Source: a virus (lineage: Duplodnaviria > Caudoviricetes). From it: a stretch of 64,000 nt of DNA. Below the pieces are notes generated by a model, which saw nothing but the letters and a program-made list of their open reading frames with translations, did not search any database and was not told the DNA's origin. A program made the position numbers and the translations under genes. Below are positions 1 through 64,000 of the stretch, piece by piece (within the stretch, counting starts at the first letter, position 1; every line of letters begins with the position of its first letter). Location: positions 1-64,000 of the IMG/VR virus record IMGVR_UViG_3300020576_004709; one strand, given 5' to 3'.

Positions 1-276
1 ATCGCCCTGCCCGCGAACTACCTCGCCCCGACACCGCCGCCCGGCTGGATTCTCGCGCAGGTCGAAATCTGCTGCGATGGAGTCCGAAAGTTCAGTCAGA
101 AGATCGGCGACAAGATCGGGCCGCGTCAGGCTGCCGGCATCGTCGAGGACGTCTTCGACAAGAGCCTCAAACTGTTCGCCGTGGCGACCGACGCCGACGG
201 CGTCGATTCCAAATCCTGCGAGTGGGTTCCCAACGCGAACCGGACGGGGAAGCCCGGTTGGAGTGCCTGGAAGTAA
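1..276 (+). CDS. 3' end of a hypothetical protein (starts before the window)
   Basis: Frame 1 is open from base 1 (IALPANYLAPTPPPGWILAQVEICCDG...PGWSAWK) to TAA at 274-276, with GC-rich third positions. Confidence 0.6.
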   Translation: MALPANYLAPTPPPGWILAQVEICCDGVRKFSQKIGDKIGPRQAAGIVEDVFDKSLKLFAVATDADGVDSKSCEWVPNANRTGKPGWSAWK

Positions 277-356
277 ATCCCGCGAATTCCTGTCACGGAT
301 TCGCACCGCCGGTCAAGTAATAGTGTCCGCTTCACACCATCCCAAAGGAATGTCCC

Positions 357-821
357 ATGTCCGCGAAGCCCGAAGTTCAATTCGTCCAGCTCACCCCCGA
401 GCAGATCGCCGGCCTCAAGCGAACCAACACGAGCACGATCATCGCCGGCAACCGCGCCGACCAGTTCACCGGCGCCTTGAACGGCCGTTGGGGTTACTGG
501 TGGCTCCTCGGCAAGGCTGACGCGAGCGCCCCGCACACGTTCCGGCCCGACGGCCGCGCGGTGCCCGGCACGCCGGCCAGCTACCCGACCGGCAAACGGC
601 TCGACGTCCAATCGACGAAGCTGTCCGACGGCCGAACGCTGTTGGTCGGATTCTTTCAGGGGACGAGCCGCGATTCGAGCCGGCGATTCCGCGTCGAAGT
701 CGAGGGCGGGGCGGCGCTGTTCGACACCGGCGACTGCTACGATGCGGGCAACGCGCTCAACTCGCTGGAACACTGGACGGCCGATTTCCTCAAGGCCGAG
801 AACGTGACGATCTTGAAATGA
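357..821 (+). CDS. hypothetical protein (154 aa)
   Basis: AAGGA before ATG, protein-like composition, followed by a terminator. Confidence 0.7.
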   Translation: MSAKPEVQFVQLTPEQIAGLKRTNTSTIIAGNRADQFTGALNGRWGYWWLLGKADASAPHTFRPDGRAVPGTPASYPTGKRLDVQSTKLSDGRTLLVGFFQGTSRDSSRRFRVEVEGGAALFDTGDCYDAGNALNSLEHWTADFLKAENVTILK

Positions 822-893
822 AGGGGTCGGCAACCATAATCACGGCAAGGCCAACATTCACAACCAACGGCGTGTTCGCGGGCCTTACCTGGG

Positions 894-922
894 CGGGCGG
901 GAGTTATCTCCCGCCCGTTTTT
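894..922 (+). terminator. intrinsic terminator
   Basis: CGGGCGGGAG-TTAT-CTCCCGCCCG-TTTTT between convergent genes. Confidence 0.8.
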
Positions 923-930
923 CGTTGCTC

Positions 931-1218
931 CTACACCGGTGCCGGCTCGACGTGCTGAATGACCGCCGTGTACTTCACGCCGGCGGCCGTGAACTCCGCG
1001 TGCGCGTGGCAGAGCAAGTCGGCCTCGCTGCTGTCGCCCTTCTCGTAGGCTTCCTCGTTCCAGTCCTTTTCGGGAATCGGCTCGTGCTTCTCCTTGACCG
1101 TCGTCCGCTGGCGCTTGGCCCACGCGTTGACGACCGCCTTGCCCTCGGCGAGCGAGGATTTGAGATCGAGGGGCAACCGGCTGACGCGGTTGGGCAATTT
1201 CAGGTAGATCGCGAACAT
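931..1218 (-). CDS. hypothetical protein (95 aa, MFAIYLKLPNRV...)
   Basis: Internal ATG of ORF 931..1587 with AGGTGG upstream; the upstream part of that ORF overlaps the ASCH gene. Confidence 0.65.
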   Translation of the reverse strand: MFAIYLKLPNRVSRLPLDLKSSLAEGKAVVNAWAKRQRTTVKEKHEPIPEKDWNEEAYEKGDSSEADLLCHAHAEFTAAGVKYTAVIQHVEPAPV

Positions 1219-1277
1219 GAAAACCACCTTGTAAAATCGAATGGTTAATTGGAACGGATCTGTAAAACGCGGCAGTA

Positions 1278-1817
1278 CTACGCCGCCGCGAGCTTCTCTT
1301 GGACCGCCTCGACGTAGGCGGCGTGGACGTCGGAGATTCCGCCGTTGCCTTTCACCGGGTACGGGATCGGCCTCTTGAACCGCACGGCGTTCGCCAAGAT
1401 CCACGCGAACCGGCCCGGAGCGAAGTTCCCGAGCCACTGGTCGGCCGGCGGCACGGAGGCCATCGCCGATCGACCGTCGTTCGCGTCGAGCATCGTCGCC
1501 CGGTCGCCGTTGAAGACGACTTGCGCGGTCGGCACGCAGCCGATGACGTCGATCGTCCCGACGATCGCGCCGAGCGGGAGCGACCACCCGGCGAGCGCGC
1601 GGTCGTTCCGCTGCTTACCGATGGTGAACCCGGCCTTCTCGACCGACGAGGCGTTCTTGGCCGAGAACCGCATTTGATCCTCGGACCACTTTTTCGAGGC
1701 GACGACGATCAGGCGGCCGCGCCAGAAGATGGGCCAACTCCGCGTCTCGGTGTGCTTGACGCCGCCGACGAGCAGCGAGGCGAAGGGTTGGTAGACCGAA
1801 ATGCACTTCAACTTCAT
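1278..1817 (-). CDS. ASCH domain protein
   Basis: MKLKCISVYQPFASLLVGGVKHTETRSW...RGRLIVVAS...GAIVG...FAPGRFAWIL...PIPYPVKG matches the ASCH/PUA-like pattern. Confidence 0.85.
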   Translation of the reverse strand: MKLKCISVYQPFASLLVGGVKHTETRSWPIFWRGRLIVVASKKWSEDQMRFSAKNASSVEKAGFTIGKQRNDRALAGWSLPLGAIVGTIDVIGCVPTAQVVFNGDRATMLDANDGRSAMASVPPADQWLGNFAPGRFAWILANAVRFKRPIPYPVKGNGGISDVHAAYVEAVQEKLAAA

Positions 1818-1897
1818 CCCGTACACTCCTCTTTCGAGATTGGGATTGCCGGCCGGAATTGGCCGGCGATTCCGTTTTACGATCCCGATAGTTATCT

Positions 1898-2893
1898 TCA
1901 ATCGTAAACCGTTCTCTCGATGGTCCGCTCGCCGACCACCTGTTCGACGGGCGGGCCTTTCAAGGTCTCGACGTATTGGATCGTCTTGACGACTCCCTGT
2001 TCTTGGCGTCCGATCCGACGGTGGGCCAAAACCCCCGAGTTCCGAACTTGCTTGAATTTGAAGTTTTCCGCGAGCGCGGTCACGAATTGCGGGTAGACCG
2101 AGAAGTCGACCGGCAACGCTTCCGGGTTGTGACGGCAGTTCGAGTGCCGGGCAGCAGCGTCGGTTCTCTGGCGGGCCTGAAGGATGTCCAGATAAGAAAG
2201 CCGGAAGGCCAGCGATTCGGCGTCGTTGACGTCTTTGGATTCGGCAGCGTAGATCGGCGTGCGGAGGAAGCCACCGGCATTTGGATCGGACCACGAACGG
2301 CTATCGAATCCGCTGTTGAAGATCAATTGGGGAATGGTGATGTCCGATGTGAAGAAGTACGTCCACGGCCAGTTTTCGTTGTGGGGCAACTGGATCAACC
2401 TCGGCCAGAGCGGAATGCGAACCGCGAGCGGTTGATCGGCGAGGATCGAGCGCATCAGACCATCGATCATGTTCGAGTGTCCGGGGTACGATTGGAACTC
2501 GACCGAGCGGACGAACCCGTAGTAGAACTCGAACCGAACACGGAGTCTCAGGTATTTCTCTTTCGCCCTGCGGTAATCGACCGTGACGTACCGCCCTTCG
2601 CGCGAACTCGACCAAGTCTGGAACGTGTTCCTTCGAATCTCCTCGGCGAACGTCGGCATCAACCTCTCGCCGTTGTCGTTGATGAACTGGTACGTTGCCT
2701 TCGGCATCGTGTGCATCGGCTTTTCGGTCTTGTCGCCGCACGAGAGCTTGATGAACTCGACCGTCGCCCAATCGAGGTCGTTCTCGGCCGAGCCGTCTTC
2801 CAGCCATCCCGCGTAGGCGAGCCGACCGATCTTGTCGAGGGGATTGTCGATCATTTGAGCGTAAAACGCTGTGCGGTCCTGTTCACGCGACAT
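1898..2893 (-). CDS. TIGR02996-domain protein (planctomycete repeat-companion domain)
   Basis: N-terminal FYAQMIDNPLDKIGRLAYAGWLEDG resembles the P.DD..RL.YADWL.E motif; later FYYGFVRSV resembles the FRRGFV motif of this family. Confidence 0.7.
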   Translation of the reverse strand: MSREQDRTAFYAQMIDNPLDKIGRLAYAGWLEDGSAENDLDWATVEFIKLSCGDKTEKPMHTMPKATYQFINDNGERLMPTFAEEIRRNTFQTWSSSREGRYVTVDYRRAKEKYLRLRVRFEFYYGFVRSVEFQSYPGHSNMIDGLMRSILADQPLAVRIPLWPRLIQLPHNENWPWTYFFTSDITIPQLIFNSGFDSRSWSDPNAGGFLRTPIYAAESKDVNDAESLAFRLSYLDILQARQRTDAAARHSNCRHNPEALPVDFSVYPQFVTALAENFKFKQVRNSGVLAHRRIGRQEQGVVKTIQYVETLKGPPVEQVVGERTIERTVYD

Positions 2894-3242
2894 AGGTCGG
2901 CTCCTTCGGGTACCAGGCGTTCATGTGGCGGGCGACGATGATCGCGTGACACGACGGTGTTGCGACCGGCTTCCGGCAATCCCAATCGGCGCACCAGCAC
3001 GCAAAGGGCAACCGGCCGAACTCGGTATCCGCCCGGAGGTCGCGAACGACCCGCGCGAGGTCTGGCAAGGCGATGAACCAGGCGTCGAACTTCTCGGCCC
3101 AATCGGGATCTTCGCGGCGGAATGGGTTGCCGAGTTCGTGGGCGGCAAGTCCCGCCCAGGCACGTCCCAAATAGAGGAACGTGCCGGGCGCGATCGAGTG
3201 CGGCCAGCGGCCGCGCAGGGTGATGACGTGGTAGGCGCTCAA
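2883..3242 (-). CDS. DUF4326-like protein
   Basis: YLGRAW...LGNPF...FACWC...CHAIIVA; TTG start overlaps the upstream TGA. Confidence 0.7.
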   Translation of the reverse strand: MSAYHVITLRGRWPHSIAPGTFLYLGRAWAGLAAHELGNPFRREDPDWAEKFDAWFIALPDLARVVRDLRADTEFGRLPFACWCADWDCRKPVATPSCHAIIVARHMNAWYPKEPTYVA

Positions 3243-3526
3243 CGCCGTGCCCGTTCGTCGAGGGGAGTCGCGTCGGCCATCCGCTTCCGGCGGGCCTTGA
3301 TGTCCAGGACCATCGCCGCGAGGTCGGAACTGTCGTTCTGGACGAAGGCGACGCGGGAGACGGTTGGGACGTCGGTGACTTGGGAACCCTCGACGACCTT
3401 GCCATCGTGGAAGGTGTCCATGTAGAGCGCGCCGCACGAGGCGCACCAGAAGTTCCGACGTGTGCTCGCGCCGGTCTCGACGTGGCCGATTCCTTGAAGC
3501 GTGCAGTTGCAGACGGTACAGGGCAT
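3239..3526 (-). CDS. zinc-ribbon hypothetical protein
   Basis: MPCTVC...WCASCG, two CxxC pairs; AAGGAG upstream. Confidence 0.65.
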   Translation of the reverse strand: MPCTVCNCTLQGIGHVETGASTRRNFWCASCGALYMDTFHDGKVVEGSQVTDVPTVSRVAFVQNDSSDLAAMVLDIKARRKRMADATPLDERARR

Positions 3527-3546
3527 GGCCCAATTCTCCTTGCGGT

Positions 3547-4968
3547 TCAGGTGAAAGAATCGAACAGCGTCGGCGCGGCGGCGATGCAGGACGGGTTGAA
3601 CCAAATCCGTTCCCGCTTCGCGTTCTCCGATTTCCCCTTGTTGCCCTTGCGCTGGTTGCCGTAGCCCCCGGACGCTTCCCAGGATTCGCACGTCCAGCCG
3701 AGGTCGACGAGCGATTCGTAGCCGTCGCCTTCGTAGCCACAGACCGCGATTCGGATGTCGGGGTTCTCGCCGTGGCGGACGCACCAGTCCCGAACTTCGT
3801 CCCGGAGTTTGTCGAGGTCGCTGTTCTTGTCGCTCGCGTAGAGGTTCCCGTCGCGGGACTTCTTGCCGCTATTCTCGCTCTTGATCGGGTACGGCGGATC
3901 GAGGAACACGCCGGTCTTGCCGAGCCGTGTGAGAGTCGATTTCGAGTCGCAGACCCGCGACCAGTGGCCGTAGCACGTCCGCACGAGCCGGTGCCGGTCG
4001 GACAACCGCCGCATCCACGCGACGAGCCAGTCCGCGCGGGCCTCGCAGATGCCGTCGATCGTCGAATCGGTGACGTTGCGGAACGACGTGAATCCGGTCC
4101 CGCTCGTCGTCGGCGTCCCGCCCAGGCTCGGCCGGCCTTTGACCAGATCCGGGTGCTGAGGCCCGAGGCCGTTGGTTCCCGAACCGATCCCGTTGAAGGA
4201 AAAGTGCGGCCGCTTTTGCGGCAGATCCGGGCCGGCACCGTTGACGCCGATTCCGCCCGTGTCGCACTTCTGCCCGATGCCGGGCATCTGCCTCTTGAGA
4301 TTTCCACCCCCGTTGACTCCGCGGCCGATGTCGAACGCATCCGCGAGTTGCGGCCGGCCGTTCGCCTCGGCGTCGCCCCGGTTGACGCCGTAGCCGAGTC
4401 CGTCCGTGTTCGCGGCCGGTATCTGCTCGTAGTCGGTCCGCGTCTCGTTGCACCAGCCGCTCGCGATCCAGGTGCATTGGCCCCACACCCACCATCCGGC
4501 GGTCCGCGCGTCGAAGTAGCTCTCCGATTCGGCGATGTGCCGGCGGAACGAGCGGACGTTCCACGCCTCGCCCTTGATGAGCTTGTAGGCTTGTTTCCAA
4601 ACCGCGAGGCCGTGTTCCCACTGCGGGGGCGGGGACGGGCAATCGGGTATCCCCCGCATGAGGAACTTGTGCCGCGCGTGGAGGTCGGCTTCCGATACGG
4701 GTTGATCGGCGTACTTGGCGACGAGGTCGGGGGCCTCCTTCACCGCCCGCCAGAAGTTCACGAGGTAGTGATTGACGTCGTTGACGGTCTCGACCCGGTA
4801 GCCGTTGGCGAAGTGGTCGGGCGGCCGCCGCAGCAGGACCGCGAGCGAGCCGGCGAACGGCTCGACGTAGTTGTCCACGTTGCCGAAACGGTCCCACACC
4901 ATGTCGGCCACGCGACCTTTACCCCCTGCGTAGGGGAAAGGCGCCTTGAGATCGGGGGCAACGGTCAT
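3547..4968 (-). CDS. DNA adenine methyltransferase (D12/Dam class)
   Basis: PFPYAGGK, YVEPFAGS, ETVND and VFLDPPY motifs. Confidence 0.9.
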   Translation of the reverse strand: MTVAPDLKAPFPYAGGKGRVADMVWDRFGNVDNYVEPFAGSLAVLLRRPPDHFANGYRVETVNDVNHYLVNFWRAVKEAPDLVAKYADQPVSEADLHARHKFLMRGIPDCPSPPPQWEHGLAVWKQAYKLIKGEAWNVRSFRRHIAESESYFDARTAGWWVWGQCTWIASGWCNETRTDYEQIPAANTDGLGYGVNRGDAEANGRPQLADAFDIGRGVNGGGNLKRQMPGIGQKCDTGGIGVNGAGPDLPQKRPHFSFNGIGSGTNGLGPQHPDLVKGRPSLGGTPTTSGTGFTSFRNVTDSTIDGICEARADWLVAWMRRLSDRHRLVRTCYGHWSRVCDSKSTLTRLGKTGVFLDPPYPIKSENSGKKSRDGNLYASDKNSDLDKLRDEVRDWCVRHGENPDIRIAVCGYEGDGYESLVDLGWTCESWEASGGYGNQRKGNKGKSENAKRERIWFNPSCIAAAPTLFDSFT

Positions 4969-5291
4969 CGCGCTCGTTCCGGGTTGTGGTGTTGGAAGTC
5001 GTCCTCGGTCATCACGCCGAACTGGATGAGGCGGTCGCCCCACAGCCGGAGCCGCCGGCGGTGGAGGTCGTGAAGCTCGGCCAGGGCCAGGCGTCCGAGC
5101 GACCGCCGATTGAACGGCATGTCGCGGATGAAGTCTTCGAGCATCCGGTTCGCGTCCCAATAGCGTTCGAACGCCGTCCTCTTGGCGAGTTCGACCCACT
5201 TGCGGTGGAACTCGGGGTTGTTCCGGCCGAGCGCGACGAGTTCCTCGGGCCGCAGCGACCGCAGTTTCTTGTACAGCTCGCTTTCCGTCAT
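4965..5291 (-). CDS. hypothetical protein (108 aa)
   Basis: 4-nt overlaps with both neighbours (coupled operon). Confidence 0.65.
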   Translation of the reverse strand: MTESELYKKLRSLRPEELVALGRNNPEFHRKWVELAKRTAFERYWDANRMLEDFIRDMPFNRRSLGRLALAELHDLHRRRLRLWGDRLIQFGVMTEDDFQHHNPERAR

Positions 5292-5617
5292 CGGAACAAC
5301 CTCCCGTCGCGGTGCGCTTCTTCGAGGTCGCGGTCGGTGCGCGTCTTGCGAATCTCGAAGAACTTACCGAACTGCTCGGGGAACTCGGCCATCAGCTTCC
5401 GGGCCAGCGGCGCGGCCCAATCGTTGTTCACCGCGAATTCGTAGTTTCGCTTCTGAATCATTTCGTGCCAGCGAATGTGGTGGAGGATCGCGTCGGCCGA
5501 GTACCGGCTAATTCCGCTGTCCCGCGCCTCCCAGGCGAACCGGCGGAACGCCTCGTAGAGTTCGGGGTGCTCGCGGTGGTAGATGTCGAAGCGGGCATCG
5601 GGAGTGAGCGTCGTCAT
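5288..5617 (-). CDS. conserved phage hypothetical protein (109 aa)
   Basis: H.E.P..Y..F..FA...S..AI..IRW...F..NN..ARK.M..P..FF..R pattern typical of a small phage family. Confidence 0.7.
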   Translation of the reverse strand: MTTLTPDARFDIYHREHPELYEAFRRFAWEARDSGISRYSADAILHHIRWHEMIQKRNYEFAVNNDWAAPLARKLMAEFPEQFGKFFEIRKTRTDRDLEEAHRDGRLFR

Positions 5618-5620
5618 GGC

Positions 5621-6664
5621 TCATACCTCGGGGAACTGGCTCCACTCCTTCATATCCAAGATCCGACCGGCCCGTTTCTTGTCGACGTACTTCAAGGTGA
5701 TGCAGTCGGCGTTCTCGTCGGTCGGAGCCGGATTGAGGATTGTTCCGGCCGAATTGATATGGATGATTTTGCCATCGGGCAGCTTGCCGAACTCGGCGTG
5801 ACCCGCGTCGATCCACTGCCCCCACTGTTTGAAAAAGAACGGGACGCCGGCGGCGACGCACTGGTCGCGCAGGCTCCTCACCCAATCGCTGTTCATCGGC
5901 CTCGCGTTCGGCCCGCTCTCGCCGCCGACGATTACCCAATGAATCCCGGTCAGGTCGATTGCGCCCAAGTCTGCCAACAGCGGTTCGACGGAGAGGAACC
6001 GGACGCGGGCCTTGATCTCACGAAGCCGGTCGATCCGGTAGAGCGTGTCGCGGTTCTCGACCGACGTGCCGATCCAGACGTTTTTCGGTAGCGCGACGCT
6101 CCAATGGTCGGGGATCATGCGGCCGACGTTTTCGATCCGCTTCGTCAGCAGGAGGTAATCGAGGTAGTAGGTACTGTCGATCGTTGCGAAGAGTCGATTG
6201 CGAGCGTGCTGCATCGTGAATTTCGAACTGAACTGCGAAGGTCCACCGTCGATCCAGCCGCCGGTGCGACTCAGATAGAGCTTCTCGTGCTTCGCGTTCA
6301 ACATCGAACCCTGCCAATCCTCGAACACGTCGGCCATGCTCGCGCAGAAGACGCGGGCACGGAAACGGCCGAGTTCGCCCGTACCGCTGCACGCCTCGCA
6401 CGGCTCGCCCTTGTCGTCGATGCAGCGACCGGCGCAACCCAGGCAGTGGCCGGTCTTGGCGAGCTTGTCCCATTTGATCGGCTCGGCCCACTTCGATTCC
6501 GAAGCGACAACGCGGTCGCCCTGCGGCCCCCACTTGACGCCGCGCATCTTCGTCGAGAAGTGCGACTCCGCGTAGCAGTTCGCGCACCCAGGAGACACCT
6601 TCGTGCAACCGGTCCACGGGTTGAACGTCGCATCGCACCATTCAATCTTCGTGCTCGAAGCCAC
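5621..6664 (-). CDS. DUF5131 / phage Gp37Gp68 family protein
   Basis: [78 protein letters not shown]; GTG start inferred. Confidence 0.92.
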
Positions 6665-6696
6665 GGGACACCATTCCTTTGAGTGAGGGAGTTGAT

Positions 6697-8355
6697 TCAG
6701 TTGAAGAGCGCGGCCGTCGGTTGGATCGGACCCTTCTCGGTGATGAGGCCCATCGTTCGAATCCATCCCAGGTTCGCCCCGTAGCTGCCGCCCTTCGGAT
6801 GAAGGCCGAGGGCCTCGGCCAGTTCGTCGCGGTTCACCGGCTTCCCGATCTCGACGAGCTTTCGAAGGATCTGCTTCTTCGGCTCCTTGTCCAGCGAGTC
6901 GAGGGCCGCGTCCAGGCCCGTCGCCAGCGTCCGGGCCGACGAACGGCCGAGGCCGGTGAGGACGAAGGTATCGAGGTAGCCGTTCTGGCGCAAGTGGCCG
7001 AGGTTCGCGCCGTAGGAACCGCCTTTGGGGTGGATCCCGATCCAGCGGGCGACCATGTCGCGATTCGGCTGTAGGCCGCGGGCTTCGAGCATCAGGACGA
7101 CGTCGAGGATCGTTTGCTGAGGCCCGGTCAGGCCGGCCGATGGAGCGGACGGCGGCGATGCCGCCTTCGGCTGCTGCTGCGCCGGCACCGGCGCGGCCCC
7201 CGTCGCTCGGCGGGGTTCGGGGCGCGAGTCCTGAACCGGCTTGTAGGTGAAGGCCGGCAGAATCGTCTTCCGAAGCTCGGCAACCTCGCCGCCGAGTTTG
7301 GCCATGATCGCCTCGGCCCGCTCGACGATTGCGTGCGTCCGGTCAAGCTGGCCGTTCTTGAGCACCGGCACTTCGACCCGCTTCTCGACTTCCTTCGTTC
7401 CGGCCGGCCGTTCCTTTAACTCTTTCTGCAGCGCGGCGATTGTCTTGCGGAGTTCTTTGGGATCGTCGGCCTTCGCCTTCTCGACCGTGTCGCGGATCTG
7501 GTTGCCGAGCGCCGCGAGGTCCAACTTGGCCAGGCTCTTCGGTGCCCGCTTGGCCTCGCCCGGCTTCGGCGTGGCGCTGGAGTCGAACGTGTGCCGACGG
7601 CGTACCGCGACCCGCTCGAAAATGTCGCCCCACCCCGGAGACCACACCCAGGCGGTTCCCACCGGCAGCGACGGCAGCGACTTGACCATGTCGGCGGCCG
7701 TGCGTTCGTCGGCCTGCACGTTCACCCACTCCATCACCGCGTTGATGTCGCGCGGGTGGACGAGCCGCATGGCGACGAGCGTCTCGCACTGAGTCAGGAC
7801 GTTCTTGTTGAGCACCGCCGGCCGCTGCGTGATGAGCGAACAGCCGATCCCGCGAATCCGGCCCCGCCGCACGATGTCTTCCATCGCGCCCAGGAGCCGG
7901 GCTTCCTCGCCGCCGTAGTTGCGGCCCTGCGGCGCGAACGAATCGGCCTCGTCCACGAACAGGTGCAACGCCTCGCGGTTGAGCCGGTACAACGTCTCGC
8001 AGAACGGGACCATGAACCGGTACATCTGAGCCTTGCGGAACAGGGACAGGTCGACCACGCACGAGAAGCGGTTCTCCGTGATCGCCCGCGCCACCACTTC
8101 GCCGGCGGACTCTTCGAGGGGCACGTCCGCGTGCTCGCCGCCGAGTATGGCGATCGAGTGCCCGGAACGCAAGCCCCACCAAGCGCCGGTCGGGTCGATG
8201 GCCACGATCTGCTGCTTCTGCGCGAGCATTTCTTCGGCCATCACCGATGCCGTCTGCGTCTTGCCCGATCCCCGCTTGCCGAGGACGGCGAAGCTGTTCG
8301 TCACCGCCTCGGCCGGCAGCGCGAACGACGGCGATAGTTGAAGTCCGGCGCTCAT
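6697..8355 (-). CDS. HerA/FtsK-family P-loop ATPase (DUF87/DUF853-like) with duplicated C-terminal winged-helix-like units
   Basis: Walker A GKRGSGKT, Walker B LFVDEA, GRIRGIG, ITQRPA; [12 protein letters not shown] occurs twice near the C-terminus. Confidence 0.85.
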
Positions 8356-8642
8356 GATTCGTCCCCCTCGTCTTCGCCCTTGCTGTCCCAACAAATCTCC
8401 CCGTTCCAGTCGAGCACGTCGAGGATCTTCACCAGCGATTCGGACGAGATCGGGGTATCGCCCCGGAGGAAGCTGTAGGTCGCGAAGCTGCTCGGCGTCC
8501 CGTTGCAGGCGCGGACGAGGTCGTTCTTGTTCAAGCCGAGTTCCTTGAGCCGCGCGAGGATCGAGTTCCTCAGGCGGGACATGATCGCGGGCACCCGCTT
8601 CTTGTCCTTGCCCCTCGCAATCGCCGTCAGATTCTCGACCAT
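8352..8642 (-). CDS. XRE-like helix-turn-helix protein
   Basis: RLKELGLNKNDLVRAC...YSFLRG...ISSESLVKILDVL. Confidence 0.65.
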   Translation of the reverse strand: MVENLTAIARGKDKKRVPAIMSRLRNSILARLKELGLNKNDLVRACNGTPSSFATYSFLRGDTPISSESLVKILDVLDWNGEICWDSKGEDEGDES

Positions 8643-8644
8643 GA

Positions 8645-9073
8645 TTACACTTCCTCAATGTCAATTCCGTATTCGGCCTTCAACCATTTTCGCTTCATCT
8701 TGTAGGTCGCCGTCGCATAACCCTTAACATCGACGACCACCATTCGACCGTCGCGGATGAAGACGAAATCCGCATAGTATCGGGTTATGATGGTTTTCAC
8801 CCCCGCCGCGTTGACCGCGTGCAGGGGGAAACACCGCTGGCGCTGCAATCCGCTGATCCGTCCCCTCTTCAAGTCTTCGCAGAGTACGAGCCAATGTTGG
8901 TATTCCTTGAGGGAATCGGCCAACTTCTTCGCCCCCGGAGTGCCGTAGGGCACGACGCGGCCATCCGGGAGCGCGTAGACCTTGCGGTTGCCGTGCCGGT
9001 TACGCTGCGGAGCCGGCGAGTTCGTCGGCAGTTTCGGACGGATCTTTCCGAATCTCCGATTCCAAGCGGCCAT
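8645..9073 (-). CDS. DUF1064 family (PD-(D/E)xK-type nuclease-like) protein
   Basis: DS.KE....L....RG.I..L..Q..F.L...Y.ADFVF....VVVDVKG..T..YK.KRK; start uncertain. Confidence 0.8.
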   Translation of the reverse strand: MAAWNRRFGKIRPKLPTNSPAPQRNRHGNRKVYALPDGRVVPYGTPGAKKLADSLKEYQHWLVLCEDLKRGRISGLQRQRCFPLHAVNAAGVKTIITRYYADFVFIRDGRMVVVDVKGYATATYKMKRKWLKAEYGIDIEEV

Positions 9074-10076
9074 CTTCGTAGCCCTCGTTCCATGCGTTGT
9101 GGGATTTCTGGCCTTCGAAGTACGGGTTATCGCCGAGGGCCTTGCCGTCCTTGAACGCCTTCATCCCTTCGGCCTTCCAGTCGGTTTCGGTCTCGACCGG
9201 TGCCGGGTCGCCGGGCTTGTCGGTCTTGCTATTCTTGCCGCCGCTCTTGGCCTTCGGCTTGGCCTTGCCCTTCGACTTCGCCGCGGGCTTCTTGCCGCCC
9301 TTCGCCGACGGGTCTCGGTAGATGCCGGCGATCTCGGCCATCTTCTCCTTCGCAAACTCCTCGCCGAGTCCGCCGTTGTTCCACTTCTCCCAAAAGACGA
9401 GTTCGAGGGCCGACCACTTGTTCGCCGCCTCCGGCCCGATTCCCTTCACGTCGGCGAGCTTCCGCGTCCAGCCGTTGCCGGGGCTGATGAACGCTTGGAG
9501 GTCGCCCATCGTCTTGACCGGCTTCACGCCGCCCGATTCGCCCTTGATCTGCGGCGAGAGCATCGCCTTGACGATCTTCTCGATGACTTTTGGCTTGTCG
9601 GTGAACTTGGTGAACCGGTCCAGCGGGAAGTGCATCCAGGCGTCCTTGTGAACGCCCTTCTCGTCGTACTCGGGCTTGTCCATGCCCATCGATCCGGCGA
9701 CGCTCTTGACGATGTCGGCGGCCTTCTTCGCGTTCGCCTTGAGCGTCTTCGCGTCCTCCTTCCGCTCTATCGGCGTGGTGAGCGTTTCCTGCGGCGGCTT
9801 GCCGTAGCCCCGGCTGCGCTCGCGGCCGTAGTTCTTGTAGTTGGTGTTGGCCGCCGCGAACTCGGCGCGGAGGGCCTTCGCCACTTCGACCGAGTCCTCG
9901 AACTTCTTTTCGAGCTTGTCCAGGTCGATGAGCATCTTCCGCTCGGTCATGGCCGTGACGCGGTCGTATTCGAGCCAGTATTCCGGCTTCTCCCATTCCT
10001 TGAGTTCCTTGCCCTTCTTCCCGGCCTTCGACGCCGGTTTTGCCTTCGTCGCGGCCTTCGGTTTCGCCTTTGCCAT
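9000..10076 (-). CDS. hypothetical protein with Lys/Ala-rich tails, an HhH-like motif and a C-terminal Rmf-like motif
   Basis: MAKAKPKAATKAK..., KLADVKGIGPEAANK, EGMKAFKDGKALGDNPY...AWNEGYEDG. Confidence 0.75.
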   Translation of the reverse strand: MAKAKPKAATKAKPASKAGKKGKELKEWEKPEYWLEYDRVTAMTERKMLIDLDKLEKKFEDSVEVAKALRAEFAAANTNYKNYGRERSRGYGKPPQETLTTPIERKEDAKTLKANAKKAADIVKSVAGSMGMDKPEYDEKGVHKDAWMHFPLDRFTKFTDKPKVIEKIVKAMLSPQIKGESGGVKPVKTMGDLQAFISPGNGWTRKLADVKGIGPEAANKWSALELVFWEKWNNGGLGEEFAKEKMAEIAGIYRDPSAKGGKKPAAKSKGKAKPKAKSGGKNSKTDKPGDPAPVETETDWKAEGMKAFKDGKALGDNPYFEGQKSHNAWNEGYEDGRLESEIRKDPSETADELAGSAA

Positions 10077-10156
10077 CGGTCCGATCCTCCCGTTCGAATC
10101 GCGGTCGCCGCCGGGGAGTCCGGCGGGCGAATTTGCGATCCTAAAGATTGCGATTC

Positions 10157-10184
10157 ATAATAGGCGGGGTATTACGATTGTCAA
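10157..10184 (-). promoter_or_regulatory. sigma70-type promoter
   Basis: TTGACA-16 nt-TATTAT on the minus strand, upstream of 9000..10076. Confidence 0.6.
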
Positions 10185-10460
10185 TCAATCGCCGTTCCGC
10201 TGCCGGAAGTGCTTCCGCATGTTGTCGTGGATCTCCTCGACGGCCTTCCGCGCGACGTCCCGCACGCGGTTGATGTTGGCCGTGCTCGAAACCGTGTTGA
10301 GGGCCTTGTACGCCTCGATCACTTCCTTTTGCGTCTCCTTCGAGAGGAAGTTCCAGTGGTAGCCGCAGGCCACGTTGCCGAGGGGCACTTCGGTGTGGCA
10401 ACCGCCCACCTTGCAGTTCGTGGACGTGCCGGCCATGCGCTTCGGCTTGATGATGCTCAT
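10185..10460 (-). CDS. hypothetical protein with Cys/His motif (91 aa)
   Basis: MSIIKPKR...CKVGGC...ACGYHW; AAGGAG upstream. Confidence 0.65.
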   Translation of the reverse strand: MSIIKPKRMAGTSTNCKVGGCHTEVPLGNVACGYHWNFLSKETQKEVIEAYKALNTVSSTANINRVRDVARKAVEEIHDNMRKHFRQRNGD

Positions 10461-11023
10461 CGAGCAGACTCCTTGTAATCCGGGAAAAGACTTCGAAACC
10501 GCGAGAGGAACAACTGCTTCGCGACGCGCGGATTCCACGCTTCGATCCTCTCCGGGAGCGTCGTAACCCGTTCCGTGCTGATCCACGGAATCGGCGGGGT
10601 TGCCATCAGGTCGCGGCGCTCGGTCGCGAGCATGACGAGGTCGATTTCCTTGACGCAATCCGGCATCGGCCAGGCGAGGCCGAACTTCGCGTTGATGATT
10701 TCGGATAGATGATCTTCGATCTCGCGGAAGCCGGCGAGCATGCGCTTGACCGGCCGCGCGACGTCCGGCAAGTACGCCTCGCTCGCGTCGTGCATCAGCG
10801 CCTGCCTCGGGTCGCCGGGGCAATGGTACGAGCAGAGCACGGAGTGCTGCGCGACGCTGTAGAAGCTCTTCGTGTGGCCGGTGTAGCGGCACTTCATCGC
10901 CAGCGCGTGGGCGATGTCCTCGATGCAGATGTCGGCCGGGTCGGGATTCAGGGGCCAGAACTGTTTGCCGGTGAAAGTTTGAATCCACGTCCGGCTACAG
11001 CGGGGCGGCAGTTCTCTCGTCAC
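10457..11023 (-). CDS. HD-domain phosphohydrolase (YfbR-like 5'-deoxynucleotidase)
   Basis: WIQTFTG...IEDIAHALAMKCRYTGH...YSVAQHSV...ALMHDASEAYL.D...P.K. Confidence 0.88.
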   Translation of the reverse strand: MTRELPPRCSRTWIQTFTGKQFWPLNPDPADICIEDIAHALAMKCRYTGHTKSFYSVAQHSVLCSYHCPGDPRQALMHDASEAYLPDVARPVKRMLAGFREIEDHLSEIINAKFGLAWPMPDCVKEIDLVMLATERRDLMATPPIPWISTERVTTLPERIEAWNPRVAKQLFLSRFRSLFPDYKESAR

Positions 11024-11328
11024 GGGTTTTCCTTTCCGCAGTCTTGGCAGACCGGCGTTGACTCGGCCGTTCCGCGCTTGATGGTGTCGTGCTTGCAATA
11101 CTGCTGCAAATGGACCCACTTCTTCTGAATCTCGACCATTGCCTGAGCGTGTCGGCGGTTCTCGTCCTCGGTCTCCCTGCGGAGCTTCAAGGCTCGATCC
11201 TCGAACTCCTCGGCAACTCGCATCTCTCCGCTGATCCAGTTCGCCCACCCGCCGCTGCCGGGATCGTAGGGGCAACGCTTGGCGATTCGTTCGAACAGAT
11301 CGGCCGCGGACCTTTTCATGGTTAACAC
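11020..11328 (-). CDS. hypothetical protein (coiled coil, C-terminal C-H..CxxC)
   Basis: YCKHD...CQDCG; overlaps its neighbours. Confidence 0.6.
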   Translation of the reverse strand: MLTMKRSAADLFERIAKRCPYDPGSGGWANWISGEMRVAEEFEDRALKLRRETEDENRRHAQAMVEIQKKWVHLQQYCKHDTIKRGTAESTPVCQDCGKENP

Positions 11329-11987
11329 CCCTCGCAGTCGCAGGTGGATCGTTCGTCATCGACCAATTTCTTGGAATCGCGGAAGTAGTAACCGCAGTTG
11401 TTGCAGTAATTCAGGTGCTCACACGGTCCGCTGTAGTCGATGTCTTGGGGGAAGAAATCTTTGCACTTCGAGCACCAGATACAAGGATGATCGTCGTATC
11501 CCGGCGAAACCTCGAACGGGTTGCGCGTTTTGCCACCGGAATCAGCCTTCAATAGCTTCGGTTGAGCCAAGAACCGATAGCCTTTTTTTTCGATTTGTGA
11601 TCGACTCGCAGCAACTTGAACCCATTTATTTCCGCGATTGACAAGCCGAAATATTTTCACATCTTCGGCAAGCCATATGTCGCATATCCAGCCGACGGGA
11701 CTACTGCAAAAGCAGTATTCGAGTGGATCTCCACCGAAGCCGGAATTGTGGTAGAAGAGAGCGCCCCAATCCTTGCTCCAATTGAAGTCGTATTGCTTGG
11801 CTGCGGTCCCGCTCGGCTTGTCACGTCCGGGGACGAACCACGGCTTCTTAGAGTTGTCCCAATGCTCTTCGGTTGTGACCGCGTGCGGCTTCCCGCCCAT
11901 GTATTCGATCGCAACGATTCGCTCGGGTTTGTCGACGTCGGGACGCCAAATGCCGCGCCGTTTTTCGGAATTTATGATAGCGTTCAA
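11322..11987 (-). CDS. hypothetical protein with Cys-rich C-terminus, lower GC than neighbours
   Basis: TTG start after GAGGT; CIWCSKC, CEHLNYCNNC, CDCEGC. Confidence 0.6.
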   Translation of the reverse strand: MNAIINSEKRRGIWRPDVDKPERIVAIEYMGGKPHAVTTEEHWDNSKKPWFVPGRDKPSGTAAKQYDFNWSKDWGALFYHNSGFGGDPLEYCFCSSPVGWICDIWLAEDVKIFRLVNRGNKWVQVAASRSQIEKKGYRFLAQPKLLKADSGGKTRNPFEVSPGYDDHPCIWCSKCKDFFPQDIDYSGPCEHLNYCNNCGYYFRDSKKLVDDERSTCDCEGC

Positions 11988-12229
11988 AGTGTCACCTCGA
12001 TCGCGTTGCGGATGAACCAACTCCCGTCGCCCTTCAAGTGCTCGATGATCCGGGGGAGCACGTTGGCCTTCCAGCTTTGCGCGGTCGACCAGACTTCGGA
12101 GTTGATGTCGTACACCGACCCCTGACCGGACTCGCCGGCCGCGTACCCGATCCAGTTGGTTCGCCGGTAGGCCGCGCCGACCGGTACGCCAGGTTCGAGC
12201 CACGTCCCGCCGATCTGGACGAAGGCCAA
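11984..12229 (-). CDS. hypothetical protein (81 aa)
   Basis: Packed between neighbours; TTG start. Confidence 0.5.
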   Translation of the reverse strand: MAFVQIGGTWLEPGVPVGAAYRRTNWIGYAAGESGQGSVYDINSEVWSTAQSWKANVLPRIIEHLKGDGSWFIRNAIEVTL

Positions 12230-12232
12230 GCC

Positions 12233-12472
12233 TTAGGCCGGAAGTTGCTGCTTGCCGTCGACGATCGGCGTCTTCCGGTGCATCACCCCGGCCGTGCGGA
12301 GCGCGAAGAACATATCCGTCGGGTTGCACCACTGCTGCTTCGGGAACTTCGGGAAGAAGCTCCGGCACTGCATGATGGGCCGGCCGACGACGGCGGCGAA
12401 CGCGGCGGGGCCGCACGTCGCCTTCCAGGCGGTGTAGGCTTTTGCGATGTCGCTCGGGGCAAACAGCTTCAT
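12233..12472 (-). CDS. hypothetical protein (79 aa, MKLFAPSDIAKAY...)
   Basis: ATG overlaps the upstream stop; TCGPAAFA segment. Confidence 0.55.
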   Translation of the reverse strand: MKLFAPSDIAKAYTAWKATCGPAAFAAVVGRPIMQCRSFFPKFPKQQWCNPTDMFFALRTAGVMHRKTPIVDGKQQLPA

Positions 12473-12732
12473 GATCGTGATCCGCCCATCAGGTTCGGGA
12501 ACAGCGCGTCGACGATCTTGACGAGGTCGCTTTCGTAGGTCCAGAGAATCGCGTCGGGAACGGTGTAGCCGCCTTCGGATTCCCAACCGTTGACCGTCCG
12601 CGTCAGCAGCACGATCCGGTCGACCATCGGCTCGCGGAGTTTGTTCAGGTCGCGTTCTCGAACGATCATCACCAGGCGTTCGCCGATCGCGCAGACCGGA
12701 TCGCACTCGTCCGGCGTCATCCAGCGGGCCAT
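12469..12732 (-). CDS. hypothetical protein (87 aa)
   Basis: Coupled arrangement; AAGGA upstream. Confidence 0.6.
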   Translation of the reverse strand: MARWMTPDECDPVCAIGERLVMIVRERDLNKLREPMVDRIVLLTRTVNGWESEGGYTVPDAILWTYESDLVKIVDALFPNLMGGSRS

Positions 12733-12733
12733 G

Positions 12734-13285
12734 CTATTTTCCTTTCTGCGCTTGCTCGCGCGCGGCTTCGAGGAACGCTGCGTTCAACTTCGGAGAGGTC
12801 GGCGGGCGAACCTCGGCCACGGTCTCGGTCGGGAATGCCTTCGCCGACAACTCGCCCGGTTTCAACGGCTCGGCCTCGGCATTCGCCTTTTCCATCAACA
12901 GTCGCCGTTCGGTCTGCTCGGCGTCGGCCTTCACCCACTTCAACCGGGCTTCCACCCTGCTCGCCAGGATCGCGGTGACGTCGCCGGGAAACTTCGCCGA
13001 GGCTCGAACTGCGGGGGCCATCATCGAATAGATGATGTCCCGCGCGTCCTTGATCGTCAGGTGATGCAGGTCGACCCACATCCGAATCAGGCCGGCGATT
13101 TCGAGCGGCGATGCGTGCAGGCTCGAATAGCAGACCCAAAGACGCCAGACGTCGTGCCGGAGCGCGAACGGGGCGATGTTCACCGGCTTCAACTCGACTT
13201 CGCCGCGGTGCTTCTCGTCGTGGTCCAAGGCGCCGGCCTCGGCCTTCGGGTCGATGATCGCGCTGGACGGGTATTCAGAAGCCAC
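12734..13285 (-). CDS. hypothetical protein following the replication initiator (helicase loader/inhibitor position)
   Basis: GTG start after GGAGG; lies directly downstream of the DUF1376 gene. Confidence 0.6.
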   Translation of the reverse strand: MASEYPSSAIIDPKAEAGALDHDEKHRGEVELKPVNIAPFALRHDVWRLWVCYSSLHASPLEIAGLIRMWVDLHHLTIKDARDIIYSMMAPAVRASAKFPGDVTAILASRVEARLKWVKADAEQTERRLLMEKANAEAEPLKPGELSAKAFPTETVAEVRPPTSPKLNAAFLEAAREQAQKGK

Positions 13286-14096
13286 TTTCGCCTCCTCCGC
13301 TCGTGGGTGCCATCCTTTTCGCGTACTGGTCGAACGCCTCGCCCTTCGTCGTCGGCCGGCCGTTCTTCGAAACGGGGACGTCGGCCGGCACCTTCTCGGG
13401 GAACAGACCTTGCCACCCGTTGCGGATGGAAGCCTCGATCGCCGCGACCGCGACGGACGATCCGAACGCGGCCAGGCGTTTCAACTGCGTCCTCGCGCCG
13501 CGGTCTGTGTACGGCTTGATGCGCTTGTCCTTCCGCTCGGACAGCCATTCCGCCCAGGCGACGCGGAACGCTTCGGTGTCGAGTTCCGGCGGAAAGGGGG
13601 TAAGGGGGTTTTCTTCTGTCTTTACCTTTGAAGACGAAGAAGAAGACGAAGAAGAAGAGTTCGCATTTGGTTCAGGTTTGGTTCGAACCAAAGGCGAACC
13701 ATTTTCGAACGGTGGTTCGTTTCCGTTTTGCTTGTCATTACTCGATTTGCGCCGTGACTCGCCGGATTTACGTCCGGCCGACGCGCTCTTTTCCCGCCAT
13801 TCGACCCGTTCCGACCACAGTTCGAGGAGCCGTTTGTTGGTCAAGTAGCCCGGTTTGGACGGGTGCGCAACGAAGCAATCGCGAACCAAACGCGAACCAT
13901 TTGTGAACCAACCTTCGGCCAGACCGGAGAGCCGCGCGAGGGCCTGTTCCTCGTCGGGGATCGCCGCCTCTTGGCTCGCCCAACAGTAGCAAAGGAGGCG
14001 CAAGTACGCCCCCTGTTGCTCAAGGGTCATGCAGGCCGTCCGTGGCGAGCTGAGCCAGTCGTTGACGTAGAACGGCATGGCAGGGTCTTTTGCCAT
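13275..14096 (-). CDS. DUF1376 (YdaU-like) phage replication initiator
   Basis: MPFYVNDWL..T..MT.EQ.GAY.RLL...W, YLTNKRL..., EWR.KS..AGRKSG..RR, poly-Ser linker, C-terminal W.EW..R...NGWQG.F. Confidence 0.85.
   Translation of the reverse strand: MAKDPAMPFYVNDWLSSPRTACMTLEQQGAYLRLLCYCWASQEAAIPDEEQALARLSGLAEGWFTNGSRLVRDCFVAHPSKPGYLTNKRLLELWSERVEWREKSASAGRKSGESRRKSSNDKQNGNEPPFENGSPLVRTKPEPNANSSSSSSSSSSKVKTEENPLTPFPPELDTEAFRVAWAEWLSERKDKRIKPYTDRGARTQLKRLAAFGSSVAVAAIEASIRNGWQGLFPEKVPADVPVSKNGRPTTKGEAFDQYAKRMAPTSGGGESGF
13659..13917. repeat. iteron-like TGGTTCG/CGAACCA repeat clusters inside the initiator gene (putative origin)
   Basis: GTTCGCATTTGGTTCAGGTTTGGTTCGAACCAAAGGCGAACCATTTTCGAAC (13659-13710) and GCGAACCAAACGCGAACCATTTGTGAACCAACCTTCG (13881-13917), about 10-11 bp period. 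Confidence 0.7.
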
Positions 14097-14156
14097 CGTT
14101 TCCTCGGGAGCGTTGGGCACGGCCGACTCCGCGGCGGGTGGGGACAGATCCGGCGA

Positions 14157-15404
14157 TTACTGCGGCGGGGCCTCGCGGCCGATCTCTTCGAGGTAGAGAA
14201 CGACGGCCTTCTTGCCGGATTCGAGCGACTTGTCGTTGAAGCGAGCGATCGGCGCGTTCTCCGCGACTCCCGCGCCGCGACGCGCGATGGCAACGATGGA
14301 GCCGGCGACGTGCTTGGGATCTTTCTTGACGAGGTCCGCTTCGATGCTATCCAGCAGCTTGGAGAAATCGACTGACCCATCGCAGGCCGAGACGGACTTG
14401 GCCGCGCCCTTGAGGTAGTCGGCGAACGAAGGCACGACTTCGCCATCGGCCTCGATAACTTCGCCCTGACCGGCCGACTTCGAATTGTCCATCCGCCGGC
14501 GAAGGTCGCCGCTCGTGCCAGCGCCCGCATTCTTCGATTCGCCGCCGTCCGTCTCGTCGTCCGTGCCAATCAACAGCGGTACGGACTCCTGAGTCGGGAG
14601 TAGCTCGCCCCGCTCGCTCGCCTCGTCGACCGCGACGGCTTGGGCGAGCGCCTGAAACTCGACCGAAGACGGCAGCAACTTCGAGATGCGGCGGATGATC
14701 GTCTTCCACGCCATCCAGTGGAACCCGTTGTAGGGCACGGGGACGCCGTTCTCCGGCTCGTCGATGTCGTACCAGGGCGAGTTGTCCCGGACGCTGGCCG
14801 GCGCGTTGCGGGCCATGCAGTAGCGATTGCGGAACGCGATGGCATCTTCGAGCGTGATGACGTCGAAGGTGCTTCCGAATACCGTCTTCACGACGACGTA
14901 GTACAGTTCGACCAATCCCCGGTCGCCCCGCGCCTCCTTGTGATCGAGGAACGACCCCGTCCCCCGCTTGTATTCGAATGCGTCCTTCGCCTTCACCAGG
15001 CCGGGTTCGATGGACGTGATCTTGCCCGACCGCCAAGCGAGGTCGGCGAGGCCCTTGTAGCCGATGACGAGCGTGGCTTGATCGACGCCGGCCTTCTTCG
15101 AGCCGAATGGTAGCAGGTAGGCGTGTCCCTGCTGGCCGCCGATTTCGAGGCCGAGGCGGGACGCTTCGAGGCACGCGCCGAAGAGGCTGATCGGCGAGCA
15201 GCCCATCAACTTCGGCGTCTTCTGACAGGTGAGGATGAGCGCCCGGACCATCTTCGCGCCTTGCCCCTGCATGAGTTTGGGCAGCGACTTGTTGATCTGG
15301 TCGACGAGCATCGAGCCGAGCTTTTCGAGGCCGTTCTTGTCGGTGGGCTTTTCCCAATCAACTTTGGCGACGGCCTTCGTCTGAGTCGCGGGTGCGGTGG
15401 CCAT
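14157..15404 (-). CDS. recT: RecT-family single-strand annealing protein
   Basis: CSPISLFGACL.AS.LGL...GHAYLLPF...IGYKGL.DLA.RSG...MA.KTIIRR.SK.LP.S.E. Confidence 0.92.
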   Translation of the reverse strand: MATAPATQTKAVAKVDWEKPTDKNGLEKLGSMLVDQINKSLPKLMQGQGAKMVRALILTCQKTPKLMGCSPISLFGACLEASRLGLEIGGQQGHAYLLPFGSKKAGVDQATLVIGYKGLADLAWRSGKITSIEPGLVKAKDAFEYKRGTGSFLDHKEARGDRGLVELYYVVVKTVFGSTFDVITLEDAIAFRNRYCMARNAPASVRDNSPWYDIDEPENGVPVPYNGFHWMAWKTIIRRISKLLPSSVEFQALAQAVAVDEASERGELLPTQESVPLLIGTDDETDGGESKNAGAGTSGDLRRRMDNSKSAGQGEVIEADGEVVPSFADYLKGAAKSVSACDGSVDFSKLLDSIEADLVKKDPKHVAGSIVAIARRGAGVAENAPIARFNDKSLESGKKAVVLYLEEIGREAPPQ

Positions 15405-15405
15405 G

Positions 15406-16254
15406 TTATTTTTCTTCCTTCTTGGTGAAACGGAGTGAGAGGACGTTGTTCTTGTTGACGCTTCGACGGATTTTCCAGTCGCCGCAGCGGGCGACTTCCA
15501 CGGTTCCCATTGCCTGTTGAATCGAGAGCTTCAACGGCTCAATCGCGGCTTCGGCCTCCTTCGCGATGTCCTTCAACCTCTGGAGTTCGTCCAGCGGCTC
15601 GCGCCATTCCTCGCCGAGCAATACCGCCTTGTCGCGCTGGACGATCCGCCGGAGGTATTCGTCCTTGAACTGATCCTCCCATTGGGGACCGGGCGGGCGG
15701 CGGGCCTCAACCATACCCCAAAACCGCTTCTCGATCGACGTCAGCCACTCGAAGAAATCCGGGTCGAAGTTGATCCGGTAAATCCTGAGCTTCCAGTTCG
15801 TCAATTCGAACGCGGCGATGTCCATGTGGTCGCACCCGCCGCGGACGCCCATCTGGTGCTGTCCCTGCGTCCAATACTTCTCGGGGACGTAGGACGTGAA
15901 CGGCTCGCCCCACTCGTCGTTCCAGAAGAGCACCGTCTTGATCTCGGTGTACCGCTCGTCGAGGCCGATGAAGTCCGGGTTCGAAATCTGCCAGGGGTTT
16001 TCCTTCGAGGTCACGAACCCGGCCGGCCGGAGTTCGGTTCCCATTTCCTCGGCGTATTTCTTGGCGACGATCGGTTCGAGGTCGATCCCCCGTTGCAAGA
16101 AGCCCTCGATTCGGTTGACCGGGTCCGGGTCGATCTTCGAGTTGTAGACGTCCAACGCGCTCTGGTAGCCGATGCCGATGATGCTGGCCGCGTCCGAACT
16201 CCCGATTCCCTTCTGGCGCTGCCGGAGCCAGTCTTTGCGTTCCGCTTCATTCAC
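15406..16254 (-). CDS. YqaJ-family viral recombinase exonuclease
   Basis: WL..RQKGIGSSDAA.I.G...G.DLEP.VA..Y...NPD...EIKT...Y.TQ.QHQM; adjacent to recT. Confidence 0.92.
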   Translation of the reverse strand: MNEAERKDWLRQRQKGIGSSDAASIIGIGYQSALDVYNSKIDPDPVNRIEGFLQRGIDLEPIVAKKYAEEMGTELRPAGFVTSKENPWQISNPDFIGLDERYTEIKTVLFWNDEWGEPFTSYVPEKYWTQGQHQMGVRGGCDHMDIAAFELTNWKLRIYRINFDPDFFEWLTSIEKRFWGMVEARRPPGPQWEDQFKDEYLRRIVQRDKAVLLGEEWREPLDELQRLKDIAKEAEAAIEPLKLSIQQAMGTVEVARCGDWKIRRSVNKNNVLSLRFTKKEEK

Positions 16255-16913
16255 GGTGACACCGCCTTTTCTTTCATCCAGGATTCGAGCAGGCCGCGTT
16301 CCTCTTCTTTCACGCTGTACAGTCCGTCCGTGCAGGGCAATCCTTCGACCACCTGCGCGTAGCAGGCATAGGCCGTGAGGCAGACTTCCCCACACAGTCC
16401 GTAGCGGTTGGCAAGGTGCCGGACGAGTCGCAAGGCCAACTCGGGAAGTTGCCCCTGCGGAGTCACCATCATTTGTTGGGCGCGGGCAACCGCGTCGGGT
16501 TTCGGCAGGGTTTCGACCGGCTCGGCGAATGCGTCGTCGAACGCGCCGAGGACGGCGTTGACGTGGTCGTTGTCGAAATCCTGAAACTGATCCCGGTTGT
16601 GCAAGGCGGCATCGCGGAACTTGATTATCGCGGATTCAAGGTAAACGATGCGCTTGATGGCCTTCTTGAGATTGTCGCTGTCGGGTTCACCGTTGAGTAG
16701 CCGGTCGATGAATTCCGGTGCCGGGTGGAGGATCTCCGGCGGCATCTTGCCCAGGCCCGGTTGGTGGCCGGCGTTGCAAGCCTTGCAGATGTTGAGGGCC
16801 TCTTGGAGCGTGTACCGCCCGGCCGAGTTGCCCGATTTGTAATAGCCCTTGCGATCCGGTCCCCACCAACCGAAATGCTCGGTGGACCAGACGAGCCAGT
16901 CTTTCCCGTTCAT
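16251..16913 (-). CDS. hypothetical protein (220 aa)
   Basis: WLVWS.EH..WW.P.R.GY....AGRYT..EA pattern common in phage proteins. Confidence 0.65.
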   Translation of the reverse strand: MNGKDWLVWSTEHFGWWGPDRKGYYKSGNSAGRYTLQEALNICKACNAGHQPGLGKMPPEILHPAPEFIDRLLNGEPDSDNLKKAIKRIVYLESAIIKFRDAALHNRDQFQDFDNDHVNAVLGAFDDAFAEPVETLPKPDAVARAQQMMVTPQGQLPELALRLVRHLANRYGLCGEVCLTAYACYAQVVEGLPCTDGLYSVKEEERGLLESWMKEKAVSP

Positions 16914-17248
16914 GATTCGCGCCCCTCGTCTTGCGAAAGGTGAATCTCGTCCCGGATGTCGCGGCCGCACGCGCGGCAGCGGTCGGGGTTTTCCGAACCG
17001 GCGATGTGACTGTGCCGCGGCCGAGCGTACTCGAATACCGCGATGATGGTTTCGTTCAGGTTGTCGAAGTCCACCATGACGCGGTGGATCTGGAACGAGT
17101 GGAGCTTGTAACCGCGCTGGCGGTTCACTTCGATGACGTTCTCGAAGAGCGTGTTGATGGTGTCGCCCAACGTGACCGGCTGCATCGGCTCGCCCGGCTT
17201 CGGTCGACACCAGTTTTTCGAGATTTCGGCGACGATCATCTTGGCCAC
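16910..17248 (-). CDS. hypothetical protein (112 aa)
   Basis: AAGGA upstream; MIVAEISKNW...FE.VIEVN.QRGY.LHSF; C-terminal H...CxxC...H. Confidence 0.65.
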   Translation of the reverse strand: MAKMIVAEISKNWCRPKPGEPMQPVTLGDTINTLFENVIEVNRQRGYKLHSFQIHRVMVDFDNLNETIIAVFEYARPRHSHIAGSENPDRCRACGRDIRDEIHLSQDEGRES

Positions 17249-17287
17249 GGTTCACCATTCCTTTGAGTGGAGTTGTTCGCCCGTCAA

Positions 17288-17316
17288 GTTCTACAACCGG
17301 CATTCGCCTATGACAA
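17288..17316 (-). promoter_or_regulatory. putative leftward early promoter
   Basis: TTGTCA-17 nt-TAGAAC on the minus strand, upstream of the recombination/replication operon. Confidence 0.45.
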
Positions 17317-17356
17317 TCGTAAATTTATGTAAAAAGCAATTTCGATTGCGGAAACG

Positions 17357-17383
17357 AAAAAACCCCCGGCAACGAGCCGGGGG
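17357..17383 (-). terminator. intrinsic terminator
   Basis: CCCCCGGC-TCGTT-GCCGGGGG-TTTTTT on the minus strand. Confidence 0.8.
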
Positions 17384-17424
17384 CCATATCCCTTATCCGA
17401 GGTTCGACTTTGCCCTCCTTTGCA

Positions 17425-17784
17425 CTAGGGTTTGGAGGATTTCTTCGCCGCCTCGCAGGCCGCGCACGGCGCGGCCGACCGCCCGACGGTCAACGGGACC
17501 GCCAGGACCGCCGCCGGCATGGCCCGCGCCCGGCCGGCGAACTTCGATGTCTCGACGTGCGACGTCGTCGTCTTGGTCGTGACGACGGTCTCGGCGTGCG
17601 AGTGGTAGGCGGGGGCGGCCGCGAACAGGCCGAATCCGAACCGGCTGTTCGCCCGCTTCTCCTGCCGACTCTCTTGGCGTTGCTGCTGCCGCTCGGCCGC
17701 GTTCGCGAACAGTCCGTCGCACGCGCCCGACACGGCCGGGAAGCCCGCCATCAACACCGCCACGAGTACCAGATTCCGCAACAT
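17425..17784 (-). CDS. small secreted protein with signal peptide
   Basis: MLRNLVLVAVLMAGFPAVSGA-CDGLF...; GGAGG upstream. Confidence 0.7.
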   Translation of the reverse strand: MLRNLVLVAVLMAGFPAVSGACDGLFANAAERQQQRQESRQEKRANSRFGFGLFAAAPAYHSHAETVVTTKTTTSHVETSKFAGRARAMPAAVLAVPLTVGRSAAPCAACEAAKKSSKP

Positions 17785-17865
17785 GGATCGCCCTCCTAAT
17801 CGAATCCGGCCGGACAACCGCGCCCGGCCCGTCACTTCGTTTTACTGCCCGCCCCGCCAACGAAT

Positions 17866-17894
17866 TTGAAAAAAGCCCGGCGGATCGCTATAGT
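17866..17894 (+). promoter_or_regulatory. sigma70-type promoter for the XRE/tRNA unit
   Basis: TTGAAA-17 nt-TATAGT. Confidence 0.7.
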
Positions 17895-17927
17895 TCTCGT
17901 GGGGTCAACCATTTAGGAAACGAAACT

Positions 17928-18185
17928 ATGCCAACTCGAAAGCCACCCGCGAAGAAATCCGAGAAGAGGCCGAACAAAACCTACGCGGCGCTTATCAAGA
18001 TCATGAAGGCCAGCGGCATGAACGGGATGGACTACCACCGCAAGACCGGAATCCACCAGTCCACCATCAGCCAGGCGTTGAACGGCCACCGCTGCCGTCC
18101 GTCCGCCGAGTTCTTCGCCAGCATCGCGAAGGCCAGCGGCATCACGGCCGAGGAGTTCGGCAAGCTGATGTACAAGTGCGTTTGA
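17928..18185 (+). CDS. XRE-family HTH transcriptional regulator (repressor-like)
   Basis: MKASGMNGMDYHRKTGIHQSTISQALNG...PSAEFFASIAKA.G. Confidence 0.8.
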   Translation: MPTRKPPAKKSEKRPNKTYAALIKIMKASGMNGMDYHRKTGIHQSTISQALNGHRCRPSAEFFASIAKASGITAEEFGKLMYKCV

Positions 18186-18194
18186 CGCGACCAT

Positions 18195-18268
18195 CGGGGC
18201 GTAGTTCTAATTGGCAGAACGCGAGATTTGGGATCTTGAGGTTGCCGGTTCGAATCCGGCCGCCCCGA
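18195..18268 (+). tRNA. tRNA-Pro(TGG)
   Basis: Cloverleaf: CGGGGCG/CGCCCCG acceptor, GTTC/GAAC D stem, CGAGA-TTTGGGA-TCTTG anticodon arm, GCCGG-TTCGAAT-CCGGC T arm, A73; CCA not encoded. Confidence 0.93.
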
Positions 18269-18270
18269 CT

Positions 18271-18347
18271 CTACCGGAGTCCGATATTGGTTTCGCGGAA
18301 CGCGACTGTGAATCGCGGCCTTGCGGGTTCGATTCCCGTCCGGTAGC
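18271..18347 (+). tRNA. tRNA-His(GTG), atypical
   Basis: CTACCGG/CCGGTAG acceptor, CGCGA-CTGTGAA-TCGCG anticodon arm, GCGGG-TTCGATT-CCCGT T arm, C73; A8 instead of U8, 12-nt D loop, no encoded G-1 or CCA. Confidence 0.8.
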
Positions 18348-18380
18348 CTCCGGCAATGACGCCGGGAAGGAGTTCAGCGA

Positions 18381-18746
18381 ATGAAACGATTTCTCTTGGC
18401 GGCCGCAATCGTGGCCCTCGCCGCGATCGACACCCAGGCCCGCGACCGCCGCCGGCCGATCTTGCGGACGGTCCAGGCGACGGCAACTGCGACCCGCGGC
18501 GCGGTGTCGATCGTGGCCGGCAGCTTCGGGGCGATGGCGAAGAGCCTCCAACAGGCTAGCCAGGGCCGCATGGCCCACGTCGGCGTTCTCCAAGCCGGCA
18601 CCTACGAGGGTGTCGGCTTCTCGTCGTCCTCGCCCGAACAGGCGCTCGCCGCGTGCTGCTACTCGAACAGCGGCCTACGGGTTATCGACCAGGCCGTCGT
18701 GCCCGGACCCGGCGGATGGTACGCGACGAAGATCTATTCCCGCTGA
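18381..18746 (+). CDS. secreted protein with CAP/SCP-like C-terminal motif
   Basis: Signal peptide MKRFLLAAAIVALAAIDTQA; MAH.G....YEGVGFS..S...A...CCY...V..GPGGWYAT. Confidence 0.7.
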   Translation: MKRFLLAAAIVALAAIDTQARDRRRPILRTVQATATATRGAVSIVAGSFGAMAKSLQQASQGRMAHVGVLQAGTYEGVGFSSSSPEQALAACCYSNSGLRVIDQAVVPGPGGWYATKIYSR

Positions 18747-18784
18747 CGCGACGCGCGGCCTATACGGATTCGAAAGATTTACGG

Positions 18785-18813
18785 TTGACATATCCGCAGG
18801 CCGGCGTTAGAAA
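18785..18813 (+). promoter_or_regulatory. sigma70-type promoter for the Y RNA/Ro60 operon
   Basis: TTGACA-17 nt-TAGAAA; predicted start about 18819-18820 coincides with the 5' end of the first Y RNA. Confidence 0.8.
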
Positions 18814-18819
18814 GGTGTG

Positions 18820-18877
18820 GCGGGCCGAATGGCGACGGTTACCTTTGTAAATCTCCGTCGTCAACAACCTTGTCCGC
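18820..18877 (+). ncRNA. Y RNA 1 (canonical Y-like fold)
   Basis: Terminal helix GCGGGC[C]GA/TTGTCCGC with bulged C (Ro60-binding geometry), inner 9-bp stem TGGCGACGG/CCGTCGTCA, AT-rich loop. Confidence 0.75.
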
Positions 18878-18890
18878 AAATTTGAAATCT

Positions 18891-18982
18891 CGGGGAAGGG
18901 GCGAATGGTCGCCGCGATTGTCCGAACTTGCCTCACCGGGCCGATGGACGTCGCAATCGAGTTCGATTCTTGAATTCCCCGC
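18891..18982 (+). ncRNA. yrlA: YrlA-like tRNA-mimic Y RNA
   Basis: Acceptor CGGGGAA/TTCCCCG, D arm GGCG-AATGGT-CGCC, T arm TCGAG-TTCGATT-CTTGA; the anticodon arm is replaced by a long stem ending in TTGCCT-CACC-GGGC[C]GA (permuted bulged-C helix). Confidence 0.82.
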
Positions 18983-18983
18983 T

Positions 18984-19047
18984 TGGTTGGCCGAATGGTT
19001 AGGGTTCTCAGCCAAAAGAACGCCCTAGCCAAAAAACTTGCCAGCCA
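18984..19047 (+). ncRNA. Y RNA 3 (canonical Y-like fold)
   Basis: Terminal helix TGGTTGGC[C]GA/TTGCCAGCCA with bulged C, inner 9-bp stem TGGTTAGGG/CCCTAGCCA. Confidence 0.78.
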
Positions 19048-19054
19048 TTTTTCG

Positions 19055-19093
19055 GCCCGGTCGATCTCCTTGGAGGTCGGCCGGGCTTTTTTT
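19055..19093 (+). terminator. intrinsic terminator between the Y RNAs and Ro60
   Basis: GCCCGGTCGATCTCC-TT-GGAGGTCGGCCGGGC-TTTTTTT. Confidence 0.85.
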
Positions 19094-19117
19094 GTGCCCG
19101 TCACAGAGGGAACGTAC

Positions 19118-20713
19118 ATGCGAATCGCCGAACACGTCTCGCCGAAGGCCACCCCGCAGACGGAGCCGATCCCGCACAAGCCGATGGTCCAGAACTCGGC
19201 CGGCGGCTACTCGTTCGCCGTGGACGATTGGGCGCGGCTCGATCGCTTCCTCGTCCTCGGCAGCGACGGGGGCACCTACTACGCGACCGAGCGGGCCTTG
19301 ACCGTCGAGAACGCGAAGTCCGTCGTCGCGTGCGCCAAGGCCGACGCCGCCGAAGCGGTTCGCAGGATCGTCGCCGTCTCGGATGCCGGCCGCGCCCCGA
19401 AGAACGACTACGCGGTATTCGCGCTCGCCCTCGTCGCGGCCCACGCGGACGGGCCGGGGAAGTCCGCGGCATACTCGGCCGTGCCGAAGGTCTGCCGCAT
19501 CGGGACGCACCTGTTCCAGTTCGCGTCGGCCTCGAACGCGCTTCGCGGTTGGGGCAAGGGCCTCCGCGCGGCCATCGGGAACTGGTACGCATCGCAGGAG
19601 CCGAAGAACTTCGCTTTCCAGGCGATGAAGTACCAGCAGCGGGACGGGTGGAGCCACCGCGACTTGCTCCGGCTATCGCACCAGAAGTTCGAGAACGCGG
19701 ATTCGAACGCCGTCGCGCGCTGGGCGGTGAAGGGGTGGGAATCCGTCGGCGAGCAGCCGCACGAGAACCCTAACCTCGCGCCAATTTGGGCCTTCGAGCG
19801 GGCGAAGCTAACCGAATCGGTCCCGGAAATCGTGAAGCTCATTTCCGAATACCGGTTGCCGCGCGAGTGCGTCCCGACGAAGTTCCTGACCGAGCCGGCG
19901 GTGTGGGAAGCGCTCCTCGATCACATGAACATGACGGCGCTCATCCGCAACTTGGCCACGATGACGAAAGTCGGACTGGTCAAGCCCATGTCGAACGCGC
20001 TCGTCCAGGTCGTCGGGAAACTCGGCGACATCGACGGAATCAAGAAGGCCCGCGTCCACCCGCTCGCGCTGTTGGTCGCCCTCGTGACCTACGCCTCGGG
20101 CCGCAGCGTCCGGGGCAGCGCCGAATGGAAGCCGGTCCAGCAGGTTTCGGACGCGCTCGACCGCGCGTTCTACCGCTCCTTCGAGGCCGTGGAGCCGACC
20201 GGCAAGCGGTTCCTGCTCGGGGTGGACGTCTCCGGCTCGATGGGAAGCAACGAAATCGCTGGCATGGCCGGGATGACGCCGAGGGTCGCCGCCGCCGCGA
20301 TGGCGCTCGTGACGGCCTCCACCGAGAAGCTGTATCACGTCATGGGCTTCTCGAACCAGTTCGTCCCGCTAAACGTCAGCCCGCAGATGCGCATGGACAC
20401 GGTCGTGCAGAACATCAGCGGACTCCCGTTCCAGGCGACCGATTGCGGCCTGCCGATGGTCTACGCGATGCAGAACAAGATCCCGGTCGATACCTTCATC
20501 GTTTACACCGACAACGAGACCTACGCCGGTCCGATTCACCCGAAGCAGGCGATCGACCGCTACCGCCAGGCGACCGGCATTCCGGCGAAGCTCGTCGTCG
20601 TGGGCATGGCCTCGAACGGCTTCACGATCGCAGACCCGTCGGACGCCGGTATGATGGACGTCGTCGGCTTCGACACCGCAGCGCCGGCTGTCATCGCCGA
20701 CTTCTCCTGCTGA
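19118..20713 (+). CDS. rsr: Ro60/TROVE-domain RNA-binding protein (Rsr homolog)
   Basis: NSAGGYSF.VDDW.RL.RFL.LGS.GGTYY, GWG..LR.AI..WY, KYQQRDGWSHRDLLRLSH, LPRE.VP, M.ALIRNL, ARVHP, VWA part LLGVDVSGSM...FIVYTDNETY...TIADP.D.GM.D..GFD; AGAGGGA upstream. Confidence 0.97.
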   Translation: MRIAEHVSPKATPQTEPIPHKPMVQNSAGGYSFAVDDWARLDRFLVLGSDGGTYYATERALTVENAKSVVACAKADAAEAVRRIVAVSDAGRAPKNDYAVFALALVAAHADGPGKSAAYSAVPKVCRIGTHLFQFASASNALRGWGKGLRAAIGNWYASQEPKNFAFQAMKYQQRDGWSHRDLLRLSHQKFENADSNAVARWAVKGWESVGEQPHENPNLAPIWAFERAKLTESVPEIVKLISEYRLPRECVPTKFLTEPAVWEALLDHMNMTALIRNLATMTKVGLVKPMSNALVQVVGKLGDIDGIKKARVHPLALLVALVTYASGRSVRGSAEWKPVQQVSDALDRAFYRSFEAVEPTGKRFLLGVDVSGSMGSNEIAGMAGMTPRVAAAAMALVTASTEKLYHVMGFSNQFVPLNVSPQMRMDTVVQNISGLPFQATDCGLPMVYAMQNKIPVDTFIVYTDNETYAGPIHPKQAIDRYRQATGIPAKLVVVGMASNGFTIADPSDAGMMDVVGFDTAAPAVIADFSC

Positions 20714-20717
20714 AAAA

Positions 20718-20753
20718 GCTGCCCGTCGACTATTGGATAAGTCGCCGGGCGGC
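20718..20753 (+). other. strong stem-loop after Ro60 (mRNA stabiliser or terminator)
   Basis: GCTGCCCG-T-CGACT-ATTGGATA-AGTCG-C-CGGGCGGC. Confidence 0.55.
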
Positions 20754-20772
20754 CTTCTCAAAGGAATCCATC

Positions 20773-21249
20773 ATGGAAATTCGATACGGCGATCAGGTTA
20801 TTCCCAAGCGGGCATTTGTCGAGTTCCTGAGCGATTCTGGCCGTGAAGCGTCCTATTTCACGGACGGCACGAACTGGAACACGGAGCCGGGCGACATCGT
20901 CGGCAACCTGCTCGCGCTCCGGGAGAAGTGGAAATCGCAAACCGGTCGACCGTCCATGCCGAAGGCGGATGCCGAGTCCCTCGTCGAGAGGATCGAAGGC
21001 ATGATCGCCGCCGGAAAGGTCGATCGTCAGCAGGCCGAGGAAGCCATCGCCGCCATCCGCCGGGACGCCGGCCTTCTCCCTCTGCCCATCGTCGTTTCAG
21101 AGGCCGAGAAGATGGCCATGATCCGCGACGGCGTCTTGCAAGAGTTTTTCGGCCAGACGAGCCGCTTGCACTGCTTGCCGCTGGTTGTTCTCAATTCTCC
21201 GGTCGATCAGTCCGAAGCTATTCCAGTTGTGGTTGATCGAAAGAAGTAA
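20773..21249 (+). CDS. hypothetical protein (158 aa) in the Ro60 operon
   Basis: AAGGA upstream of ATG; MEIRYGDQVIPKRAF... Confidence 0.7.
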   Translation: MEIRYGDQVIPKRAFVEFLSDSGREASYFTDGTNWNTEPGDIVGNLLALREKWKSQTGRPSMPKADAESLVERIEGMIAAGKVDRQQAEEAIAAIRRDAGLLPLPIVVSEAEKMAMIRDGVLQEFFGQTSRLHCLPLVVLNSPVDQSEAIPVVVDRKK

Positions 21250-21254
21250 TCGCA

Positions 21255-21590
21255 ATGGTCGAAATCCTCGACGGACCGGCCGAAGGCGAATCCCTGAGCC
21301 TCCGGCGGTCCCCGCTCTTCCTCCGCGTCGTTCGGTCCCGAACCGGCCATTGGGACGGGCTCGACCAACTCGACGACCAGCCGAAGGCCACGGAGACGAT
21401 CTTCGTCTACCTGCGGCACACCCAGGACACGCCGATTCACTTCAAGATGCAGCGACGGAGTGAGAGCGGATGGTACGCCCGGGCTACTTACAAGCTGTTT
21501 TCGGTTCAACCGGCCGACTGCGACGCACGGGACAAATTTCGATGGCAGGAGTGGTGCGTCGAACAGGCGAAGAAAAACCCCGGCCAGTGA
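21255..21590 (+). CDS. hypothetical protein (111 aa) in the Ro60 operon
   Basis: MVEILDGPAEG...P.FLRVV...WD.LDQLDD.P...E....Y. Confidence 0.7.
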   Translation: MVEILDGPAEGESLSLRRSPLFLRVVRSRTGHWDGLDQLDDQPKATETIFVYLRHTQDTPIHFKMQRRSESGWYARATYKLFSVQPADCDARDKFRWQEWCVEQAKKNPGQ

Positions 21591-21607
21591 TGGCCGGGTT
21601 TCTCTTT
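21573..21607. terminator. probable bidirectional terminator
   Basis: AAAAACCCCGGCCA-GTGA-TGGCCGGGTTTCTCTTT between convergent units. Confidence 0.65.
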
Positions 21608-21622
21608 GGCACTTCGCCGGCT

Positions 21623-22153
21623 TCACGGCGTCGGCTTGCGGCGATCGCGGATGAACTTCGCGAGGTTGATGAACAGCGTGATGATCGCCACTGCTTCCGG
21701 GATGAACTCGACCGGCTGGCTCGGCGCGGCCGCTCGCGGCGCGATGGCCTGTTCGAAGCTCACCACGGCGTCATTGCAGGCCGCGAGCGGATCCCCCGTT
21801 GAGCTGAACAGCATCACCGGCACGCGGATCGACGGGTTCGACGGCTGGACGCTCGGATCGGCCGCGACCGGGAAGAAGGCTGCTATCAGTTTCAGGACGT
21901 CGCCGGCCTCGCCGAGGATGCGGCCCCAATTCCCGGACTGGAACGCCAGGTAGAGTTCGAAGAACTGCATCAAGTCGATCTTGATGCCGGTCTGCTGAAC
22001 GATCCATTTCAAGACCGTTTCGAGGGCCGTCGCGTCGCCGGCAGCGAGCGCGTCCTTGATCTCCTGCAACTTCGCCAAGATCGCGGCTTTGACCTTGCCG
22101 AGGATCAGGTCTTGAATGAACCCGCCGACGACGGGTTGAACGGAATTCGACAT
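21623..22153 (-). CDS. hypothetical membrane-associated protein (lysis region)
   Basis: Amphipathic helices; hydrophobic C-terminal FIPEAVAIITLFINLAKFI followed by a basic tail. Confidence 0.65.
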   Translation of the reverse strand: MSNSVQPVVGGFIQDLILGKVKAAILAKLQEIKDALAAGDATALETVLKWIVQQTGIKIDLMQFFELYLAFQSGNWGRILGEAGDVLKLIAAFFPVAADPSVQPSNPSIRVPVMLFSSTGDPLAACNDAVVSFEQAIAPRAAAPSQPVEFIPEAVAIITLFINLAKFIRDRRKPTP

Positions 22154-22161
22154 GGAGACTC

Positions 22162-22506
22162 CTAAAGGGGTTTGGAGATTCGGATGTCGGCCGACGATGC
22201 GGCCGGCGCTGCTTGAACGATTTCCTTCGCCGCCTGCGTCACTTCCGCGGCGGCCTGCTTCACTTCGGTTACGGCCTGCTTCACTTCGACGGCCTTTGTC
22301 GCGGTCTCGACCGCGTCGACGCGGAAGGTTTCGAGCGCGACGTCCTGCTTGTCGAGACGCTCGACGATGACGGCCTTGTTCGCGTTGCTCGTGCGACGCT
22401 GCCAAACTTGAAGGACGCCGATGACGACCACGCCGACGGCGGCGACGAACTTCGAAGCCTCTTCGAGGAACCGGACCGCGCCGTTCCAGAATTCGCCCCA
22501 ATCCAT
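22162..22506 (-). CDS. single-TM holin/antiholin-like protein
   Basis: FVAAVGVVVIGVLQVW followed by a coiled coil; GGAGG upstream. Confidence 0.55.
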   Translation of the reverse strand: MDWGEFWNGAVRFLEEASKFVAAVGVVVIGVLQVWQRRTSNANKAVIVERLDKQDVALETFRVDAVETATKAVEVKQAVTEVKQAAAEVTQAAKEIVQAAPAASSADIRISKPL

Positions 22507-22509
22507 GAT

Positions 22510-23130
22510 TTACCTCCACCATCGCTTCGAGGTTGCCGGAGCCGCGTTCGGACACTTGCCGTCCGGACACGATTGAGCCGACGGGAAAAACGATTGGAGC
22601 GGAATGAAGCTCGGTTCCTTCGCCGGCGGTGCTTTCACCGTCTGGCCGGCCTCGGCGATCCGTGTCCACGGGTAGGCGAGGCCGGCGTGAGGCGCCGCCT
22701 TGCCGAGGTTGTCGTTTCCGTGGATGAGCGTCGTGCCGTCCGGGTACCGGTGGGCGTGGTGGCCGGCCGGAACCACGGCGGTTCCCGAGTTGGTCGCCGA
22801 CTTCACCGGCTGTTCCGGCGTTATTTTCGATCCGCCGGAGTTATCGAGCGGGATGTACGAGGGTTCCCCGGTCGCGTCCGGGAAACACCAGAAAACCCCC
22901 GACTTGTGGCCGTCGAACAATTCCAGGCGAACCGCGTCCTTCGCGTCCTTCGGGGCGTCGTGGCCGACATAGATCCTGACGGACTTGCCCGACTTCACCG
23001 CTTGCAAGACGTCCGCGTAGTCCGTCTTCAACAGAGGAGCCTGCGGCAGTTGAACGGAATTCGCCTCTCGCAGGGGCGGTGCCTGCGGAGGCGTCGAGGA
23101 GACCAAGGCCAACATTAGCAGCGTCGTCAT
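22510..23130 (-). CDS. secreted hypothetical protein
   Basis: MTTLLMLALVSS-Pro-rich; C-terminal QSCPDGKCP motif typical of planctomycete secreted proteins. Confidence 0.65.
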   Translation of the reverse strand: MTTLLMLALVSSTPPQAPPLREANSVQLPQAPLLKTDYADVLQAVKSGKSVRIYVGHDAPKDAKDAVRLELFDGHKSGVFWCFPDATGEPSYIPLDNSGGSKITPEQPVKSATNSGTAVVPAGHHAHRYPDGTTLIHGNDNLGKAAPHAGLAYPWTRIAEAGQTVKAPPAKEPSFIPLQSFFPSAQSCPDGKCPNAAPATSKRWWR

Positions 23131-23203
23131 GGTCCAACTCCAATGAAGGTCTATGTAGCGGATATACCTTCGACGTAAGTCGAGCACTTCGAGCCAGTTT
23201 ACG

Positions 23204-24079
23204 TCAAGCGGCCATGCTGTTGACGACCGACACCGAGCCGTCCGACTTGAAGTATTTGCCGCGCAGGACAACGAGGCCGCGACGGCCCCATCCCCTCCAC
23301 GAGTTCAAGTCGAGCCAGCCATACGAACCCTTCTCGATCCGAACGAGGCGAAGGCCGCAGGTGGAGTGCGACCAGATGTTCCGGTCCGTGGGCACCGGGC
23401 AGTTATTGAACATACAGGTCCACCGCTGCGAGTCCTTGAGCTGTTGCGAGTAGGCCGGCTTGCCGAGGTCGTACCAGTCGTCCGTGACGATGTACTTGGC
23501 CATCGAAGCCTTAACGTCCGGGTCGTTGAAGAGCGAGTTCTTTCGCGAATGCACCGGCCATTGCCCCTCGCCGTTGCCCTCCTCCGCACAACCGATTTCG
23601 CGATACTTCGCCAGCGACAGGCCGCACCATCCGCCTTCGTCGCGACCGCCCTTGATGATCGACGCCACCGAGTGCGGATTCAAACGGACGAAGGGCAGGT
23701 GCAGCGCGAGGCGGCGCATCATCAGCGCGGAACCGGTGCTGTAGCTCCAACAGTAGCCGTGGCCGTTTTGGTCCAGGCACGGCCCGGTCCACTCGCGCAG
23801 GTACAAGTGCTCCAAGCTCGACTCGGTCCGCTCCTGCTCGTCATAGAGCGCGTCCAACTCGGATTCCGAGTAGACCTTCATTCCCGACGGCGCGGCCATC
23901 ATGTCGGGAACGTATTGGTCGGTTTCGTGCCCCATCCGCACGGGGGTAATTTCTCCGTCGAGGAACAAGTCGTCGATCTTGACGTGCTCGTCGAGGATCG
24001 GGATGCCGTCGATGGCTCCGGCGTACTGGCCGCGCAGCATCGTTGTTGCCGTGCTGCGGTAGATTTCGGGCTTTGCCAC
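23204..24079 (-). CDS. papain-like (C1 family) cysteine protease
   Basis: DQNGHGYCWSYS (Gln/Cys), WSHSTC (His), LNSWRGWG..G (Asn); GTG start after GGAGGT. Confidence 0.85.
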   Translation of the reverse strand: MAKPEIYRSTATTMLRGQYAGAIDGIPILDEHVKIDDLFLDGEITPVRMGHETDQYVPDMMAAPSGMKVYSESELDALYDEQERTESSLEHLYLREWTGPCLDQNGHGYCWSYSTGSALMMRRLALHLPFVRLNPHSVASIIKGGRDEGGWCGLSLAKYREIGCAEEGNGEGQWPVHSRKNSLFNDPDVKASMAKYIVTDDWYDLGKPAYSQQLKDSQRWTCMFNNCPVPTDRNIWSHSTCGLRLVRIEKGSYGWLDLNSWRGWGRRGLVVLRGKYFKSDGSVSVVNSMAA

Positions 24080-24080
24080 G

Positions 24081-24947
24081 TCAATTACCTCCCAGGTGCT
24101 TTTTGATGAGGGAAACCGCTTCCGTCTCGTTCGCTGGAAGCGGACCGCTGTATCCGGTCGTGCCGTTGCCGAGCATGATCCAGTCCGAACCGCCCTTCTT
24201 CGCGAACGCATTCTTGAACACTGGTCGGGCGAGCGAAACGTCGGAGTTGGCCGGGTAGATTCGCCACTCCTTCATCACCTTGCCGGATCCGTCCTTCTCG
24301 TTTGCCGGGCCTTCCACGCACCGCTCGTTCAAGAGGTCGCGGACAGCCTTGCCGAACAGGATCGAATTTTGGGCGATCGGCCGGGTCGTGTTAGCGGTGT
24401 CGTAAATGATGAGGCAGCGGTTGCCGGCTTCGGCGAATGGGCTTGTCCCGTCTGGCTTGACGTCGGGGCCGTCCGGTTTCGGCTTTGGGCCAGGCGGCGG
24501 TGCCGGCCCGTTCACTTCGACCATGTACCGCTGGATCTTCGAAGCCTCCATCACGCCCTTCGGCACGATGGCCAACTCGGTATCGCCCTTTGCTCCATCG
24601 ACCGCTTCGATCTGGTAGACGAACTTACCCTTGAAAACCCGTGGCTCGATGCCGTTCGAATCGACGAATTCGGCCTTAATCTTGATCGGCCCCTCTTCGA
24701 CGGTGTACTTGAGCATTCCCGGCGGAAAGGACAGCGGAAAGACTTCGACATCCGAGTCGATGATGAAATACTGCTTGCCGTTCAGTTTGTACTTCGAACC
24801 GGCTTCGAACGAGGGCGTGACAATGACCTTCGCCGGTTCGAGCTTCGGCAGGCGGATCGTCGGTGGTGTAACCGGAACGGGATTCGTGATTGGGTCGGCG
24901 GCAAACGACTGGACCGACAGGAAGAGCGCGAGAAGCAGGGTTCGCAT
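24081..24947 (-). CDS. secreted protein with Pro-rich linker and thioredoxin-like C-terminus
   Basis: Signal peptide MRTLLLALFLSVQSFAA; GPAPPPGPKPKPD linker; CLIIYDT... Confidence 0.7.
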   Translation of the reverse strand: MRTLLLALFLSVQSFAADPITNPVPVTPPTIRLPKLEPAKVIVTPSFEAGSKYKLNGKQYFIIDSDVEVFPLSFPPGMLKYTVEEGPIKIKAEFVDSNGIEPRVFKGKFVYQIEAVDGAKGDTELAIVPKGVMEASKIQRYMVEVNGPAPPPGPKPKPDGPDVKPDGTSPFAEAGNRCLIIYDTANTTRPIAQNSILFGKAVRDLLNERCVEGPANEKDGSGKVMKEWRIYPANSDVSLARPVFKNAFAKKGGSDWIMLGNGTTGYSGPLPANETEAVSLIKKHLGGN

Positions 24948-24966
24948 GGGTGGCTCGTTGGGGTAA

Positions 24967-25013
24967 AAAGTGGGCGGTGGGATATTCGCTTTCTAATACC
25001 CCACCGCCACTTT
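24967..25013 (-). terminator. long hairpin / terminator upstream of the protease cassette
   Basis: Minus strand AAAGTGGCGGTGGGGTATT-8 nt-AATATCCCACCGCCCACTTTT followed by T. Confidence 0.6.
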
Positions 25014-25035
25014 GTAAATGATCCACCGCGTTTTG

Positions 25036-25332
25036 TCAAACCTTCACGGAGGCCGCCGCCATGCCCTCCTTGAAGATCTCGGCCCCGAGCCGGACGAGTT
25101 CGGCCGCGCTCGAGCCGCCCGGCCCGCAGCCGCACGGAACCCGAACCGCCGCGCCGAGGATCGCGCTCCGTCCCTCGATCGACGCGAACCCGCCGAGTTC
25201 CGAGGCGTCGATCCAGTCCGGGGTGCCGTAGCCTTCCCCGCTCGGATCGCAGACAACTCCGTAGAGTAGCGTTTTGCCCGGCACGCACGCGCCGGCCGGC
25301 GGATTAATCACATTGGCGGGAACCGGTACCAT
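25036..25332 (-). CDS. hypothetical protein (98 aa)
   Basis: GGAG upstream; divergent from 25345..25740. Confidence 0.45.
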   Translation of the reverse strand: MVPVPANVINPPAGACVPGKTLLYGVVCDPSGEGYGTPDWIDASELGGFASIEGRSAILGAAVRVPCGCGPGGSSAAELVRLGAEIFKEGMAAASVKV

Positions 25333-25344
25333 CGTGGGGTCTCC

Positions 25345-25740
25345 ATGAACAGGAAATGGACCTTCGGAACGGGGATCATTCTAGCCGCGATTGCGGCCTC
25401 CGCGCTGTTCGGCTTCCGGGCCAGGCCCCCGGCCGCCCCGCCATCCACGTTCAGCGTCATCGACGTGCCCCGCATGGCCTACCGGGGCGAGCTGATCGGC
25501 CGGCGAATCCGGGTCGTGCTCCGCTTCCCCCTGCACTTCTCGGACGACCGATCGACCGCAACCTATTCGCCATCGGTGAACGGCACGGCCTCGAAGACGG
25601 TCGAATTTCACTTTCGCAACGCGGTGAACTATTCCCCCGACGTCGTCGAGGGAACGGTCCAGGAACTCCGGCTCGACGCGATCGACCGAATCAACCGCGT
25701 CCCCGGCATCGCCGTCATGGTCGATTGCGTTCCCGACTGA
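25345..25740 (+). CDS. membrane-anchored hypothetical protein on the opposite strand (moron-like)
   Basis: MNRKWTFGTGIILAAIAASALFGF N-terminal TM followed by a beta-rich domain. Confidence 0.65.
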   Translation: MNRKWTFGTGIILAAIAASALFGFRARPPAAPPSTFSVIDVPRMAYRGELIGRRIRVVLRFPLHFSDDRSTATYSPSVNGTASKTVEFHFRNAVNYSPDVVEGTVQELRLDAIDRINRVPGIAVMVDCVPD

Positions 25741-25960
25741 GTTCGAGCCGCAGTTCCCGAATCTCGGCGGTCGCCGCGGCGAGCTTGAGGTTCAGTTCCT
25801 CTTGATGGCCGATCATCTGCTCGTGCTTCTGGTTGCTCTGCTGGCGGTTCACGCACCCGCCGAAGATCGAGGCGACGAGCGTGATGGTCGTCAAAAACAG
25901 ATAGGCCCGCCATTGCGGCGGGCCTTGTTCGTTGGTCGGGGGCGCTTCCGTCATGGTCAA
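25715..25960 (-). CDS. TM/lipoprotein coiled-coil protein (spanin-like)
   Basis: YLFLTTITLVASIFGGC followed by a coiled coil. Confidence 0.55.
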   Translation of the reverse strand: MTMTEAPPTNEQGPPQWRAYLFLTTITLVASIFGGCVNRQQSNQKHEQMIGHQEELNLKLAAATAEIRELRLELSRERNRP

Positions 25961-26553
25961 GTATCCTTCGGCTTCTCGGCCGGCTTCACGTTGTCAAACG
26001 ATTCGGGCAAATGCTTTTCGGGGATGCGGGTCGCAATCCGCTCCTCCGGGGTCAACGGCTTGGGTGCCGGCATCGGCGGTTGCTCCGTCGTCGCCGGCCA
26101 CCCGCGAAACTGACAATACCGCTTCCAGATCCAACTCAGCAGCGACGCTTGGAAGTTCGCGTCGTCGCGCGCCCGCGTGAACAGGTTGCCGATTCCCGCG
26201 AGCACGACGTAGCCGCCGGCACCGGCGAGGACGATGATTGCGGCGGTGAAGCCCGGTCCGCTGCCGATGCTGAACAGCGAGCCGGACATCGTCACCGCCG
26301 CGCACCCGATGATTCCGGCGGCCATCATCCGGGCCAGCACGATCGGGATTCCCGTCGTCCAACTTCCGCCCGGCTTCGTCGGCCACTTCAAGCAACACGA
26401 GACGAAGGCCACGAACGTCGCGAGAACCGACACGACGAACATCTTCGCCCAATTCTCGCGAATCCAAGCCAACGTCGCGTCGTCGTTCGAAACCTGAGCT
26501 ATCAGGAAGATCGTCCCCCCGATCGCGAACTCGTGGGTCTGGTTGGAGTGCAT
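25957..26553 (-). CDS. multi-TM holin-like protein
   Basis: About four hydrophobic segments; GGAGG before MHSNQ; charged C-tail. Confidence 0.6.
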   Translation of the reverse strand: MHSNQTHEFAIGGTIFLIAQVSNDDATLAWIRENWAKMFVVSVLATFVAFVSCCLKWPTKPGGSWTTGIPIVLARMMAAGIIGCAAVTMSGSLFSIGSGPGFTAAIIVLAGAGGYVVLAGIGNLFTRARDDANFQASLLSWIWKRYCQFRGWPATTEQPPMPAPKPLTPEERIATRIPEKHLPESFDNVKPAEKPKDT

Positions 26554-26680
26554 GGCGATCCTCCATGAACGGTATTGCGAAATGGCGAAAAAAGCGGACA
26601 TTTTTGTTCCAGAAATTCGAGTCCCGGAATTGAACGAATTCTATTCTCCGGCGGCGAGACGCACAACCGCCGGGACCGCA

Positions 26681-27034
26681 TCAGACCCGGCCGCGAACGT
26701 GAACCAGATCCACGAGCGCGTCGAGCACGGGGTACTTGTTGCCCGCGTCGATCCGCCAGACGCCGAGCCGCACCTTGTTGATGTTCGTGAGGAACAGTTC
26801 CGATTCGGCCTTCGTCACCGGCACGCGGATCTTGCCGGCTGCGTTGACCGTCGGCGTCACGGCCGGGTGCGCCCAATACGTTTCGGTCGCGTCGTCCGGC
26901 CCGAACCGCCCTTGCAGCGTGTAGCTGGCGACGTCGGCCGGGAGCGATCCGTACTTCGGGTCGAAGTCGAATTCGAGTTCCTGATCCGCGCCCCAATAGA
27001 GCACCTGACGCGGCAGCACGTTTTCGATGGACAT
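26681..27034 (-). CDS. tail/baseplate-associated small beta protein (BppU-like)
   Basis: G.D.ELEF...YTLQGR...GKIRVPVT..ES...Y.VLD...V. Confidence 0.55.
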   Translation of the reverse strand: MSIENVLPRQVLYWGADQELEFDFDPKYGSLPADVASYTLQGRFGPDDATETYWAHPAVTPTVNAAGKIRVPVTKAESELFLTNINKVRLGVWRIDAGNKYPVLDALVDLVHVRGRV

Positions 27035-27136
27035 GACTCAGTGCCACTTTCTGAGGATGTTGGACCAGGCGTACCAGGCCGAGGCGACCGGGGCGGCCGG
27101 TGCGAACCACCCTGACTGAATAGGGAGTCGATCGGT

Positions 27137-28786
27137 CTACGTCGAACGCGGGACCGACGGCAGCAACCAGACGGACACCGGGTTCCCGGCGAGCGACCAC
27201 GTCCCCGAGACGACGTAATCGGGGACGAACAGCGGTATGAGAGCGTGCAACTCGGCCGGGCCAGCGACCAGCGAGACGGCCGCCGTTCGAACCGAACCGG
27301 AGAAAATCGCCGAGGCCGCGAGGGAAGCGCCGCCCGAGACGAGGACAACCGCCGCGGTAAACGACACGTTCGAGGTCGTCACCGCCGCCGCGAGCACGGC
27401 CGGCGGTGCGGCCAGCGCGACGGAGGCCGAGTAGACGGGCTTGGCGAAGCTCGCGATCGACGCCAGGCTCGCGGGACCGGCCGCCAGCGCCGCCGAGGCG
27501 GTGTAGGCCGGCTTGTTGAAATCCACCAACGCGGCGAACGTGGCCGGGCCGACGGTGAGGGTCGCGACCGCCGCGTAAGTCGGCTTGGCGAACGTTGCGG
27601 CCGCGCTCAGGGTCGCCCCGGCCGCGTTCAGGGACACCGCCGCCGAGTACACCGGCTTCGAGAACGTGGCGGCCGCCGCCAGCGCCGCCGGGCCGCAGGT
27701 GAACGAGGCCGCAGCGGTGAACGATGGCTTCGTAAACGTGCTGGACGCCGCGAGGACGGCGGGGGCGGCCGCGAGCGAGGCGACCGCGCTGTACGTCGGC
27801 TTCGTGAAGGTCGCGGACGCGGCGAAGGCGATCGACCCGGCGGCGAACGTCGCCGAGGCCGTGTACGAGGGCTTGGTGAACTTCGAGGTCGCGGCCAGCG
27901 CCGCGTGGCCGGCCAGGAGCGCGGCCGATGACGTGTAGCTCGGTTTCGTGAACGTCGCCGAGGCCGCGAGAGCCGCCTTGCCCGCCGTGAGTCCGACGGT
28001 TGCCGTGAAAACGGTGTTGGGCGCCTTCGTCGATCGCTTCGGCGGGTGAGGAGTGACGAACGCAAAAGGCGACCGCGCCCAAGCCTCCATCTGCCCCCAG
28101 GAGAGCGAGCCGTGCAGCACGGCGGCCATGTACACCGGGCCGCACCACTGGCGGGAAGTATCGAACGAATCGACCCCGATGTACCAATCGCTGATGGTCG
28201 GGGTCGACCATGTCTGATTCGTCGAATACCGCTTGCCGTTCATCCAGATTCGGACGTCGCCGTTCGGTGCCTGAGTGCCCGCCAACGCGATGACTTTCTC
28301 GCGGTCCGGCGTTAGCTGAGTGTCCTGCGCCCACCCGCCCCATCCCTTCGTCGAAATCGTCAGCGTCGCCGATCCGAACGTCCACATGAGGCCGTTCAGA
28401 CCGTCGGACCGGGTCATGATGAGACACCGGTTGCTGCTGGTTCCCCCGGCGGTGGGATAGCGGAAGAGGCCGAGGAAGCTGATGCCACGGGAATACACCG
28501 TGCGCCGAAGGCCCGTGCAGTTCGCGTAGTTTCCGCTCGTCGTGTTCAGGTCGAGACAGGGGATTCCGTCGGGCGAACCGTTCCACTTCGCCCGGCTGGA
28601 TTCCGTGGCGTGCATCGTGATCGGAGTAGAGACACCGCTAACCAAATCCGTGATCCGACCGCCGGCCCCCTCGTTGAACAGCCAGCAGGCCGAAACGAGG
28701 TTCCCGACCGGGTTCAACCGGTTGATGACCGCCATTCCTCGCGGCGGCTTCGTTCGCCCACCGGCGGGAAGACGCGGCGTAATCAT
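27137..28786 (-). CDS. LamG/concanavalin-like domain plus Ala-rich repeat region (tail fibre-like)
   Basis: LVSACWLFNEGAGG...DLVSG, W..GR...LAGT...RIWMNG...IG....W.G.VY.AAV; about ten 24-aa FTKPSY-type repeats. Confidence 0.75.
   Translation of the reverse strand: MITPRLPAGGRTKPPRGMAVINRLNPVGNLVSACWLFNEGAGGRITDLVSGVSTPITMHATESSRAKWNGSPDGIPCLDLNTTSGNYANCTGLRRTVYSRGISFLGLFRYPTAGGTSSNRCLIMTRSDGLNGLMWTFGSATLTISTKGWGGWAQDTQLTPDREKVIALAGTQAPNGDVRIWMNGKRYSTNQTWSTPTISDWYIGVDSFDTSRQWCGPVYMAAVLHGSLSWGQMEAWARSPFAFVTPHPPKRSTKAPNTVFTATVGLTAGKAALAASATFTKPSYTSSAALLAGHAALAATSKFTKPSYTASATFAAGSIAFAASATFTKPTYSAVASLAAAPAVLAASSTFTKPSFTAAASFTCGPAALAAAATFSKPVYSAAVSLNAAGATLSAAATFAKPTYAAVATLTVGPATFAALVDFNKPAYTASAALAAGPASLASIASFAKPVYSASVALAAPPAVLAAAVTTSNVSFTAAVVLVSGGASLAASAIFSGSVRTAAVSLVAGPAELHALIPLFVPDYVVSGTWSLAGNPVSVWLLPSVPRST
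27270..28000 (-). repeat. 72-bp/24-aa degenerate tandem repeats
   Basis: FTKPSY, FTKPSY, FTKPTY, FTKPSF, FSKPVY, FAKPTY, FNKPAY, FAKPVY spaced 24 aa apart. Confidence 0.85.
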
Positions 28787-29400
28787 GTAATGGTGTCGGA
28801 ATCGTAGGTTTGGGCGAGGCAGTGAAAGACGAGGGATTGGCCGCTGTTGTTGACCGGCGTGATTTCGTAGACGTCGCCGCCGGGCAACCAGATCGGAGCG
28901 CCGACGTCCGCTTGGTTCGTGACGCGGTCCCCGCTGTTGTGGGTGACGAGAAAGTTCCGATCGGTCGCGATGGTCGCGCTCGTCAGGTCGATAACCTTCA
29001 CGAACTCGACGCGGTTCGCGCTCGTGTCGTCGGAGTGCAGGCAGGCCCACTGGTCGGCGGCGTAGCCGGTGCCGGAGGCCAGGACGACAGTATTCGTTCC
29101 CGACGTCCCGCCGCTGGAAACCGTCGTCGAGTTGGCCGCGACGATCGACGACACGAAATCGAAGGCGGAATTCGGGAACTGGAACGATGCGTTTTGATTG
29201 TGCGACCGGCGAATCGCGATGTACCCCGAGCGAGTCAGGGCAGTCGCGGCACGCCGGCCGATCATGGGGTAGAGAAACGCCCCGAACTTCGTCTTCAAGT
29301 CGAGCGTTTGAAGGGTGCCGAGCGTGAGTCCCGACGCGAGAACTAACGGCGCGATAACCGTGCTGAAAGTCGGAGAGGTTGGAGTGACCACGTTCGGCAT
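28783..29400 (-). CDS. virion structural protein (hypothetical)
   Basis: Thr/Ser/Gly-rich beta composition within the tail region. Confidence 0.6.
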   Translation of the reverse strand: MPNVVTPTSPTFSTVIAPLVLASGLTLGTLQTLDLKTKFGAFLYPMIGRRAATALTRSGYIAIRRSHNQNASFQFPNSAFDFVSSIVAANSTTVSSGGTSGTNTVVLASGTGYAADQWACLHSDDTSANRVEFVKVIDLTSATIATDRNFLVTHNSGDRVTNQADVGAPIWLPGGDVYEITPVNNSGQSLVFHCLAQTYDSDTIT

Positions 29401-29410
29401 CGGGCGATCC

Positions 29411-29731
29411 TTACGGCGACGGCGGCAAGAGGTTCCACTGCTGGACGGTCACGTTCGGCGCGACTTGCTGGACCGTCAGCGGGACCGGGACGTAGGGCGA
29501 CTGGTAGCCGGGCACCGAGGCCGACGCCGTCCGCCAACCGCTGTAGGTGAACTGCGGCCCCATCGTCTGGAGCGAGTTGGCCACGTTCGTCATTTGCTCG
29601 TTGACCGCGTTCCGCACGGCCACCGCGCCGGCCGAGACGCCCATCACCATCACGCCGGCGAGCAACGTCCATTCGACGGCGAGGATTGCTCCCGCGTCGT
29701 CGTTCCACAGTTTTCGCAGCAATCGGAGCAT
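29411..29731 (-). CDS. Flp-family (type IVb) pilin, planctomycete type
   Basis: MLRLLRKLWNDDAG|AILAVEWTLLAGVMVMGVSAGAVAVRNAVNEQM..VA..L... Confidence 0.8.
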   Translation of the reverse strand: MLRLLRKLWNDDAGAILAVEWTLLAGVMVMGVSAGAVAVRNAVNEQMTNVANSLQTMGPQFTYSGWRTASASVPGYQSPYVPVPLTVQQVAPNVTVQQWNLLPPSP

Positions 29732-29766
29732 GGTGACTACCTTCTTCGTTCGCCGGCAAGGGGGAA

Positions 29767-30231
29767 TCAGCGGAGTCGATCGAGCGTTGCCGGTTCCCGC
29801 CCGAGGTCGAGTTCCTTCAAGTGCCAGAGCAGGTGGAACGCGGCGTCCCGCAGTTCCTTTTGCTCGGCCGGGATCGTGTCGAACAATCCCTGCATGGCCG
29901 CGATCTCGTGCGACCACGGAATCAGTTCGTCGAGTTGCTCGCGGTGCGCGTCTTCGAGCGGGACGAGGTCGTACACCGTCTCCGTTCGAGGCTCGCCGGC
30001 CGCGACCCGCCGCAGGAGCTTCAACCGGTCGCCGTCGGTCCGCGTCGAGGCCGGCAGTTCCCACCAGTGGTCGACGGCCACGAGACACGCGAGCATCGAG
30101 TCGCGCACCGGACCCGGCGCGGAGGCCGCGAGTTGGCGGTAGCGATCCAACGATTCGTCGGTCAGGACCGGTGCCAGGCACGCGAAGGGGATCGGCTTGC
30201 CTTCGAGTTTCGCCGCGGCTGATTCGCTCAT
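29767..30231 (-). CDS. hypothetical protein (154 aa)
   Basis: IPWSHE...LF..I...ELRDAAFHLLWH.KEL..GREP.T.D; in-operon position. Confidence 0.7.
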   Translation of the reverse strand: MSESAAAKLEGKPIPFACLAPVLTDESLDRYRQLAASAPGPVRDSMLACLVAVDHWWELPASTRTDGDRLKLLRRVAAGEPRTETVYDLVPLEDAHREQLDELIPWSHEIAAMQGLFDTIPAEQKELRDAAFHLLWHLKELDLGREPATLDRLR

Positions 30232-30248
30232 TGGTTGTCCCCACCCCG

Positions 30249-30689
30249 TTAGCTGATCGGCATGGTGTGCGTCGCCGACGAGACGGCGATAATTCCGCCC
30301 GCGACGACGACCGAGTTATCGAAGTTGAAATCCCCGCTTCCTTGCCCGCACGTCGCGTCCGAGTGGATCGCGGCCCCGCTCGTCAGCAGCCGCGCGTGGC
30401 CGGCGGTCCCGCTGTTGTCCGCGCTCGTGTCCGACGTGATCGCGTTGGCGGTCGCGACCCCCGTCGACGAGGCCCCGAACGCCGTCGAGTTGAACGTCAG
30501 CGTGCCGAGGAGCGTGCCCTGCGCGGCGTCGCCGACGTTGGTCGGGACGCTGCCGGTTCGGATCTGGATCGTGCCGGAGTTGAGGAGCGCGACCCCCGCA
30601 TCGTTCATCGCGTTGCGGGTGGCCGTCGCGAGTCGGTACGAGAGACCGCCAGCGAGCAGGGCGAGGATGAGGACGGCGATGAAGGACAT
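30249..30689 (-). CDS. conserved phage virion structural protein with hydrophobic N-terminus
   Basis: RNA..DA...LL.SG.I.I.TG..P...D...GTLL..L....AFG...G...A.AI..D..A..SGTA..AR. Confidence 0.7.
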   Translation of the reverse strand: MSFIAVLILALLAGGLSYRLATATRNAMNDAGVALLNSGTIQIRTGSVPTNVGDAAQGTLLGTLTFNSTAFGASSTGVATANAITSDTSADNSGTAGHARLLTSGAAIHSDATCGQGSGDFNFDNSVVVAGGIIAVSSATHTMPIS

Positions 30690-30721
30690 GGCTTTGGCCC
30701 ACCCAGGTCACCGGGCTTGTG

Positions 30722-30991
30722 TCAGCCGGCCGGTTTCCCTGAGTCTACCGATTTGGCCACCGTCTCGCCAGCCGCCGGCGGGGATTTCGATTTGACTTCG
30801 AGGGGGATCGCGACGAACTTGCCGCACTTCGGATTGCAACCGTTCGACCGGCAGACGACGCCCTCGACCTTGAGGTTGTTGAAGGTCATGCCCGCGTTGC
30901 AGACCCGCCAGACGTGCGCGTGGCCGAGTCCGGTGTCCATCCGCTCCTGACCGGTCAGTTCCCGACCCTCGTTCTTGCAGAATGGTTCCAT
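30722..30991 (-). CDS. small Cys-containing hypothetical protein
   Basis: GGAG upstream; C...C..CRSNGCNPKC. Confidence 0.5.
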   Translation of the reverse strand: MEPFCKNEGRELTGQERMDTGLGHAHVWRVCNAGMTFNNLKVEGVVCRSNGCNPKCGKFVAIPLEVKSKSPPAAGETVAKSVDSGKPAG

Positions 30992-30993
30992 GG

Positions 30994-31368
30994 CTAAAGC
31001 TCCTCGGCGAATAGTACGGTCATGTTGAACATCGCGCCCCAATCGGGATGCCGCCAAATGAGGTCGCGCCATTCGTTTTGCATCTTCTCCAACTCGTTAT
31101 AGGCCCTCGCCCCGTCGCCCTTCTTGTAATCGGCCTCGGCCTGACGGTAGGCCGCCGAGCCGATCGGCCCCTTCGTCGAGGCGTGGGCCGAACGCTCGAA
31201 CTTGAAGCTCGCGATCTTCACCTGAGACTGGCCGGCGATCTCCCGGAGCCGGAGCCGGTCGACCCGATCGGCGTAGCTCGAATGGAAGTTGCCGGCGGCG
31301 AGCGCCAGCAGGCAGACGGCCGAGACCGCGCAGCCGAATCGAACCGAGAAGGGAGTGCGTTCGTTCAT
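30994..31368 (-). CDS. hypothetical protein with N-terminal TM segment
   Basis: FGCAVSAVCLLALAAG; GAGGG upstream. Confidence 0.6.
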   Translation of the reverse strand: MNERTPFSVRFGCAVSAVCLLALAAGNFHSSYADRVDRLRLREIAGQSQVKIASFKFERSAHASTKGPIGSAAYRQAEADYKKGDGARAYNELEKMQNEWRDLIWRHPDWGAMFNMTVLFAEEL

Positions 31369-31388
31369 GGTGAGACCCTCGAAAAACC

Positions 31389-32072
31389 TCATACTTGGAT
31401 TCGGTAGTTGCCGGGCGGTCCGGGGTTCGCCGACTTGTAGGCGGCCGTCATGTCGCGCTGGCCGCTCAGGTGGAAATCGGAGAAACCCCAGGTGTAAACG
31501 TAGAAGACTTCATCCGGTTCATTCGCTCCGATCTTCCGGGGATTGCATTTGAGGTTCATTTTTGCCCAGGAATCCGCCGCCGCGTCGTGGCCGTGCGAAG
31601 TGTCCGAGTACCGGCCGAACATGGATGACAGCTTGTAGGCGCTCGCGTGGTGCATGACGCCCTTGCCGTCGAGAACGCGATCTTGGCCGTTCTGGTGGAA
31701 CCAGACCATGCCGGGATTCCAGTATTCGAATCCTTCCAGGTGCTTCGCGCTCGACTTCATCCGGTGGGGCAACGAACGATCGTCGTCTTCCCACATCATG
31801 CCGATTTCCGCGCCGCGGTGCCGCGCGAGGGCGATCATGATGTTGCATTTCACGCCGAGCGACGTCGCCCGCTCGCCCATGTTGACGCACCAAACATTCG
31901 GATGGCGGCAGGTCAGGACGTGTCCGGGCGCATCGTTCGCGACGATCAGGATTCGGCGGTCGGCCGGGTAGTCCTGATCCAAGAAGTCCCGGACGGCGTC
32001 CTTGATAAGCTCGGGCTGGCGCGACGCGCGGCCGAACGTCGGCATCAGGGCGGCGATCATGGGCGGCGTCAT
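31389..32072 (-). CDS. GT-A (family 2-like) glycosyltransferase
   Basis: AALMPTFGR...AVRDFL.QDYP...LIVAND...SLG.K.N......MWEDDD.SLP.R. Confidence 0.85.
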   Translation of the reverse strand: MTPPMIAALMPTFGRASRQPELIKDAVRDFLDQDYPADRRILIVANDAPGHVLTCRHPNVWCVNMGERATSLGVKCNIMIALARHRGAEIGMMWEDDDRSLPHRMKSSAKHLEGFEYWNPGMVWFHQNGQDRVLDGKGVMHHASAYKLSSMFGRYSDTSHGHDAAADSWAKMNLKCNPRKIGANEPDEVFYVYTWGFSDFHLSGQRDMTAAYKSANPGPPGNYRIQV

Positions 32073-32314
32073 CGGCGGTTCCTTCGATGGGCTTGTTCGG
32101 CGACGATGTCGAAGAACTCGACCCGCTTGCCTTCCAGTTGCAACCGCAGGTCGCGGATTTCGACGGCCAGGACGTCGACGCGGCGTTCCAGTTCTTCGTC
32201 GGTCTGCGGGGCCGGCTGCGAATAGACGCCGTGGATCGCCGGATCGTAGGACGGCGCGTCGACCCATTCCTTGCCGGTCCAGATGTAGCCGCATTGTCCG
32301 GTTGCCGCGCTCAT
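32069..32314 (-). CDS. hypothetical protein (81 aa)
   Basis: GGAGG upstream; 4-nt overlap with the GT gene. Confidence 0.55.
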   Translation of the reverse strand: MSAATGQCGYIWTGKEWVDAPSYDPAIHGVYSQPAPQTDEELERRVDVLAVEIRDLRLQLEGKRVEFFDIVAEQAHRRNRR

Positions 32315-32318
32315 CCGA

Positions 32319-32543
32319 TCAGTTCCTCCAGACTCCCGGTTCGACCCGGCCCGCGATGTTCGAAGCGATGATGCGTTCGGCGTCGTTGATGGACTTGCGA
32401 AAATCGTTGACGTCGTCCGCGTCGACGGTCCCCAACTCGACGAAAGCGTTCCAGGCCGCAACCAGATGGTCCAGAACCTTCCGTTCCGCGACCGTGAATC
32501 CATGCCCGGTTTCTTCTTGGGTCGGCGTTTCTTCGTCAGCCAT
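32319..32543 (-). CDS. hypothetical protein (74 aa)
   Basis: E..VLDHLV.AWNAFV.L...DD..DFR..I..A..IIA..RV.P pattern. Confidence 0.65.
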   Translation of the reverse strand: MADEETPTQEETGHGFTVAERKVLDHLVAAWNAFVELGTVDADDVNDFRKSINDAERIIASNIAGRVEPGVWRN

Positions 32544-32796
32544 GTTTGCCTCCCTGATCCCGCTTCTCGATCCCGCGCTGCTGCAACTTCAGCATCGCGT
32601 AATGGACATGGGTTTCCAGCGGTTCCAGGCTGAAATCTTCCCAAGCCCGCTTGGGCGGCATCAGCAGGAATTCGACGACTTCGGTCAGGTCGCCCGACCA
32701 AAGGGACACGGTTATCATCGTCGGGGCTTTGGTCGTGTCGATGCTGAACCGGCGGTCCGTGCAACGCGACTTCCAAGTCATCAGCTTTTCGAACAC
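32536..32796 (-). CDS. hypothetical protein (86 aa)
   Basis: GTG start after GAGGT; coupled to its neighbour. Confidence 0.55.
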   Translation of the reverse strand: MFEKLMTWKSRCTDRRFSIDTTKAPTMITVSLWSGDLTEVVEFLLMPPKRAWEDFSLEPLETHVHYAMLKLQQRGIEKRDQGGKHG

Positions 32797-32803
32797 GGCA
32801 ACC

Positions 32804-32941
32804 TCACCGGGCGAAGAAGAAATGGTAGATCGCCATGCCCAGCGCGACGGCCAAGACGATCAGGAAGATCAGCAGGAACAGGCAGCGGCGCAGGTCGCGT
32901 TCCAACGCGCGGCCGAAGTCGATGAAGGTAACGCGGCTCAT
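32804..32941 (-). CDS. small single-TM protein (45 aa), below the ORF-track cut-off
   Basis: MSRVTFIDFGRALERDLRRCLFLLIFLIVLAVALGMAIYHFFFAR*; ATG overlaps the upstream TGA. Confidence 0.65.
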   Translation of the reverse strand: MSRVTFIDFGRALERDLRRCLFLLIFLIVLAVALGMAIYHFFFAR

Positions 32942-33258
32942 TTCAATTCCTTCGCGGCGAAGTTCCGGCAAAGTTCTTGAAGCTCCGGATGCTTGGGGTT
33001 GACCCAGCGGTCGTCCCCGACGTCGCAGACCTTGATCTTGTCAGCATACGCGGCCGGGATTTGCTTCGCAAACTTGCCTTCCATGACGACGACGACTTCC
33101 GCCCAGCGGCAAAGCGTGTCCATCAGTTCCGGGCCGGCCGTCGACCAGCCGATGCAGACCGCGTCGCGCTCGAATTCTTCCTTCAGAACCCAAGCCATCG
33201 CCGCGCTACGACTGTTCCCCCGCAGGCAGACCGCCAGAATCCGCTGCGGGGACATCAC
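32938..33258 (-). CDS. low-molecular-weight phosphatase/ArsC-fold protein
   Basis: ILAVCLRGNSRS (CX5RS P-loop), WAEVVVVME, D+G.D. Confidence 0.8.
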   Translation of the reverse strand: MMSPQRILAVCLRGNSRSAAMAWVLKEEFERDAVCIGWSTAGPELMDTLCRWAEVVVVMEGKFAKQIPAAYADKIKVCDVGDDRWVNPKHPELQELCRNFAAKELK

Positions 33259-35183
33259 TGTTTTTGGACGGGGTTCCCGTCTTCATCCTTTTTCCACGTC
33301 CCGATGGGGCATTCCTCGGCCGCCCAACTGGCCTTCTTCTGGACCGGACAGCCGCATTTGCCGCAGACATCGGCGAAGCGCTGCGGGCAGACCAGGCAAA
33401 GCTCGATCCGCCGATTGTATTCGCCCTCGGACGTCGGCGCGGCCCCGTTCGCCGCGTGCCGGACGACGGCCCGGAAGAAGCCCAACGCCTGGCGGGCGAT
33501 GTTCGGCGGCGCGGTCTTGTCCCGGTCGTCGCGGCTGATGACCGTCAGGCCGTTGTTGTTGCGGTCCCGGCGGATCATCGTCCATTCGGGATGTTCGACG
33601 AGCCAGCGGCGGATCGCCGGCATCACGCCGGGCTTGTCGCCGTACAGTTCCCCGAAAATCTCGGTGTCGTGGAAGACGATGTAGCGCGAGACCTTCGGCG
33701 CGTGCAGGCTCAGTTCCGCGTACACCCGCTCGGCCGTGTGCGGGTCGGTGTCGACGAGGAGCACGTCGCAATCCTCGGCCTCGCCCTTCGTCGTGTCGGC
33801 CGCCCGCATTTCGTACCGCGTGCCGGGCAAGTCGCGCGCGACGTACTTCGCGAGCTTCCGGGCCTTCGCCGTGTTGACGAGGTCGTAAGTCACCAGGCTC
33901 GCCGGCTTGCCCGCGAGCAGGGCCGTCGTGCTGACGCCGAATCGCGTGCCCAACTCGACGACGCGGGCCGTCGGTCCGACCGTCTCGACGAGCGCCCGCA
34001 GCGTGGGCAAATGCTCGTTGATGTCGGACGGCTCGGCGCAGACGCGGGCGAACTCGACTTCGAGCACGTCGCCCTCGGCGAGCGGGGCATCGGCGGCCTT
34101 CGCGTTCTCCGCGCACGGCGTGTTCGGTTGGCACGGCGTCTTGGCCGGTCCCGCGAATACCGGGAACGCGACCGGCGGCGGCTGGACGGCCGGCGCGTGC
34201 GGGTCGCCGCGGAGCGCGGCTTCGGTCCACGAAGCCGGCACGAGGCCCGTCCCGATGAAGTGTTCCCGCAAGCGAGTCGGATCGAGGCCGAGTTCCGCGT
34301 GCCCGAGTTCGTAGTTGCGGTACTTCTGCCAGAGCGTGATGGGGTACTGGACGCCGCCGGGCCGCGCGAAGCGGTGCGACCACAGCATTCCCGAGACGCA
34401 CCAGACCTTCCGCCCGGCCTTGCGAAACTTCTCGTGGATGTACCATTCCTCGCCGCCGAATCCCGTGAAGCTGGGGTTGAACCCCAGGAACGACGACTTG
34501 CGGCACGCGAAGAGGCCCATGCCCTGCGCCGGGATCTCGAACCACTTCGCGACGGGCTTCGGCAATTCCGGCTGGTGCTTCGGCACCTTGTAGACCTGTT
34601 GCGTCTCCGGGTGGATACGCTCCTCGAAGTCGGTCGACGTCTCCCAAAGCATCTTGGGGAAGGCGTTGAAATCCCGCTGCCACCGCCCCCACATTTGCGA
34701 CGGGCGGCGCTCGGTCCGCTTCTCCTTCGTGTTCGGGTCCGTGATCTCGACGTCGTCGATCGGCCAGACGTCTTCGAAGTGGGTCGCCAGTTCGACGAAG
34801 TTGTCCATCAGCAGCGGGCCGTGAACCAGATCCTCGCTCTTCGGGTTCGCGTGGTAGAACTCGGCCAGCGATTCGAGAGCGCCGGCCGCGAGCATGATAT
34901 GGGAGTCCATGCAGACGACGTGTTCGAACCGCGCCTGCTCGAAAACCTGCTGCTTGGCGAGCGCCGGCCCCTTCGGTTCGGGGAACCGGACGTACCGCAC
35001 GCCCGGGCACTGGTTGCAGAAGTCCCGCGTCGTGCGGCCTTGATCGGAATCGGGGTTGTTGTCGATGACGATAATCTCGGCAATCCGCCGGCTGAAATAC
35101 AGCCGCAGCGCCTGCAACGTCATCCAGACCCCGTTGAAGTCGTCGTAAACCGGCATACCGACGCTGAAACGCAAACCGGACAT
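33255..35183 (-). CDS. three-domain protein: GT-A glycosyltransferase + class I SAM methyltransferase + C-terminal Cys-rich (DUF6171-like) domain
   Basis: SVGMPVYDD, VCMDSH, GLFACRK, GFGGEE, WSHRF; VVELGTRFGVST, D.LLVDT.H...L..HAPKV..YIVFHDT; R..LCL.CP...C.KCGC...K..W..E.CP.G.W. Confidence 0.88.
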   Translation of the reverse strand: MSGLRFSVGMPVYDDFNGVWMTLQALRLYFSRRIAEIIVIDNNPDSDQGRTTRDFCNQCPGVRYVRFPEPKGPALAKQQVFEQARFEHVVCMDSHIMLAAGALESLAEFYHANPKSEDLVHGPLLMDNFVELATHFEDVWPIDDVEITDPNTKEKRTERRPSQMWGRWQRDFNAFPKMLWETSTDFEERIHPETQQVYKVPKHQPELPKPVAKWFEIPAQGMGLFACRKSSFLGFNPSFTGFGGEEWYIHEKFRKAGRKVWCVSGMLWSHRFARPGGVQYPITLWQKYRNYELGHAELGLDPTRLREHFIGTGLVPASWTEAALRGDPHAPAVQPPPVAFPVFAGPAKTPCQPNTPCAENAKAADAPLAEGDVLEVEFARVCAEPSDINEHLPTLRALVETVGPTARVVELGTRFGVSTTALLAGKPASLVTYDLVNTAKARKLAKYVARDLPGTRYEMRAADTTKGEAEDCDVLLVDTDPHTAERVYAELSLHAPKVSRYIVFHDTEIFGELYGDKPGVMPAIRRWLVEHPEWTMIRRDRNNNGLTVISRDDRDKTAPPNIARQALGFFRAVVRHAANGAAPTSEGEYNRRIELCLVCPQRFADVCGKCGCPVQKKASWAAEECPIGTWKKDEDGNPVQKQ

Positions 35184-35246
35184 GGGGCACTTCTCCATTG
35201 GTAAAACGGTCACAATTCACGGCGGATCTTCGCCGCCTCCGGGTTC

Positions 35247-37703
35247 TTAGGTCACCATTCCGCATCCGATTTGACACAGGATGCTGCTGGCCCACGGACC
35301 GAGCCAGCCGCCGGGGTTGTCCGCGTAGAACCCGCACGACAGGCCGGAGCCAGTTCCGGGGCAGTAGTAGCCGGGACCGCTCCCGTCGGCACCGCACCCG
35401 CTGCCGGCGCAATTGGCCTCGCTGATGTACGGGCCGGTGCAACCGCCGGGATTACCCGATTCGAAATACTCGTTGCAATTCCCATCGCAACACCACCATT
35501 CCGTAACCGGCGCATCGGTCGTGGTCGTGGGCGGCGGTGGCGTCGTCGGCGTGGTAGTCGTCGTCGTGGAAGACGGCGGTGAGGTCGTGGTTGTCGTCGT
35601 GGTGGTCGTGCTCGTCGGCGGGGGCGTCGTCGTGCTCGTGCAGGGGCTTGCGTCGCACTCGCCTTCGGTATCGAACGGGCCGGCCAGGACGACGTAGTAG
35701 TAGCCGTTCCCGCCGCAGGAATGGTTGTAGGTGTTTCCGACGACCGTCATGGACGGGAACCGCTGGAAGCAGAACGTCGATCCAATTCCGTCCGGCGAGC
35801 AGTCCGAGAATCCCCACAGGGTTGTCACGCGAACGCAATACCACTTCATCGCCTCGGTTGTCGTCGTGGTGGTCGTGCTCGTTGTCGTCGTCGTGCTGGT
35901 GGTCGTCGTGCTCGTCGTCGTCGAGGTCGTCGTCGTTGGGGGCGGGGTGGTGGTCGTCGTCCGGTCCGTACAAGGCGTCTCGTCGATCGAGCAATCGTTC
36001 ACGCCGGCATAGACCGGCTCGTAGCAATCGCAATTCCCCTCGCAGTTCTCGGAGCCGAGGAAGATCCATTCGGACGTGAACGCGCTCCAACGGAACCGGC
36101 ACTTGCCGCTGCAAGTCGGGGTCGTGGTGGTTGTCGTGGGCGGTGGGGGTGTCGTCGGCGTGCAGGGGTTGGGCGCCGCAGTGGTCGTGGTCGGGCAGTT
36201 GTCTTCGACCGGGCACCCCGTCACGGCCATGTTTCCGCAGACCGGATTCGCCGGCGGCACGGTGGGCGCTCGGCACGGTCCGCACGTCTTGCAGTCCGGG
36301 AAGTTCGTGAAGCAACCGCCGCCGATGTACAGCCAGCCAATTTCCTCGTCGATCCAGACCCAACGGCAGGAGCCGTGGCAGAACTTCGGCGGTGCCGGGG
36401 TGGTCGTTGTCGTGGTGCAATCGAACGGCACGTCGTAACAGACGGAACCGCTGCCGGACGGCGGGGGCGGACACCGGCAGTTGCTACCAGGCGTCCCCGC
36501 GCAGTTGTTCCGCTTGACGATGAACCCGAATCCGGGGATCCAGGTGTAGACGCACCCCGAGCAGTCCGGCGGGGGCGTCGTGGTCGGGCACGGCGTGGTG
36601 GTCGTCAGCGGGTCGGGGGTCGTGCTCGTAGTGGTCGTGCTGGTGGTCGTCGTCGTGAAGGCCGGGCAGGGCGTGGTGGTCGTCGTGGTGCGCGGCCGCT
36701 CGCAGTAGGTCTTAATCGTCGCGCACCCGTCGTCCGGTTGGGGGCAGACGGTCGGGTAGGCCGGCACGCAGCCGGGCGAGCAGCAGATTTCCTTGAGCTT
36801 CCAGATTCCCAACGCGAAATCGAATTCCCACGACGAGAGGCCGCCGCAGGGTGCCGGCGTCGTGCTCGTGGTAGTCGTGGTCGGGGGCGGGCCGGAATCG
36901 CGGATGCCGACGAAGACGCGGCGATCGTACTCGACGCCGTGCTCCTCGACGGGGATCAAGCTGCCGATGACGGGTGCCCGGCCGTAGACGTCCCGGAACC
37001 AAACGAGGATGTCCGATTCGAGCCAGAGGTCGCCGTAGGTGTAGTAGTAGACCAGCTTGGCCGAATAGAACCTCTGCCCGTCGGTGTGAGGGTACGGCGT
37101 CGTGGTCGTGCTCGTCGTGCTGGTGGGCGCGGGGGTTGTCGTTGTGGTCGTGGTCGTCGTTGGCGCTTCGGTCGTGGTCGGAACGCAGGTGGTCGAAGTG
37201 GGTGCCGGCGTGGTGGTCGGAACTGCGGTTGTCGTGGTGGTCGTCGGTCCCGGCCGGTCGCTCAGGATCTTGACGTAGGCTTGCATTCCCACCCGGACGA
37301 CGGGAACCGTGTCCATGTCGTCCGGCTCGCCGTCGATCTTGAAGCCGAGACGCCCCTTGCCGAGTTGGAAGCTGCCGGCGACCGGACCCCAAATCTCGCC
37401 GATCTTCGGTTGGCCATCCGCCGGGTTGAAAGCCGCGCGGATCGGGGACGAGTACGAGGCCCACCCAGCGCCGGTGAAACCCCGGACCGCGTCGGCCGGC
37501 GGGATCGAGTACGGCCCGGCGATGTAGCAGCCGGGTTCCCCGTCGGCGGTCGGCTTCCCGACGACCTTGCGGCCCTCGGCGTCGGGAAACGCAGTGTTGG
37601 CAACGCACCCGCCCGGCGGTATGGTATCGCTTGTGGCGTTGACCATTGGAATGGGATTACAACTGAGGGTGTAATCCTGACTCGACGGTCTGAGCACAAC
37701 CAT
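35247..37703 (-). CDS. mucin-like Thr/Pro- and Cys-rich protein (probable tail fibre/adhesin); start uncertain (37724 TTG, 37703 or 37646 ATG)
   Basis: N-terminal tail-type domain followed by many poly-Thr/Pro tracts alternating with small C.G.C.(W/F).W...W......C...C.C..P modules. Confidence 0.8.
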   Translation of the reverse strand: MVVLRPSSQDYTLSCNPIPMVNATSDTIPPGGCVANTAFPDAEGRKVVGKPTADGEPGCYIAGPYSIPPADAVRGFTGAGWASYSSPIRAAFNPADGQPKIGEIWGPVAGSFQLGKGRLGFKIDGEPDDMDTVPVVRVGMQAYVKILSDRPGPTTTTTTAVPTTTPAPTSTTCVPTTTEAPTTTTTTTTTPAPTSTTSTTTTPYPHTDGQRFYSAKLVYYYTYGDLWLESDILVWFRDVYGRAPVIGSLIPVEEHGVEYDRRVFVGIRDSGPPPTTTTTSTTPAPCGGLSSWEFDFALGIWKLKEICCSPGCVPAYPTVCPQPDDGCATIKTYCERPRTTTTTTPCPAFTTTTTSTTTTSTTPDPLTTTTPCPTTTPPPDCSGCVYTWIPGFGFIVKRNNCAGTPGSNCRCPPPPSGSGSVCYDVPFDCTTTTTTPAPPKFCHGSCRWVWIDEEIGWLYIGGGCFTNFPDCKTCGPCRAPTVPPANPVCGNMAVTGCPVEDNCPTTTTAAPNPCTPTTPPPPTTTTTTPTCSGKCRFRWSAFTSEWIFLGSENCEGNCDCYEPVYAGVNDCSIDETPCTDRTTTTTPPPTTTTSTTTSTTTTSTTTTTSTTTTTTTEAMKWYCVRVTTLWGFSDCSPDGIGSTFCFQRFPSMTVVGNTYNHSCGGNGYYYVVLAGPFDTEGECDASPCTSTTTPPPTSTTTTTTTTTSPPSSTTTTTTPTTPPPPTTTTDAPVTEWWCCDGNCNEYFESGNPGGCTGPYISEANCAGSGCGADGSGPGYYCPGTGSGLSCGFYADNPGGWLGPWASSILCQIGCGMVT
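37654..37677. promoter_or_regulatory. perfect 8-8-8 palindrome (operator or recombination site candidate)
   Basis: GGATTACA-ACTGAGGG-TGTAATCC at a divergent gene junction. Confidence 0.5.
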
Positions 37704-37718
37704 CCCCCCGTGTGAACC

Positions 37719-38456
37719 ATGCAAGCAGTGTACGGGGCATTTTTTCTACCGGCGAATTGCTGCTCGATCACGCGACAGATCGAATCCGAGACGACCGACG
37801 TCGGCAAACCCTACCGCGAAACCCACTCCCTGCACTGCCGCGTGACCCTCGTCTCGGCTTACTCGGCCCCGCTCGATCGTCAACGCGACCTGACGTTCCA
37901 GGAGGCCCGCATCCGCGCGGCGACGTCGGAACCCGGCCTCGACTTCCAGTTCTTCGACGACGGCGGACTCCGCTCCGATCTCTGCCTGCTCAACGCGGGG
38001 TGCGAGGAAAAGGTGCGGCGGGTCCACTGGAGTAACCCGGAGGGCGGCAACTCCGAACTGGCCGGCAAGCGAACACTCGAATTCGTCATGCAGGCCGTCT
38101 ACCCGAGCTTCGGGGCGTTCGGCACGATCCTCTCCCTCCAAGAGACGTACACCGTGGACGGCGACGGCTCGCCGTACATCGTGATGCACGAGTTGCAGGA
38201 CGGAATCGTCGAACAGGTCACGCGGGCCGCGACCATCAGCCGCGCCTACCAGACCGGGTCGGCGGTCGGCTACAAGACGTGGCCCAACCTCGGCCCGTAC
38301 AACGGCTTCCCCAAGCAGAAGTTCCCGAAGGGCTTTCGCGGGTTCCGATCGCAGGTGTCCCGCGAACTGCCGAAGCGCCGGGGCGAGGGATTCAACAGCC
38401 ACTTCGGGATGCACTGGTCGTACTACTCCGAAGGCGCGACACCCTACAAGGTCTGA
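37719..38456 (+). CDS. putative tail protein on the opposite strand
   Basis: Protein-like ORF with high GC3 in this frame; beta-rich (QETYTVDGDG.P, Y.Q.GSAVG, W.Y..E). Confidence 0.7.
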   Translation: MQAVYGAFFLPANCCSITRQIESETTDVGKPYRETHSLHCRVTLVSAYSAPLDRQRDLTFQEARIRAATSEPGLDFQFFDDGGLRSDLCLLNAGCEEKVRRVHWSNPEGGNSELAGKRTLEFVMQAVYPSFGAFGTILSLQETYTVDGDGSPYIVMHELQDGIVEQVTRAATISRAYQTGSAVGYKTWPNLGPYNGFPKQKFPKGFRGFRSQVSRELPKRRGEGFNSHFGMHWSYYSEGATPYKV

Positions 38457-38471
38457 GAGAGGTAACGAGCC

Positions 38472-39698
38472 ATGCCGTCCGAAAAACTGTACTACGCACG
38501 CGCCGGCGTCCGAAAGCGGATTCAGACGCTCACCATCAATTCGGCGACCGCCACGAACATCGCGGGCGCGGCGATCGGTCCCCGGACCGAACTCTACACC
38601 ATCGGCACCGGCATGACGACCGCGCTCGTGGCCGCCGCGCTCGCCGCGCAACTCCAAGCCTCGCTCGCCCCGGAGTTCCAAGAACTCAGCTATTCCCCCA
38701 GCTCGAACGTCATCACGATCACGAGCATCGACACCGGGGTCGATTTCGTGGTAACGGCCGCCGGCACCGGCGGCGTCGTATCCGCCGCGACCGTGCAGAC
38801 GGCGACCGGCGGCATGGATTGGGCCAACGTCGACAATTGGGGCGGGGCGCTGCCGGTCAACGGCGATTCGATCGTCGTCGACATCCCGGATACGCCGATC
38901 ACGATGAACCTCGACGCGCTCGCCGGCGTGGACATCGCGACGATGACGGTTCGCAACCGCAGCAACCGCGGCGCGGGCCTCACCAACTTCCGCCGGACGA
39001 ACGGGGCGATCTACATCGAGTACCGCGGCCGCTACGTCCAGCTCAAGACCCTGACCCGGCTCGTCGTCGAAGGGGACGGTCCCGGCCCGGACGTCCTGCA
39101 CGTCCAACTGATGACCGGCGGGAACACGACTTGCGACATCAGTTCCAACAACAGTTCGGACAACGACGAGGTCGCGCCGATCCAACTGCTGCTGAAATCG
39201 ACGGGGAACAAGCTCAACCTGAACAAGGGCTACGCCTCGATTCCGAAGGACGAGATCCTCGGCCTGCTCGGGGTGTGCGCGACGGTGAACGTGGGCCGCG
39301 AGGGGGACAACGAGGAAGCGCCGTTCGCGAACGTGGACGGGACCGTGTCGGCGGTCAACAACTATTCCGGCCAGACGCGGGCCTCGTCGAACATCACGCT
39401 CTTCATGGGTCGGGACTCGGTCGACCACCTGCAAACGGCCGGCAACCTGACCGTCAGCGGGTCGGCCGGCAACGTCGATTACCGGCCGGCGGGGACGATC
39501 ACGTTCAACATCACCGAGAACTGCACGCTCTACTTGAACCGATCGACCGCGACGAAGACGCTCGGCTCGCTCTGTTCGGGACTCAACGGCGGTGCCGTCA
39601 TCGACCCGAACGGCACGATGGCCGGCTCGTTCACCCTCGATCAAAAGTCGCTGCAGCGATCGCGGTTGAAGGACGGGACCGGCGTCACGGTGACGTAG
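38472..39698 (+). CDS. putative tail/fibre protein on the opposite strand
   Basis: GAGAGG upstream; DW.N.DNW.GA.PV.GD.IV followed by a beta-helix-like Gly/Asn/Thr-rich region. Confidence 0.8.
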   Translation: MPSEKLYYARAGVRKRIQTLTINSATATNIAGAAIGPRTELYTIGTGMTTALVAAALAAQLQASLAPEFQELSYSPSSNVITITSIDTGVDFVVTAAGTGGVVSAATVQTATGGMDWANVDNWGGALPVNGDSIVVDIPDTPITMNLDALAGVDIATMTVRNRSNRGAGLTNFRRTNGAIYIEYRGRYVQLKTLTRLVVEGDGPGPDVLHVQLMTGGNTTCDISSNNSSDNDEVAPIQLLLKSTGNKLNLNKGYASIPKDEILGLLGVCATVNVGREGDNEEAPFANVDGTVSAVNNYSGQTRASSNITLFMGRDSVDHLQTAGNLTVSGSAGNVDYRPAGTITFNITENCTLYLNRSTATKTLGSLCSGLNGGAVIDPNGTMAGSFTLDQKSLQRSRLKDGTGVTVT

Positions 39699-39699
39699 G

Positions 39700-39742
39700 A
39701 AAAAGGAAACGGACCGACTGCCCCTAGTCGGTCCGTCCCTTT
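39700..39742. terminator. bidirectional intrinsic terminator
   Basis: AAAAAGGAAACGGACCGACT-GCCCCT-AGTCGGTCCGTCCCTTT between convergent genes. Confidence 0.8.
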
Positions 39743-39781
39743 GCCCACTTCACTCCGTCAAGAGAAGTGGAAGGCGTTGTA

Positions 39782-41602
39782 TCAGCGGTTCTGCTTGGCG
39801 GCCAGCTTTGCGAGTGCGGCGTTCATGATGTCGGCCGCCTCCTGCCTCGCGGCGGCCTTCGAGATTTCGACCATCTTGTCCGAGAGCAATTCCTTGTTCA
39901 CCCCCTCTTGAAGCTCCTTCTGAATCTCGAACTTGAGGGTGATGGCCCGGTTGGAAAGCTCCTGTTCCTTCGTCCGCGCGTCCTTCGACGAGTCGCGGTA
40001 TTCCTCGCCGAACTGTTCCTTGAGCAACCGCGTGATGGGGTCGTTGGCCCCCTTCTCCTCGAACCGCTTTTCGAGCGTCTTCGGAATCAGTCGGCCGGCC
40101 GCGCCGAGGACGTCGTCGGGCAGCATGTCGAGGTTCGCCGTGTTCTTCACGAGCAACGCGCTCTGGAACGCGAACTGCCGTTCGAGCGGACCCATGCGGC
40201 CGACGTTCTGTTCCTGGCCGGCGGCCGTCTGCGCACGCTCCGACCACTCCCGCTGTTGGAGTTGGATCATCTGCAGTTGGTTTTCCTTGATGGCCCGGTC
40301 GTTCTGGAGAATCTCGCCCTTCAACTGCTTCTGCCGTTCGATCAGCTCGTTTTGCTTCTCCATGTTCTTCGCGATGTCCGCGTCGATTCGCTCGACTTCG
40401 CGCGCGGCTTCGAGCCGCTTGGCGTCCGTCGCCGAGGAGTTCGGGAGCCAACTGTCTTCATCGGTTCCGGCGGCAAGCGAAGCCTTGCGGCGGCGCTGGT
40501 CGAGCGCCTTCCGCTCCTCCCGCGTCTTGCCCAACATCGCATCGGTGTCCCCCGCCTGGATTCGCAGGGCCGCGCCCTCGCGCGCGATGTTGAATTCCTG
40601 CTCGCGGATCGGTTGCCGGCCCCGTTCGATCATGAACTCGAACTCGCCGCCGACGGTCGATCGGTCGATGAACGGCATCGTCGCGGTGCGCGGGTCGGCG
40701 TTCATCGCTGCGATGCGGGACCGCGTTTCGCTGCGGCGGATGCCCATCTCGTAGTCGATGCGGCCGGTCACTTCCCCCCGCCGGCCGAGCACTTGGTCGC
40801 GCTGGCGGTTCAACTCCGCGCGCTCGGCCGTGATTTCGGCCTTCGCGAACAGCCCGCCACGGTCGGAGATCGTGTCGTAAACGCCGAGGGCCTGGCGGCT
40901 GAAGAAGTTCGAGTTGACCGAGGCCCGCATCGCGTCGCTGCCGGTCCCGCCGCTGAACATCGCGAGGTCGGCCGCGTTCCGGGCACCGGCCGCCGCCGTC
41001 GTCGCCGCGATGCCGGCCAGCGGCGCGCCGAACCGGCCGTAACGCGACTGGATGAACTTCGAAAACGCGCTCGGATCGTTCCGGGGAATGTCGTTGTCCC
41101 ACGACTCGCCGCCGGGCATCCCCGTTGTCTTGTTCTGCCAGCCCACGTCGCCGTAGTTGGCTGACCGGTACTGGCCGGGGAACAGGATCGGCGTCGGCGG
41201 CAGCGTGGTCGAAGGGTTCACCGCGCCGCGGAAGGGGATCGGGACCGGGGGCGGCAGCGGGGCGGCGTTCATCCCGGTCTGGTTGTTCCACGACAGCGGC
41301 ATCCCGTTCGGCCACGTCGGGGGGTTAGGGTCGTGGAAGAGCGACATTCCGCCGGGCCACGTCGGCGCGGACGGGCCGCCGCCACGCCGCCCGCCGCCCC
41401 CGATGTTGCCGCCCCAACCGCCGGTCGATTGCCGCTGCGGGAGTCCCGATTCGTCCTTGAGGCCCTTGTTGTACTCGATCTGCGACTTGGCCATCCGCTC
41501 GAGCGCGGCGGCCATCCGCTCGGCCTTCGAGACGTCCTCGGCGCGGATGTCGAAACTCAGGGTCGCGGAGACTTCTTCGCCCTTCTCGTTGTCGCTCGCC
41601 AT
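39782..41602 (-). CDS. tape measure-like protein
   Basis: N-terminal SATLSFDIRAED..K, long helical/coiled-coil C-terminal half, Ala/Gly-rich middle. Confidence 0.6.
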   Translation of the reverse strand: MASDNEKGEEVSATLSFDIRAEDVSKAERMAAALERMAKSQIEYNKGLKDESGLPQRQSTGGWGGNIGGGGRRGGGPSAPTWPGGMSLFHDPNPPTWPNGMPLSWNNQTGMNAAPLPPPVPIPFRGAVNPSTTLPPTPILFPGQYRSANYGDVGWQNKTTGMPGGESWDNDIPRNDPSAFSKFIQSRYGRFGAPLAGIAATTAAAGARNAADLAMFSGGTGSDAMRASVNSNFFSRQALGVYDTISDRGGLFAKAEITAERAELNRQRDQVLGRRGEVTGRIDYEMGIRRSETRSRIAAMNADPRTATMPFIDRSTVGGEFEFMIERGRQPIREQEFNIAREGAALRIQAGDTDAMLGKTREERKALDQRRRKASLAAGTDEDSWLPNSSATDAKRLEAAREVERIDADIAKNMEKQNELIERQKQLKGEILQNDRAIKENQLQMIQLQQREWSERAQTAAGQEQNVGRMGPLERQFAFQSALLVKNTANLDMLPDDVLGAAGRLIPKTLEKRFEEKGANDPITRLLKEQFGEEYRDSSKDARTKEQELSNRAITLKFEIQKELQEGVNKELLSDKMVEISKAAARQEAADIMNAALAKLAAKQNR

Positions 41603-41606
41603 GTTG

Positions 41607-43895
41607 TCACCCGTTTCGCTGGATTCGACCCTGCGCCATCGCCGCGAAGACGTTGCCGATCAGGGCCGGCTTCGAGAACTCGCGGTTCTGCCGTGCGGCC
41701 TCCGCGTCCGGCCGGATGGCCTCGCGGAAACGCCTGGTGTCGTAATTCGGCATGTAGTGATCGTGCTCGACGTTTCGGCTCAGGGTCGAACCCATCGCCT
41801 CGCGGCCGAAGTCGATCGTCATTTGACCGATTGCCCCGTCGAGCTTGACGACCGGCACGCCCTTGTAGTGGATCGTCGTCCCGCCTTCGAGGACGATCCG
41901 GTTCAGGTGCTCGTCGAGGTACTTGTCGGCGGCCGCCGTCGCGTTGTCGTACTCGTCGGCGATCGACTCCGTGAACAGGTGCCGGCGCTTGGCGTTGTCC
42001 ACCCCGTACCGCTGGACCCACGTTCGAACCACGTCGTCGTGCTCGAACCATTTGATTTGGGGATCCTTGTCCCAAATGTACGCCTTCGCGTCGTTGTCCT
42101 TCCGTGCCAGCTTCTTCGGGGACTGGCGCTTGTCCCCGATCTCGCCCTTCTCGTCGGCGAACTTCACCCAGCGCCGGTACCGGAGAATCTCGTGCGTCTC
42201 CCGGTCGCGGAGGTAGGCAGAGAACTCGAACACGATGCGGGGGATCTGGACCTTGAGCGAGTTGCCGGCCGGCACGACTTCGAGCACGGGCGAGGCGAAC
42301 GTCACGACGTAGGAGCCGGGATCGAACGTGAAGGGAACTTCGATCCGCTGCTTGAACTCGGTGTTGAGTTGCGCGGAGTCCAGCTTCCGGTGGACCGGCG
42401 ACGAATGTCGGTGGTAGATCGCCCCGTAGCACTCGCTGGACCGGTCCCGGCTCCACCCGTCGTAATAGTCGGGGACGTCCGCGATGATGTCGCCGCTGCC
42501 GCCGCGAATCCGGTTTGGGTCGCGCTCGGTCGGCACCACCTGCTCGACGCGGGAGTTGAACGGGACCATCGAATGCAGGTCGAGAACGTGGCCGTAGCGC
42601 CGGACGTAGAGCGTCTGCTGCGGGTCGGTCGGCCCCCGCGACGGATCGAGGAGCGTGACGCGGTACATCTTGTAAACGCCGGCCTGCGCCAGTTCCATCG
42701 CCTTGTTGAAGGTGAGTTGGTCAGTCGCGTGGACGCCGGGGAAGATCGGCGGGTTGCAGAACTCCCAAGCGGTCTGCACGCCGACCGTCGTCACGTTTAC
42801 GGTGAAAGTCGCGAGGTTGTCGCCGCGGCGAACGTCCGGGGTATGGCCGTTCGTCCGGCCGGCGATGTAGAGCGCCGGCCCGGCTTCCACTCTGGCCGCC
42901 ACGCGACTCCCGACGGACGAGTTCGCGTTGATGGCCGCCGCCATGTCGTTGAGAACTTGGGTCGCATCGGTGGTTCCGACGACGGAGAACGGCCATCCGT
43001 CCACGAGGAGGCGGAAGTTCTCGCCCGTCAAGAACGGGATGTCGCAGAAAACCTGCACTTCGCCGGGCCTCGGCGGGTTCACCGGCGCGTAGCTGAGGAT
43101 GTCGATCGTGTTGAGTTGCGAACCGTAGTCCGGCGCGACGGCGTCGAGGACGACGCGGAATTGCCACCGGATCGGGGCACCCCTCACCCCGACGCCGGCG
43201 GGGATCGGCGGGAGGTTGATCGCCCCGCCGCCCGAATCGACGTGGTCGGTCGGAAGCTCGGCCCCGACCGAACGCTTCTCGATTCGCACCCGCCGCTCGA
43301 TGTTGCACCAGATCGGCACCATGTAGAACTGGTCGCACAGCCGCGCGAGGGCCTCGCGGGTCGGGGTGCCGTTCCACTCGATGCGGGGGTTCAACTCGGG
43401 CTTGGTGCTCTTGACTCCCTCGCCGGCTCCGGGGAACTCGTTCGGCGGGACGTCGCCCTCCTTCACCCCCTCGGGCATCAGCGAGACGTCGAAGCCCTGC
43501 TCGCCGAGGTTCAGGAGCGCGATCTTAACCAGTTCTCGCGGCGTCTTGACGCGGCCGGGTAAGAGGTTCTGGTGCGTGTCCTGCTGGTTGTAGTCGCCGT
43601 CGATGACGGCGTTCTCCCAGCGCCAGCGGTGGTCTTTGAGGATGATCTGCCACGAGTTTCCCGCGCGGCTGAAATTGGGCAGGATGCGTTCGACCCGGCA
43701 GTCGGGGACGGTGTATTCCCGCTCGCCGTCGCGGAACACGAAATCGCCGTAGCGGCGCAGGGCGAGCGGTTCAACCTTGACCACGACGGAAATCTCGTCC
43801 GGCTCGACGCCCTGGTTGTAGGTGTAGTTCGCGGTATCGACGCCTTCGAGGCCGGGGTAGGAGACGGAACAGTTCTGCCGTTTGTAGAAGGCCAT
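41607..43895 (-). CDS. tail tip/hub-like protein (762 aa)
   Basis: F.DGE....VPDC.V...I.L.D.RWRW...I.G.YN...K.PREL...L..LGE; located after the chaperones. Confidence 0.6.
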   Translation of the reverse strand: MAFYKRQNCSVSYPGLEGVDTANYTYNQGVEPDEISVVVKVEPLALRRYGDFVFRDGEREYTVPDCRVERILPNFSRAGNSWQIILKDHRWRWENAVIDGDYNQQDTHQNLLPGRVKTPRELVKIALLNLGEQGFDVSLMPEGVKEGDVPPNEFPGAGEGVKSTKPELNPRIEWNGTPTREALARLCDQFYMVPIWCNIERRVRIEKRSVGAELPTDHVDSGGGAINLPPIPAGVGVRGAPIRWQFRVVLDAVAPDYGSQLNTIDILSYAPVNPPRPGEVQVFCDIPFLTGENFRLLVDGWPFSVVGTTDATQVLNDMAAAINANSSVGSRVAARVEAGPALYIAGRTNGHTPDVRRGDNLATFTVNVTTVGVQTAWEFCNPPIFPGVHATDQLTFNKAMELAQAGVYKMYRVTLLDPSRGPTDPQQTLYVRRYGHVLDLHSMVPFNSRVEQVVPTERDPNRIRGGSGDIIADVPDYYDGWSRDRSSECYGAIYHRHSSPVHRKLDSAQLNTEFKQRIEVPFTFDPGSYVVTFASPVLEVVPAGNSLKVQIPRIVFEFSAYLRDRETHEILRYRRWVKFADEKGEIGDKRQSPKKLARKDNDAKAYIWDKDPQIKWFEHDDVVRTWVQRYGVDNAKRRHLFTESIADEYDNATAAADKYLDEHLNRIVLEGGTTIHYKGVPVVKLDGAIGQMTIDFGREAMGSTLSRNVEHDHYMPNYDTRRFREAIRPDAEAARQNREFSKPALIGNVFAAMAQGRIQRNG

Positions 43896-43898
43896 CCG

Positions 43899-44324
43899 CT
43901 ATTCCAACCTTCGGAGGATCGGGGCAACCGCGCGAAGGGATGCCATCAGTTCCATCAGCGGCCGCTGTTCCGCGACCGTCTGAATGGGTTTTATGATAAC
44001 CGCGAACTCCTTCATCCAGTAGTTGCGGGGGAAGCGCCCGACCGCGTCGCACTTCAAATACTCGTAGACGATTTGGAAGTGAACGGGATCCGGTTCGTCC
44101 GCGTCGGCCGACGTGAGGTACCGCCCGTCCTCGATCGCCCGTTCCTTGACGTCGCGGGAGATCTTCGGGCACGAGTTGCAGGGAGTGACGGGCGGGTGGT
44201 CTTGGGGAACGAACTCGCCGCCGCGAACCATGCGGCGGCCGTAGTTTTCCGAACTCGGTTCCTGGTCGTACAGCCACGTCTCGCAGTCGAGGCACGTCCG
44301 GTTCCACTCCGGCTTCAACAGCAT
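43899..44324 (-). CDS. tail assembly chaperone, C-terminal (gpT-like) part
   Basis: ATG overlaps the TGA of the upstream gene in the -1 frame; CxxC pairs. Confidence 0.6.
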   Translation of the reverse strand: MLLKPEWNRTCLDCETWLYDQEPSSENYGRRMVRGGEFVPQDHPPVTPCNSCPKISRDVKERAIEDGRYLTSADADEPDPVHFQIVYEYLKCDAVGRFPRNYWMKEFAVIIKPIQTVAEQRPLMELMASLRAVAPILRRLE

Positions 44325-44767
44325 CAGGAGGGCGGCGACTCGGGTTTTTTTTTATCCGCGTCGATTTGCTTGCCGGCCGCGTAGCCGAGGGCTACCGCGT
44401 AGATGGCGCGGAAGAGGTTGAGGGGCAGGAGCGCGAGGTACTCGGGGTCCAGCGGCCACGCCTCGCCGCCGTCGGCGTAGTCCCAAGACTTCAACCGCGA
44501 AAAGAGGAACGTGACTTCCTCGCGGGCGACCGCCTCGAACTGCTCTTCGAGGGCCTCGTCGTGAACGTCCGGGTTCTTCGCCGGCTCGAACGTCGCGACG
44601 TCCTTGAAGCCGCGGGCCTCGATCGACTTCCGGTAGGCCCGCTTCCCGGCGGTCTGCCTCGCCTGGTCGTGGCGCTGGACCTTCGGCATCGGGGTCGGTT
44701 CGAACGTGATAGTCACGTCCTTGAAACCTTCCTGCTGGACGACTCGCTTGACGGTGAACGCGGGCAT
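44324..44767 (-). CDS. tail assembly chaperone (gpG-like)
   Basis: Follows the tail tube; L.SWDY.D..G..P; ends with an A9 slippery run. Confidence 0.7.
   Translation of the reverse strand: MPAFTVKRVVQQEGFKDVTITFEPTPMPKVQRHDQARQTAGKRAYRKSIEARGFKDVATFEPAKNPDVHDEALEEQFEAVAREEVTFLFSRLKSWDYADGGEAWPLDPEYLALLPLNLFRAIYAVALGYAAGKQIDADKKKPESPPS
44345..44353 (-). other. -1 ribosomal frameshift slippery site
   Basis: GAT AAA AAA AAA CCC on the minus strand; the -1 frame is open (TRVAALL) into the ATG at 44324. Confidence 0.75.
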
Positions 44768-44783
44768 GGTTGAACGCCTGGGG

Positions 44784-45743
44784 TTATTCGCCGGCCGCGC
44801 GGATCTTCGCGCTGACCTGGGTGGACGGCCCGGCCGTTGTATCGTAACCGACCGCGAGATTCAAATCCCACGGGATCGACGCCTTGCCCGGCACGCCCGG
44901 CTCGCGGAGTCCCTCGGCCACGGTGTACGGCGTGTCGAAGATGAGCGTGCGGCGGGTGGACGTCGCCCCGTAGTCGAGCGTGACGAGCGCCGCGACGACC
45001 GCCGCGTTGCGGTACAGGTCGAAGATCGCCGGCCCGACCTTCCACGGAAACCGCACGGCGAGGCGGATCGTCCGCGCGGCCGACGGGAACGCCGTCGGCG
45101 TGACGCTGTTCATGTACTGCGTGTCGATCGCGTACTGGAACGAGAGCGAGAAGTTGTAGATGTCGTAAGCGGTGCCGCCGACGGTGATTTGAAGCTGCGG
45201 GAAGATGAACGGCTTCCCGGCGGTCGGAATGACGAGTGCCGGCCAAGTGTACGGGTTGACGAGCGCGTCGCGGTCGGTGCCGACGGACTGGACCGACATC
45301 CGCAGCGGCTGGCGCTCGCTCGCCGTGAAGTTCGCGGACACCACCCGCTGCTGTCGGTACTTGTGGAGGTTCGAGTTGATGTAGGCGAAGACGTCGAAGC
45401 ACGGCCGCGTCTCGGCCATCAGGACCGTCTTGAGGCCGGTCGTCGGGCTTCCGAGCGCCCCGCCGAGGATGCGGGGAAGCCAGCGTTCGAGGTCGCCTCC
45501 GGTCGGCCGGCAGTTGAAACCGCCCCGCGCGTTGCGGCTCATCTCGACGTACCGCTCGGTCGGCATCGCCTCCGTGCCCCGGATGCCGCTCGTGTCCTGG
45601 TTCTCGATTTCGAGGGTGTAATCCTGGTCGTCGTATTCGAGTTGCTCCGTCGGATCGGTCGGCGCGGAAACGGTGTCGCTCGCGGCGAAGCCGAGTTTCG
45701 TGTTGACGCCCTGGGTCGTGCGTTCCGGGTTGCAGTTCGCCAT
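44784..45743 (-). CDS. tail tube protein
   Basis: Q..GIRGT...ERY...RN..GG...PT..DL..WLP.ILG; typical size and position. Confidence 0.75.
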   Translation of the reverse strand: MANCNPERTTQGVNTKLGFAASDTVSAPTDPTEQLEYDDQDYTLEIENQDTSGIRGTEAMPTERYVEMSRNARGGFNCRPTGGDLERWLPRILGGALGSPTTGLKTVLMAETRPCFDVFAYINSNLHKYRQQRVVSANFTASERQPLRMSVQSVGTDRDALVNPYTWPALVIPTAGKPFIFPQLQITVGGTAYDIYNFSLSFQYAIDTQYMNSVTPTAFPSAARTIRLAVRFPWKVGPAIFDLYRNAAVVAALVTLDYGATSTRRTLIFDTPYTVAEGLREPGVPGKASIPWDLNLAVGYDTTAGPSTQVSAKIRAAGE

Positions 45744-45770
45744 CGTCGTTCCCCCGCCGCCTCGCGGCCG

Positions 45771-46478
45771 TTAGAATCCCCGCGACTGTTTTAGAGTACA
45801 GTCCACGGTGAAGCCCGAACCGGTGAAAATTAGCTCGGTCCCGCTCTTCACCGACCGGTAGTTCTGGAAGATGTTCCCGCCGTTCGATCGGGTCCAGTGA
45901 ATCGACGGGTTCGCCGGGTGCATCCAGTCGAACCCCCTCATCAGCACTTCGCGGAGGTACGAACACTGGTCGGCGACCGCCTGCTCGACGATCTCGCCCC
46001 GCACGCCGATCAAGACCTTCACCGCGTAGACGCGGTCGGTCCTGAGATTCGTGCCGTCCCCGGTGTCCCGGTCGTTCGCGTCCTCGGTGAATACCCAAAT
46101 TGCCGGGTAGCTGCGCGAGATATCCTTCGGGTACGGTTCGCGGTAGACGCGGTCGCCGATGCCCGGCAAGTTCGCGCTCAGAATCGTTTGCCAGACGAGC
46201 GTCTGGCACTGCTTCAGGGTCGATCCGGCGGGGTCGATAACGTGCAGGTGCGTCGCGTCGGAGAGCGTCGCCCCGGACTGCGCGAAGACGACGTAGATTC
46301 CCGGCTCCATCGCCACCGGTCCGACGGTCCCGTCGCCCGCGAACGCGACGACGGTCGCCGGCGCGAGTTGGTGGAATCCGGCGGTCAGGCGGAACGCCTT
46401 TACGCTGCCCGCGCCCGGAGTCGCGGAAAGCGCGAACAGCACTTCGTCGTCTATGTTGAAATCGACGTCCAGCCGCAT
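45771..46478 (-). CDS. tail terminator-like protein
   Basis: YPAIWV...D.D.G...TD.VY.V.V.I; position before the tail tube. Confidence 0.6.
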   Translation of the reverse strand: MRLDVDFNIDDEVLFALSATPGAGSVKAFRLTAGFHQLAPATVVAFAGDGTVGPVAMEPGIYVVFAQSGATLSDATHLHVIDPAGSTLKQCQTLVWQTILSANLPGIGDRVYREPYPKDISRSYPAIWVFTEDANDRDTGDGTNLRTDRVYAVKVLIGVRGEIVEQAVADQCSYLREVLMRGFDWMHPANPSIHWTRSNGGNIFQNYRSVKSGTELIFTGSGFTVDCTLKQSRGF

Positions 46479-46479
46479 T

Positions 46480-47124
46480 TCAATCTCCCTGCCAGATCCA
46501 CGCAAGGCACCGCGCCCGGACGTGGACGGTGACGATTTCGACCGTGGTTTTCGAGAACCCGACGAACCGGCGGGACGGCACTTCGACCCGCTTCGTCATG
46601 TAGAACTGCACTTCGAGCAACGTGAGCTGAATCCGCGTCGGCCGGATTCCCTCGGGAACCGGGCCGATCAAGACCCCGCTGACGCCGCCCTTGCGAATCA
46701 TCGGGATGAGGCGCCCGTCGAAGTTTCGCGGACTCTTCGCCCGCTTCGCCTCCACCGTGGCCGGGATGCACAGGAACTTCGCGTTCACCGGCACCACGAC
46801 CCCGCCGTAGTGCAACAGCCTGGCCCCGATCCGGTTCGTCCCGACCGTCAGCGACGTCGCGTTGGCCACCGCGACGATCGACGCCATCAGCCGGCCGGTA
46901 TCGCGGAGGGCCTCGCCGAGTTCGGCTTCGCCCGGCCGCTTGAACTTCAACCTCGGCCACGGATCGCCGTCCGGCGTCTTCTGCTCGACGAAGCACTGTT
47001 TCACGCCGGCCACCGCGACCGGCTCGCATTCCTTGAGGGCCTCGGCCATGACGTTGGCCATGCGGCCCCGGTCGGCCAGACGGCGACAGGCCCGCGCGAG
47101 TTGCTGGAACGTGAGGGCCGCCAT
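46480..47124 (-). CDS. phage virion morphogenesis / tail completion protein (Mu gpG-like)
   Basis: F.EQ.TPDG.PW..LK...L.DTGRL.ASI...VGTN...A...H.GG...P.R.F.G.S. Confidence 0.88.
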   Translation of the reverse strand: MAALTFQQLARACRRLADRGRMANVMAEALKECEPVAVAGVKQCFVEQKTPDGDPWPRLKFKRPGEAELGEALRDTGRLMASIVAVANATSLTVGTNRIGARLLHYGGVVVPVNAKFLCIPATVEAKRAKSPRNFDGRLIPMIRKGGVSGVLIGPVPEGIRPTRIQLTLLEVQFYMTKRVEVPSRRFVGFSKTTVEIVTVHVRARCLAWIWQGD

Positions 47125-47142
47125 CGCCCGCCCCCGTCGAGT

Positions 47143-47655
47143 TCAATAGGTGGTGTCGGTCCGGGTCGGCCATTCCGATTGGTTGAACCGGCCGCCGTTG
47201 ATGCGGCTGTTGCCGCGGCGGTCGATGCCGTCGACGCCGTCGTCGTCTTCCTCGGCGAGCGAGTCGGGCTTCAACTGGTTGCCGGACGAGTCCGTCGGCC
47301 ACCAGTCCTTGTCCTTGAACTTCTCGATGTGGTTGAAGGACTGCGGCTTGGCCTCGGCCGTGATCGCCGAGAGCACAGTAACCTGCTCGAACGTGCGGAA
47401 AATCGACTGCTGGATGTAGACGGCCTTCCGCGCGTGCCACTCGCCGAGCTTCGAGAGGTTCAGGCCCCGGTTGCCGCCGGCGAGGTAGCCCATGATGTCG
47501 TCCGTCGCGGTCGCCATGCCGAACGTCACGGCCGCGATCAACCGGCCCGCGTCCTCGGAACGCAAATCGACGTTGCGCTCCTTGAGGATGACGAGCAGTT
47601 GGTCGCGAACCTCGTCTTCCGTCGCCCACGGCAAGAGGTTGAATGTGATCGGCAT
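47143..47655 (-). CDS. head-tail adaptor-like protein
   Basis: WAT.D.VR.QL...A...AT.DI..YL; position after the capsid genes. Confidence 0.6.
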   Translation of the reverse strand: MPITFNLLPWATEDEVRDQLLVILKERNVDLRSEDAGRLIAAVTFGMATATDDIMGYLAGGNRGLNLSKLGEWHARKAVYIQQSIFRTFEQVTVLSAITAEAKPQSFNHIEKFKDKDWWPTDSSGNQLKPDSLAEEDDDGVDGIDRRGNSRINGGRFNQSEWPTRTDTTY

Positions 47656-47690
47656 GGCTTCCCCCGACTCCTAGTGATGGAACCCGGCCG

Positions 47691-48143
47691 TCACGGCGCG
47701 GGCGGCGCGTCCGGCGCGGGCGGTTCGACCGGCGGGACCGGTGCCGGCTTGGTCAGGTTCTCGATCTGCAAGTCCTGCTCGTCGACGATTCCCTTCAACC
47801 GGGCGATCTCCTTCGTCTTGTCGCCGCACTCCTTCGAGAGCGCGTCGTTGCTGGTGCGGAGCGCCGCCGCCTCCTCTTCGAGGAGCTTCGCCCGCGCCAG
47901 CAGGGCCGCGTTTTCGGTCTGCGCGTCCTTCATCTGCGTGAAGAGCACCGCGTTCTGCGGGATGATCTGCGGGGCGGTCTCGTCGATCGTCACGTTGACC
48001 GGGTCGCTCGTCCACTGGAACGTGCCGATGCGGAGGTTGTCTTCGAGTTTGCCGTCGAAGTTCGCGACGGCCTCGGGGATGATCGTGCCGTGGGGGAACT
48101 TCCCGAACGCGCCGATCATGACTTTCAGGTTCTTCGCGGCCAT
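47691..48143 (-). CDS. hypothetical coiled-coil protein after the capsid gene
   Basis: Coiled coil and Pro-rich tail. Confidence 0.65.
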   Translation of the reverse strand: MAAKNLKVMIGAFGKFPHGTIIPEAVANFDGKLEDNLRIGTFQWTSDPVNVTIDETAPQIIPQNAVLFTQMKDAQTENAALLARAKLLEEEAAALRTSNDALSKECGDKTKEIARLKGIVDEQDLQIENLTKPAPVPPVEPPAPDAPPAP

Positions 48144-48166
48144 TCAAACACCTGGGTTGGGAACGG

Positions 48167-48192
48167 AAAAAGCCCCGGCCTTTGCCGGGGCT
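48167..48192 (-). terminator. intrinsic terminator after the major capsid gene
   Basis: AGCCCCGGC-AAAG-GCCGGGGCT-TTTT on the minus strand. Confidence 0.75.
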
Positions 48193-48210
48193 TACGGAAC
48201 AGCATAGCCA

Positions 48211-49308
48211 TCACGTCCAAGTAATCGAGGCGTGGCCCTCGGGGTGAATCGGAGCCGGCCCGCCGTTGAACCCGACGTCGCCGATAACCTGCGGCGGCAT
48301 CAACCGGTACTGGACGAGGGTGTACATCCCGGACGAGATCGCGTTCTTGTTCGCGTACTCGTCCGTCCGGCTGTCGATGCCGCCGCCCGGCAGCGCCTCC
48401 TTCGCCATCGAGCGGGTGAACTGCCACTGGCCGAGCGGCTCGCCGTCCTTGCGCTTGCCCGCCCAAATGACGCGCCGGGTCGTCAACTGCCGCACCCAAT
48501 TCGCCGGGTCGCGGGAGAGCGCCTTCGTCGGGTAGTAACCGGCGTCGTAAAGCTCGATCTGCGGGAGATCGTAGCTGCCGAGAAGCTGGTTCACCTTCTT
48601 GAGGCCGTTGACCGTGTCCCCGCCGTCGATCCGAATCTTGTTGGAGATCTGGTCGATCTTGAGGAACTCCGCGAGCGAGAGTTCGTTCATGTACAGCTTC
48701 GATTCCGGTCCGAAGTTGGTCGACCGGCCGGCCTGGAGTTGGGCCTTCCACGTCAGCAGGTCGAAGATCGGCACCGCCGTCGCCGCCGTGCTCCAAGTGA
48801 TCGTCGGCACGAACTTCTGGCGGGTCGAGTAGTTCTCGATCGTGTCGCCGTAGGTCACGCTCCCGTCCGCCGAGCGGGCGATGAACGTCCCGTCGAGCAT
48901 GAGGCTGATGATGATGTCGCGGATCTCCACGACCGTCTGGCCGAGCAGGTTGCCCATGCCGAGCATGACGAGCGTCGAGATCCCCATCGGGTCGCTGGCC
49001 GTGCCCGGCTGGCGCTGTTCGAGCATCTGCTTCTCGGTCAGGACGAACCGAGACCCGAAGAGGCCGGGGTCCATCGAGAACCGCTTGTAGCCGGGGATCG
49101 GAGTGACCGTCGGCTCGCCGTCGAGTCCGCGCAGTTCCATCTTCCCGAACGGGTTTTCCTGTTGCTCCCAAATCACCGAGAATTCCTTCTGGTAGGTCGA
49201 AGGAAAGAGTTGGATGATCGGGTCGCTTTCCATCTCGGCCTGGAGGAGTTCCGCCGCGACGAGTTGCGTCGAGAAGCTCCGCGTCAGGTTCAGGGTTTCG
49301 GCCGGCAT
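48211..49308 (-). CDS. major capsid protein (Phage_cap_E/HK97-fold type)
   Basis: 365 aa, follows protease and decoration genes; E......L..G.F...G...W.T...A.P..DL..W. Confidence 0.85.
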   Translation of the reverse strand: MPAETLNLTRSFSTQLVAAELLQAEMESDPIIQLFPSTYQKEFSVIWEQQENPFGKMELRGLDGEPTVTPIPGYKRFSMDPGLFGSRFVLTEKQMLEQRQPGTASDPMGISTLVMLGMGNLLGQTVVEIRDIIISLMLDGTFIARSADGSVTYGDTIENYSTRQKFVPTITWSTAATAVPIFDLLTWKAQLQAGRSTNFGPESKLYMNELSLAEFLKIDQISNKIRIDGGDTVNGLKKVNQLLGSYDLPQIELYDAGYYPTKALSRDPANWVRQLTTRRVIWAGKRKDGEPLGQWQFTRSMAKEALPGGGIDSRTDEYANKNAISSGMYTLVQYRLMPPQVIGDVGFNGGPAPIHPEGHASITWT

Positions 49309-49376
49309 GATTTCACCTTCGAGTTATGTGATTGAGAAACGGCACCTGGGATTTACTGCACCGACACCGGCCCGAA

Positions 49377-50168
49377 TCACACCCCGACGTGAATCCACCC
49401 TTCCGCGTCCGTCACGGCGGTCCCGCTGACGATCTTGCCGAGTCCGTTCGTGATCGCGGTCGCGTCGAGTCCGGTCAGTTGGGAGCACTTGTAGTAGCCG
49501 TCGATCGCGACCGGCGAGTTGTACGGCTGCTGGATGCCGCCCCGCTGGTCCACGAGCGCGTTCCCGCCGACCGAATTCGTCAGCGTGTTGTAGCAGTTGA
49601 CCGCGCGGGGGTTCTCGCTGCCGTTGGAGTTGCCCGAGGCGTAGACGTCGAGTTGCGCACCGGCACCCGCGCGGCCCGGCGTGGTGTACGCGATCGTCGT
49701 CGTCGGCGTCGTGCCGGCGGTGTACGTCGAACTGACGGTGTAGAGGCCGCCGATGAGCCGGTTGGCCAAGATGCCGGTGTACGTCACCGCGTAGGCCCAC
49801 GGGCCGGTGCCGGTCCGCGCGACCGTCACGTTGCCGACGCCGTGGATGGCCTCGAGCGCGGTTTGCATTTCGGCGGCCGTCGGGATGGTCGTGACGAGGT
49901 TGGCCGTGATGCCCTGGTAGACGCGGTCGCCGTACCATGTGATCGTGGTCTTGGCCCCGGTCGGCTGCGCCGCGCCGTCGATGGTGATGGTGTTGACGTG
50001 ATTCCGGGCCGCGCCGGAGACCCAACCGAGCAGCGTGCCCTTGAGGATGACGCCGCCGACCAAGTGAACGCCGCCGACGGGGAGAACCCCCGACTTGCGG
50101 ATTTCGAGTTCCGGCCGGATGATCGGTTCGAGCTTTTCTTGGTCGAAGTAAGTGTTCGGACCCGCCAT
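49377..50168 (-). CDS. head decoration protein with inserted Ig-like domain
   Basis: G.ILKGTLLG.VS...Y.S.NS.GSE.P.A.....V......G.Y..S.LTGLD.TA; insert PTAAEMQTALEAI.G.GNVTV..GPW..V.Y.G. Confidence 0.7.
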   Translation of the reverse strand: MAGPNTYFDQEKLEPIIRPELEIRKSGVLPVGGVHLVGGVILKGTLLGWVSGAARNHVNTITIDGAAQPTGAKTTITWYGDRVYQGITANLVTTIPTAAEMQTALEAIHGVGNVTVARTGTGPWAYAVTYTGILANRLIGGLYTVSSTYTAGTTPTTTIAYTTPGRAGAGAQLDVYASGNSNGSENPRAVNCYNTLTNSVGGNALVDQRGGIQQPYNSPVAIDGYYKCSQLTGLDATAITNGLGKIVSGTAVTDAEGWIHVGV

Positions 50169-50270
50169 GATGTTCGCCCCTGAAGTTGTTTCAGAAGGCG
50201 CGTTCGCGTTGCCTGGTGTTTTGTCGGTGTGCCCCGCGGCCCCGTCCTATATCGCGTCCGGTTTCCCGGT

Positions 50271-51671
50271 TCAGTTCGCGCCCGCCGTCTGCTTGGCCAA
50301 CCGCGCCTCGCGCAGCCGCATCGCGTGCCGGCCCTGCGAGGTCTTGCTGAGGAGGTCGTCGGCCGTCATTTGGAACGGGAGATCCTCGTTGGTGGCGTTC
50401 AACTCGCCCGTCCCGTCGGCGTTGGTCTGGTTGGCCGGCGGCGCGGTCGGGAAGATGCGGTTGCCGAACCCACGATCGGGCAGGCTCATCACGAGCTTCT
50501 TGCCGTCCTCGAACTTCGCCGGGTCCGAGAGCATGTTTTCCCACGTCTCGCGGTGTTGGTTGCCGCCGATGCGGGCCTTGACCGCCGTCGAGTCGAGGAA
50601 CGTCCGCACGTTCGTCAGGTGCGCGGCCTTCGCGTCGCTGTCGGCCTTCTTCTTCTGGTCGGCGAGCATCGTGTCGAACCGGCTGATGATGCCGTTCTGC
50701 TTCCGCACCACGTTGACGAGCGCCTTCTGCCGCGTCGCGAGGTCGGTGAACGCCTTCACGCCGGCCGCCGGCATCCCGGCCATCGCGTTCGGGTCGACGT
50801 CCATGCCGTCCGGCGGGAGTTCGTCCATCATGTTGATGGGTTGGTCCGACGGCATGGCCGGCGCGCCCTCGGCCGGCGGTGGCGGCGCGTCGGTCGGGGC
50901 GGGACCGCCCCCCATGACGCCTTGCAGGATGGTCACGACCTGTTGCAGGGCCGCTTGAATCTTCGGGTCCATTTTCAAAATCTCCACGGGTACGCTGCCG
51001 TAGGCAGCTTGGTCAGAAAACGCACGCACCGGCCTCGGCGGCTTCGGTTGCCCCCGGACGCTCGGCGGTTCGCCGCCACACAGCGTAACGGCTCGCATGA
51101 TGATCCCCCACGCCTGGCCGTTCGGCCGGCGCGGGAACCCCGCCTTCGTCTCGATCTCTTCCCGGTAGGTATCCCAAAACTCCACCGATGCCTGGTCGAA
51201 CAGCAGGGTATCGAGGGCGATCGCCGTCGGGTGGTTCACGGCCAGCGTGACCCACATCCAAGCGCCGTCCCAACCGCAATCGACGACCCAACCGAGAACG
51301 AACCCGTTGTCGTGCTTGAGCGTGACGCGGGGAACGTGGTAGGGCGTCTCGCTGTTGATCGGCTGCGTGAACTGGTGGAAGTTCCGAACCATGTCCTCGC
51401 AGTCTTTCGCCGTCCACTCGCTCGTGCCGTCTTCGTTTGGCCCGCCGTTCCACGGTCCGGGGCAGAAGATCGCCCACTTCTCCACGAGGTAGACGGCGCG
51501 GTCGAGCGCCGGGTCGTCGCTGTCGTCGCCAAAAGTGTCGGTGAGCCGCGGGTTCGAGGAGTCCTTCCGCCGCACCGAATCGACGAGCCGGAGCGCGTCG
51601 AGATCCTCGGTTTTCAGCGGCCGGATCTGCGACGGCCGGCGGATTTTCAGGGTTTGAAGGGAGGCGACCAT
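50271..51671 (-). CDS. prohead protease/scaffold (Mu gpI-like)
   Basis: IF.PG.W...M..NF...V.L.H...G..LGWV...F..ASVEF...RAV.L.G..PP.V.G followed by a low-complexity scaffold part. Confidence 0.8.
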   Translation of the reverse strand: MVASLQTLKIRRPSQIRPLKTEDLDALRLVDSVRRKDSSNPRLTDTFGDDSDDPALDRAVYLVEKWAIFCPGPWNGGPNEDGTSEWTAKDCEDMVRNFHQFTQPINSETPYHVPRVTLKHDNGFVLGWVVDCGWDGAWMWVTLAVNHPTAIALDTLLFDQASVEFWDTYREEIETKAGFPRRPNGQAWGIIMRAVTLCGGEPPSVRGQPKPPRPVRAFSDQAAYGSVPVEILKMDPKIQAALQQVVTILQGVMGGGPAPTDAPPPPAEGAPAMPSDQPINMMDELPPDGMDVDPNAMAGMPAAGVKAFTDLATRQKALVNVVRKQNGIISRFDTMLADQKKKADSDAKAAHLTNVRTFLDSTAVKARIGGNQHRETWENMLSDPAKFEDGKKLVMSLPDRGFGNRIFPTAPPANQTNADGTGELNATNEDLPFQMTADDLLSKTSQGRHAMRLREARLAKQTAGAN

Positions 51672-51712
51672 GTTTTACTCTTGGAACTTAATCTAATTTG
51701 GGCAAGCCCGTC

Positions 51713-52615
51713 TCACCATGCAAGGGGAATCTCGCCCGTCCGTTGAAGTTCCCGCTTGCCGGGCGCGAGACGGTTCCAAATCAACTTGTGGATCGGCGTC
51801 CAGTTGCACCGGCAGTTGCACACGTCCTTCGCTTCGAGTCCCCGCACGACGACGAACGGCGTCGAGATCGGGTAGTACAGCCCGTCCTTCTCGCGGTGCC
51901 ACGGCCGGGTGCGCTCGTCGCGGATCGCGTGGTATTGCCACGCGGGGAACTCGGCCCGCATCCCGCTCGCGTTCAACTCGTCCTGCTGCCCACGGTTGAG
52001 CGCGTCCATGACGTTCGTGCGCACGACCATCTGCGAGTATTGCGAGTGCAGGGGCGAAATGCCCGCGTCCTTGAGGATGCCTTCGACCGTCAGCGTGGCA
52101 TCCTGGCCGCCGACCAGCTCGTTCGCGATGGCCTGCTGGATCTTCTTCGTGACGACGTCCTCCGTCGTGACCGCGACGTTGAACACTTCCCGCTGGATCC
52201 CCTGCGCGTAGTTGTTCGGGTTCTGCCCGACGCGCGGCACGAGCGAGGAGAAGTACCGGATGGCCGCGTGCGGTTTCAGCGGCCGCAACTCGGCGACCGC
52301 CTCGGCGAACTCCGGCAACGTCACGTTCCCGGTCGAACCGTAGAAGCGGGTTCGCCCGACGAGGTCGCTCGGCACGATGACGGCCTCGACGACTTCGTTG
52401 AGCGCCGCCCGATCCTTCGCGTCGAAGATCCAGCCGAGGTTCCGAAGCACCTGGCCGGACGCGACCCGCTTCTTCAAGGCGCCTTCGACGATCGTGCTCA
52501 GCGCGATCGACCCGAACGCGACTGCCTCGGCCAGCCAGTCGGCGATCGACCGGCCGCCGGGTCCGGGCACGGTCTCGGGGTTCGGCGCGTCGGGCGGTCC
52601 TGCGTACTCGTTCAC
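51713..52615 (-). CDS. head morphogenesis protein (SPP1 gp7/Mu gpF family)
   Basis: VVRTN...A.N.G...WQY.AI.D.RTRP.H...DG.YY...CNCRC; GTG start overlaps the giant ORF stop. Confidence 0.9.
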   Translation of the reverse strand: MNEYAGPPDAPNPETVPGPGGRSIADWLAEAVAFGSIALSTIVEGALKKRVASGQVLRNLGWIFDAKDRAALNEVVEAVIVPSDLVGRTRFYGSTGNVTLPEFAEAVAELRPLKPHAAIRYFSSLVPRVGQNPNNYAQGIQREVFNVAVTTEDVVTKKIQQAIANELVGGQDATLTVEGILKDAGISPLHSQYSQMVVRTNVMDALNRGQQDELNASGMRAEFPAWQYHAIRDERTRPWHREKDGLYYPISTPFVVVRGLEAKDVCNCRCNWTPIHKLIWNRLAPGKRELQRTGEIPLAW

Positions 52616-55600
52616 TTCGATTTCTCCGCTTCGGGGGTTCCTTCGGCCGGCTTCTTGTTCTCGCCCTTCAACTCCTCTTCGAGCTTCTTGAGGGCCTCCA
52701 TCTTCTGCTTCAACTCGGCGGCCTTCGGGAACTCCTTGCCGATGCCCGCCTTCGTCCGTGCGATGTCGGCCTTCGCGCGGGCGATGTCGTCCTTCGCGGC
52801 GTCCGCGCCCTTCTGCAAGTTCCGGGCGACGTACTCGATCGACTTCAACGACTCGCCGACACCGAACCGGCTGTCGTGGTGTTTCGATTCGAGGTAGAGC
52901 TTTTCGCCCCGCCGCATGAGTTGGAGTCCCTTGAACTGCCCGACCCGCACGCCGATCCCGTAGGGGTCCTGCACGTCCTTCAACGCCTGTTCGAGGGCCT
53001 TTTCCGCCTCGGGCCGATCGGCGTAGTCCTGGCCGTTCAGGTGGATCTTGAAATCGACGTGCTTCTCCATGTCCCCCGCGTCCTTCGCGAGGTTCTCGGC
53101 ATGGCGCTCGAGCATCGGCAAGTTCCGCTCGCCAGACGCGACCGCCGCCTTGAGCTTGTACTGTTCCGAATCGTGGCGCTTCCGACCCGCGTGCAGGTTC
53201 TTCAAGTCCTCGTCGAGCTGGACCTTTTGCAGGACGCGGGGGTCGCCCGACGCGGCGGCCATCAACTGCTCGGGGGTGAGCTGCGCCGCGTCCTCTTCGC
53301 CCACGGCCCGCTGCGTCGTCCCGCCCGGCGTCATGACCTGTTTCACGAACCGGAGCTTGTTGCCGATGATCTGCCAGAACGTCCGGTCGAGACTGCCTTC
53401 CGTGACGTAGCTGACGATCTTCACCTGCTGCTCGTGCGCGGCCTTCGAGGGGTCGTTCATGTTCCCCTGACGCCATGCCCGCCCGTTCCGCTGCTCGACG
53501 CTCGCCGGGGTCCACGGCACGTCCAAGTGGTGCAGCGCGTACAGCTTGTCCTGGACGTTGACCCCGGTGCCCATCTTCTTCGAACTGCCGATGGCGACGA
53601 GGATCTTGCCTTCCCGCATCGCCTGCATCGCGTTTTCCTTCTTCTCGCCGGCGAGCTTGGAGAAGTCCGCGATCTTCTCGCGCGGGATGCCGCCCTTGAC
53701 GAGCTTCTCGATGATGTCGCCGTAGAGGTTGAAGGAGTTCCCCGCGTTCACGTCCCCTTCCTCGCCCGGCTTGTCGTACACGTCGGCGAGGCCGAGGTTG
53801 TCGTCGTCCCCGCCCTTCTCGCCAATGTCGTTGACCCCGATGTCGGAGAAGATCATTTGCGTCCGGCCCGGATGTTCCTTGTTGATCTTCAAGACGTTGC
53901 GGACCGCGAGGTTCGTCTTGCTGTCCGGGTGGTCGACCGCGTTGGGATCGAGGAGCCGCATGTCGAGCGCCCCCTTCCGCCCGTCCGTGCAGATGACGAG
54001 CATGTTGTCCTTACCGCCCCGCTTCAAGTTCTGGGCGCGGGTTTGGAGGCTGTCCATCAGGCGGGCGATCTCCGGCGTCTTCGGCGCGGTCTCGTAGGAG
54101 TCCTCGCGCTTCGGCCGGATGAGGGACGCCGAGCCGTCGGGGTTCTTCATCGCGTCGGCCCGCTGGATGTCCAGCATTTGCCGGCTCATCTGCATGAGTT
54201 CCGGGATGTTGGTGAACTTCGCGAAGCGGGATACCGGCTTGTAGTCGCCGGCGACGGTGAACTCCATCTTCGTCTGCACGTCGCCGAAGGTGGACGCCCA
54301 CGCATCGAACGTGTGCAGCCCGCGTTCCTTCAACTCCTGCGGTTGGAGGTAGCGCTGCATGTTGTAGAGTTCGGCCATCGTGTTATCGACCGGGGTGCCC
54401 GTCGCGAACACGACCCCCCGGCCGCCGTTGTTCTCCATCAACCACTTCGTGCGCATGTACATGGCCGTGGCCTTCGCGCTGCGGCCGGTCGGAACCCCCT
54501 TCAAGCCCTGCTGCTTCGTGTAGCACGGCAGCGACTTGTAGTTGTGGGCCTCGTCCACGAAGATGTGGTCGATGCCGGTCTCTTCGAAGAACACGGCGTC
54601 GTCCTTGCGGCTCGGGTCGAGCGCCTCTTGGAGCTTGGCCTCGAGGTTCTTCTTGGCGTTCTCCAGCGACGTCTGTGCCCGGCTCTGTTTGCCCTTCGGC
54701 TCGTTCGCCATCATTTCGGACCGCACGGCTTCGAGTTCCTTCAACTCGTCGCGAATGTGTTCGGCGACGGTCTCCGGCTTCATTTGGAGCATGTCGAGGT
54801 TGTCGTGCGTCATGATGACCATGTCGTAATCGCCGGTCGCGATTTGGCTGATCGTCTTCTTCCGGTTCGCCTTGTCGAAGTTGTCCACGGTCGAGAGGAT
54901 CTTGGCCCCCGGATACAGGTGTTGCAACTCGCGCGTCACCTGCTCGATGTTCGCCTTGAGGCACGCGATGGCCGGCTTCTTCGCGAGGCCGAGCCTGCGG
55001 AGTTCCATCGCGGCCGCACCCATCGTATAAGTTTTCCCGGTCCCGACTTCGTGGCCGAGTAGCCCCTTGCCCGTCGTCACGACTTGCCACACCGCGTTCG
55101 CCTGGTGGTCGCGCAGCTTCACGCCGGGGTTCATGCCGGGGAATTGCAGGTGTTGGCCGTTGTACTTCATCGGCACGACGTTGTTGAAGTTGTCGTTGTA
55201 GTGCCGGTGCAGTCGGTCCCGGCGCTCGTCGTCGGTCCACAGCCATTCCTTGAACTTGTCCTTGATCTCCTGAATCTTGGCGTTCGCGTTGTCGGTCTCT
55301 TCCCGGTTCACGACGGTCGATCCGTCCGAAATCTTGTCGGTGACGCGCACGCTCGTGTTGTTCAGCGCGGCCTCGAACAGTTCGTCGAACGACTTGCGGG
55401 GCGTGGCCCAAACCTCCGTCGCGGTCTTGGTGTTGGCGACGTACCGCTTGCCCTCGTTCGAGTAGTTCGCGATCCACGCGCCGGAGTGCGGCAAGTAGCT
55501 GATCTTGAAGTGGTGGTTCTGGCCGCCGAGCAACGACGCGGCGAACTCCGAGACGTCGGACGACGGCACCCACGGCACGCCGAGCTTGGCTTCGATGTCC

Positions 55601-58600
55601 TCGTGCGACACGTCCTCGGGCTGAACCTTTTCGAGCGCCGCCACGTTCGCGGCGAACTTCGGGTCGGTCTCGGCCGCCGCCCGCGCCATGGCCAGCTTCC
55701 GCCGGACGTTCCCCGAAAGGTACTGGTCGGCGGGTTGCCACCCGGCCGACGGGTCGGAGTAGGCGAGGCCGGCATCGACCAAATGCTTTTCGACCGCCTC
55801 GCGCGGCAGCGACGTCAGCGCCGCGATCCGGTCCACGTCCACGCCGCCGGATTCGTGGAGCACGACGCCGAGCGCCTCGGACGGGTCGTTCGCCTTCTCC
55901 ACCTTCGACACGGCCTTGATCGTGTCCTTGTGGAAGATGTCGGCCTTCTCGAACTTGCCCGTCTTCGGGTTGGCCTTCTCCATCGCCAGCAGGATCGGCG
56001 AATCGGGGTCGGTTCGGAACGCCGCCTTGTTGCCCTTCGCGTTGAGCGGTCCGTGTTCCTTGACGAATTGATCGTAGACCGCGTTCAGCATGGCCCGCGC
56101 GGCGGTCGCGTCGCCGCCCGCGATCTGCGTGTTGAGCACGTCCCGCATCGCGTCCCGCACGGTCATGTGGGCCTGGATCTTCGCCGCGACCGCCGGCTTC
56201 ACGTCGGCCTGCTCAACCATCTGGTCGCCCTGGCGGATGTAGACCTTCCCGCCGTCCACCTTGAACCCGCCCGCGCGAACCTCGCCCGGTGCCGGGGTTG
56301 CCGCCGGTCCCGCGTACCGCTCCTTCGGCGCGGTCGCCGCCGAGTAGAGGCCCTTCGGCAGACGGTCGATCGCCGCGGCGAGCCGCTGTTCGTAGTCGGC
56401 CGTTCGCGTGACGTTGACGCTGTTGCCCTGGTACATGGAACCGGTTCGGTCCACCGTGCCGAGCACCTGGCCGGGATTCTCCGCGAAGTAGCGGTTGATC
56501 GGGATGGCCTCGCCGCCGGCCGGGTCGGGAACGGTCGTCGTCTCCATCCAGTTCGTCGCGGACGGCGGTTCGCCCGGCAACCGCTTCCGCAGGATGAGCA
56601 TGTCGGTCACGACGTCGGTGCCGGCGTTCGACTTGTGGGCACCGGACGGGAAGCGGATCGCCGAGACGAGGTCGCACGTCTTGCCGAGTTGCTGGCGGAT
56701 GGACGGGTCCATCTTGTCCAGCGTGCCAGTGCTCGTGATGTGCATCACGAGGCCGCCGGGCCGCACGAGGTCGGCCGATTTGAGGAAGAAATAATCGTGG
56801 ATGTTCGCGCCGTGCTTGTTGTACTTCGGGTCGTGGACGCGGTAGTCGCCAAACGGCACGTTGGAAGCCACGAGATCGTAGAAGCCCTCGGGTGATTGGA
56901 GCTTCTCGAACCCGTGGACCTTCACGTTCGCGTTCGGGTAGAGGTGGCCGAGCATCCCGCCGGTCGTCGGGTCGAGTTCGACGGCGGTCGTCTTCGTGTT
57001 GCCCGCGATGTGCGACGGCATCATGCCGAGGTAGTACCCGATCCCGGCCGACGTTTCGAGAAATCGCCCGCCCTTGAAGCCGAGGCGGTCGGCCATCTTC
57101 CAGTGGGCGTCGACCACTTCCGGGGCGGTGTAGTGCGCGTTGAGCTTCGAGGCGCTCGCCGCGTCGTACTCTTCCGGGGTGAGGAGTCCTTCGAGGATCT
57201 CTCGTTCCTTGCGCCACTCGTTGCCGTACCGGTTGAACAGGCCGGGGAACTGCCCCCACCCGACGTACCGCGACATGACTTGCTGCTCTTCCGGGGTCGC
57301 GGTGGTGCGGCCCTCGGCCTTGATCGCTTGAAGGGTCTTGATCGCCGCGACGTTGGCCGCGAACTTCGTCCGCGCGCCGCCCGTCGCGAAGTCCTTCGAC
57401 GTGTACTGGAAATTGCCGGTGCCCGCGTCCGTCGGGTTCTCCGGCGTCGAGGGCTTGGCTACCGACTGTTCAGCGGGAGATTGAGCAACAACTTCCGGGT
57501 TGACTCCATCTGGTCGGACATCCCGGCTTCCACTTCCCACGCCTCGGGCCGGGCGACTTCGTCCGGCGGGGTCGGCAGAAATTGACTCAGGACGAACTCT
57601 CTCGCCGCCGACGGGTCGTTGCCCGCCGTCTCCATCCGGTCCAGCAGGTCCATCGCTTCCCAAGTCTGCGACTGTAGGTACGGCTCGAAGTCGCCCGACG
57701 TCTGCATTTCCGCCGCCAGTTCCGGGAAGTTCCGCAGCAGGTGCGCCCGGAGCATCTGTTCCCACTGGTTGCCCGGCTGGTAGCCCTGGTTCGCCGCGTC
57801 GCGGGCCTTCGTTTTCCAGTTGGTTTCGCTGCTCATCGGATGCCGCCGGGGTTTGAGGTTCTGACCCTATGCTATTCGTAATACCCTGCCCATCGAGTAG
57901 TTCGCCCATCTTCGGGGAATCTTTGACCTTCCGCGCGGTCGGTACCTTCTCGCCCTTGCCCGCGATCGGCTGGCCGGACGCCTGATCTACTTCCTGAACT
58001 TCGTTCCCGTTCACGCGGTACGGCTTGCCGTCCACCGTCCAGAGGTTGCCCCGCGACTTCTTGATCTTCGCCCCATCGATCGGGATGCGCTTGTTCTTCA
58101 TCCACGCGCCGAGGACGTGCGCGTCGCTCATGTTCGACGTGGGCAAGTGCGGGTTCTCGCCCGCGTGCGCGTTCGCGTAGCCGTGCTTGAACGCCTCGCT
58201 CGGGTTCGTCGGGGCGGCCGTCAGCCCGTGATCCTCGTCGCCCGCGTAGCCCGCGGCGAAACTACCATCCGCGTCCTGCTTCACCTGGAACTTGCCGGAG
58301 TTGTCCCCCATCTGCGGCTTCGTCTCGCCCGGCTTCGGCATCGCGGATTCCATGCCGCCGTGCAGTTCGAGGGCCTTCTCCCGCGTGATCGGCTTCCACT
58401 TCACCGCGAGGGTCTTTTGGACCGGCGCGGCCTGGCCCGCCGGAACGCCCGCCGTCGCCGGCGGCTCCGCTGGCTTCGCGCCGCCCGGCGCGGCCTCGCG
58501 CCCGCCCGCGCCGCCGGCCGGCTTGCCGTCCTTGTCGAACTTCAACGAGCCGAGCGTCACTTGGCCCGGACCGGCGGCCGCATTAACTCCCAACGACTGA

Positions 58601-61600
58601 CCATCAACTCCCAACGAAGCGGGCTTTTCTGTCGTCGGCTGCGCGTCGGCTGATTCCTTTGCGACCGGGTAGCCGTCTGCGGCCTTGCCAACGCGGTACC
58701 ATTCGCCGTCCATCTTGAACCGGCTGCCCGCCGCGCGCTGCTCGATATTCAATCCGTGCTCGGCGGCGAACTCCTCGGCTTTCTGGTGGTCGAGTTCCCG
58801 GTGCGCGTCGTCGAGGCTGAGTTGCTGGCCGGCCTTCGGCGAGGCGGCCGGGAGTTTGATGAGGTCGCCGAGGAGGTTGCGCGTCATGCCGGGCGGCGTC
58901 GGCTTGTCGCCCGCGTCCGGTGCCGGCGGGATGGCCTCGCCGGGGTTCGGGTCTTTTCGTGCCGGGGAAACCGATGCGGGTTGATCGTCGGCGGATTGGC
59001 CTCGGGCCTTCGCGTACTCGGCCCGCTGCTTGTCGCTGAGGGAGTTCCACGGAGTCTTGGCGAGGGTCTCGGCATACTCGTCGTCGTGGCCCGCGTTGGT
59101 CCAGTGCTCCAAGCGATCCTCGTGCGCGTCGGCCTGGTAGTCGTCGGAGGTGAGGTTCTTCTTGCCGAACGCTTCGTCGTTGAGATCGGGCGCGGCGGGC
59201 TTTGGCTGCTCGGCCGGCTTCGCGAGGAAGTCGCCGAGGATGTCGTCCTGCTGCTTCGATGCCGGTTTGGATTCGGGCTTTGCAATCTCGGCATCGAGCA
59301 AGTCGTTCGGAGCGTGCGGCGACGCGCTCAGACCTGGGGCTTGATTTGGGCCTGCTGGCTGAGGAGTTCCCGCGTCCCCCGTTCCGCCCGCTGCTTTTGC
59401 TCCGGCGTCATCGCCCACGGCCGGGGCACCGGCGGGGGTTGTGAGGGGGCGGCCGAGTTCGGCGTCGATGGCGGCGTTGATGCCGGCAAGGGACTGCTGC
59501 TTGACATGATCCTTCTCCGTTTGCGACTTCGCCGTCGCGAGCTGGATGGCGGCCACCTTGACCGCCTGGGAAATCGGGCCGCTGCGGTTCTGCAAGCGGT
59601 TGAACACTTCGAGGCGGTACGCGGAGTCCTGCTTCCGCTTCTGGTTCTCGTCGATCGCCAGCACGTTGCCGGCACCGGCCACCCGCCCCGCGCGGGCCTC
59701 GCTGGACACCGCCGCGTAGTCGCCGACCGCCTGGGAGAGCTTTCGCCCGGCGAACGACTGGATTTCAACCTCCTGGTCGAACGTGTTCTTCTCGTTCTCG
59801 AAATCGCCGAAGAGGTTCGTTTCCTTCTCGGTGTAGCTTCCCGCGTCGGCCATCTTCCGCGCGGCGGTCTCGATCTCGGAACGGTTCCATTCCCGTTCGC
59901 CGTTCTCGGCCCGGCGCTCGAGCTTCTGGAACAACTGCTCTTGCCTCGCGTGGTCGGGGAGATTCTTCGCCACCGCGACGGCGGTTGCCTCGTCGAGTTG
60001 GCCGTTCGTGAGCCGCTGGAACGACCGCTCGTTCAGGTTCGCGAGCGCGACCGCGTCTTGGGCCATCTTGCCCGAAACGCTCAGGCCGGCGTTGCGCAGG
60101 TGCTCGATGCCCTCGCCGGTGTCGCGCAGGTACTTCGCCGCGTCGATGGCCGTGCCACGCCCCTCGGCGATGTTGGCCAGCGCGCCGCGGCTGCGGGCTT
60201 CGACCGCGTCCTTCGCGTCGATGTACCGGACGTTCATCGTGTCCTGGCCGGTCCGCTCGGCGAGGCCGTGCCGGTTGTGGCCGTTGACGACCACGTCTTG
60301 ACCGCTCGCGGGATCCCGCCACGCGAGGATCGCCCCGCCGAGTTCCGGGTTCCACTTCGCGGCGCCTTTGAGTTCGCTGCCGATCCCGCCCTCGTCGACG
60401 TCCATCACCTTGTACTGGAACCGCTTCGGGTCGCGTACCAAACTCGACGTCGGCACGGTGTAGACGTCCGACGGCGACGGTACCGACGGCGTACCGTTCG
60501 GTCGCTTGGCCACTTCGCCGGACTGGACGGCGGCAACCGGTCGATCGACCGACGCGCCGGCGGCCTTCGTCTCGGGTCGCAACCACTGCTGCATGGTCGA
60601 TTCGGTCGCGCCGGCGGTCGCGTCCTTGCGGTACGGCTCGACTTCGTCGCCCTTCAAGAGCTTGTCCGACTGCTCGGTCCCGTAGGCCGCGCGCGGGCTG
60701 GCCCCGTGCATTCCGCCCGTCATGCCCTTGATGACCGCGTCGGCCATCTGGTGCCGGCTCATGCCGAACGTGTTGCCCCATTGGGTGTGCTTCTCGACCA
60801 TGTCGGCGAGTTCGCCCCTCGGGATCTTGTGGAGGTTCTCTTGGAGATCCTTGACGTGCTCGCCGGTGAACTGGCCCTGTCCGTGCGCGGCGGCCGCGCG
60901 CTGCACCGCTTCCTGGTGCGGCGAGAACTGCGGCCCCTTGTCCTTGCCCGCGTGCGGGTCGGGGATGTAGCCGGCCTGGATGAGCGCGTGCGTCTGTAGC
61001 GATTGCACCATCGCGTCCCGCCGGCGGCCGTTGGTGAACCGCGTCGCGAGGCGGTCGCGCACCCGCTTCAACTCGTTCACGTTCAGCGCGTCGAGATGGC
61101 CCGCCAACTGGCGGAACGTCTTCGGAGAAGCCTTGTCGTTCATCACGTCGCCGGCCAGCTTGATCGCGTCGGCCTTCGACGCCTGGGTCTTGTCGTATTT
61201 CTGCTTCGACTCGGTCGCCGCCTGCGCGTAGTGCTGTTCGCCGCCCTGCTGCGCGTGGAGCGCGGCCTTCGCCTTCGGGCCGTACAGCGTCTTGCCCGCG
61301 TGGTCGCCCATCCCGACCGCCTTCACGTTGCCGGTCGAAGTCTGCTGCGCCATCCACATGAACGCGCGGGGCTGCTGCCCCGCCTGCATCGCGTCCATCG
61401 AATCGCCGGCCGAGTTGTCCCCGCTGAGCATGTCCTGCAAAACGTCGATCGCGTGCCCGAAACCGTGCTGGTGCCCCTCCATCTGGGCGCGTAGCCGCAG
61501 GTTCATGATCGCGAGCAGGATCGCCCGCGACATTTCGGGGTTGCCGTTAACCTGGCGTTCGCCCGGTGCCGGATCGGTGTCGACTTCGGTGCCCTCGCCC

Positions 61601-63120
61601 GACGCGCCTTCGAGGTCGGTATCGTCCTCGTCCTCGACGTCCTCGTGACCGCCGAACGCCGTGACGCCCTTGACCGGCTGGCCGTCCTTGCCGGGGATGC
61701 CGGCCTTCGGATCGAAATCCGGCTTGCCGCCGCCGGCGGGCGGTGCGGTCGGAGCGCCCGGCACCGGAGCGCCGCCCATGCCACCCATTCCGCCCATGCC
61801 CGGAAACCCGCCGACCGACATGCCGGACATGGCCGCGTTCTGGCCGACGAGTTTGTCGGCCGCGTTCTTCGGCGATTCGAGGCCGAGCGTCTGTTGCACC
61901 TGCGCGAGGGACAGGCCGTGCATTCCGAGGAGGTCTTGGCCGAGCTTGAGCACGTTGCCCCGCTTCAAGCGCTGGTCGGGCGACATGCCGCCGAGGAGCA
62001 CGCGGGGAAGCCCGATGTCCCGGTCGGTGTAGTTGAGCTTCATCAACGGCTTGACGATCTGGTAGCGGATGACGTTACACACTTCCATCGCGAGCATCCA
62101 TTCGCCGAGTTCCGTGACGCCCCGCGCGACGGTCGAATCGCCGATGTCCGATCCGCTCTGCCCTTCGAGGAACGGCAGGTAGGCCCACCGCGTCGCCGTG
62201 TAGACTTCCTTCCGCCAGTCGTCGAGGGCCGACTGAAACGTCTCGCTCGTCCCGGTCGCGAAGTCGAGAACTTCAATCGAATCTTCCGGGGCGCAGTTGA
62301 TGTAACCCATCGACCGGGCGCGTTCGAGGAGATCGGCCGCGACGAGCCTGGCTTCCGGGTCGCTGAACTTGCCGACCAAGAACGGCCCGGTGAAGTTCTG
62401 GATCATGATGAGCCGGAGCTTCGTCGTGCTCTCGATCATCGTCGCCGCCCGCAACGCGCCGCGGAACATGCTGCGGCCATACGGGTTCTTGAAGAGCGAT
62501 TGGTAGCTGAAGAGCGTGAACTTGCCGGGGTCGAACAGGATGCCGGAGTTTGCCCGGTTCGCGCGGATGCCCACGACGTTTCGGAATGCGTCGATGTCCA
62601 TGTTGACGTAGTTGACGTCGATGGGATCGAGCGCCGCGAGACAGAGGTATTTCCGCCACGAACCCATTTCCGGATAGTCAAGCACGATTTCGTTGAGGCC
62701 GTAGCCGTCGATGAGCGCACCGGTCGCGATGTTCTTGATGACCGCGTGCCAACCGCCGTTCGCGCATTCGTCGATCGCCGCCTTCGCGTACTCCGCGGCC
62801 TCCTTGTTCTTCGGGTGCCGGTCGTCATACGGCAACACCTGCGGCTCGTAGGAACAGATCCGGGCAATCATCGAGTCGAACGCCGAAATCACCGTCGGCT
62901 CGCGAAGCATCAGTTCCCGGTACTTCTGGCGCTTCTCCGGCGTTTCGAGCGTGAGGTTCTCGAAGCTGTTCGGGTTCGTGAAGAACGACCGCATCCACTC
63001 CGTTCGGAACTGCCGGCGCTGGAACTCGGTCACGTCCGGCATGACCAGTTGCCGGCCGCTCGGCCCGGTGCCGTACTGGTTGAGCTTGTCGTTGGAGTTC
63101 GCGTACAGCGTCGAGAACAT
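52612..63120 (-). CDS. 3502-aa fusion: DUF935 (Mu gp29-type) portal + ParB-like domain + N6-adenine methyltransferase + SNF2 helicase (DarB-like polyvalent protein)
   Basis: Portal: ALIDGYG..EI, NPYG..M.R.A, NF..PF.VGK, G.......E.....A; ParB-like: RDPKRFQYK...W....G.I.AW...VVNGH.R; MTase: FLETSAG.G, DLV.SNVPFG, LV.AIR.PSGA; helicase: HEVGTGKT, VDEAHNYK, ATGTPV.N, W.P....QR.GR..RQGN. Confidence 0.9.
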   Translation of the reverse strand: MFSTLYANSNDKLNQYGTGPSGRQLVMPDVTEFQRRQFRTEWMRSFFTNPNSFENLTLETPEKRQKYRELMLREPTVISAFDSMIARICSYEPQVLPYDDRHPKNKEAAEYAKAAIDECANGGWHAVIKNIATGALIDGYGLNEIVLDYPEMGSWRKYLCLAALDPIDVNYVNMDIDAFRNVVGIRANRANSGILFDPGKFTLFSYQSLFKNPYGRSMFRGALRAATMIESTTKLRLIMIQNFTGPFLVGKFSDPEARLVAADLLERARSMGYINCAPEDSIEVLDFATGTSETFQSALDDWRKEVYTATRWAYLPFLEGQSGSDIGDSTVARGVTELGEWMLAMEVCNVIRYQIVKPLMKLNYTDRDIGLPRVLLGGMSPDQRLKRGNVLKLGQDLLGMHGLSLAQVQQTLGLESPKNAADKLVGQNAAMSGMSVGGFPGMGGMGGMGGAPVPGAPTAPPAGGGKPDFDPKAGIPGKDGQPVKGVTAFGGHEDVEDEDDTDLEGASGEGTEVDTDPAPGERQVNGNPEMSRAILLAIMNLRLRAQMEGHQHGFGHAIDVLQDMLSGDNSAGDSMDAMQAGQQPRAFMWMAQQTSTGNVKAVGMGDHAGKTLYGPKAKAALHAQQGGEQHYAQAATESKQKYDKTQASKADAIKLAGDVMNDKASPKTFRQLAGHLDALNVNELKRVRDRLATRFTNGRRRDAMVQSLQTHALIQAGYIPDPHAGKDKGPQFSPHQEAVQRAAAAHGQGQFTGEHVKDLQENLHKIPRGELADMVEKHTQWGNTFGMSRHQMADAVIKGMTGGMHGASPRAAYGTEQSDKLLKGDEVEPYRKDATAGATESTMQQWLRPETKAAGASVDRPVAAVQSGEVAKRPNGTPSVPSPSDVYTVPTSSLVRDPKRFQYKVMDVDEGGIGSELKGAAKWNPELGGAILAWRDPASGQDVVVNGHNRHGLAERTGQDTMNVRYIDAKDAVEARSRGALANIAEGRGTAIDAAKYLRDTGEGIEHLRNAGLSVSGKMAQDAVALANLNERSFQRLTNGQLDEATAVAVAKNLPDHARQEQLFQKLERRAENGEREWNRSEIETAARKMADAGSYTEKETNLFGDFENEKNTFDQEVEIQSFAGRKLSQAVGDYAAVSSEARAGRVAGAGNVLAIDENQKRKQDSAYRLEVFNRLQNRSGPISQAVKVAAIQLATAKSQTEKDHVKQQSLAGINAAIDAELGRPLTTPAGAPAVGDDAGAKAAGGTGDAGTPQPAGPNQAPGLSASPHAPNDLLDAEIAKPESKPASKQQDDILGDFLAKPAEQPKPAAPDLNDEAFGKKNLTSDDYQADAHEDRLEHWTNAGHDDEYAETLAKTPWNSLSDKQRAEYAKARGQSADDQPASVSPARKDPNPGEAIPPAPDAGDKPTPPGMTRNLLGDLIKLPAASPKAGQQLSLDDAHRELDHQKAEEFAAEHGLNIEQRAAGSRFKMDGEWYRVGKAADGYPVAKESADAQPTTEKPASLGVDGQSLGVNAAAGPGQVTLGSLKFDKDGKPAGGAGGREAAPGGAKPAEPPATAGVPAGQAAPVQKTLAVKWKPITREKALELHGGMESAMPKPGETKPQMGDNSGKFQVKQDADGSFAAGYAGDEDHGLTAAPTNPSEAFKHGYANAHAGENPHLPTSNMSDAHVLGAWMKNKRIPIDGAKIKKSRGNLWTVDGKPYRVNGNEVQEVDQASGQPIAGKGEKVPTARKVKDSPKMGELLDGQGITNSIGSEPQTPAASDEQRNQLENEGPRRGEPGLPAGQPVGTDAPGAPAAELPGTGGGNADVGRLRAVPTVADLGSDGPAGPDGDGGQRPVGGERVRPESISADPAGRSRPARGVGSGSRDVRPDGVNPEVVAQSPAEQSVAKPSTPENPTDAGTGNFQYTSKDFATGGARTKFAANVAAIKTLQAIKAEGRTTATPEEQQVMSRYVGWGQFPGLFNRYGNEWRKEREILEGLLTPEEYDAASASKLNAHYTAPEVVDAHWKMADRLGFKGGRFLETSAGIGYYLGMMPSHIAGNTKTTAVELDPTTGGMLGHLYPNANVKVHGFEKLQSPEGFYDLVASNVPFGDYRVHDPKYNKHGANIHDYFFLKSADLVRPGGLVMHITSTGTLDKMDPSIRQQLGKTCDLVSAIRFPSGAHKSNAGTDVVTDMLILRKRLPGEPPSATNWMETTTVPDPAGGEAIPINRYFAENPGQVLGTVDRTGSMYQGNSVNVTRTADYEQRLAAAIDRLPKGLYSAATAPKERYAGPAATPAPGEVRAGGFKVDGGKVYIRQGDQMVEQADVKPAVAAKIQAHMTVRDAMRDVLNTQIAGGDATAARAMLNAVYDQFVKEHGPLNAKGNKAAFRTDPDSPILLAMEKANPKTGKFEKADIFHKDTIKAVSKVEKANDPSEALGVVLHESGGVDVDRIAALTSLPREAVEKHLVDAGLAYSDPSAGWQPADQYLSGNVRRKLAMARAAAETDPKFAANVAALEKVQPEDVSHEDIEAKLGVPWVPSSDVSEFAASLLGGQNHHFKISYLPHSGAWIANYSNEGKRYVANTKTATEVWATPRKSFDELFEAALNNTSVRVTDKISDGSTVVNREETDNANAKIQEIKDKFKEWLWTDDERRDRLHRHYNDNFNNVVPMKYNGQHLQFPGMNPGVKLRDHQANAVWQVVTTGKGLLGHEVGTGKTYTMGAAAMELRRLGLAKKPAIACLKANIEQVTRELQHLYPGAKILSTVDNFDKANRKKTISQIATGDYDMVIMTHDNLDMLQMKPETVAEHIRDELKELEAVRSEMMANEPKGKQSRAQTSLENAKKNLEAKLQEALDPSRKDDAVFFEETGIDHIFVDEAHNYKSLPCYTKQQGLKGVPTGRSAKATAMYMRTKWLMENNGGRGVVFATGTPVDNTMAELYNMQRYLQPQELKERGLHTFDAWASTFGDVQTKMEFTVAGDYKPVSRFAKFTNIPELMQMSRQMLDIQRADAMKNPDGSASLIRPKREDSYETAPKTPEIARLMDSLQTRAQNLKRGGKDNMLVICTDGRKGALDMRLLDPNAVDHPDSKTNLAVRNVLKINKEHPGRTQMIFSDIGVNDIGEKGGDDDNLGLADVYDKPGEEGDVNAGNSFNLYGDIIEKLVKGGIPREKIADFSKLAGEKKENAMQAMREGKILVAIGSSKKMGTGVNVQDKLYALHHLDVPWTPASVEQRNGRAWRQGNMNDPSKAAHEQQVKIVSYVTEGSLDRTFWQIIGNKLRFVKQVMTPGGTTQRAVGEEDAAQLTPEQLMAAASGDPRVLQKVQLDEDLKNLHAGRKRHDSEQYKLKAAVASGERNLPMLERHAENLAKDAGDMEKHVDFKIHLNGQDYADRPEAEKALEQALKDVQDPYGIGVRVGQFKGLQLMRRGEKLYLESKHHDSRFGVGESLKSIEYVARNLQKGADAAKDDIARAKADIARTKAGIGKEFPKAAELKQKMEALKKLEEELKGENKKPAEGTPEAEKSK
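57459..57836 (-). CDS. nested gene (TnpV-like, 125 aa) in a different frame of the giant ORF
   Basis: MSSETNWKTKARD...W..M.RAHL..NFPEL.AEM..SG...YL...W.A.DL; GC-rich third positions are in this frame rather than the host frame. Confidence 0.7.
   Translation of the reverse strand: MSSETNWKTKARDAANQGYQPGNQWEQMLRAHLLRNFPELAAEMQTSGDFEPYLQSQTWEAMDLLDRMETAGNDPSAAREFVLSQFLPTPPDEVARPEAWEVEAGMSDQMESTRKLLLNLPLNSR
59328..59411 (-). CDS. possible nested micro-ORF (27 aa) in the giant ORF
   Basis: MTPEQKQRAERGTRELLSQQAQIKPQV*, nearly all codons end in G/C. Confidence 0.4.
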   Translation of the reverse strand: MTPEQKQRAERGTRELLSQQAQIKPQV

Positions 63121-63207
63121 GGGGGTTGCCGCCGGTGAGGTCGTTGAGCCGTCTTGGGTTCGATCTTATGCGATGCCGCGAGGAAATGAAACGCCGTCGC
63201 CCGACCG

Positions 63208-63305
63208 CGAAGGTTGGTTGAAATTTGGTTCGCATTTGGTTCGCGTTTGGTTCGTTTTCGAGAAACGAGCGCATTTCGAGCGATTTCCGAGCGCAATTCG
63301 AGCGC
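63208..63305. repeat. second TGGTTCG repeat array plus CGAGCG repeats upstream of the portal
   Basis: CGAAGGTTGGTTGAAATTTGGTTCGCATTTGGTTCGCGTTTGGTTCG, then CGAGCG x4 at about 11-bp spacing. Confidence 0.8.
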
Positions 63306-63423
63306 CGCCCGGTCGAAATCGGGCGCGCACCACCGGCATTATCCTCCAACACTGCTAACCGCAGGGAAGACAAGGGAATTAGAGTGCTGCGCCAACGTGG
63401 CCGAAACCACACCAAACGAGCGA

Positions 63424-63661
63424 ACTTCGGAACCGGCAGTTGCGTCCTGTGACGGACTGAGTGTTGGAGTCCCCGTTGACAGCCATTGGTCAGAGCGGGG
63501 TTTATTGCAACTGCGATCGGCCCTCCCGAAGTCCTTCACTTCCCCTGCGGTGCCCGGTGGTGAGGCACCGCCCTCGACGGGGAACTCTCGCGGGTACGCT
63601 ATGCCCCGCGCCGGCCGGCCGATAGGTAAGAACGCCGCGCGAACGGGCGAAAGCCCCGTTC
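63424..63661 (+). ncRNA. putative structured non-coding RNA (unclassified)
   Basis: Nested stems ACTTCGG/CCGAAGT and GCAGTTGC/GCAACTGC, internal hairpins, TTCCCC/GGGGAA with CGGTGCC/GGCACCG, and a GAAA-tetraloop hairpin. Confidence 0.4.
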
Positions 63662-63887
63662 TGAAGAACCATGCCGCGCTGAGGACGGCTATTCGGCTGT
63701 TGCTTTTTATCGACCGCTTTGGTGGAAAGTGACCGAAATGCGTTGAAGTGGCCTATTCGGAATCGTATTATTCCGACGTCGACCGCTGCATTTCAATCGA
63801 GCCGCTCGAAGCTATCAACTTCGGCGGCTTTTTCATTTCCTTCGCCTCATCGGTTCTAGGCCACCCCCGGCCGCGCGTCCAAGAAAA

Positions 63888-63923
63888 AATCCGCTTGACG
63901 TTCCGGGGAACATCAAGCGGATT
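63888..63923. promoter_or_regulatory. long palindrome (operator candidate)
   Basis: AATCCGCTTGA-C-GTTCC-GG-GGAAC-A-TCAAGCGGATT. Confidence 0.55.
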
Positions 63924-64000
63924 GCTTAACAAGCCAAATCTGTCAAGTAATCTCAGGCTTTCGGCCGGCCCGACAACCGCGAAAGTTCCTGGTTGATGAA

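Follow-up and report, generated by a model that had tools for sequence, protein, structure and literature searches.

A candidate phage protein O-glycosylation cassette pairing a GT27-like glycosyltransferase with a poly-threonine protein

Mucin-type O-glycosylation, initiated on clustered Thr/Ser residues by enzymes of family GT27, is treated as a eukaryotic trait. The eukaryotic polypeptide GalNAc-transferases (ppGalNAc-Ts) carry DxH, GGLF, WGGEN and GHxF motifs and glycosylate Thr/Pro-rich mucin domains. In Gram-positive bacteria, serine-rich-repeat (SRR) adhesins are modified by GtfA/B and subsequently by dGT1/CgT and others, and the glycosyltransferase (GT) cluster adjoins the gene for the Ser/Thr-rich fibre. 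Initiation in these systems depends on a GT-B enzyme pair and export on the accessory Sec system. To our knowledge, the only phage virion glycosylation documented so far concerns the tails of capsid and tail-tube proteins in mycobacteriophages. The mycobacteriophages Che8, Corndog and Myrna are reported to use their own GTs to modify their own virion proteins, at the C-termini of the capsid and tail-tube subunits (Freeman et al. 2023, as summarised in PMC12363180, PMC12619734 and PMC10877033).

Here we describe a locus of a complete 74 kb phage, located in the structural arm where the tail-gene block has its distal end, that is probably a cassette for O-glycosylation of protein in the cytoplasm by phage-encoded enzymes. 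The window referred to below is the whole 64-kb stretch of DNA that was analysed. Its relevant features are the following.

31389..32072, minus strand: second glycosyltransferase, 227 aa, GT2-like GT-A fold, invariant E-D-D-D at aa 95-98
32938..33258, minus strand: 106-aa protein with a C-x5-R-S P-loop as in low-molecular-weight phosphatases, possible cassette member with a homologue in lineage L031
33294..33428, minus strand: Cys-rich C-terminal tail of the 652-aa enzyme (aa 596-640), DUF6171 / phrog_13558, possibly a zinc ribbon
33519..34031, minus strand: class-I SAM methyltransferase-like domain of the same enzyme (aa ~395-565), Methyltransf_24 / RMNT_CmcI type
34179..35213, minus strand: ppGalNAc-T-like GT-A catalytic domain of the same enzyme (aa 1-345 of 652)
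35247..37646, minus strand: poly-Thr / Cys-module protein, candidate glycosylation substrate judged by composition, GC3 of 0.84 and list of tracts
35250..35516, minus strand: C-terminal Cys/Gly-rich domain of the poly-Thr protein (aa 737-825), read from the sequence, no family match
35517..37247, minus strand: Thr/Pro tracts alternating with small Cys-rich or beta-rich modules (aa 160-736, 825-aa numbering)
36015..36113, minus strand: Cys/Trp module 3 (aa 538-570)
36267..36380, minus strand: Cys/Trp module 2 (aa 449-486)
36435..36563, minus strand: Cys/Trp module 1 (aa 388-430)
37248..37646, minus strand: N-terminal globular domain of ~133 aa without Thr tracts, presumed anchor, homologous to L002 and L032
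41607..43895, minus strand: 762-aa tail-module protein, following the tail tube and two small ORFs

The initial annotation had proposed a ppGalNAc-T-like GT-A enzyme with four motifs adjoining the poly-Thr gene, and both points held. VCMDSH, GLFACRK, FGGEE and WSHRF are all present in ORF 33255-35213 (minus strand), which begins 33 nt downstream of the poly-Thr gene and encodes 652 aa, in which a GT-A domain is followed by a class-I methyltransferase-like domain and then by a Cys-rich tail. Invariant residues of the GT-A domain are D51, D103-x-H105, G251/G253/E255/E256 (FGGEE) and W278-x-H280-R-F; D103-x-H105, FGGEE and W-x-H280-R-F are unchanged across 49 homologues. The DxD metal motif is replaced by Asp-x-His (D103-S-H105 in the window enzyme), which reads DSH or DCH in 12 of 12 related viral loci. 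Going by what is established for GT27, we take the His aligned in W-x-H280-R-F to be the third metal ligand. As in the inverting GT-A enzymes of the GT2 / PF00535 type (SpsA, TarS, TarP), the N-terminal nucleotide-binding half scores above the Pfam cut-off: Glycos_transf_2 (PF00535) was assigned to aa 17-125 only of the 652-aa enzyme (E 4.5e-12, 46.7 bits, cut-off 23.3), and the GT scored 49.7 bits for PF00535 in the genome search. The closest structural matches of the GT-A domain are GT27 structures; examples of this family are mouse GalNAc-T1 (8v9q), human GalNAc-T2 (2ffu), GalNAc-T7 (6iwq) and Toxoplasma GalNAc-T3 (8uhv). A profile of the C-terminal catalytic half found a single significant sequence match in the PDB, GalNAc-T7 (E 0.006), and aligned motif by motif with its PAMAGGLF, WGGENF and VGHIY. 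The Asp-x-His metal motif is common to the phage and the eukaryotic enzymes, but they are only ~15% identical, and the sequence similarity to GT27 is marginal in the half-domain profile (E 0.006) as well as in a whole-domain profile (GalNAc-T10, E 0.025; GalNAc-T7, E 0.043).

What accompanies the catalytic domain differs from the eukaryotic enzymes. In place of a ricin-type lectin domain the phage enzyme has the methyltransferase-like domain and the Cys-rich tail; after the GT domain, Pfam returned Methyltransf_24 / RMNT_CmcI and DUF6171 only, and no ricin-type lectin. The SAM methyltransferase that had been proposed to be fused to the GT can be described as class-I O-methyltransferase-like on account of its homologues, of which 6/14 match PF13578 and 3/14 match PF04989 in this region, and of a profile match to the O-methyltransferase 4pca (E 0.0026), its own Methyltransf_24 score on aa 419-517 being below the Pfam cut-off (24.4 versus 26.3 bits). 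An E-L-G-x-x-x-G-x-S motif is visible in the domain. Profiles were needed for this assignment and for that of the second GT, as phmmer searches of both against PDB sequences gave no match or noise. Eukaryotic ppGalNAc-Ts are held in the Golgi lumen by a type II anchor, whereas the 652-aa enzyme has neither signal anchor nor stem (maximum 19-residue Kyte-Doolittle mean 1.35, N-terminus not hydrophobic), which argues for a cytoplasmic enzyme.

An enzyme of this type and its partners might instead act on the host, on an envelope glycan, the S-layer or a lipid-linked sugar, in the course of lysogenic conversion or superinfection exclusion, and the Thr tracts would then be flexible linkers of a nearby fibre. 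Poly-Thr linkers are also common as unglycosylated spacers in some bacterial proteins. The Pfam assignment to the inverting GT2 family, which is rich in cell-wall enzymes, fits this reading, as do the best sequence-level PDB matches of the N-terminal half of the GT domain (TarP, with TarS) and the annotation of some homologues in their sources as ‘involved in cell wall biosynthesis’. We nevertheless regard it as unlikely: neither a membrane segment nor a Gtr-like flippase partner is present, structural comparison clearly favours GT27, fusions to PqqD in the family point to peptide substrates, and the pairing with Thr tracts described below is kept across lineages that have nothing else in common.

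Two smaller genes of the locus may contribute to the cassette. ORF 31389-32072, previously read as a second GT2, indeed shows a GT2-like GT-A fold with an acidic DxD-type motif and accompanies the cassette at four further loci; its top, but tied, structural match is CgT (5hea). The 106-aa protein gave no Pfam match, and its homologue at the matching position in L031 is 43% identical and keeps the motif. No sugar-nucleotide epimerase (PF01370) is encoded in the phage genome, so the host must supply the donor sugar. The 33-nt gap between the poly-Thr gene and the GT holds no terminator-like site, and promoter and terminator scans performed no better than on shuffled sequence, except for a strong hairpin at 39706-39739.

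The ~800-aa protein with Thr tracts and small Cys-rich modules of the initial annotation is borne out by composition, tracts and modules. Its ORF (35247-37646/37724, minus strand) is a real gene with a GC3 of 0.84, resembling the adjacent genes. Read from TTG 37724 to the stop at 35247, the protein has 825 aa (20.2% Thr, 12.3% Pro and 6.4% Cys) and ten T/S/P/A tracts of at least 8 residues each, for example at aa 160-167, 187-210, 357-370, 589-623 and 696-736. The true start is likely ATG 37646 (799 aa), where the ESM Atlas record also begins; the alignment with the close L032 homologue starts at aa 29. ATG 37703, used in the initial annotation, and TTG 37724 are alternative in-frame starts. 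A Cys/Trp module (C-x2-3-C-x-[WY]-x-W ... W ... C ... C-x-C-x-x-P) occurs three times, at aa 388, 449 and 538, each time with a Thr tract in front of it, and the module family comprises 22 copies in six proteins from six phage lineages. The N-terminal domain has homologues in L002, at the N-terminus of the poly-Thr protein there (29% over 121 aa, E 3e-7), and in L032. Pfam and PHROGs searches of the whole protein and of its N- and C-terminal domains gave nothing informative, no transmembrane (TM) segment was found in it, and a tandem-repeat scan revealed short, imperfect ACN-type repeats only. A structure search in the ESM Atlas for the fold of the Cys-module region was meaningless (TM score at most 0.33, poor model with pLDDT 0.49).

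Among the ORFs of the 64-kb window that have coding-like GC3, the poly-Thr ORF alone contains Ser/Thr tracts, so its juxtaposition with the GT does not reflect a genome-wide compositional property. The tie between the two genes, which had been proposed from this locus, is conserved across lineages that share only the Thr tract. Thirteen of 17 sampled phage or prophage lineages (the window, L002, L003, L004, L009-12, L013, L023, L024, L028, L029, L030, L031 and L032) carry a Ser/Thr-tract gene on the same strand within 2.2 kb upstream of the GT, and four (L005, L006-8, L026 and L027) lack such a neighbour. Over 395 kb of GT loci, 17/18 poly-Thr ORFs occupy this position (upstream, same strand, at most 2.2 kb away); 146 kb of control loci contain one poly-Thr ORF. 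The partner proteins themselves vary. Their N-terminal parts are unrelated among lineages, and Pfam and PHROGs searches on these domains in nine partners were uninformative. The L024 partner is a nearly pure repeat with 48% Thr, the L009 partner carries its Thr tail on another kind of globular domain, and those of L041 and L043 consist of PqqD, a TM segment and a Pro/Thr tail. Folds, motifs, the conserved gene pairing and the lack of membrane anchors are direct observations; as many unrelated phages and bacteria show the same pairing, we predict that the phage very probably coats the poly-Thr protein with sugar.

The GT might instead act on other virion proteins, or on many, and not specifically on the adjacent one. 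Modification of the C-termini of capsid and tail-tube proteins by phage GTs is known from Che8, Corndog and Myrna (PMC12363180 and PMC12619734, both citing Freeman et al. 2023), and the present cassette likewise lies in the structural arm, with its GT genes with or near structural genes. We consider this improbable, since Ser/Thr tracts are lacking from all other ORFs of the window with coding-like GC3, and tblastn of the GT-methyltransferase protein against 50,697 deposited phage records, among them those of mycobacteriophages, gave no match, GTs of the Che8/Corndog type included. Ser/Thr-rich capsid or tail-tube tails of the mycobacteriophage type are absent, as is any other Ser/Thr tract in the 64-kb window. 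The predicted target here, a mucin-like protein with multiple tracts that would be dedicated to this role, differs from those of the mycobacteriophages.

In L006-8 and P0102 the GT lies among dUTPase, DUF1599, DNA methyltransferase and PolB genes, suggesting that part of the family may act on another substrate. Phage DNA glycosyltransferases are common (PMC12619734), and hypermodification of phage DNA with sugars would suit a GT placed between dUTPase/DUF1599 and DNA methyltransferase/PolB genes. For the window enzyme this is highly improbable: here and in most sampled lineages the GT resides in the tail block adjoining the Thr-rich protein, its fold is nearest to the peptide-acting GT27, and some family members are fused to PqqD.

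By gene order alone, the poly-Thr protein would be a virion appendage. In L023 and L031 the poly-Thr gene comes after the tape measure and one more gene, and in L002 and L032 a homologue of the 762-aa tail-module protein lies directly upstream (tblastn 24-26% over ~780 aa, E 1e-49 to 1e-61). Both arrangements speak against the possibility that the pairing is real but the protein is a head decoration fibre or a released, non-virion mucin-like product. The partners in cellular genomes are small PqqD + TM + Pro/Thr-tail proteins and not fibres, and in an ESM Atlas feature search ‘phage cement protein’ clusters came out close to the N-terminal domain (score 0.92-0.93). A cement or decoration identity was unsupported by Pfam (E up to 1), PHROGs and a stand-alone homologue search, and for this reason we keep it as a minor alternative only, one that is rather unlikely but deserves some weight.

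Under the favoured reading of a cytoplasmic O-glycosylation cassette, the soluble GT-A enzyme would use a nucleotide sugar of the host as donor and attach the first sugar to Thr hydroxyls of the tracts, served by a ppGalNAc-T-like metal site (Asp-x-His plus the C-terminal His) and the FGGEE sugar-binding loop. The 227-aa GT2-like enzyme would extend the glycan and the fused CmcI-type methyltransferase would O-methylate a sugar, so that the virion would carry a stiff, glycosylated stalk or fibre resembling a mucin. Transfer to Thr, the donor sugar and its anomeric linkage, the sequence of steps, the target of methylation and the location in the virion are inferred. The scheme resembles the SRR adhesin systems in its dedicated GT cluster beside a repetitive Ser/Thr-rich protein, in cytoplasmic O-glycosylation and in stepwise extension, which is a prediction here; it departs from them in its predicted GT27-like GT-A initiator and in the absence of export genes. 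Production of a Cys-rich protein in the cytoplasm raises questions about folding and is a difficulty for the cassette model. Coating with glycans would influence host recognition, particle stability, surface adhesion and antibody recognition of the fibres.

We found no publication on a phage cassette of Thr tracts and a GT27-like enzyme. The GT family comprises at least 1312 sequence clusters. We speculate, tentatively, that tailed phages and some bacteria possess a large undescribed GT27-like clade that makes true mucin-type glycoproteins in the cytoplasm, with sugar O-linked to clustered Thr and modular extension by GT2, GT25, GT10, GT29, sulfotransferase or O-methyltransferase, and that the eukaryotic initiators derive from this prokaryotic/viral clade or are its sister; the product of the present locus would then be a glycosylated, methyl-capped bottle-brush tail fibre with a new Cys/Trp module. 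If so, phage particles and some bacteria would commonly bear mucin-like glycoproteins, and the origin of the eukaryotic initiating enzymes would be open to phylogenetic study. The enzyme and substrate pair is concrete and cloneable, which makes the idea testable, and soluble enzymes of this kind could become tools for O-glycoprotein production in bacteria. Related cassettes occur in bacteria, for example in a Gemmataceae MAG and a Prosthecobacter sp., and the major capsid protein of the window had no match in these cassette-bearing genomes. GC content and the nearest cassette relatives only suggest a host among the Planctomycetota. Fusions of substrate and enzyme were not seen among 143 representative family members (0/143 with at least two Thr runs). 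PqqD peptide-binding domains are fused to some members; others have GT25, GT10, GT29, sulfotransferase or additional GT2 domains, either fused or adjacent, and some relatives carry NPCBM or F5/8-C carbohydrate-binding modules.

Ten T/S/P/A tracts of at least 8 residues are present in the product of the poly-Thr ORF (35247-37724, minus strand), which is composed of 20% Thr, 12% Pro, 10% Gly and 6.4% Cys. No transmembrane segments were found in the protein. The GC3 of the ORF (0.84) is typical for genes of the source phage, and within the window it is the sole Ser/Thr-tract ORF with a coding-like GC3. These data confirm the poly-Thr protein that the initial annotation had noticed next to the glycosyltransferase (GT). 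The 5' boundary proposed there, 37703, does coincide with an in-frame ATG, but the ATG at 37646 is most likely the start, giving 799 aa, because the Atlas record begins there and a close homologue from locus L032 aligns from residue 29. The protein is organised as follows:

N-terminal domain of ~133 aa, Thr-free
Small beta-rich insert
Module of ~35-45 aa in three copies, C-x2-3-C-x-[WY]-x-W ... W ... C ... C-x-C-x-x-P, with a Thr tract before each
Two more Cys-rich segments

There are 22 copies of the Cys/Trp module, spread over six proteins of six phage lineages, and it matched no Pfam or PHROG family.

The GT ORF (33255-35213, minus strand) begins 33 nt past the poly-Thr stop codon, and a terminator scan detected no terminator-like site in this gap. 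Pfam Glycos_transf_2 covers only aa 17-125 of the 652-aa enzyme. A word-seeded search returned 776 homologues of the GT domain, and an exhaustive search placed at least 1312 clusters in the family at E <= 1e-30. Across 49 aligned homologues, D51, D103-x-H105, G251/G253/E255/E256 and W278-x-H280-R281-F282 are invariant. The N-terminal half of the GT resembles bacterial GT2 enzymes in sequence, e.g. TarP (E 8e-8), and a profile built on its C-terminal catalytic half matched GalNAc-T7 alone (E 0.006). In this alignment the GGLF-like loop is matched, FGGEE falls on WGGEN and W-x-H-R-F on the strand that contains the His, which bears out the motif comparison with polypeptide GalNAc-transferases (ppGalNAc-T, GT27) made earlier. 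In fold and active-site signature the enzyme resembles GT27, in sequence only marginally, and membership of GT27 is not demonstrable. Unlike GT27 enzymes, it has neither a membrane anchor nor a ricin lectin domain.

For GT homologues from viral contigs, from contigs retrieved by exact protein look-up and from genomes belonging to the same family as a Gemmataceae MAG, we inspected the upstream gene. Pairwise GT identity among the 15 lineages compared was 33-68%. A same-strand Ser/Thr-tract ORF lies directly upstream of the GT, at most 38 nt away, in the window and in loci L002, L003, L004, L009-12, L013, L023, L029, L030 and L031; the distance is 55 nt in L032, and in L024 and L028 the ORF is found one to four genes upstream. 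In L023, a prophage in the Gemmataceae MAG, the tape measure gene comes first, then a gene for 282 aa, the poly-Thr gene (813 aa) and the GT. In L028 the poly-Thr gene is followed by 2OG-oxygenase, sulfotransferase and GT2 genes and then the GT. L024, a Prosthecobacter contig (6389-8855), encodes a 355-aa protein with 48% Thr and TTTTTTVPP repeats, then a GT29-like and a GT27-like gene, a trio strikingly like the animal mucin pathway; the GT29 is of the sialyltransferase family. No Ser/Thr-tract gene was seen upstream of the GT in L005, L006-8/P0102, L026 or L027. When ORFs with at least two T4 runs were counted, 17 of 18 in 395 kb of GT loci occupied the upstream position; 146 kb of control loci, matching the methyltransferase domain only, contained one.

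Apart from the tracts, the partner proteins have no domain in common: Cys-module fibres make up some of them, one combines a different globular domain and a Thr tail, in another nearly the whole sequence is repeat, and those of cellular genomes are small, with PqqD, a TM segment and a Pro/Thr tail. As no domain beyond the tracts is shared, the tract itself would be what the GT needs, and the pattern is otherwise hard to explain. Pointing the same way, the peptide-binding PqqD is fused to several GT family members (including homologues P0144, P0150 and P0106), and no family member fused to a Thr tract was found. Two cellular examples from the Gemmataceae MAG's family, L041:15317-15955 (minus) and L043:2678-3304 (plus), both upstream of a GT27-like gene, encode PqqD together with a hydrophobic stretch and a tail of Pro/Thr repeats; the arrangement looks like a RiPP-style recognition element coupled to O-glycosylation.

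We regard the Thr tracts in the poly-Thr protein as the probable substrate of the GT. Less probable alternatives are that the GT modifies an envelope glycan, other virion proteins or DNA, or that the poly-Thr protein is located elsewhere than in the tail. In one low-GC lineage (L006-L008 and the P0102 contig) the GT27-like gene lies between dUTPase/DUF1599 and N6_N4 DNA methyltransferase/PolB. Given these replication-type neighbours and no Thr-tract neighbour, the GT there may have a different substrate, a real caveat that applies to the entire family.

The methyltransferase-like domain (aa ~395-565) matched Methyltransf_24 and RMNT_CmcI just below threshold; PF13578 matched 6 of 14 homologues, and the domain profile aligned with a solved O-methyltransferase (E 0.0026). 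It is probably a sugar O-methyltransferase, the weakest of the assignments. The last ~45 residues are Cys-rich and correspond to DUF6171/phrog_13558. One further small gene follows:

32938-33258, minus strand, 106-aa ORF with a C-x5-R-S loop like low-molecular-weight phosphatases/ArsC; L031 has a homologue in the corresponding position; no Pfam match

No nucleotide-sugar epimerase was found in the phage genome, and donor sugars would therefore come from the host. In other family members, GT25, GT10, GT29, sulfotransferase, NPCBM and F5/8-C domains are fused to the GT or lie next to it, an arrangement that would fit a modular glycan-building system. NPCBM/NEW2 ends the homologue at L013:10013-12028 (E 2.4e-13), and homologues P0007 and P0069 carry F5/8 type C. 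These carbohydrate-binding fusions recall the ppGalNAc-T lectin domain and may be its analogues.

Folds, motifs and synteny support the proposed mucin-type O-glycosylation as far as computation reaches; the chemistry of the cassette we infer throughout. In the cytoplasm, the soluble, metal-dependent GT27-like enzyme would put the first sugar on clustered Thr, the GT2-like second enzyme would lengthen the glycan and the fused methyltransferase would modify it. Once glycosylated, the tracts would stiffen the spacers that separate the Cys/Trp modules in a fibre at the tail end. We are less confident of the step order and of what the methyltransferase does than of the substrate. Where PMC12363180, PMC12619734 and PMC10877033 touch on virion glycosylation (citing Freeman et al., 2023), they describe it in mycobacteriophages only, at the C-termini of capsid and tail-tube proteins. 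A full-text literature search found no paper on GT27-type enzymes or mucin-like Thr-rich proteins in phages. Phage self-glycosylation and mucin-type initiation are known themes, and the variant seen here is new relative to this literature.

The source virus record is complete (73.8 kb, direct terminal repeats), of which the window covers 64 kb at ~64% GC. The virus is a tailed phage. RecT and YqaJ recombination genes were also identified by Pfam, which further matched:

44784-45743, Phage_tube_2
46480-47124, Phage_tail_S
48211-49308, capsid-E (weak match)

Nearly all structural genes of the window are on the minus strand, and the cassette is found where the tail genes end distally. A 637-aa ORF (27137-29050, minus), possibly another fibre, has ~10 tandem Ala-rich repeats of ~22 aa (A-A-x-A-T-F-x-K-P-x-Y) and no family match. 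One 3502-aa ORF of normal codon bias (52612-63120, minus) lies upstream of the head genes. On the strand opposite to most genes, 18983-20713 (plus) encodes a phage Ro60 (TROVE E 1.9e-40, Ro60 vWA E 5.4e-65). Two genes of 245 and 408 aa (37719-39698, plus) break up the minus-strand tail block. The L002 homologue of the 408-aa gene shares its strand with the tail genes and precedes the homologue of the 762-aa tail-module protein, which suggests an inversion in the window. A strong hairpin is located between convergent genes at 39706-39739.

Follow-up and report, generated by a model that had tools for sequence, protein, structure and literature searches.

A Mu-type portal protein carrying a giant DarB-type extension in an uncultured phage: a candidate for covalent loading of cargo into the head

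The complete, DTR-bearing 73.8-kb genome of an uncultured phage contains a single gene that encodes both its only portal protein and, in the same reading frame, a very large DarB-type cargo, and this fusion of portal and DarB is genuine and conserved and not an artefact of assembly. The gene lies in the window analysed here, a stretch of 64,000 nucleotides (positions 1 to 64,000 of the IMG/VR record IMGVR_UViG_3300020576_004709), and its product, P0001, comprises from the N- to the C-terminus a Mu-type portal, a linker rich in Gly, Pro and Met, a helical module, a ParB/Srx fold, about 550 residues of low complexity and a DarB-type N6-methylase joined to an SF2 helicase (Table 1). As the fusion is genuine, is the only portal and is under purifying selection, loading of the head by covalent attachment is the natural reading. 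In our main reading, to which we assign a probability of about 0.6, this C-terminally extended portal would load the DarB-type cargo into the head: a portal ring would be incorporated in every procapsid and would thereby place cargo inside every head, where as many as 12 chains (about 4 MDa in total) would lie beside the channel through which the DNA enters and exits.

An earlier note on this DNA had described one uninterrupted ORF of 3,502 residues, and both the ATG start and the open frame were confirmed. It had also pointed to 61.3–61.8 kb as the place where an assembly error might mask a stop codon or a frameshift. The junction is indeed a low-complexity, GC-rich repeat of the kind that is error-prone for short-read assembly, and the contig cover of Logan run X4 is interrupted at 61577–61770. 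Against a merger of separate portal and DarB-like genes through an error of assembly or sequencing, contigs of three Logan runs cover positions 51500–63900 and span the junction with 0–1 differences from the window sequence, these three assemblies being from one study and possibly themselves the source of the record. A variant of about 94.5% identity from a different study stays in frame: its indels within the ORF measure 3, 6, 12 or 21 nt or form a compensated +1/-1 pair, the indels that are not multiples of three being confined to the sequence upstream of the start codon. The frame remains open in variants of 94.5%, 84% and about 44% amino-acid identity, and the search for the same fusion in relatives that the note had proposed found it in both the 84% and the 44% relative. 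Compared with the 84%-identical relative L003, for which dS is about 0.55 in most segments of the giant ORF, dN/dS ranges from 0.11 to 0.32 in 11 of 12 segments and lies below 1 in all 12, with the highest value (0.64) at residues 1771–1900. The linker itself has a dN/dS of 0.30, and its indels among variants (3 and 12 nt) are in frame. The giant ORF is under purifying selection over its full length, and a merger of two genes by error is close to refuted.

Table 1. Features of the giant gene and of its surroundings (positions in the window; residues numbered in the giant protein; all on the minus strand).
Feature	Positions	Strand	Residues	Length or evidence
Terminator-like hairpin	63923-63888	-		Upstream of giant ORF; consensus scan only
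Promoter-like site	63796-63767	-		After hairpin, upstream of giant ORF; consensus scan only
Giant portal-cargo ORF (P0001)	52612-63120	-	1-3502	ATG start; 0 internal stops
Mu-type portal domain	61831-63120	-	1-430	Pfam match residues 67-413 (61882-62922)
Gly/Pro/Met-rich flexible linker	61543-61830	-	431-526	Composition
Helical adaptor module	60511-61542	-	527-870	Conserved; aligned in 6/6 clade members
ParB/Srx-fold plus helical domain	59455-60489	-	878-1222	AF2 pLDDT 79.7
Low-complexity spacer	57811-59454	-	1223-1770	Small conserved islands, e.g. 1325-1400
DarB-like block	52648-57810	-	1771-3491	phrog_10089, E 0
N6-adenine MTase core	56725-57075	-		Motif I ETSAGIGYY at 2024; motif IV SNVPFG at 2087 (56851-56862)
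SF2/SNF2 helicase	53464-55122	-	2667-3219	Pfam SNF2-rel_dom, Helicase_C, ResIII
MuF-like head protein gene	51713-52615	-		300 aa; homologue in relatives is PF04233 Phage_Mu_F
466-aa head-module protein	50271-51671	-		Candidate Mu gpI-like protease/scaffold
Major capsid protein	48211-49308	-		365 aa; phrog_29 E 6e-8; weak Phage_cap_E match

The domains named in the earlier note, i.e., portal, ParB-like domain, N6-MTase and SNF2 helicase, were all recovered close to where it had placed them, by Pfam, PHROG, AF2/Foldseek or motifs. The portal domain matches Portal_Mu (PF06074, formerly DUF935) with an E-value of 2.6e-23 and 83.3 bits, above the gathering score of 23.9, over profile positions 4–335 of 336, and the portal-domain profile matches solved portal chains. 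Searched genome-wide, PF06074 gave a single match, in the giant ORF (88.9 bits); PF04860, PF05133 and PF05136 were without a match in the 73.8-kb genome, and none of its other large ORFs is portal-like by Pfam or PHROG. The giant ORF is the only portal of the genome. Its full-length HMM match and its position in the head module place P0001 in the Mu-type portal family, the ring itself being predicted. In solved structures the C-terminus of the portal forms the crown, which faces the capsid interior; on this side, the flexible linker and then some 3,000 residues of cargo would follow. A Gly/Pro-rich tail directly after the portal is common in relatives, with G+P above 30% in the first 120 residues of 44 of the 117 extended portals among 152 representative relatives, a set that covers the best 150 of 766 portal homologues. 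A programmed frameshift at the junction was considered and rejected: the heptamer GGGTTTC at codon 438 is out of the canonical phase and is unflagged in L003, and the off-frame stops are unconserved.

The helical adaptor is marked by the motif GN-VKAVG-x-G-D/E-H-x-G-x-TLYG at residue 597, which is found in six of these 152 representative relatives. Its AF2 model (residues 517–876) is largely helical with a pLDDT of 62.6, and Foldseek against the PDB returned no fold at E<=0.001. The alignment also contains, in the adaptor, what may be a SAP-like helix-extended-helix stretch. For the following domain, the best Foldseek matches in the PDB are Noc, ParB and KorB (E 2e-6 to 3e-4, probability 1.0), and sulfiredoxin is matched with weaker scores. 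Together with the sequence VVVNGHNRH at residue 947, in which the invariant N-G-H-x-R is present, the modelled fold and this nucleotide-binding-loop motif place residues 878–1222 in the ParB/Srx superfamily. In PHROG, the domain aligns with the C-terminal part of phrog_21, a 'portal protein' profile, and the same ParB-like block is fused to the portal in at least nine relatives. Pfam at E<=1 named neither linker, ParB-like segment nor spacer, ParBc being without a match, and querying the PDB directly with the sequences of the ParB-like segment and of the MTase segment yielded nothing usable. In the spacer, polar and small residues make up 66–79% of 100-residue windows over residues 1201–1800; Pfam at E<=1 gave no match in the slice 1268–1900, and one spacer island is 67% identical in P0006.

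The cargo proper carries the helicase motifs GTGKT (residue 2693), DEAH (2856) and QRNGR (3210), and PHROG families of DNA methyltransferases match its MTase region; the motifs of both enzymes are intact in P0001 and kept in the relatives P0002 and P0006. The DarB-like virion proteins of Pavtok, VvAW1 and Bcep22-like phages share 35–37% identity with it over 82–91% of the 1,721-residue block, and P1 darB matches in tblastn with an E-value of 2e-23 and 25.5% identity over 46% of the block, in three pieces. By this motif set and this homology the cargo is DarB-like, and for it presence in the virion and co-ejection would be expected from the portal fusion and from the homologues. The cargo contains only four Cys in 3,070 residues, a weak hint at a protein built to unfold and travel. 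Among 27 ORFs run through general Pfam or PHROG profiles (20 of them through Pfam), no Dar-type match was found that would indicate partners like DarA or Hdf. Pfam found no MuF domain within P0001, which is not a MuF polymorphic toxin, MuF being the separate next gene. With ParB/Srx domain, MTase and helicase combined in a single polypeptide of the head module, P0001 has the architecture of a polyvalent protein, which would be delivered to the recipient.

The head module runs from TerS and TerL through the giant ORF to MuF, a 466-residue protein, a 263-residue protein and the major capsid protein (MCP), whose syntenic homologue in L009 matches PF03864. The GTG start of the MuF gene overlaps the TGA of the giant ORF (GTGA) and is preceded by GGAG 8 nt upstream, which suggests that it is translationally coupled to the giant ORF. 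At the other end, a hairpin followed by a promoter-like site lies 5' of the giant ORF, which suggests that the giant gene may open a transcription unit. A prohead protease was sought in the genome with the profiles PF10123, PF04586, PF00574 and PF01343, which were without a match, and Pfam detected neither a peptidase nor a HINT domain in the giant protein. The 466-residue protein is a weak lead to a protease or scaffold like Mu gpI, as its language-model similarity to an atlas cluster that contains PF10123 reaches a score of 0.95.

Fusions of this kind are not confined to one genome. P0002 (3,568 residues) and the divergent P0006 (3,512 residues) have this fusion as well, at the same position among the genes, P0006 being 44% identical to P0001 in the portal and 58% in the DarB block. 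Together with further lineages they form a well-supported portal clade of six members, all of them complete, uninterrupted fusions of 1,856–3,568 residues encoded directly downstream of the terminase, in which the cargo differs (e.g., Kinase-PolyVal). Sister lineages retain portal, linker and adaptor and carry other enzymes; the cargo slot, to judge from these sequences, is modular. More widely, C-terminal extensions of at least 150 residues occur in 117 of the 152 representatives, and their domains include ADP-ribosyltransferase (ART), 2H/Acb1-like, InPase, NUDIX, LPD1, kinase, MuF, the Sbno helicase and PT-HINT with a DddA-like deaminase; a MuF domain is contained in P0008, P0013 and 26 other relatives within this set. 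The fusion is therefore not the distinct packaging strategy that the earlier note had seen in it, since portal-effector fusions also had already been described by Iyer et al. (2017). A word-based search of limited sensitivity for cargo without a portal, using residues 520–870 against proteins of 1,926–6,129 residues, returned only P0001 and P0002. Pattern scans of isolate and MAG genomes and of IMG/VR with the six-member portal alignment gave no relatives, and among the phages in GenBank a tblastn search with the portal produced just two weak matches, to Bacillus phages. In the literature, a search for a 'Portal and MuF-like fusion protein' in actinobacteriophages led only to protease-MuF fusions.

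The portal of Mu is trimmed during head maturation. Portals of T4 tolerate bulky C-terminal GFP fusions, which are located inside the capsid (PMC3012670), and fusions of portal and effector have been interpreted as injected cargo (PMC5512222). The cargo of P0001 is very probably encapsidated, as judged from its sequence context. A chain covalently joined to the portal could follow the DNA out of the head only after cleavage, and neither a site nor a protease for it was identified in the searches described above. By analogy with P1 DarB, the cargo may be cut free in the region of linker and adaptor, exit with the DNA and blunt restriction, which we regard as an even bet; that it would act specifically against type I restriction-modification is rather unlikely. 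We infer both the number of 12 chains per head and the injection of the cargo.

Alternatively, the cargo might never be released, with 12 chains staying on the portal crown and acting in the head or at the channel, where they could methylate or coat the DNA at packaging or exit, or use the SAP-like and ParB-like modules to hold and organise the last-packaged end. The failure of profile searches of genome and protein to find a protease or self-cleaving module speaks for it, as do the purifying selection on linker, adaptor and spacer, which are not disposable, the position of the DNA-binding-type modules (ParB/Srx fold and SAP-like stretch) nearest to the portal, and the finding that the Dar system of P1 protects whatever DNA the head contains (PMC12810830). 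Retention nevertheless is unlikely in our view: the current view of characterised DarB-like and polyvalent proteins places their action in the cell, following co-ejection (PMC5512222, PMC12810830), other cargoes of related portals make sense in the host only (ADP-ribosyltransferases, Acb1-like 2H, a kinase, PT-HINT with a deaminase toxin), release is implied for one lineage at least by the PT-HINT of P0009, and helicase and methylase would require ATP and SAM within the packed capsid. The most explicit version, in which a lineage of phages from groundwater and soil has made loading obligatory and stoichiometric and in which 12 unreleased arrays of ~385-kDa subunits modify or coat the DNA at the mouth of the channel, we consider a long shot. 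If true, the fusion would be a portal-coupled machine for DNA modification inside the capsid and not an injected effector, and the adaptor with its GG-V/I-KAVG-x-GEH motif would be a docking or gating element.

It is also conceivable that most portal subunits of a head are free and that few bear cargo, the free ones being generated by partial proteolysis of the linker before assembly, by premature termination or by recoding. The cost of a 4.6-MDa homododecamer, the length, disorder and accessibility of the linker and the low number of SPP1 gp7 molecules, only 1–2 per capsid (PMC5576092), speak for this view. Such mixed rings appear quite improbable, given that the fusion is read in the zero frame, which makes the long product the default, that a canonically phased slippery heptamer is absent, that the off-frame stops after the portal are unconserved (-1 frame, codon 524 in the window versus 1123 in L003) and that all six clade members are uninterrupted fusions.

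Loading of large anti-defence enzymes into phage heads is understood in very few systems, such as P1 Dar, the capsid-targeting sequences of T4 and the vRNAP of N4. If the extended portal loads its cargo as proposed, a portal ring may tolerate ~330 kDa suspended from each crown, and the fusion would limit the copies to 12 in each head and fix their location at the DNA exit. The scaffold of portal, linker and adaptor is conserved, and very different enzymes have been swapped onto it by evolution, which makes it a testable model for the encapsidation and ejection of proteins and a possible design for engineered phage-head cargo. Moreover, the cargo catalogue of this portal clade is a source of candidate anti-defence enzymes.

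P1 DarB has a length of about 2,255 residues. It resembles the cargo of P0001 in sequence and in its pair of N6-MTase and SF2 helicase, and it is a head-internal protein that is co-ejected with the DNA (PMC12810830). While P1 DarB is a free protein of ~45 copies per head that is recruited via DarA and Hdf on the inner wall of the capsid, within a loading system that also comprises DdrA, DdrB and Ulx, P0001 would be recruited through its covalent link with the portal, in at most 12 copies, and the P1 mechanism is transferred here by analogy. The best homologues of the cargo in cultured phages are gp69 of JC1 (4,515 residues), gp27 of Erwinia phage Pavtok (5,007 residues) and proteins of Vibrio phage VvAW1, BcepIL02, DC1 and BcepMigl; the DarB-like JC1 gp69 was detected in virions by mass spectrometry (PMC9144972). 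In Bcep22-like and related phages, the DarB-like proteins have genes of their own, which close the virion module at a long distance from the portal gene, and they are often combined with a lytic transglycosylase and not fused to a head-assembly protein.

Like the polyvalent proteins of Iyer et al. (2017), P0001 joins several conflict-type enzyme domains to a head-assembly domain on one polypeptide encoded in the head module, with a proposed role in encapsidation and subsequent delivery with the DNA, and the domains on related portals (2H, InPase, ART, Kinase-PolyVal, LPD1) match those listed there. The portal fusions in that survey were the 'simplest architectures' with one small effector, such as BcepF1.124 with portal and InPase (PMC5512222), whereas P0001 carries ~3,070 residues including a DarB-type methylase-helicase, has MuF as a separate gene downstream and belongs to a clade with giant fused portals only. 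The MuF polymorphic toxins and SPP1 gp7 likewise combine a constant N-terminus, which anchors them in the head, with an exchangeable effector at the C-terminus (Jamet et al., 2017; PMC5576092). These proteins are encoded beside the portal, to which their MuF anchor binds non-covalently with 1–2 copies per capsid, while the anchor of P0001 is the portal subunit. By analogy, P0001 may be seen as the covalent counterpart both of the portal binding of MuF and SPP1 gp7 and of the capsid-wall binding of P1 DarA and Hdf. It is a very large example of the known class of portal-anchored polyvalent proteins and not a new kind of system; what is new is the cargo of the DarB class on a portal and a clade of six lineages whose portal genes are without exception giant fusions with swapped cargo.

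The genome record comprises 73,818 bp with a 77-bp direct terminal repeat and a completeness rating of 100%, the window being its first 64 kb. As the earlier note had claimed, the giant ORF is a single frame that is open over every codon, and its GC3 of 0.88 is in line with the surrounding genes. Pfam, PHROG, Foldseek and motif analyses recovered the portal, ParB-like, N6-methyltransferase and SNF2 helicase domains, all four close to where the note had placed them. A profile built from the portal domain matched solved portal chains. Although Pfam ParBc gave no match to the ParB-like segment of the giant ORF, "ParB-like" is a tested label, since the solved structures nearest to the model of residues 878-1222 are Noc, ParB and KorB (Foldseek E 2e-6 to 3e-4, probability 1.0). 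Judged from their motifs, the methylase and helicase of the cargo, i.e., of everything C-terminal to the portal domain, appear to be active. The 3,070-residue cargo (52612-61830, residues 431-3502) contains only four cysteines compared to five in the 430-residue portal domain, and residues 401-2100 contain none.

Features of the giant ORF, of the head module and of further genes of the phage (residues refer to the giant ORF product)
Feature	Position	Strand	Basis or remark
Small terminase	69446-70183	-	First in head-module order
Large terminase	67909-69606	-	Next after small terminase
Interval without convincing ORF	63121-63952		830 bp, lower G+C (~0.60), between RNase T-type exonuclease gene and giant ORF
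Terminator-like hairpin, strong	63923-63888		Inside this interval
Promoter-like site	63796-63767		Inside this interval
Giant ORF	52612-63120	-	3,502 codons, ATG start
Portal_Mu (PF06074, formerly DUF935)	residues 67-413	-	Pfam E 2.6e-23, whole profile covered
ParB-like domain	residues 878-1222	-	AF2 model from 11-sequence alignment, pLDDT 79.7
N6-methylase	residue 2024 (motif I, ETSAGIGYY); residue 2087 (motif IV, SNVPFG)	-	Motif inspection
Helicase		-	GTGKT, DEAH and QRNGR motifs; Pfam SNF2-rel_dom, ResIII, Helicase_C
DarB block	residues 1771-3491	-	PHROG 'DarB-like antirestriction' family, E 0
D12-class, C5 and glycosyltransferase-methyltransferase enzymes (three loci)	3547-5199; 33255-35213; genome 66087-67841 (L002:3087-4841)	-	L002, further stretch of the same genome beyond the window
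Ro60 orthologue	18983-20713	+	576 aa, TROVE and Ro60 vWA domains
tRNA Pro-TGG	18195-18269
tRNA His-GTG	18272-18348
DUF5131 protein, HerA/FtsK-like ATPase, RecT/YqaJ recombination pair	within 5621-8664 and 14157-16395	-

Following the large terminase, the minus strand carries a C5 methylase, small genes, an RNase T-type exonuclease, the hairpin, the promoter-like site and the giant ORF, behind which lie a MuF-like gene, genes of 466 and 263 aa, the major capsid protein (MCP) and a neck/tail-completion protein. By this terminase-to-capsid gene order the giant ORF occupies exactly the place of a portal gene. It is the genome's only portal; PF06074 has its single match in the genome here, PF04860, PF05133 and PF05136 have none, and no portal-like protein was found among the other large ORFs. 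On L003, the contig of the relative P0002, an RNase H/RVT_3 gene (L003:9102-9818) fills the place of the window's ORF-less interval. In relatives, the giant portal fusion is separated from MuF by a small BubE-family (PF20137) gene (L003:20700-21050; L008:12585-13022); the window is without this gene, and the GTG start of MuF there directly overlaps the TGA of the giant ORF.

Elsewhere, the phage encodes a Ro60 orthologue, with two adjacent tRNA genes just upstream. None of the Y RNA families met the Rfam gathering score, so that a divergent Y-like RNA may lie close to the Ro60 gene. Besides the DarB-like methylase there are three more modification enzymes, namely a D12-class N6-adenine DNA methylase, a C5 cytosine methylase and a glycosyltransferase-methyltransferase fusion, and from its gene content the phage appears to invest heavily in DNA or surface modification.

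The portal-DarB fusion is not an artefact. Positions 51500-63900 are covered in one piece with 0-1 differences by Logan contigs, i.e., assembled contigs and not raw reads, from three runs of one study, which are counted as one line of support because they are possibly the source of the record. A ~94.5%-identical variant is present among the Logan contigs of a groundwater run of a different study. Both keep the frame open at the junction, where the earlier note had considered a missed stop. Inside the ORF the indels of the variant measure 3, 6, 12 and 21 nt or form a +1/-1 pair three bases apart, with one 3-nt deletion and one 12-nt insertion in the linker, whereas 5' of the start codon they measure 4, 1, 5 and 1 nt, as would be expected for a coding frame bounded by the ORF. 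Moreover, the same fusion, for which the note had pointed to relatives, occurs with a syntenic head module in P0002 (3,568 aa; another SRA run; 84% DNA identity), and in the far more distant P0006 (3,512 aa) a portal and a DarB-like block, 44% and 58% identical to those of the giant ORF, again lie in a single ORF immediately behind the terminase genes. Codon-wise comparison with P0002 gave dN/dS values of 0.11-0.32 in 11 of 12 segments and of 0.64 in residues 1771-1900, with dS ~0.55 in most segments; the Gly/Pro/Met linker has a value of 0.30. Recoding at the portal-cargo junction was set aside, as neither a canonically phased slippery site nor a conserved off-frame stop was found past the portal domain. 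The linker starts with GMGGMGGMGG-type repeats (residues ~444-473; 61700-61790 (-)), and in this region the contig cover of sequencing run X4 breaks (61577-61770); this break and the 3- and 12-nt indels among variants indicate that the repeat varies in length and is difficult to assemble.

In the portal-domain tree the giant protein (P0001) forms a well-supported clade of six representatives together with P0002, P0004, P0005, P0006 and P0007. Inspection of the contigs of all six showed that the genes are complete (1,856-3,568 aa) and lie downstream of TerS/TerL. A MuF-type or similar-sized gene holds the position behind the fusion in all five contigs that extend downstream; the four contigs that reach far enough also carry the rest of the module, a ~254-263-aa gene and an MCP-sized gene (360-365 aa). 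Behind the linker, all six members have a helical module in common, with the strict motif GG-V/I-KAVG-x-G-E/D-H-x-G followed by TLYG in four and variants in the other two; by our own reading of the alignment it may include a SAP-like stretch. The distal cargo varies; two non-sister lineages carry a DarB block, and the further cargoes are a polyvalent-type kinase, a tail containing ParB and an unrecognised tail. Since the helical module is shared and the cargo behind it differs, portal, linker and adaptor constitute a constant carrier with the distal part as a swappable slot.

Residues 1-450 were searched exhaustively with HMMER against 1.84 billion representatives, which gave 766 portal relatives; the best 150 all have the portal domain at the N-terminus, and their total length ranges from 351 to 4,399 aa. 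At least 150 residues extend past the portal in 117 of 152 sequences examined and 35 are 'free', a rough split as contig ends may have truncated some of the short relatives. A Gly/Pro-rich tail directly follows the portal in many relatives, some 'free' portals included, and in 44 of the 117, G+P makes up more than 30% of the first 120 extension residues. The extensions carry ADP-ribosyltransferases, 2H/Acb1-like phosphoesterases, InPase, NUDIX, LPD1, peptidase C39 and Kinase-PolyVal domains, and MuF, zeta-toxin-like and Sbno-type helicase domains on relatives of 4,128 and 4,399 aa. In P0009 (1,142 aa), from a neighbouring clade and nearest to P0010 (834 aa) on the tree, the portal bears a polymorphic-toxin-type tail of pretoxin-HINT and then a DddA-like double-stranded-DNA deaminase toxin domain. 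At least nine other representatives likewise have the ParB-like block of the giant ORF joined to a portal. The block matches the C-terminal portion of the phrog_21 'portal protein' profile, and Prochlorococcus podophages and Ruegeria phage 45A6 have it within giant proteins that are not portals.

By its domains, this cargo set is the repertoire of phage polyvalent proteins, as defined by Iyer et al. (2017; PMC5512222). The same authors described PBECR, 2H and InPase domains joined to portal domains, e.g., BcepF1.124, and read them as injected cargo, so that the principle of portal-effector fusion is already known and the "distinct packaging strategy" proposed by the earlier note has a precedent. 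In the literature searched and among GenBank phages, we found no description of a DarB-class methylase-helicase on a portal, of portal fusions of 3,500 aa (up to 4,400 aa in relatives) or of a clade with the portal solely as giant fusion, a conserved adaptor and swapped cargo. The interest of the portal-DarB fusion lies mainly in its use as a tractable model of how proteins are loaded and ejected.

As the giant ORF supplies the only portal subunit with its N-terminus, the 3,070 residues that follow would come to lie inside every procapsid, in up to 12 chains, and we assign a probability of roughly 0.85 to encapsidation of the cargo by fusion. The C-terminal crown of portals faces the capsid interior, e.g., in P1 (PMC12810830), and T4 portals remain able to assemble with a bulky GFP fused to their C-terminus, the GFP then lying inside the head (PMC3012670). 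Head capacity should be no obstacle, since by our estimate from the partial specific volume 12 cargoes of 335 kDa would need no more room than a few kb of packed DNA. Cultured-phage homologues of the cargo enzymes, recognised by sequence search, are virion proteins, the virion evidence being JC1 gp69, which is virion-associated by mass spectrometry (PMC9144972). The cargo can leave with the DNA only after cleavage from the portal. Profile searches (PF10123, PF04586, PF00574, PF01343) found no protease families in the genome, Pfam found no peptidase or HINT domain in the giant protein, and the 466-aa neighbour is weakly linked to Mu gpI-like proteins, for which reasons the odds of release and tethering are graded. 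We give even odds to a cargo that would be released from the portal and then co-ejected with the DNA. That the cargo remains tethered and acts at the portal is unlikely, and loss of the cargo from most of the subunits in a head is quite improbable. Encapsidation by fusion to the portal would be the covalent equivalent of two known arrangements, the portal binding of MuF/SPP1 gp7, present in 1-2 copies per head (PMC5576092), and the recruitment of ~45 copies of the antirestriction protein DarB in P1 by DarA/Hdf pairs on the capsid wall (PMC12810830).

Follow-up and report, generated by a model that had tools for sequence, protein, structure and literature searches.

A TnpV-like gene probably nested out of frame within the linker of a portal-fused methylase-helicase gene of a tailed phage

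A 378-base stretch inside a giant open reading frame of a GC-rich tailed phage raises the question of whether the same bases can encode two proteins, a small one of their own and a segment of a polypeptide of 3502 residues. The locus belongs to IMG/VR record IMGVR_UViG_3300020576_004709, of which we analysed positions 1 to 64,000 (hereafter the window). A first-pass annotation made from the sequence had proposed that a complete TnpV-like gene is nested here in another frame, that it had been captured together with a methylase-helicase and read through into the polyprotein, and that it had stayed functional. Our comparative analysis argues that the stretch is genuinely dual-coding, with a nested tnpV-like gene in one frame and a tether of the giant protein in the other, a reading to which we assign a probability of roughly 85%. 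The features on which the argument turns are collected in Table 1.

Table 1. Features of the nested locus and of the giant ORF that surrounds it, in window coordinates
Feature	Position	Strand	Details
Giant ORF, 3502 aa	52612..63120	minus	Polyvalent DarB-like virion protein fused to portal
Portal_Mu domain, giant residues 67-413	61882..62922	minus	PF06074, 83.3 bits
ParB-like part of large portal fusions, giant residues 878-1222	59455..60489	minus	phrog_21 positions 1010-1353
Giant-frame linker lacking normal codon bias, residues ~1735-1885	57470..57920	minus	Gly/Pro/Arg/Asp-rich
Candidate nested tnpV-like gene	57459..57836	minus	125 codons; ATG 57836-57834, TAG stop 57461-57459
Weak Shine-Dalgarno-like GGCGG	57843..57847	minus	6 nt before the nested ATG; -5.0 kcal/mol
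AT-richer segment	57868..57900	minus	15/33 G+C (45%, local ~66%); upstream of the nested ATG
N12-class methyltransferase and SNF2-type helicase module, residues ~1882-3491	52648..57477	minus	

The giant ORF has the makeup of a DarB-like, polyvalent protein, with an N12 methyltransferase and SNF2 helicase core and a packaging module in one polypeptide. In this it resembles P1 DarB and the polyvalent proteins that phages and conjugative elements encode, in which such cores are fused to head-packaging modules (Iyer et al. 2017, PMC5512222). It matches the DarB-like family phrog_10089 over residues 1771-3491 (1568.7 bits, listed E-value 0) and phrog_21, the portal/ParB part, at E 3.9e-89, while its Pfam matches include Portal_Mu (E 2.6e-23), SNF2-rel_dom, Helicase_C and ResIII. 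Its homologs bear PF28553, PF28554 and PF28555, and portal-methylase fusions are recurrent, PF06074 and the MTase families co-occurring in P0032, P0035, P0039, P0044 and P0045. The methyltransferase-helicase module opens with the conserved motif PSTPENPTD..GNFQY, and alignments of homologs to the giant protein start abruptly at residue ~1884, where the nested ORF is about to stop (residue ~1887); the nested gene thus sits directly before the MTase domain, as had been noticed from the sequence. The giant frame had also been described as a low-complexity linker over these bases, and its composition bears this out: residues 1762-1887 are 33% Gly+Pro, 78% G/P/A/R/S/T/D/E and 14% hydrophobic, the corresponding figures for the rest of the protein being 15%, 55% and 26%.

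The ORF nested in this linker lies wholly inside the giant ORF, on the same strand and in the +1 frame relative to it, and runs from an ATG to a TAG; its product (P0001) has a calculated mass of 14.3 kDa and a pI of 4.5. Stops bound the +1 ORF on both sides, the upstream one being the TAG at 57869-57867. The length of the nested ORF is by itself not above chance expectation within the window, as 6% of 125-codon +1-frame stretches across the genes of this phage lack stops and the giant ORF holds seven other +1-frame stop-free runs of at least 135 codons. The case for a nested gene is carried by composition and comparative data, not by ORF length. The host-like codon bias reported for the ORF is plain in its +1 frame, where GC1/2/3 of ~0.67/0.44/0.86 follow the genome-typical pattern; the giant frame keeps a GC3 of ~0.9 over its full length save for residues ~1735-1885 (roughly 57920-57470), where it falls to 0.44.

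An exhaustive phmmer search with the nested protein returned 107 small homologs, 41 of them at E<=1e-10 and nearly all between 85 and 150 aa. A word-indexed protein search with P0001 had found zero homologs of near or longer lengths, and tblastn against GenBank phages zero matches; these empty results reflect a limit of sensitivity, given that the exhaustive search later yielded the family. Single-sequence locus scans with P0001 over viral, metagenome and genome contigs gave zero relatives, as did a first locus scan with giant residues 1601-2300, and P0001 had zero matches in Pfam (E<=0.01) and PHROGs. An AlphaFold2 model built on a 60-sequence alignment predicts six helices with a pLDDT of 93.2 and a pTM of 0.75, in keeping with the helical pattern first read from the sequence. 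Foldseek found zero matches to this model in the PDB at E<=0.001, and its best fold match in BFVD was a fragment of a large protein (Q8W6J4_2, E 0.027). The top structural match was 2apl_A (Z 6.2, rmsd 1.6 A over 60 residues; runner-up Z 4.9), for which Foldseek gave a probability of 0.90 at E 1.1 and the sequence-profile match was weak (E 0.28). PDB 2APL is PG0816 of Porphyromonas gingivalis, which we take to be the type structure of DUF1896 (PF08989); at 17% identity to the nested protein, its Z score is too low to prove kinship between helical bundles. PF08989 was touched by 2 of 60 family members, and a PF08989 search of the record gave no match. Sequence-profile matches in the PDB to designed PPR repeats were dismissed as short repeated stretches. 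Imm51 was matched by 3 of the 60 members, with a best E of 0.002 that is not significant.

The nested protein is probably a divergent relative of TnpV from conjugative and mobilisable elements. Searched in six frames with PF14198 (TnpV; curated cut-off 27 bits), the record gave nothing at E<=1, and TnpV was touched by 2 of 60 family members (best E 2.4e-4). The connection runs through a Verrucomicrobial ICE protein (L011:3792-4052), which scores 29.4 bits on PF14198, above the cut-off, and aligns with the family alignment in hhalign at E 2.7e-5 and a probability of 74.5%. The iterated family HMM likewise reaches classical Clostridial TnpV, at the identical position and in the identical frame, and in the Clostridial ICE loci, where 16 of 16 classical TnpV proteins pass Pfam, these genes occupy the same +1 frame in the methylase-helicase linker; a direct hhalign comparison of the family with Clostridial TnpV was weak (probability 4%). 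The first-pass label therefore holds by way of the Verrucomicrobial intermediate and the iterated profile but not by any direct match to PF14198, and on these alignments the nested protein would be TnpV-like through intermediates only, outside the Pfam TnpV family proper. Like TnpV of Tn4451/Tn4453 and of Clostridial elements (~90-130 aa), it is a small, helical, mobile-element protein, and the two have in common the core pattern ..W/G..ML/MR..HL/YL....P.L...L...G.L..YL/HL... To our knowledge, Tn4451-type transposons with a free-standing TnpV carry no methylase-helicase. The tnpV of Tn4451 stands alone as a gene and was formerly proposed to be Xis-like (PMC3158075), whereas in the phage studied here its relative is nested in a structural gene. 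A separate Atlas feature search gave leads that were all below 0.9, one of them a cluster in which 26% of the members carry TnpV.

How widely the two frames are held together was examined across 160 related methylase-helicase loci. A family match lies just upstream of the MTase module in 103 of these, and in 101 of the 103 it is in the +1 frame, a one-frame result that serves as a control against false positives of the iterated HMM. Across the entire small ORF the MTase frame is stop-free in 100 of the 101 loci, genomes of 35-38% GC included. The chance of such openness of the host frame has a median of 0.013 per locus (the median expectation for the +1 frame is 0.03), lies at ~0.001-0.06 for each low-GC genome, and multiplies to a joint log10 P of -115 over 50 sequence clusters. 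Offsets from the small-ORF core to the MTase core range from -15 to 348 nt, with indels that are always multiples of three and leave the frame unchanged. Codon-position GC moves to the +1 frame exactly across the small ORF, also in loci L004-L006, and homologous +1 ORFs with an ATG start are found in relatives. A tnpV and MTase-helicase cassette is present in ICEs (L011 and L012), and the N-terminal modules joined to it differ between elements. In the minimal ICE forms the MTase frame starts upstream of tnpV, with a conserved M..QQLDLF peptide, and reads through; because of this, the overlap is old and the read-through not an event of the studied phage. Of the capture scenario proposed for this locus, the existence of the cassette thus stands, while the read-through predates the phage.

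Selection separates the two frames. In 14 pairs, NG86 estimates of dN/dS are 0.28-0.69 in the nested frame, below 1 in every pair, and 1.05-2.62 in the giant frame; a nested value of ~0.5 corresponds to moderate constraint, with dS distorted by the overlap. The most variable positions are nested third positions in 13 of the 14 pairs. These values show that selection on amino-acid sequence is limited to the nested frame. The giant frame is kept open, its linker sequence unconstrained yet maintained stop-free and in phase. The nested ORFs of relatives open at a conserved ATG or GTG, and the SD-like duplex energy at 22 nested starts averages -6.7 kcal/mol, against -2.5 kcal/mol at 898 internal ATGs (p = 1.8e-9). 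Together with the homologs, the confident fold and the open loci, these signals favour the suggestion that the small gene has stayed functional. The AT-richer segment upstream had been offered as an internal promoter. It is indeed lower in G+C, but a scan of 57200-58200 for sigma-70-like consensus promoters found 0 sites, and in relatives the GC content falls only slightly ahead of the nested gene. TAG stops close the +1 and +2 frames within the segment, the giant frame being open, and the single terminator-like hairpin in 57200-58200 lies on the + strand and is within the expected count.

The strictly fixed frame relation would also suit programmed frameshifting, in which the TnpV-like segment is part of a larger polypeptide, joined either to the methylase-helicase by a -1 shift close to the nested stop or to the N-terminal module. 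In Sinorhizobium phage PBC5 the TnpV-like segment (L001:8171-8485) is in frame with a 2180-aa upstream ORF, as its C-terminus, with the methylase frame open from 7939, and the BFVD match to a fragment of a large protein points the same way; PBC5 may, however, hold a sequencing frameshift. We regard such recoding as quite unlikely, given that the nested ORFs begin at conserved start codons with SD-like motifs, that their stop positions vary between 89 and 139 codons (L004 ends ~30 codons early), that no canonical X XXY YYZ heptamer was seen by eye in the nested frame of the studied ORF, and that free-standing TnpV genes are known (PMC3158075). A different division of the locus would make it three separate genes, for portal-ParB, the small protein and the methylase-helicase, with the 3502-aa ORF an artefact and the linker not truly read. 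In GC-rich DNA a frame whose first position falls on the third position of a real gene rarely has stops, and 65% of 125-codon stretches in this relation are open by chance in the studied phage; the giant-frame dN/dS above 1 and the GTG and TTG codons of the linker frame fit the same idea. It is very unlikely all the same, for the upstream part has no giant-frame stop to end it, the MTase module showed no conserved start of its own, continuity extends to low-GC genomes where chance openness is small, the indels between small ORF and MTase respect the frame, and portal-methylase fusions recur across the family.

At the other extreme, the giant frame could be the only functional one and the 125-aa ORF a chance open frame or a relic without product, as the further +1 ORFs of such length and the lack of a Pfam or PHROGs match for P0001 might suggest. 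This account is highly improbable, and on the sequence comparisons it is already contradicted: the canonical codon signature is present in the nested frame and absent from the giant one, nested dN/dS is below 1 throughout, and the ORF has homologs, a predicted fold with pLDDT 93 and a conserved start with SD-like motifs. An assembly or sequencing error, in which two compensating indels would have shifted a normal in-frame domain, has to be weighed for a metagenome-derived virus genome but is extremely improbable here. The identical layout occurs in >100 independent assemblies, stops flank the +1 ORF on both sides, and a contig from another study (run X4, listed as groundwater) differs at 80 of the 1797 bases it spans and is free of indels from 57000 to 58450. 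Run X1 contains an identical 30-kb contig, possibly the record's own source, and among the other runs with the sequence two are labelled groundwater and riverine; the GC-rich phage studied here is probably a freshwater one. Of the listed runs with the sequence, none is recorded as RNA; X6 and X7, each with a small share, are guessed to be RNA but are probably DNA.

Under the dual-coding reading, the giant frame would supply a flexible tether whose sequence drifts while it stays stop-free and in phase, since it joins the portal/ParB-like packaging part to the methyltransferase-helicase effector. The small protein may be translated from an internal ribosome-binding site within the giant gene's mRNA and would stay in the producing cell, where its role could be that of a chaperone, adaptor or regulator acting on the methylase-helicase or together with it; this role is a guess, against which the free-standing TnpV of Tn4451-type transposons can be set, and we regard it only tentatively. 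Overlap with the linker would guarantee that both products are inherited and expressed jointly. A complex prediction for the N-terminal 673 aa of the methylase with the small protein scored 0.03, which is evidence neither way.

Complete small same-strand genes in a shifted frame are known in comS, inside srfAB of Bacillus subtilis, and in Rz1, inside Rz of phage lambda, and the locus described here resembles both in that a small gene with its own start lies wholly within a larger one. The embedded ORF is longer than comS or Rz1, and it differs from them in that it is the folded and evidently older reading, with the host frame a disordered tether, and in that phages and ICEs of several phyla have conserved the pair. 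To polyvalent-protein loci the nested gene adds a layer that has gone unreported, and we found no published description of it; the analysis of polyvalent proteins in PMC5512222 mentions neither TnpV nor overlapping genes nor frameshifts, its sole use of 'reading frame' being for neighbouring small ORFs. What the studied case contributes is a phage clade that is GC-rich and portal-fused, along with a divergent subfamily of the protein.

Long same-strand overlaps that comparative data firmly support are rare among bacteria and tailed phages, and annotation pipelines are built to leave them out. Shifted by one base within the linker of a giant gene, the small gene routinely escapes gene callers, and its family (107 representatives, mostly called on contig fragments) is absent from complete-genome annotations. 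The overlap pair ranges from Clostridia to Verrucomicrobia, in phages and ICEs, and its cultured carriers include Microcystis phage Mwe-JY07 (PP395639.1), with the nested ORF at L002:8696-8950, Faecalibacterium prausnitzii ATCC 27768, with it at L139:2204-2548, and Blautia, where it lies at L168:2046-2387 in Blautia ammoniilytica. TnpV, a protein without established function, gains from it a strong genomic association with anti-restriction methylase-helicases, and the locus illustrates how fusion of modules can come about when an intervening gene is read through in a different frame. A broader and speculative possibility, to which we give well below even odds, is that the TnpV-like protein is a dedicated partner of the injected methylase-helicase and that nesting in the linker of a client is a general design across phyla. 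If so, an adaptor or chaperone would keep its client fit to be packaged or transferred, or else an inhibitor would leave the methylase-helicase harmless inside the producing cell; nesting would oblige the two to be inherited together and expressed from one mRNA in phages and conjugative elements of several phyla, and new N-terminal delivery modules (portal, MuF, ArdC) could be swapped in without loss of the partner.

The window comes from a 73.8-kb metagenome-derived virus genome with direct terminal repeats, in which the giant ORF carries portal, ParB-like, methylase and helicase parts fused in frame (table below) and stands in the place of a portal gene, with genes for the major head protein (48214-49308) and a neck protein (46483-47124) downstream of it. 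Portal_Mu and methylase families are also combined in other homologs (P0032, P0035, P0039, P0044 and P0045). The GC3 of the giant frame is ~0.9 throughout except at residues ~1735-1885, where it is down to 0.44 and the genome's normal pattern (GC1/2/3 0.67/0.44/0.86) shows in the +1 frame, which bears out the host-like codon bias ascribed to the nested ORF in the first-pass annotation. Its description of the giant frame over the same bases as a low-complexity linker, directly before the methyltransferase, also stands: the linker is 33% Gly+Pro with few hydrophobic residues, and in homolog alignments the methylase module starts at residue ~1884, the nested stop falling three residues further on. 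The argument for a gene is this composition; the length of the nested ORF alone is no argument, because seven +1-frame stop-free runs of at least 135 codons lie elsewhere in the giant ORF and, of the 125-codon windows taken in the +1 frame of this phage's genes, 6% are open.

Features of the giant and nested ORFs, and the conserved methylase-frame peptide in relatives' loci (own coordinates)
Feature	Position	Strand	Details
Giant ORF	63120 to 52612	-	3502 codons, one frame
Mu-type portal	giant residues 67-413		PF06074
ParB-like part typical of large portal fusions	giant residues 878-1222		phrog_21
DarB-like N12 methyltransferase and SNF2 helicase	in giant ORF		phrog_10089, 1568.7 bits
Nested ORF	57836 to 57459	-	ATG, 125 codons, TAG; +1 frame inside giant ORF
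Conserved methylase-frame N-terminal peptide	L011:3719-3790; L012:3725-3785		also L103, L106, L122, L134, L150

The nested ORF's 125-aa product, P0001, gave no match in word-indexed searches and Pfam. HMMER, run exhaustively over 1.84 billion representatives, recovered the homologs that had been sought, 107 in all (41 at E<=1e-10), nearly all of 85-150 aa and aligned end to end. The small ORF is called by gene callers only where the giant ORF is truncated; the three homologs examined lie on contigs below 2 kb (four loci), with the methylase frame open through the small ORF as in the window. The helical pattern suspected earlier appears as a compact six-helix AlphaFold2 model (pLDDT 93.2, pTM 0.75; 60-member alignment), and P0001 (14.3 kDa, pI 4.5) belongs to an acidic family with a median pI of 4.8.

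Conservation extends to both frames. In three relatives with 50-51% identical methylase parts the codon-position pattern switches in the same way shortly before the methylase module, and all three have a homologous ATG-started +1 ORF. We surveyed 160 loci (80 viral, 80 bacterial), retrieved with a methylase N-terminus alignment as query, by searching the three forward frames upstream with the small-family profile; 49 loci matched at first pass, all 49 in the +1 frame, and 103 after iteration, 101 of them in that frame. In 100 of these 101 +1 loci no stop interrupts the methylase frame over the whole length of the small ORF and past its start, also in genomes of 35-38% GC; with off-frame stop density taken locus by locus, such openness has a median chance of 0.013 per locus and a joint log10 probability of -115 over 50 sequence clusters. 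The spacing between small-ORF core and methylase core ranges over -15 to 348 nt with the frame constant, and every indel there must therefore have been a multiple of three. The exceptions, L119 and L120 (match far upstream, in frame 0 or +2) and L155 (methylase-frame stop after the small ORF), may represent additional copies, decayed loci or misassemblies. At L004:3830-4115 the nested ORF ends ~30 codons early (95 aa), yet past its stop the +1 frame still reads LLVNLPKSNH, resembling the window's C-terminal tail; the methylase frame thus constrains the sequence that the tail overlaps.

Frame-specific dN/dS (Nei-Gojobori, 14 pairs), one of the checks suggested earlier, is 0.28-0.69 in the nested frame against 1.05-2.62 in the giant frame. 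Selection therefore acts on the amino acids that the nested frame encodes, the giant frame being barred only from stops and frameshifts, and the linker's apparent likeness to homologs' linkers arises as a side effect of conservation in the nested frame. Together, the homologs, the six-helix model, the nested-frame dN/dS and the open methylase frame uphold dual coding.

Assembly error as the cause of the nesting is excluded by independent assemblies of relatives' loci and by a single contig of run X4 (another study, listed as groundwater), which spans the region with 80 differences over 1797 bases and no indel. Close relatives of this phage are present over window positions 56800-58600 in other studies' runs, X4 and X5, the latter (listed as riverine) with short contigs that are identical; within the methylase part the listed differences fall almost entirely at third codon positions. 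Recoding, by which the TnpV-like segment would be part of a frameshift fusion, is a minor alternative, and draws on Sinorhizobium phage PBC5 (NC_003324; L001:7939-8512), where that segment (8171-8485) forms the C-terminus of the upstream 2180-aa gp22 in the same frame. The PBC5 methylase frame is open from 7939, with gp21 annotated from 10147, and the arrangement reflects either a naturally occurring fusion or a frameshift error in this old record.

The TnpV-like character first proposed for the small protein holds through intermediates, but P0001 itself matches neither Pfam TnpV (PF14198) nor DUF1896 (PF08989). The small family aligns (hhalign E 2.7e-5) to an 87-aa protein of a conjugative element (ICE), L011:3792-4052, that passes the TnpV cut-off (29.4 bits versus 27), and its iterated profile reaches nested ORFs of Clostridial ICEs, 16 of 16 being clear TnpV (best E 7.7e-44) and lying, again in the +1 frame, within a gene of ArdC-N/linker/methylase/helicase make-up; compared directly, profile against profile, P0001's family and Clostridial TnpV score weakly. 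The best solved-structure match of the P0001 model is PG0816 (PDB 2APL; Z 6.2, 60 residues at rmsd 1.6 A), which we take to be the DUF1896 structure; the match is suggestive but falls short of proof. Given this and the transitive TnpV link, we label P0001 TnpV-like, a divergent branch and not a member of Pfam TnpV.

Nested ORFs open with a conserved start codon, ATG or in some ICEs GTG, which a conserved Trp follows within a few codons. Anti-Shine-Dalgarno pairing, scored on the 16 nt upstream, averages -6.7 kcal/mol at nested starts versus -2.5 for 898 ATGs internal to those loci (p = 1.8e-9), with 59% versus 7% at -6 kcal/mol or below; the window's own start (GGCGG, -5.0) is on the weak side. 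The AT-richer upstream segment noted earlier is real (45% G+C), but its suggested promoter role is unsupported, no sigma-70-like promoter being found in 57200-58200; in relatives the upstream GC dip is only 3-5 points. Where the methylase module begins, no start codon was seen to be conserved among relatives. The smallest architecture is that of Verrucomicrobial and Chthoniobacterales-type ICEs, which have TrwC and TraG as neighbours; in these the methylase frame already begins upstream of tnpV, its first residues forming a conserved peptide M..(D/N)QQLDLF or RQLSLF, and continues through tnpV, which argues that the linker frame is translated. Annotated methylase starts (e.g. L011:4001) are probably too far downstream. 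The peptide matches the beta-sliding-clamp-binding consensus QL[SD]LF; in Clostridial versions LQLSLF stands immediately downstream of the tnpV overlap (L168).

In phages and ICEs alike the methylase-helicase is the constant neighbour, whereas the N-terminal modules differ, from the portal in the window to a separate portal gene in L004 and ArdC-N in Clostridia. At L006:1-2212 the gene preceding that of the methylase-helicase encodes another polyvalent protein (ART-PolyVal, LAGLIDADG and Zeta_toxin families). An Xis-like action was once proposed for TnpV (PMC3158075), and our literature search found no experimental function for it. As a working model, the small protein would be a partner of the methylase-helicase module, made in the producing cell.

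TnpV, overlapping and frameshifting are absent from the defining paper on polyvalent proteins (Iyer et al. 2017, PMC5512222), and a literature search for TnpV with overlapping genes returned nothing relevant. Our analysis adds a GC-rich, probably freshwater phage clade with the giant gene fused to the portal, a divergent small-protein subfamily invisible to Pfam, and Verrucomicrobial minimal forms showing that the overlap is older than the fusions. The cultured cyanophage Microcystis phage Mwe-JY07 (PP395639.1) carries the same nested TnpV-like ORF (L002:8696-8950) within a gene for a 4985-aa 'putative DNA methylase', and is a possible experimental system for it. Nested same-strand genes such as comS/srfAB and Rz/Rz1 are already known; this pair is a new and unusually widespread type, in which the embedded frame encodes a folded protein and the host frame a tether.
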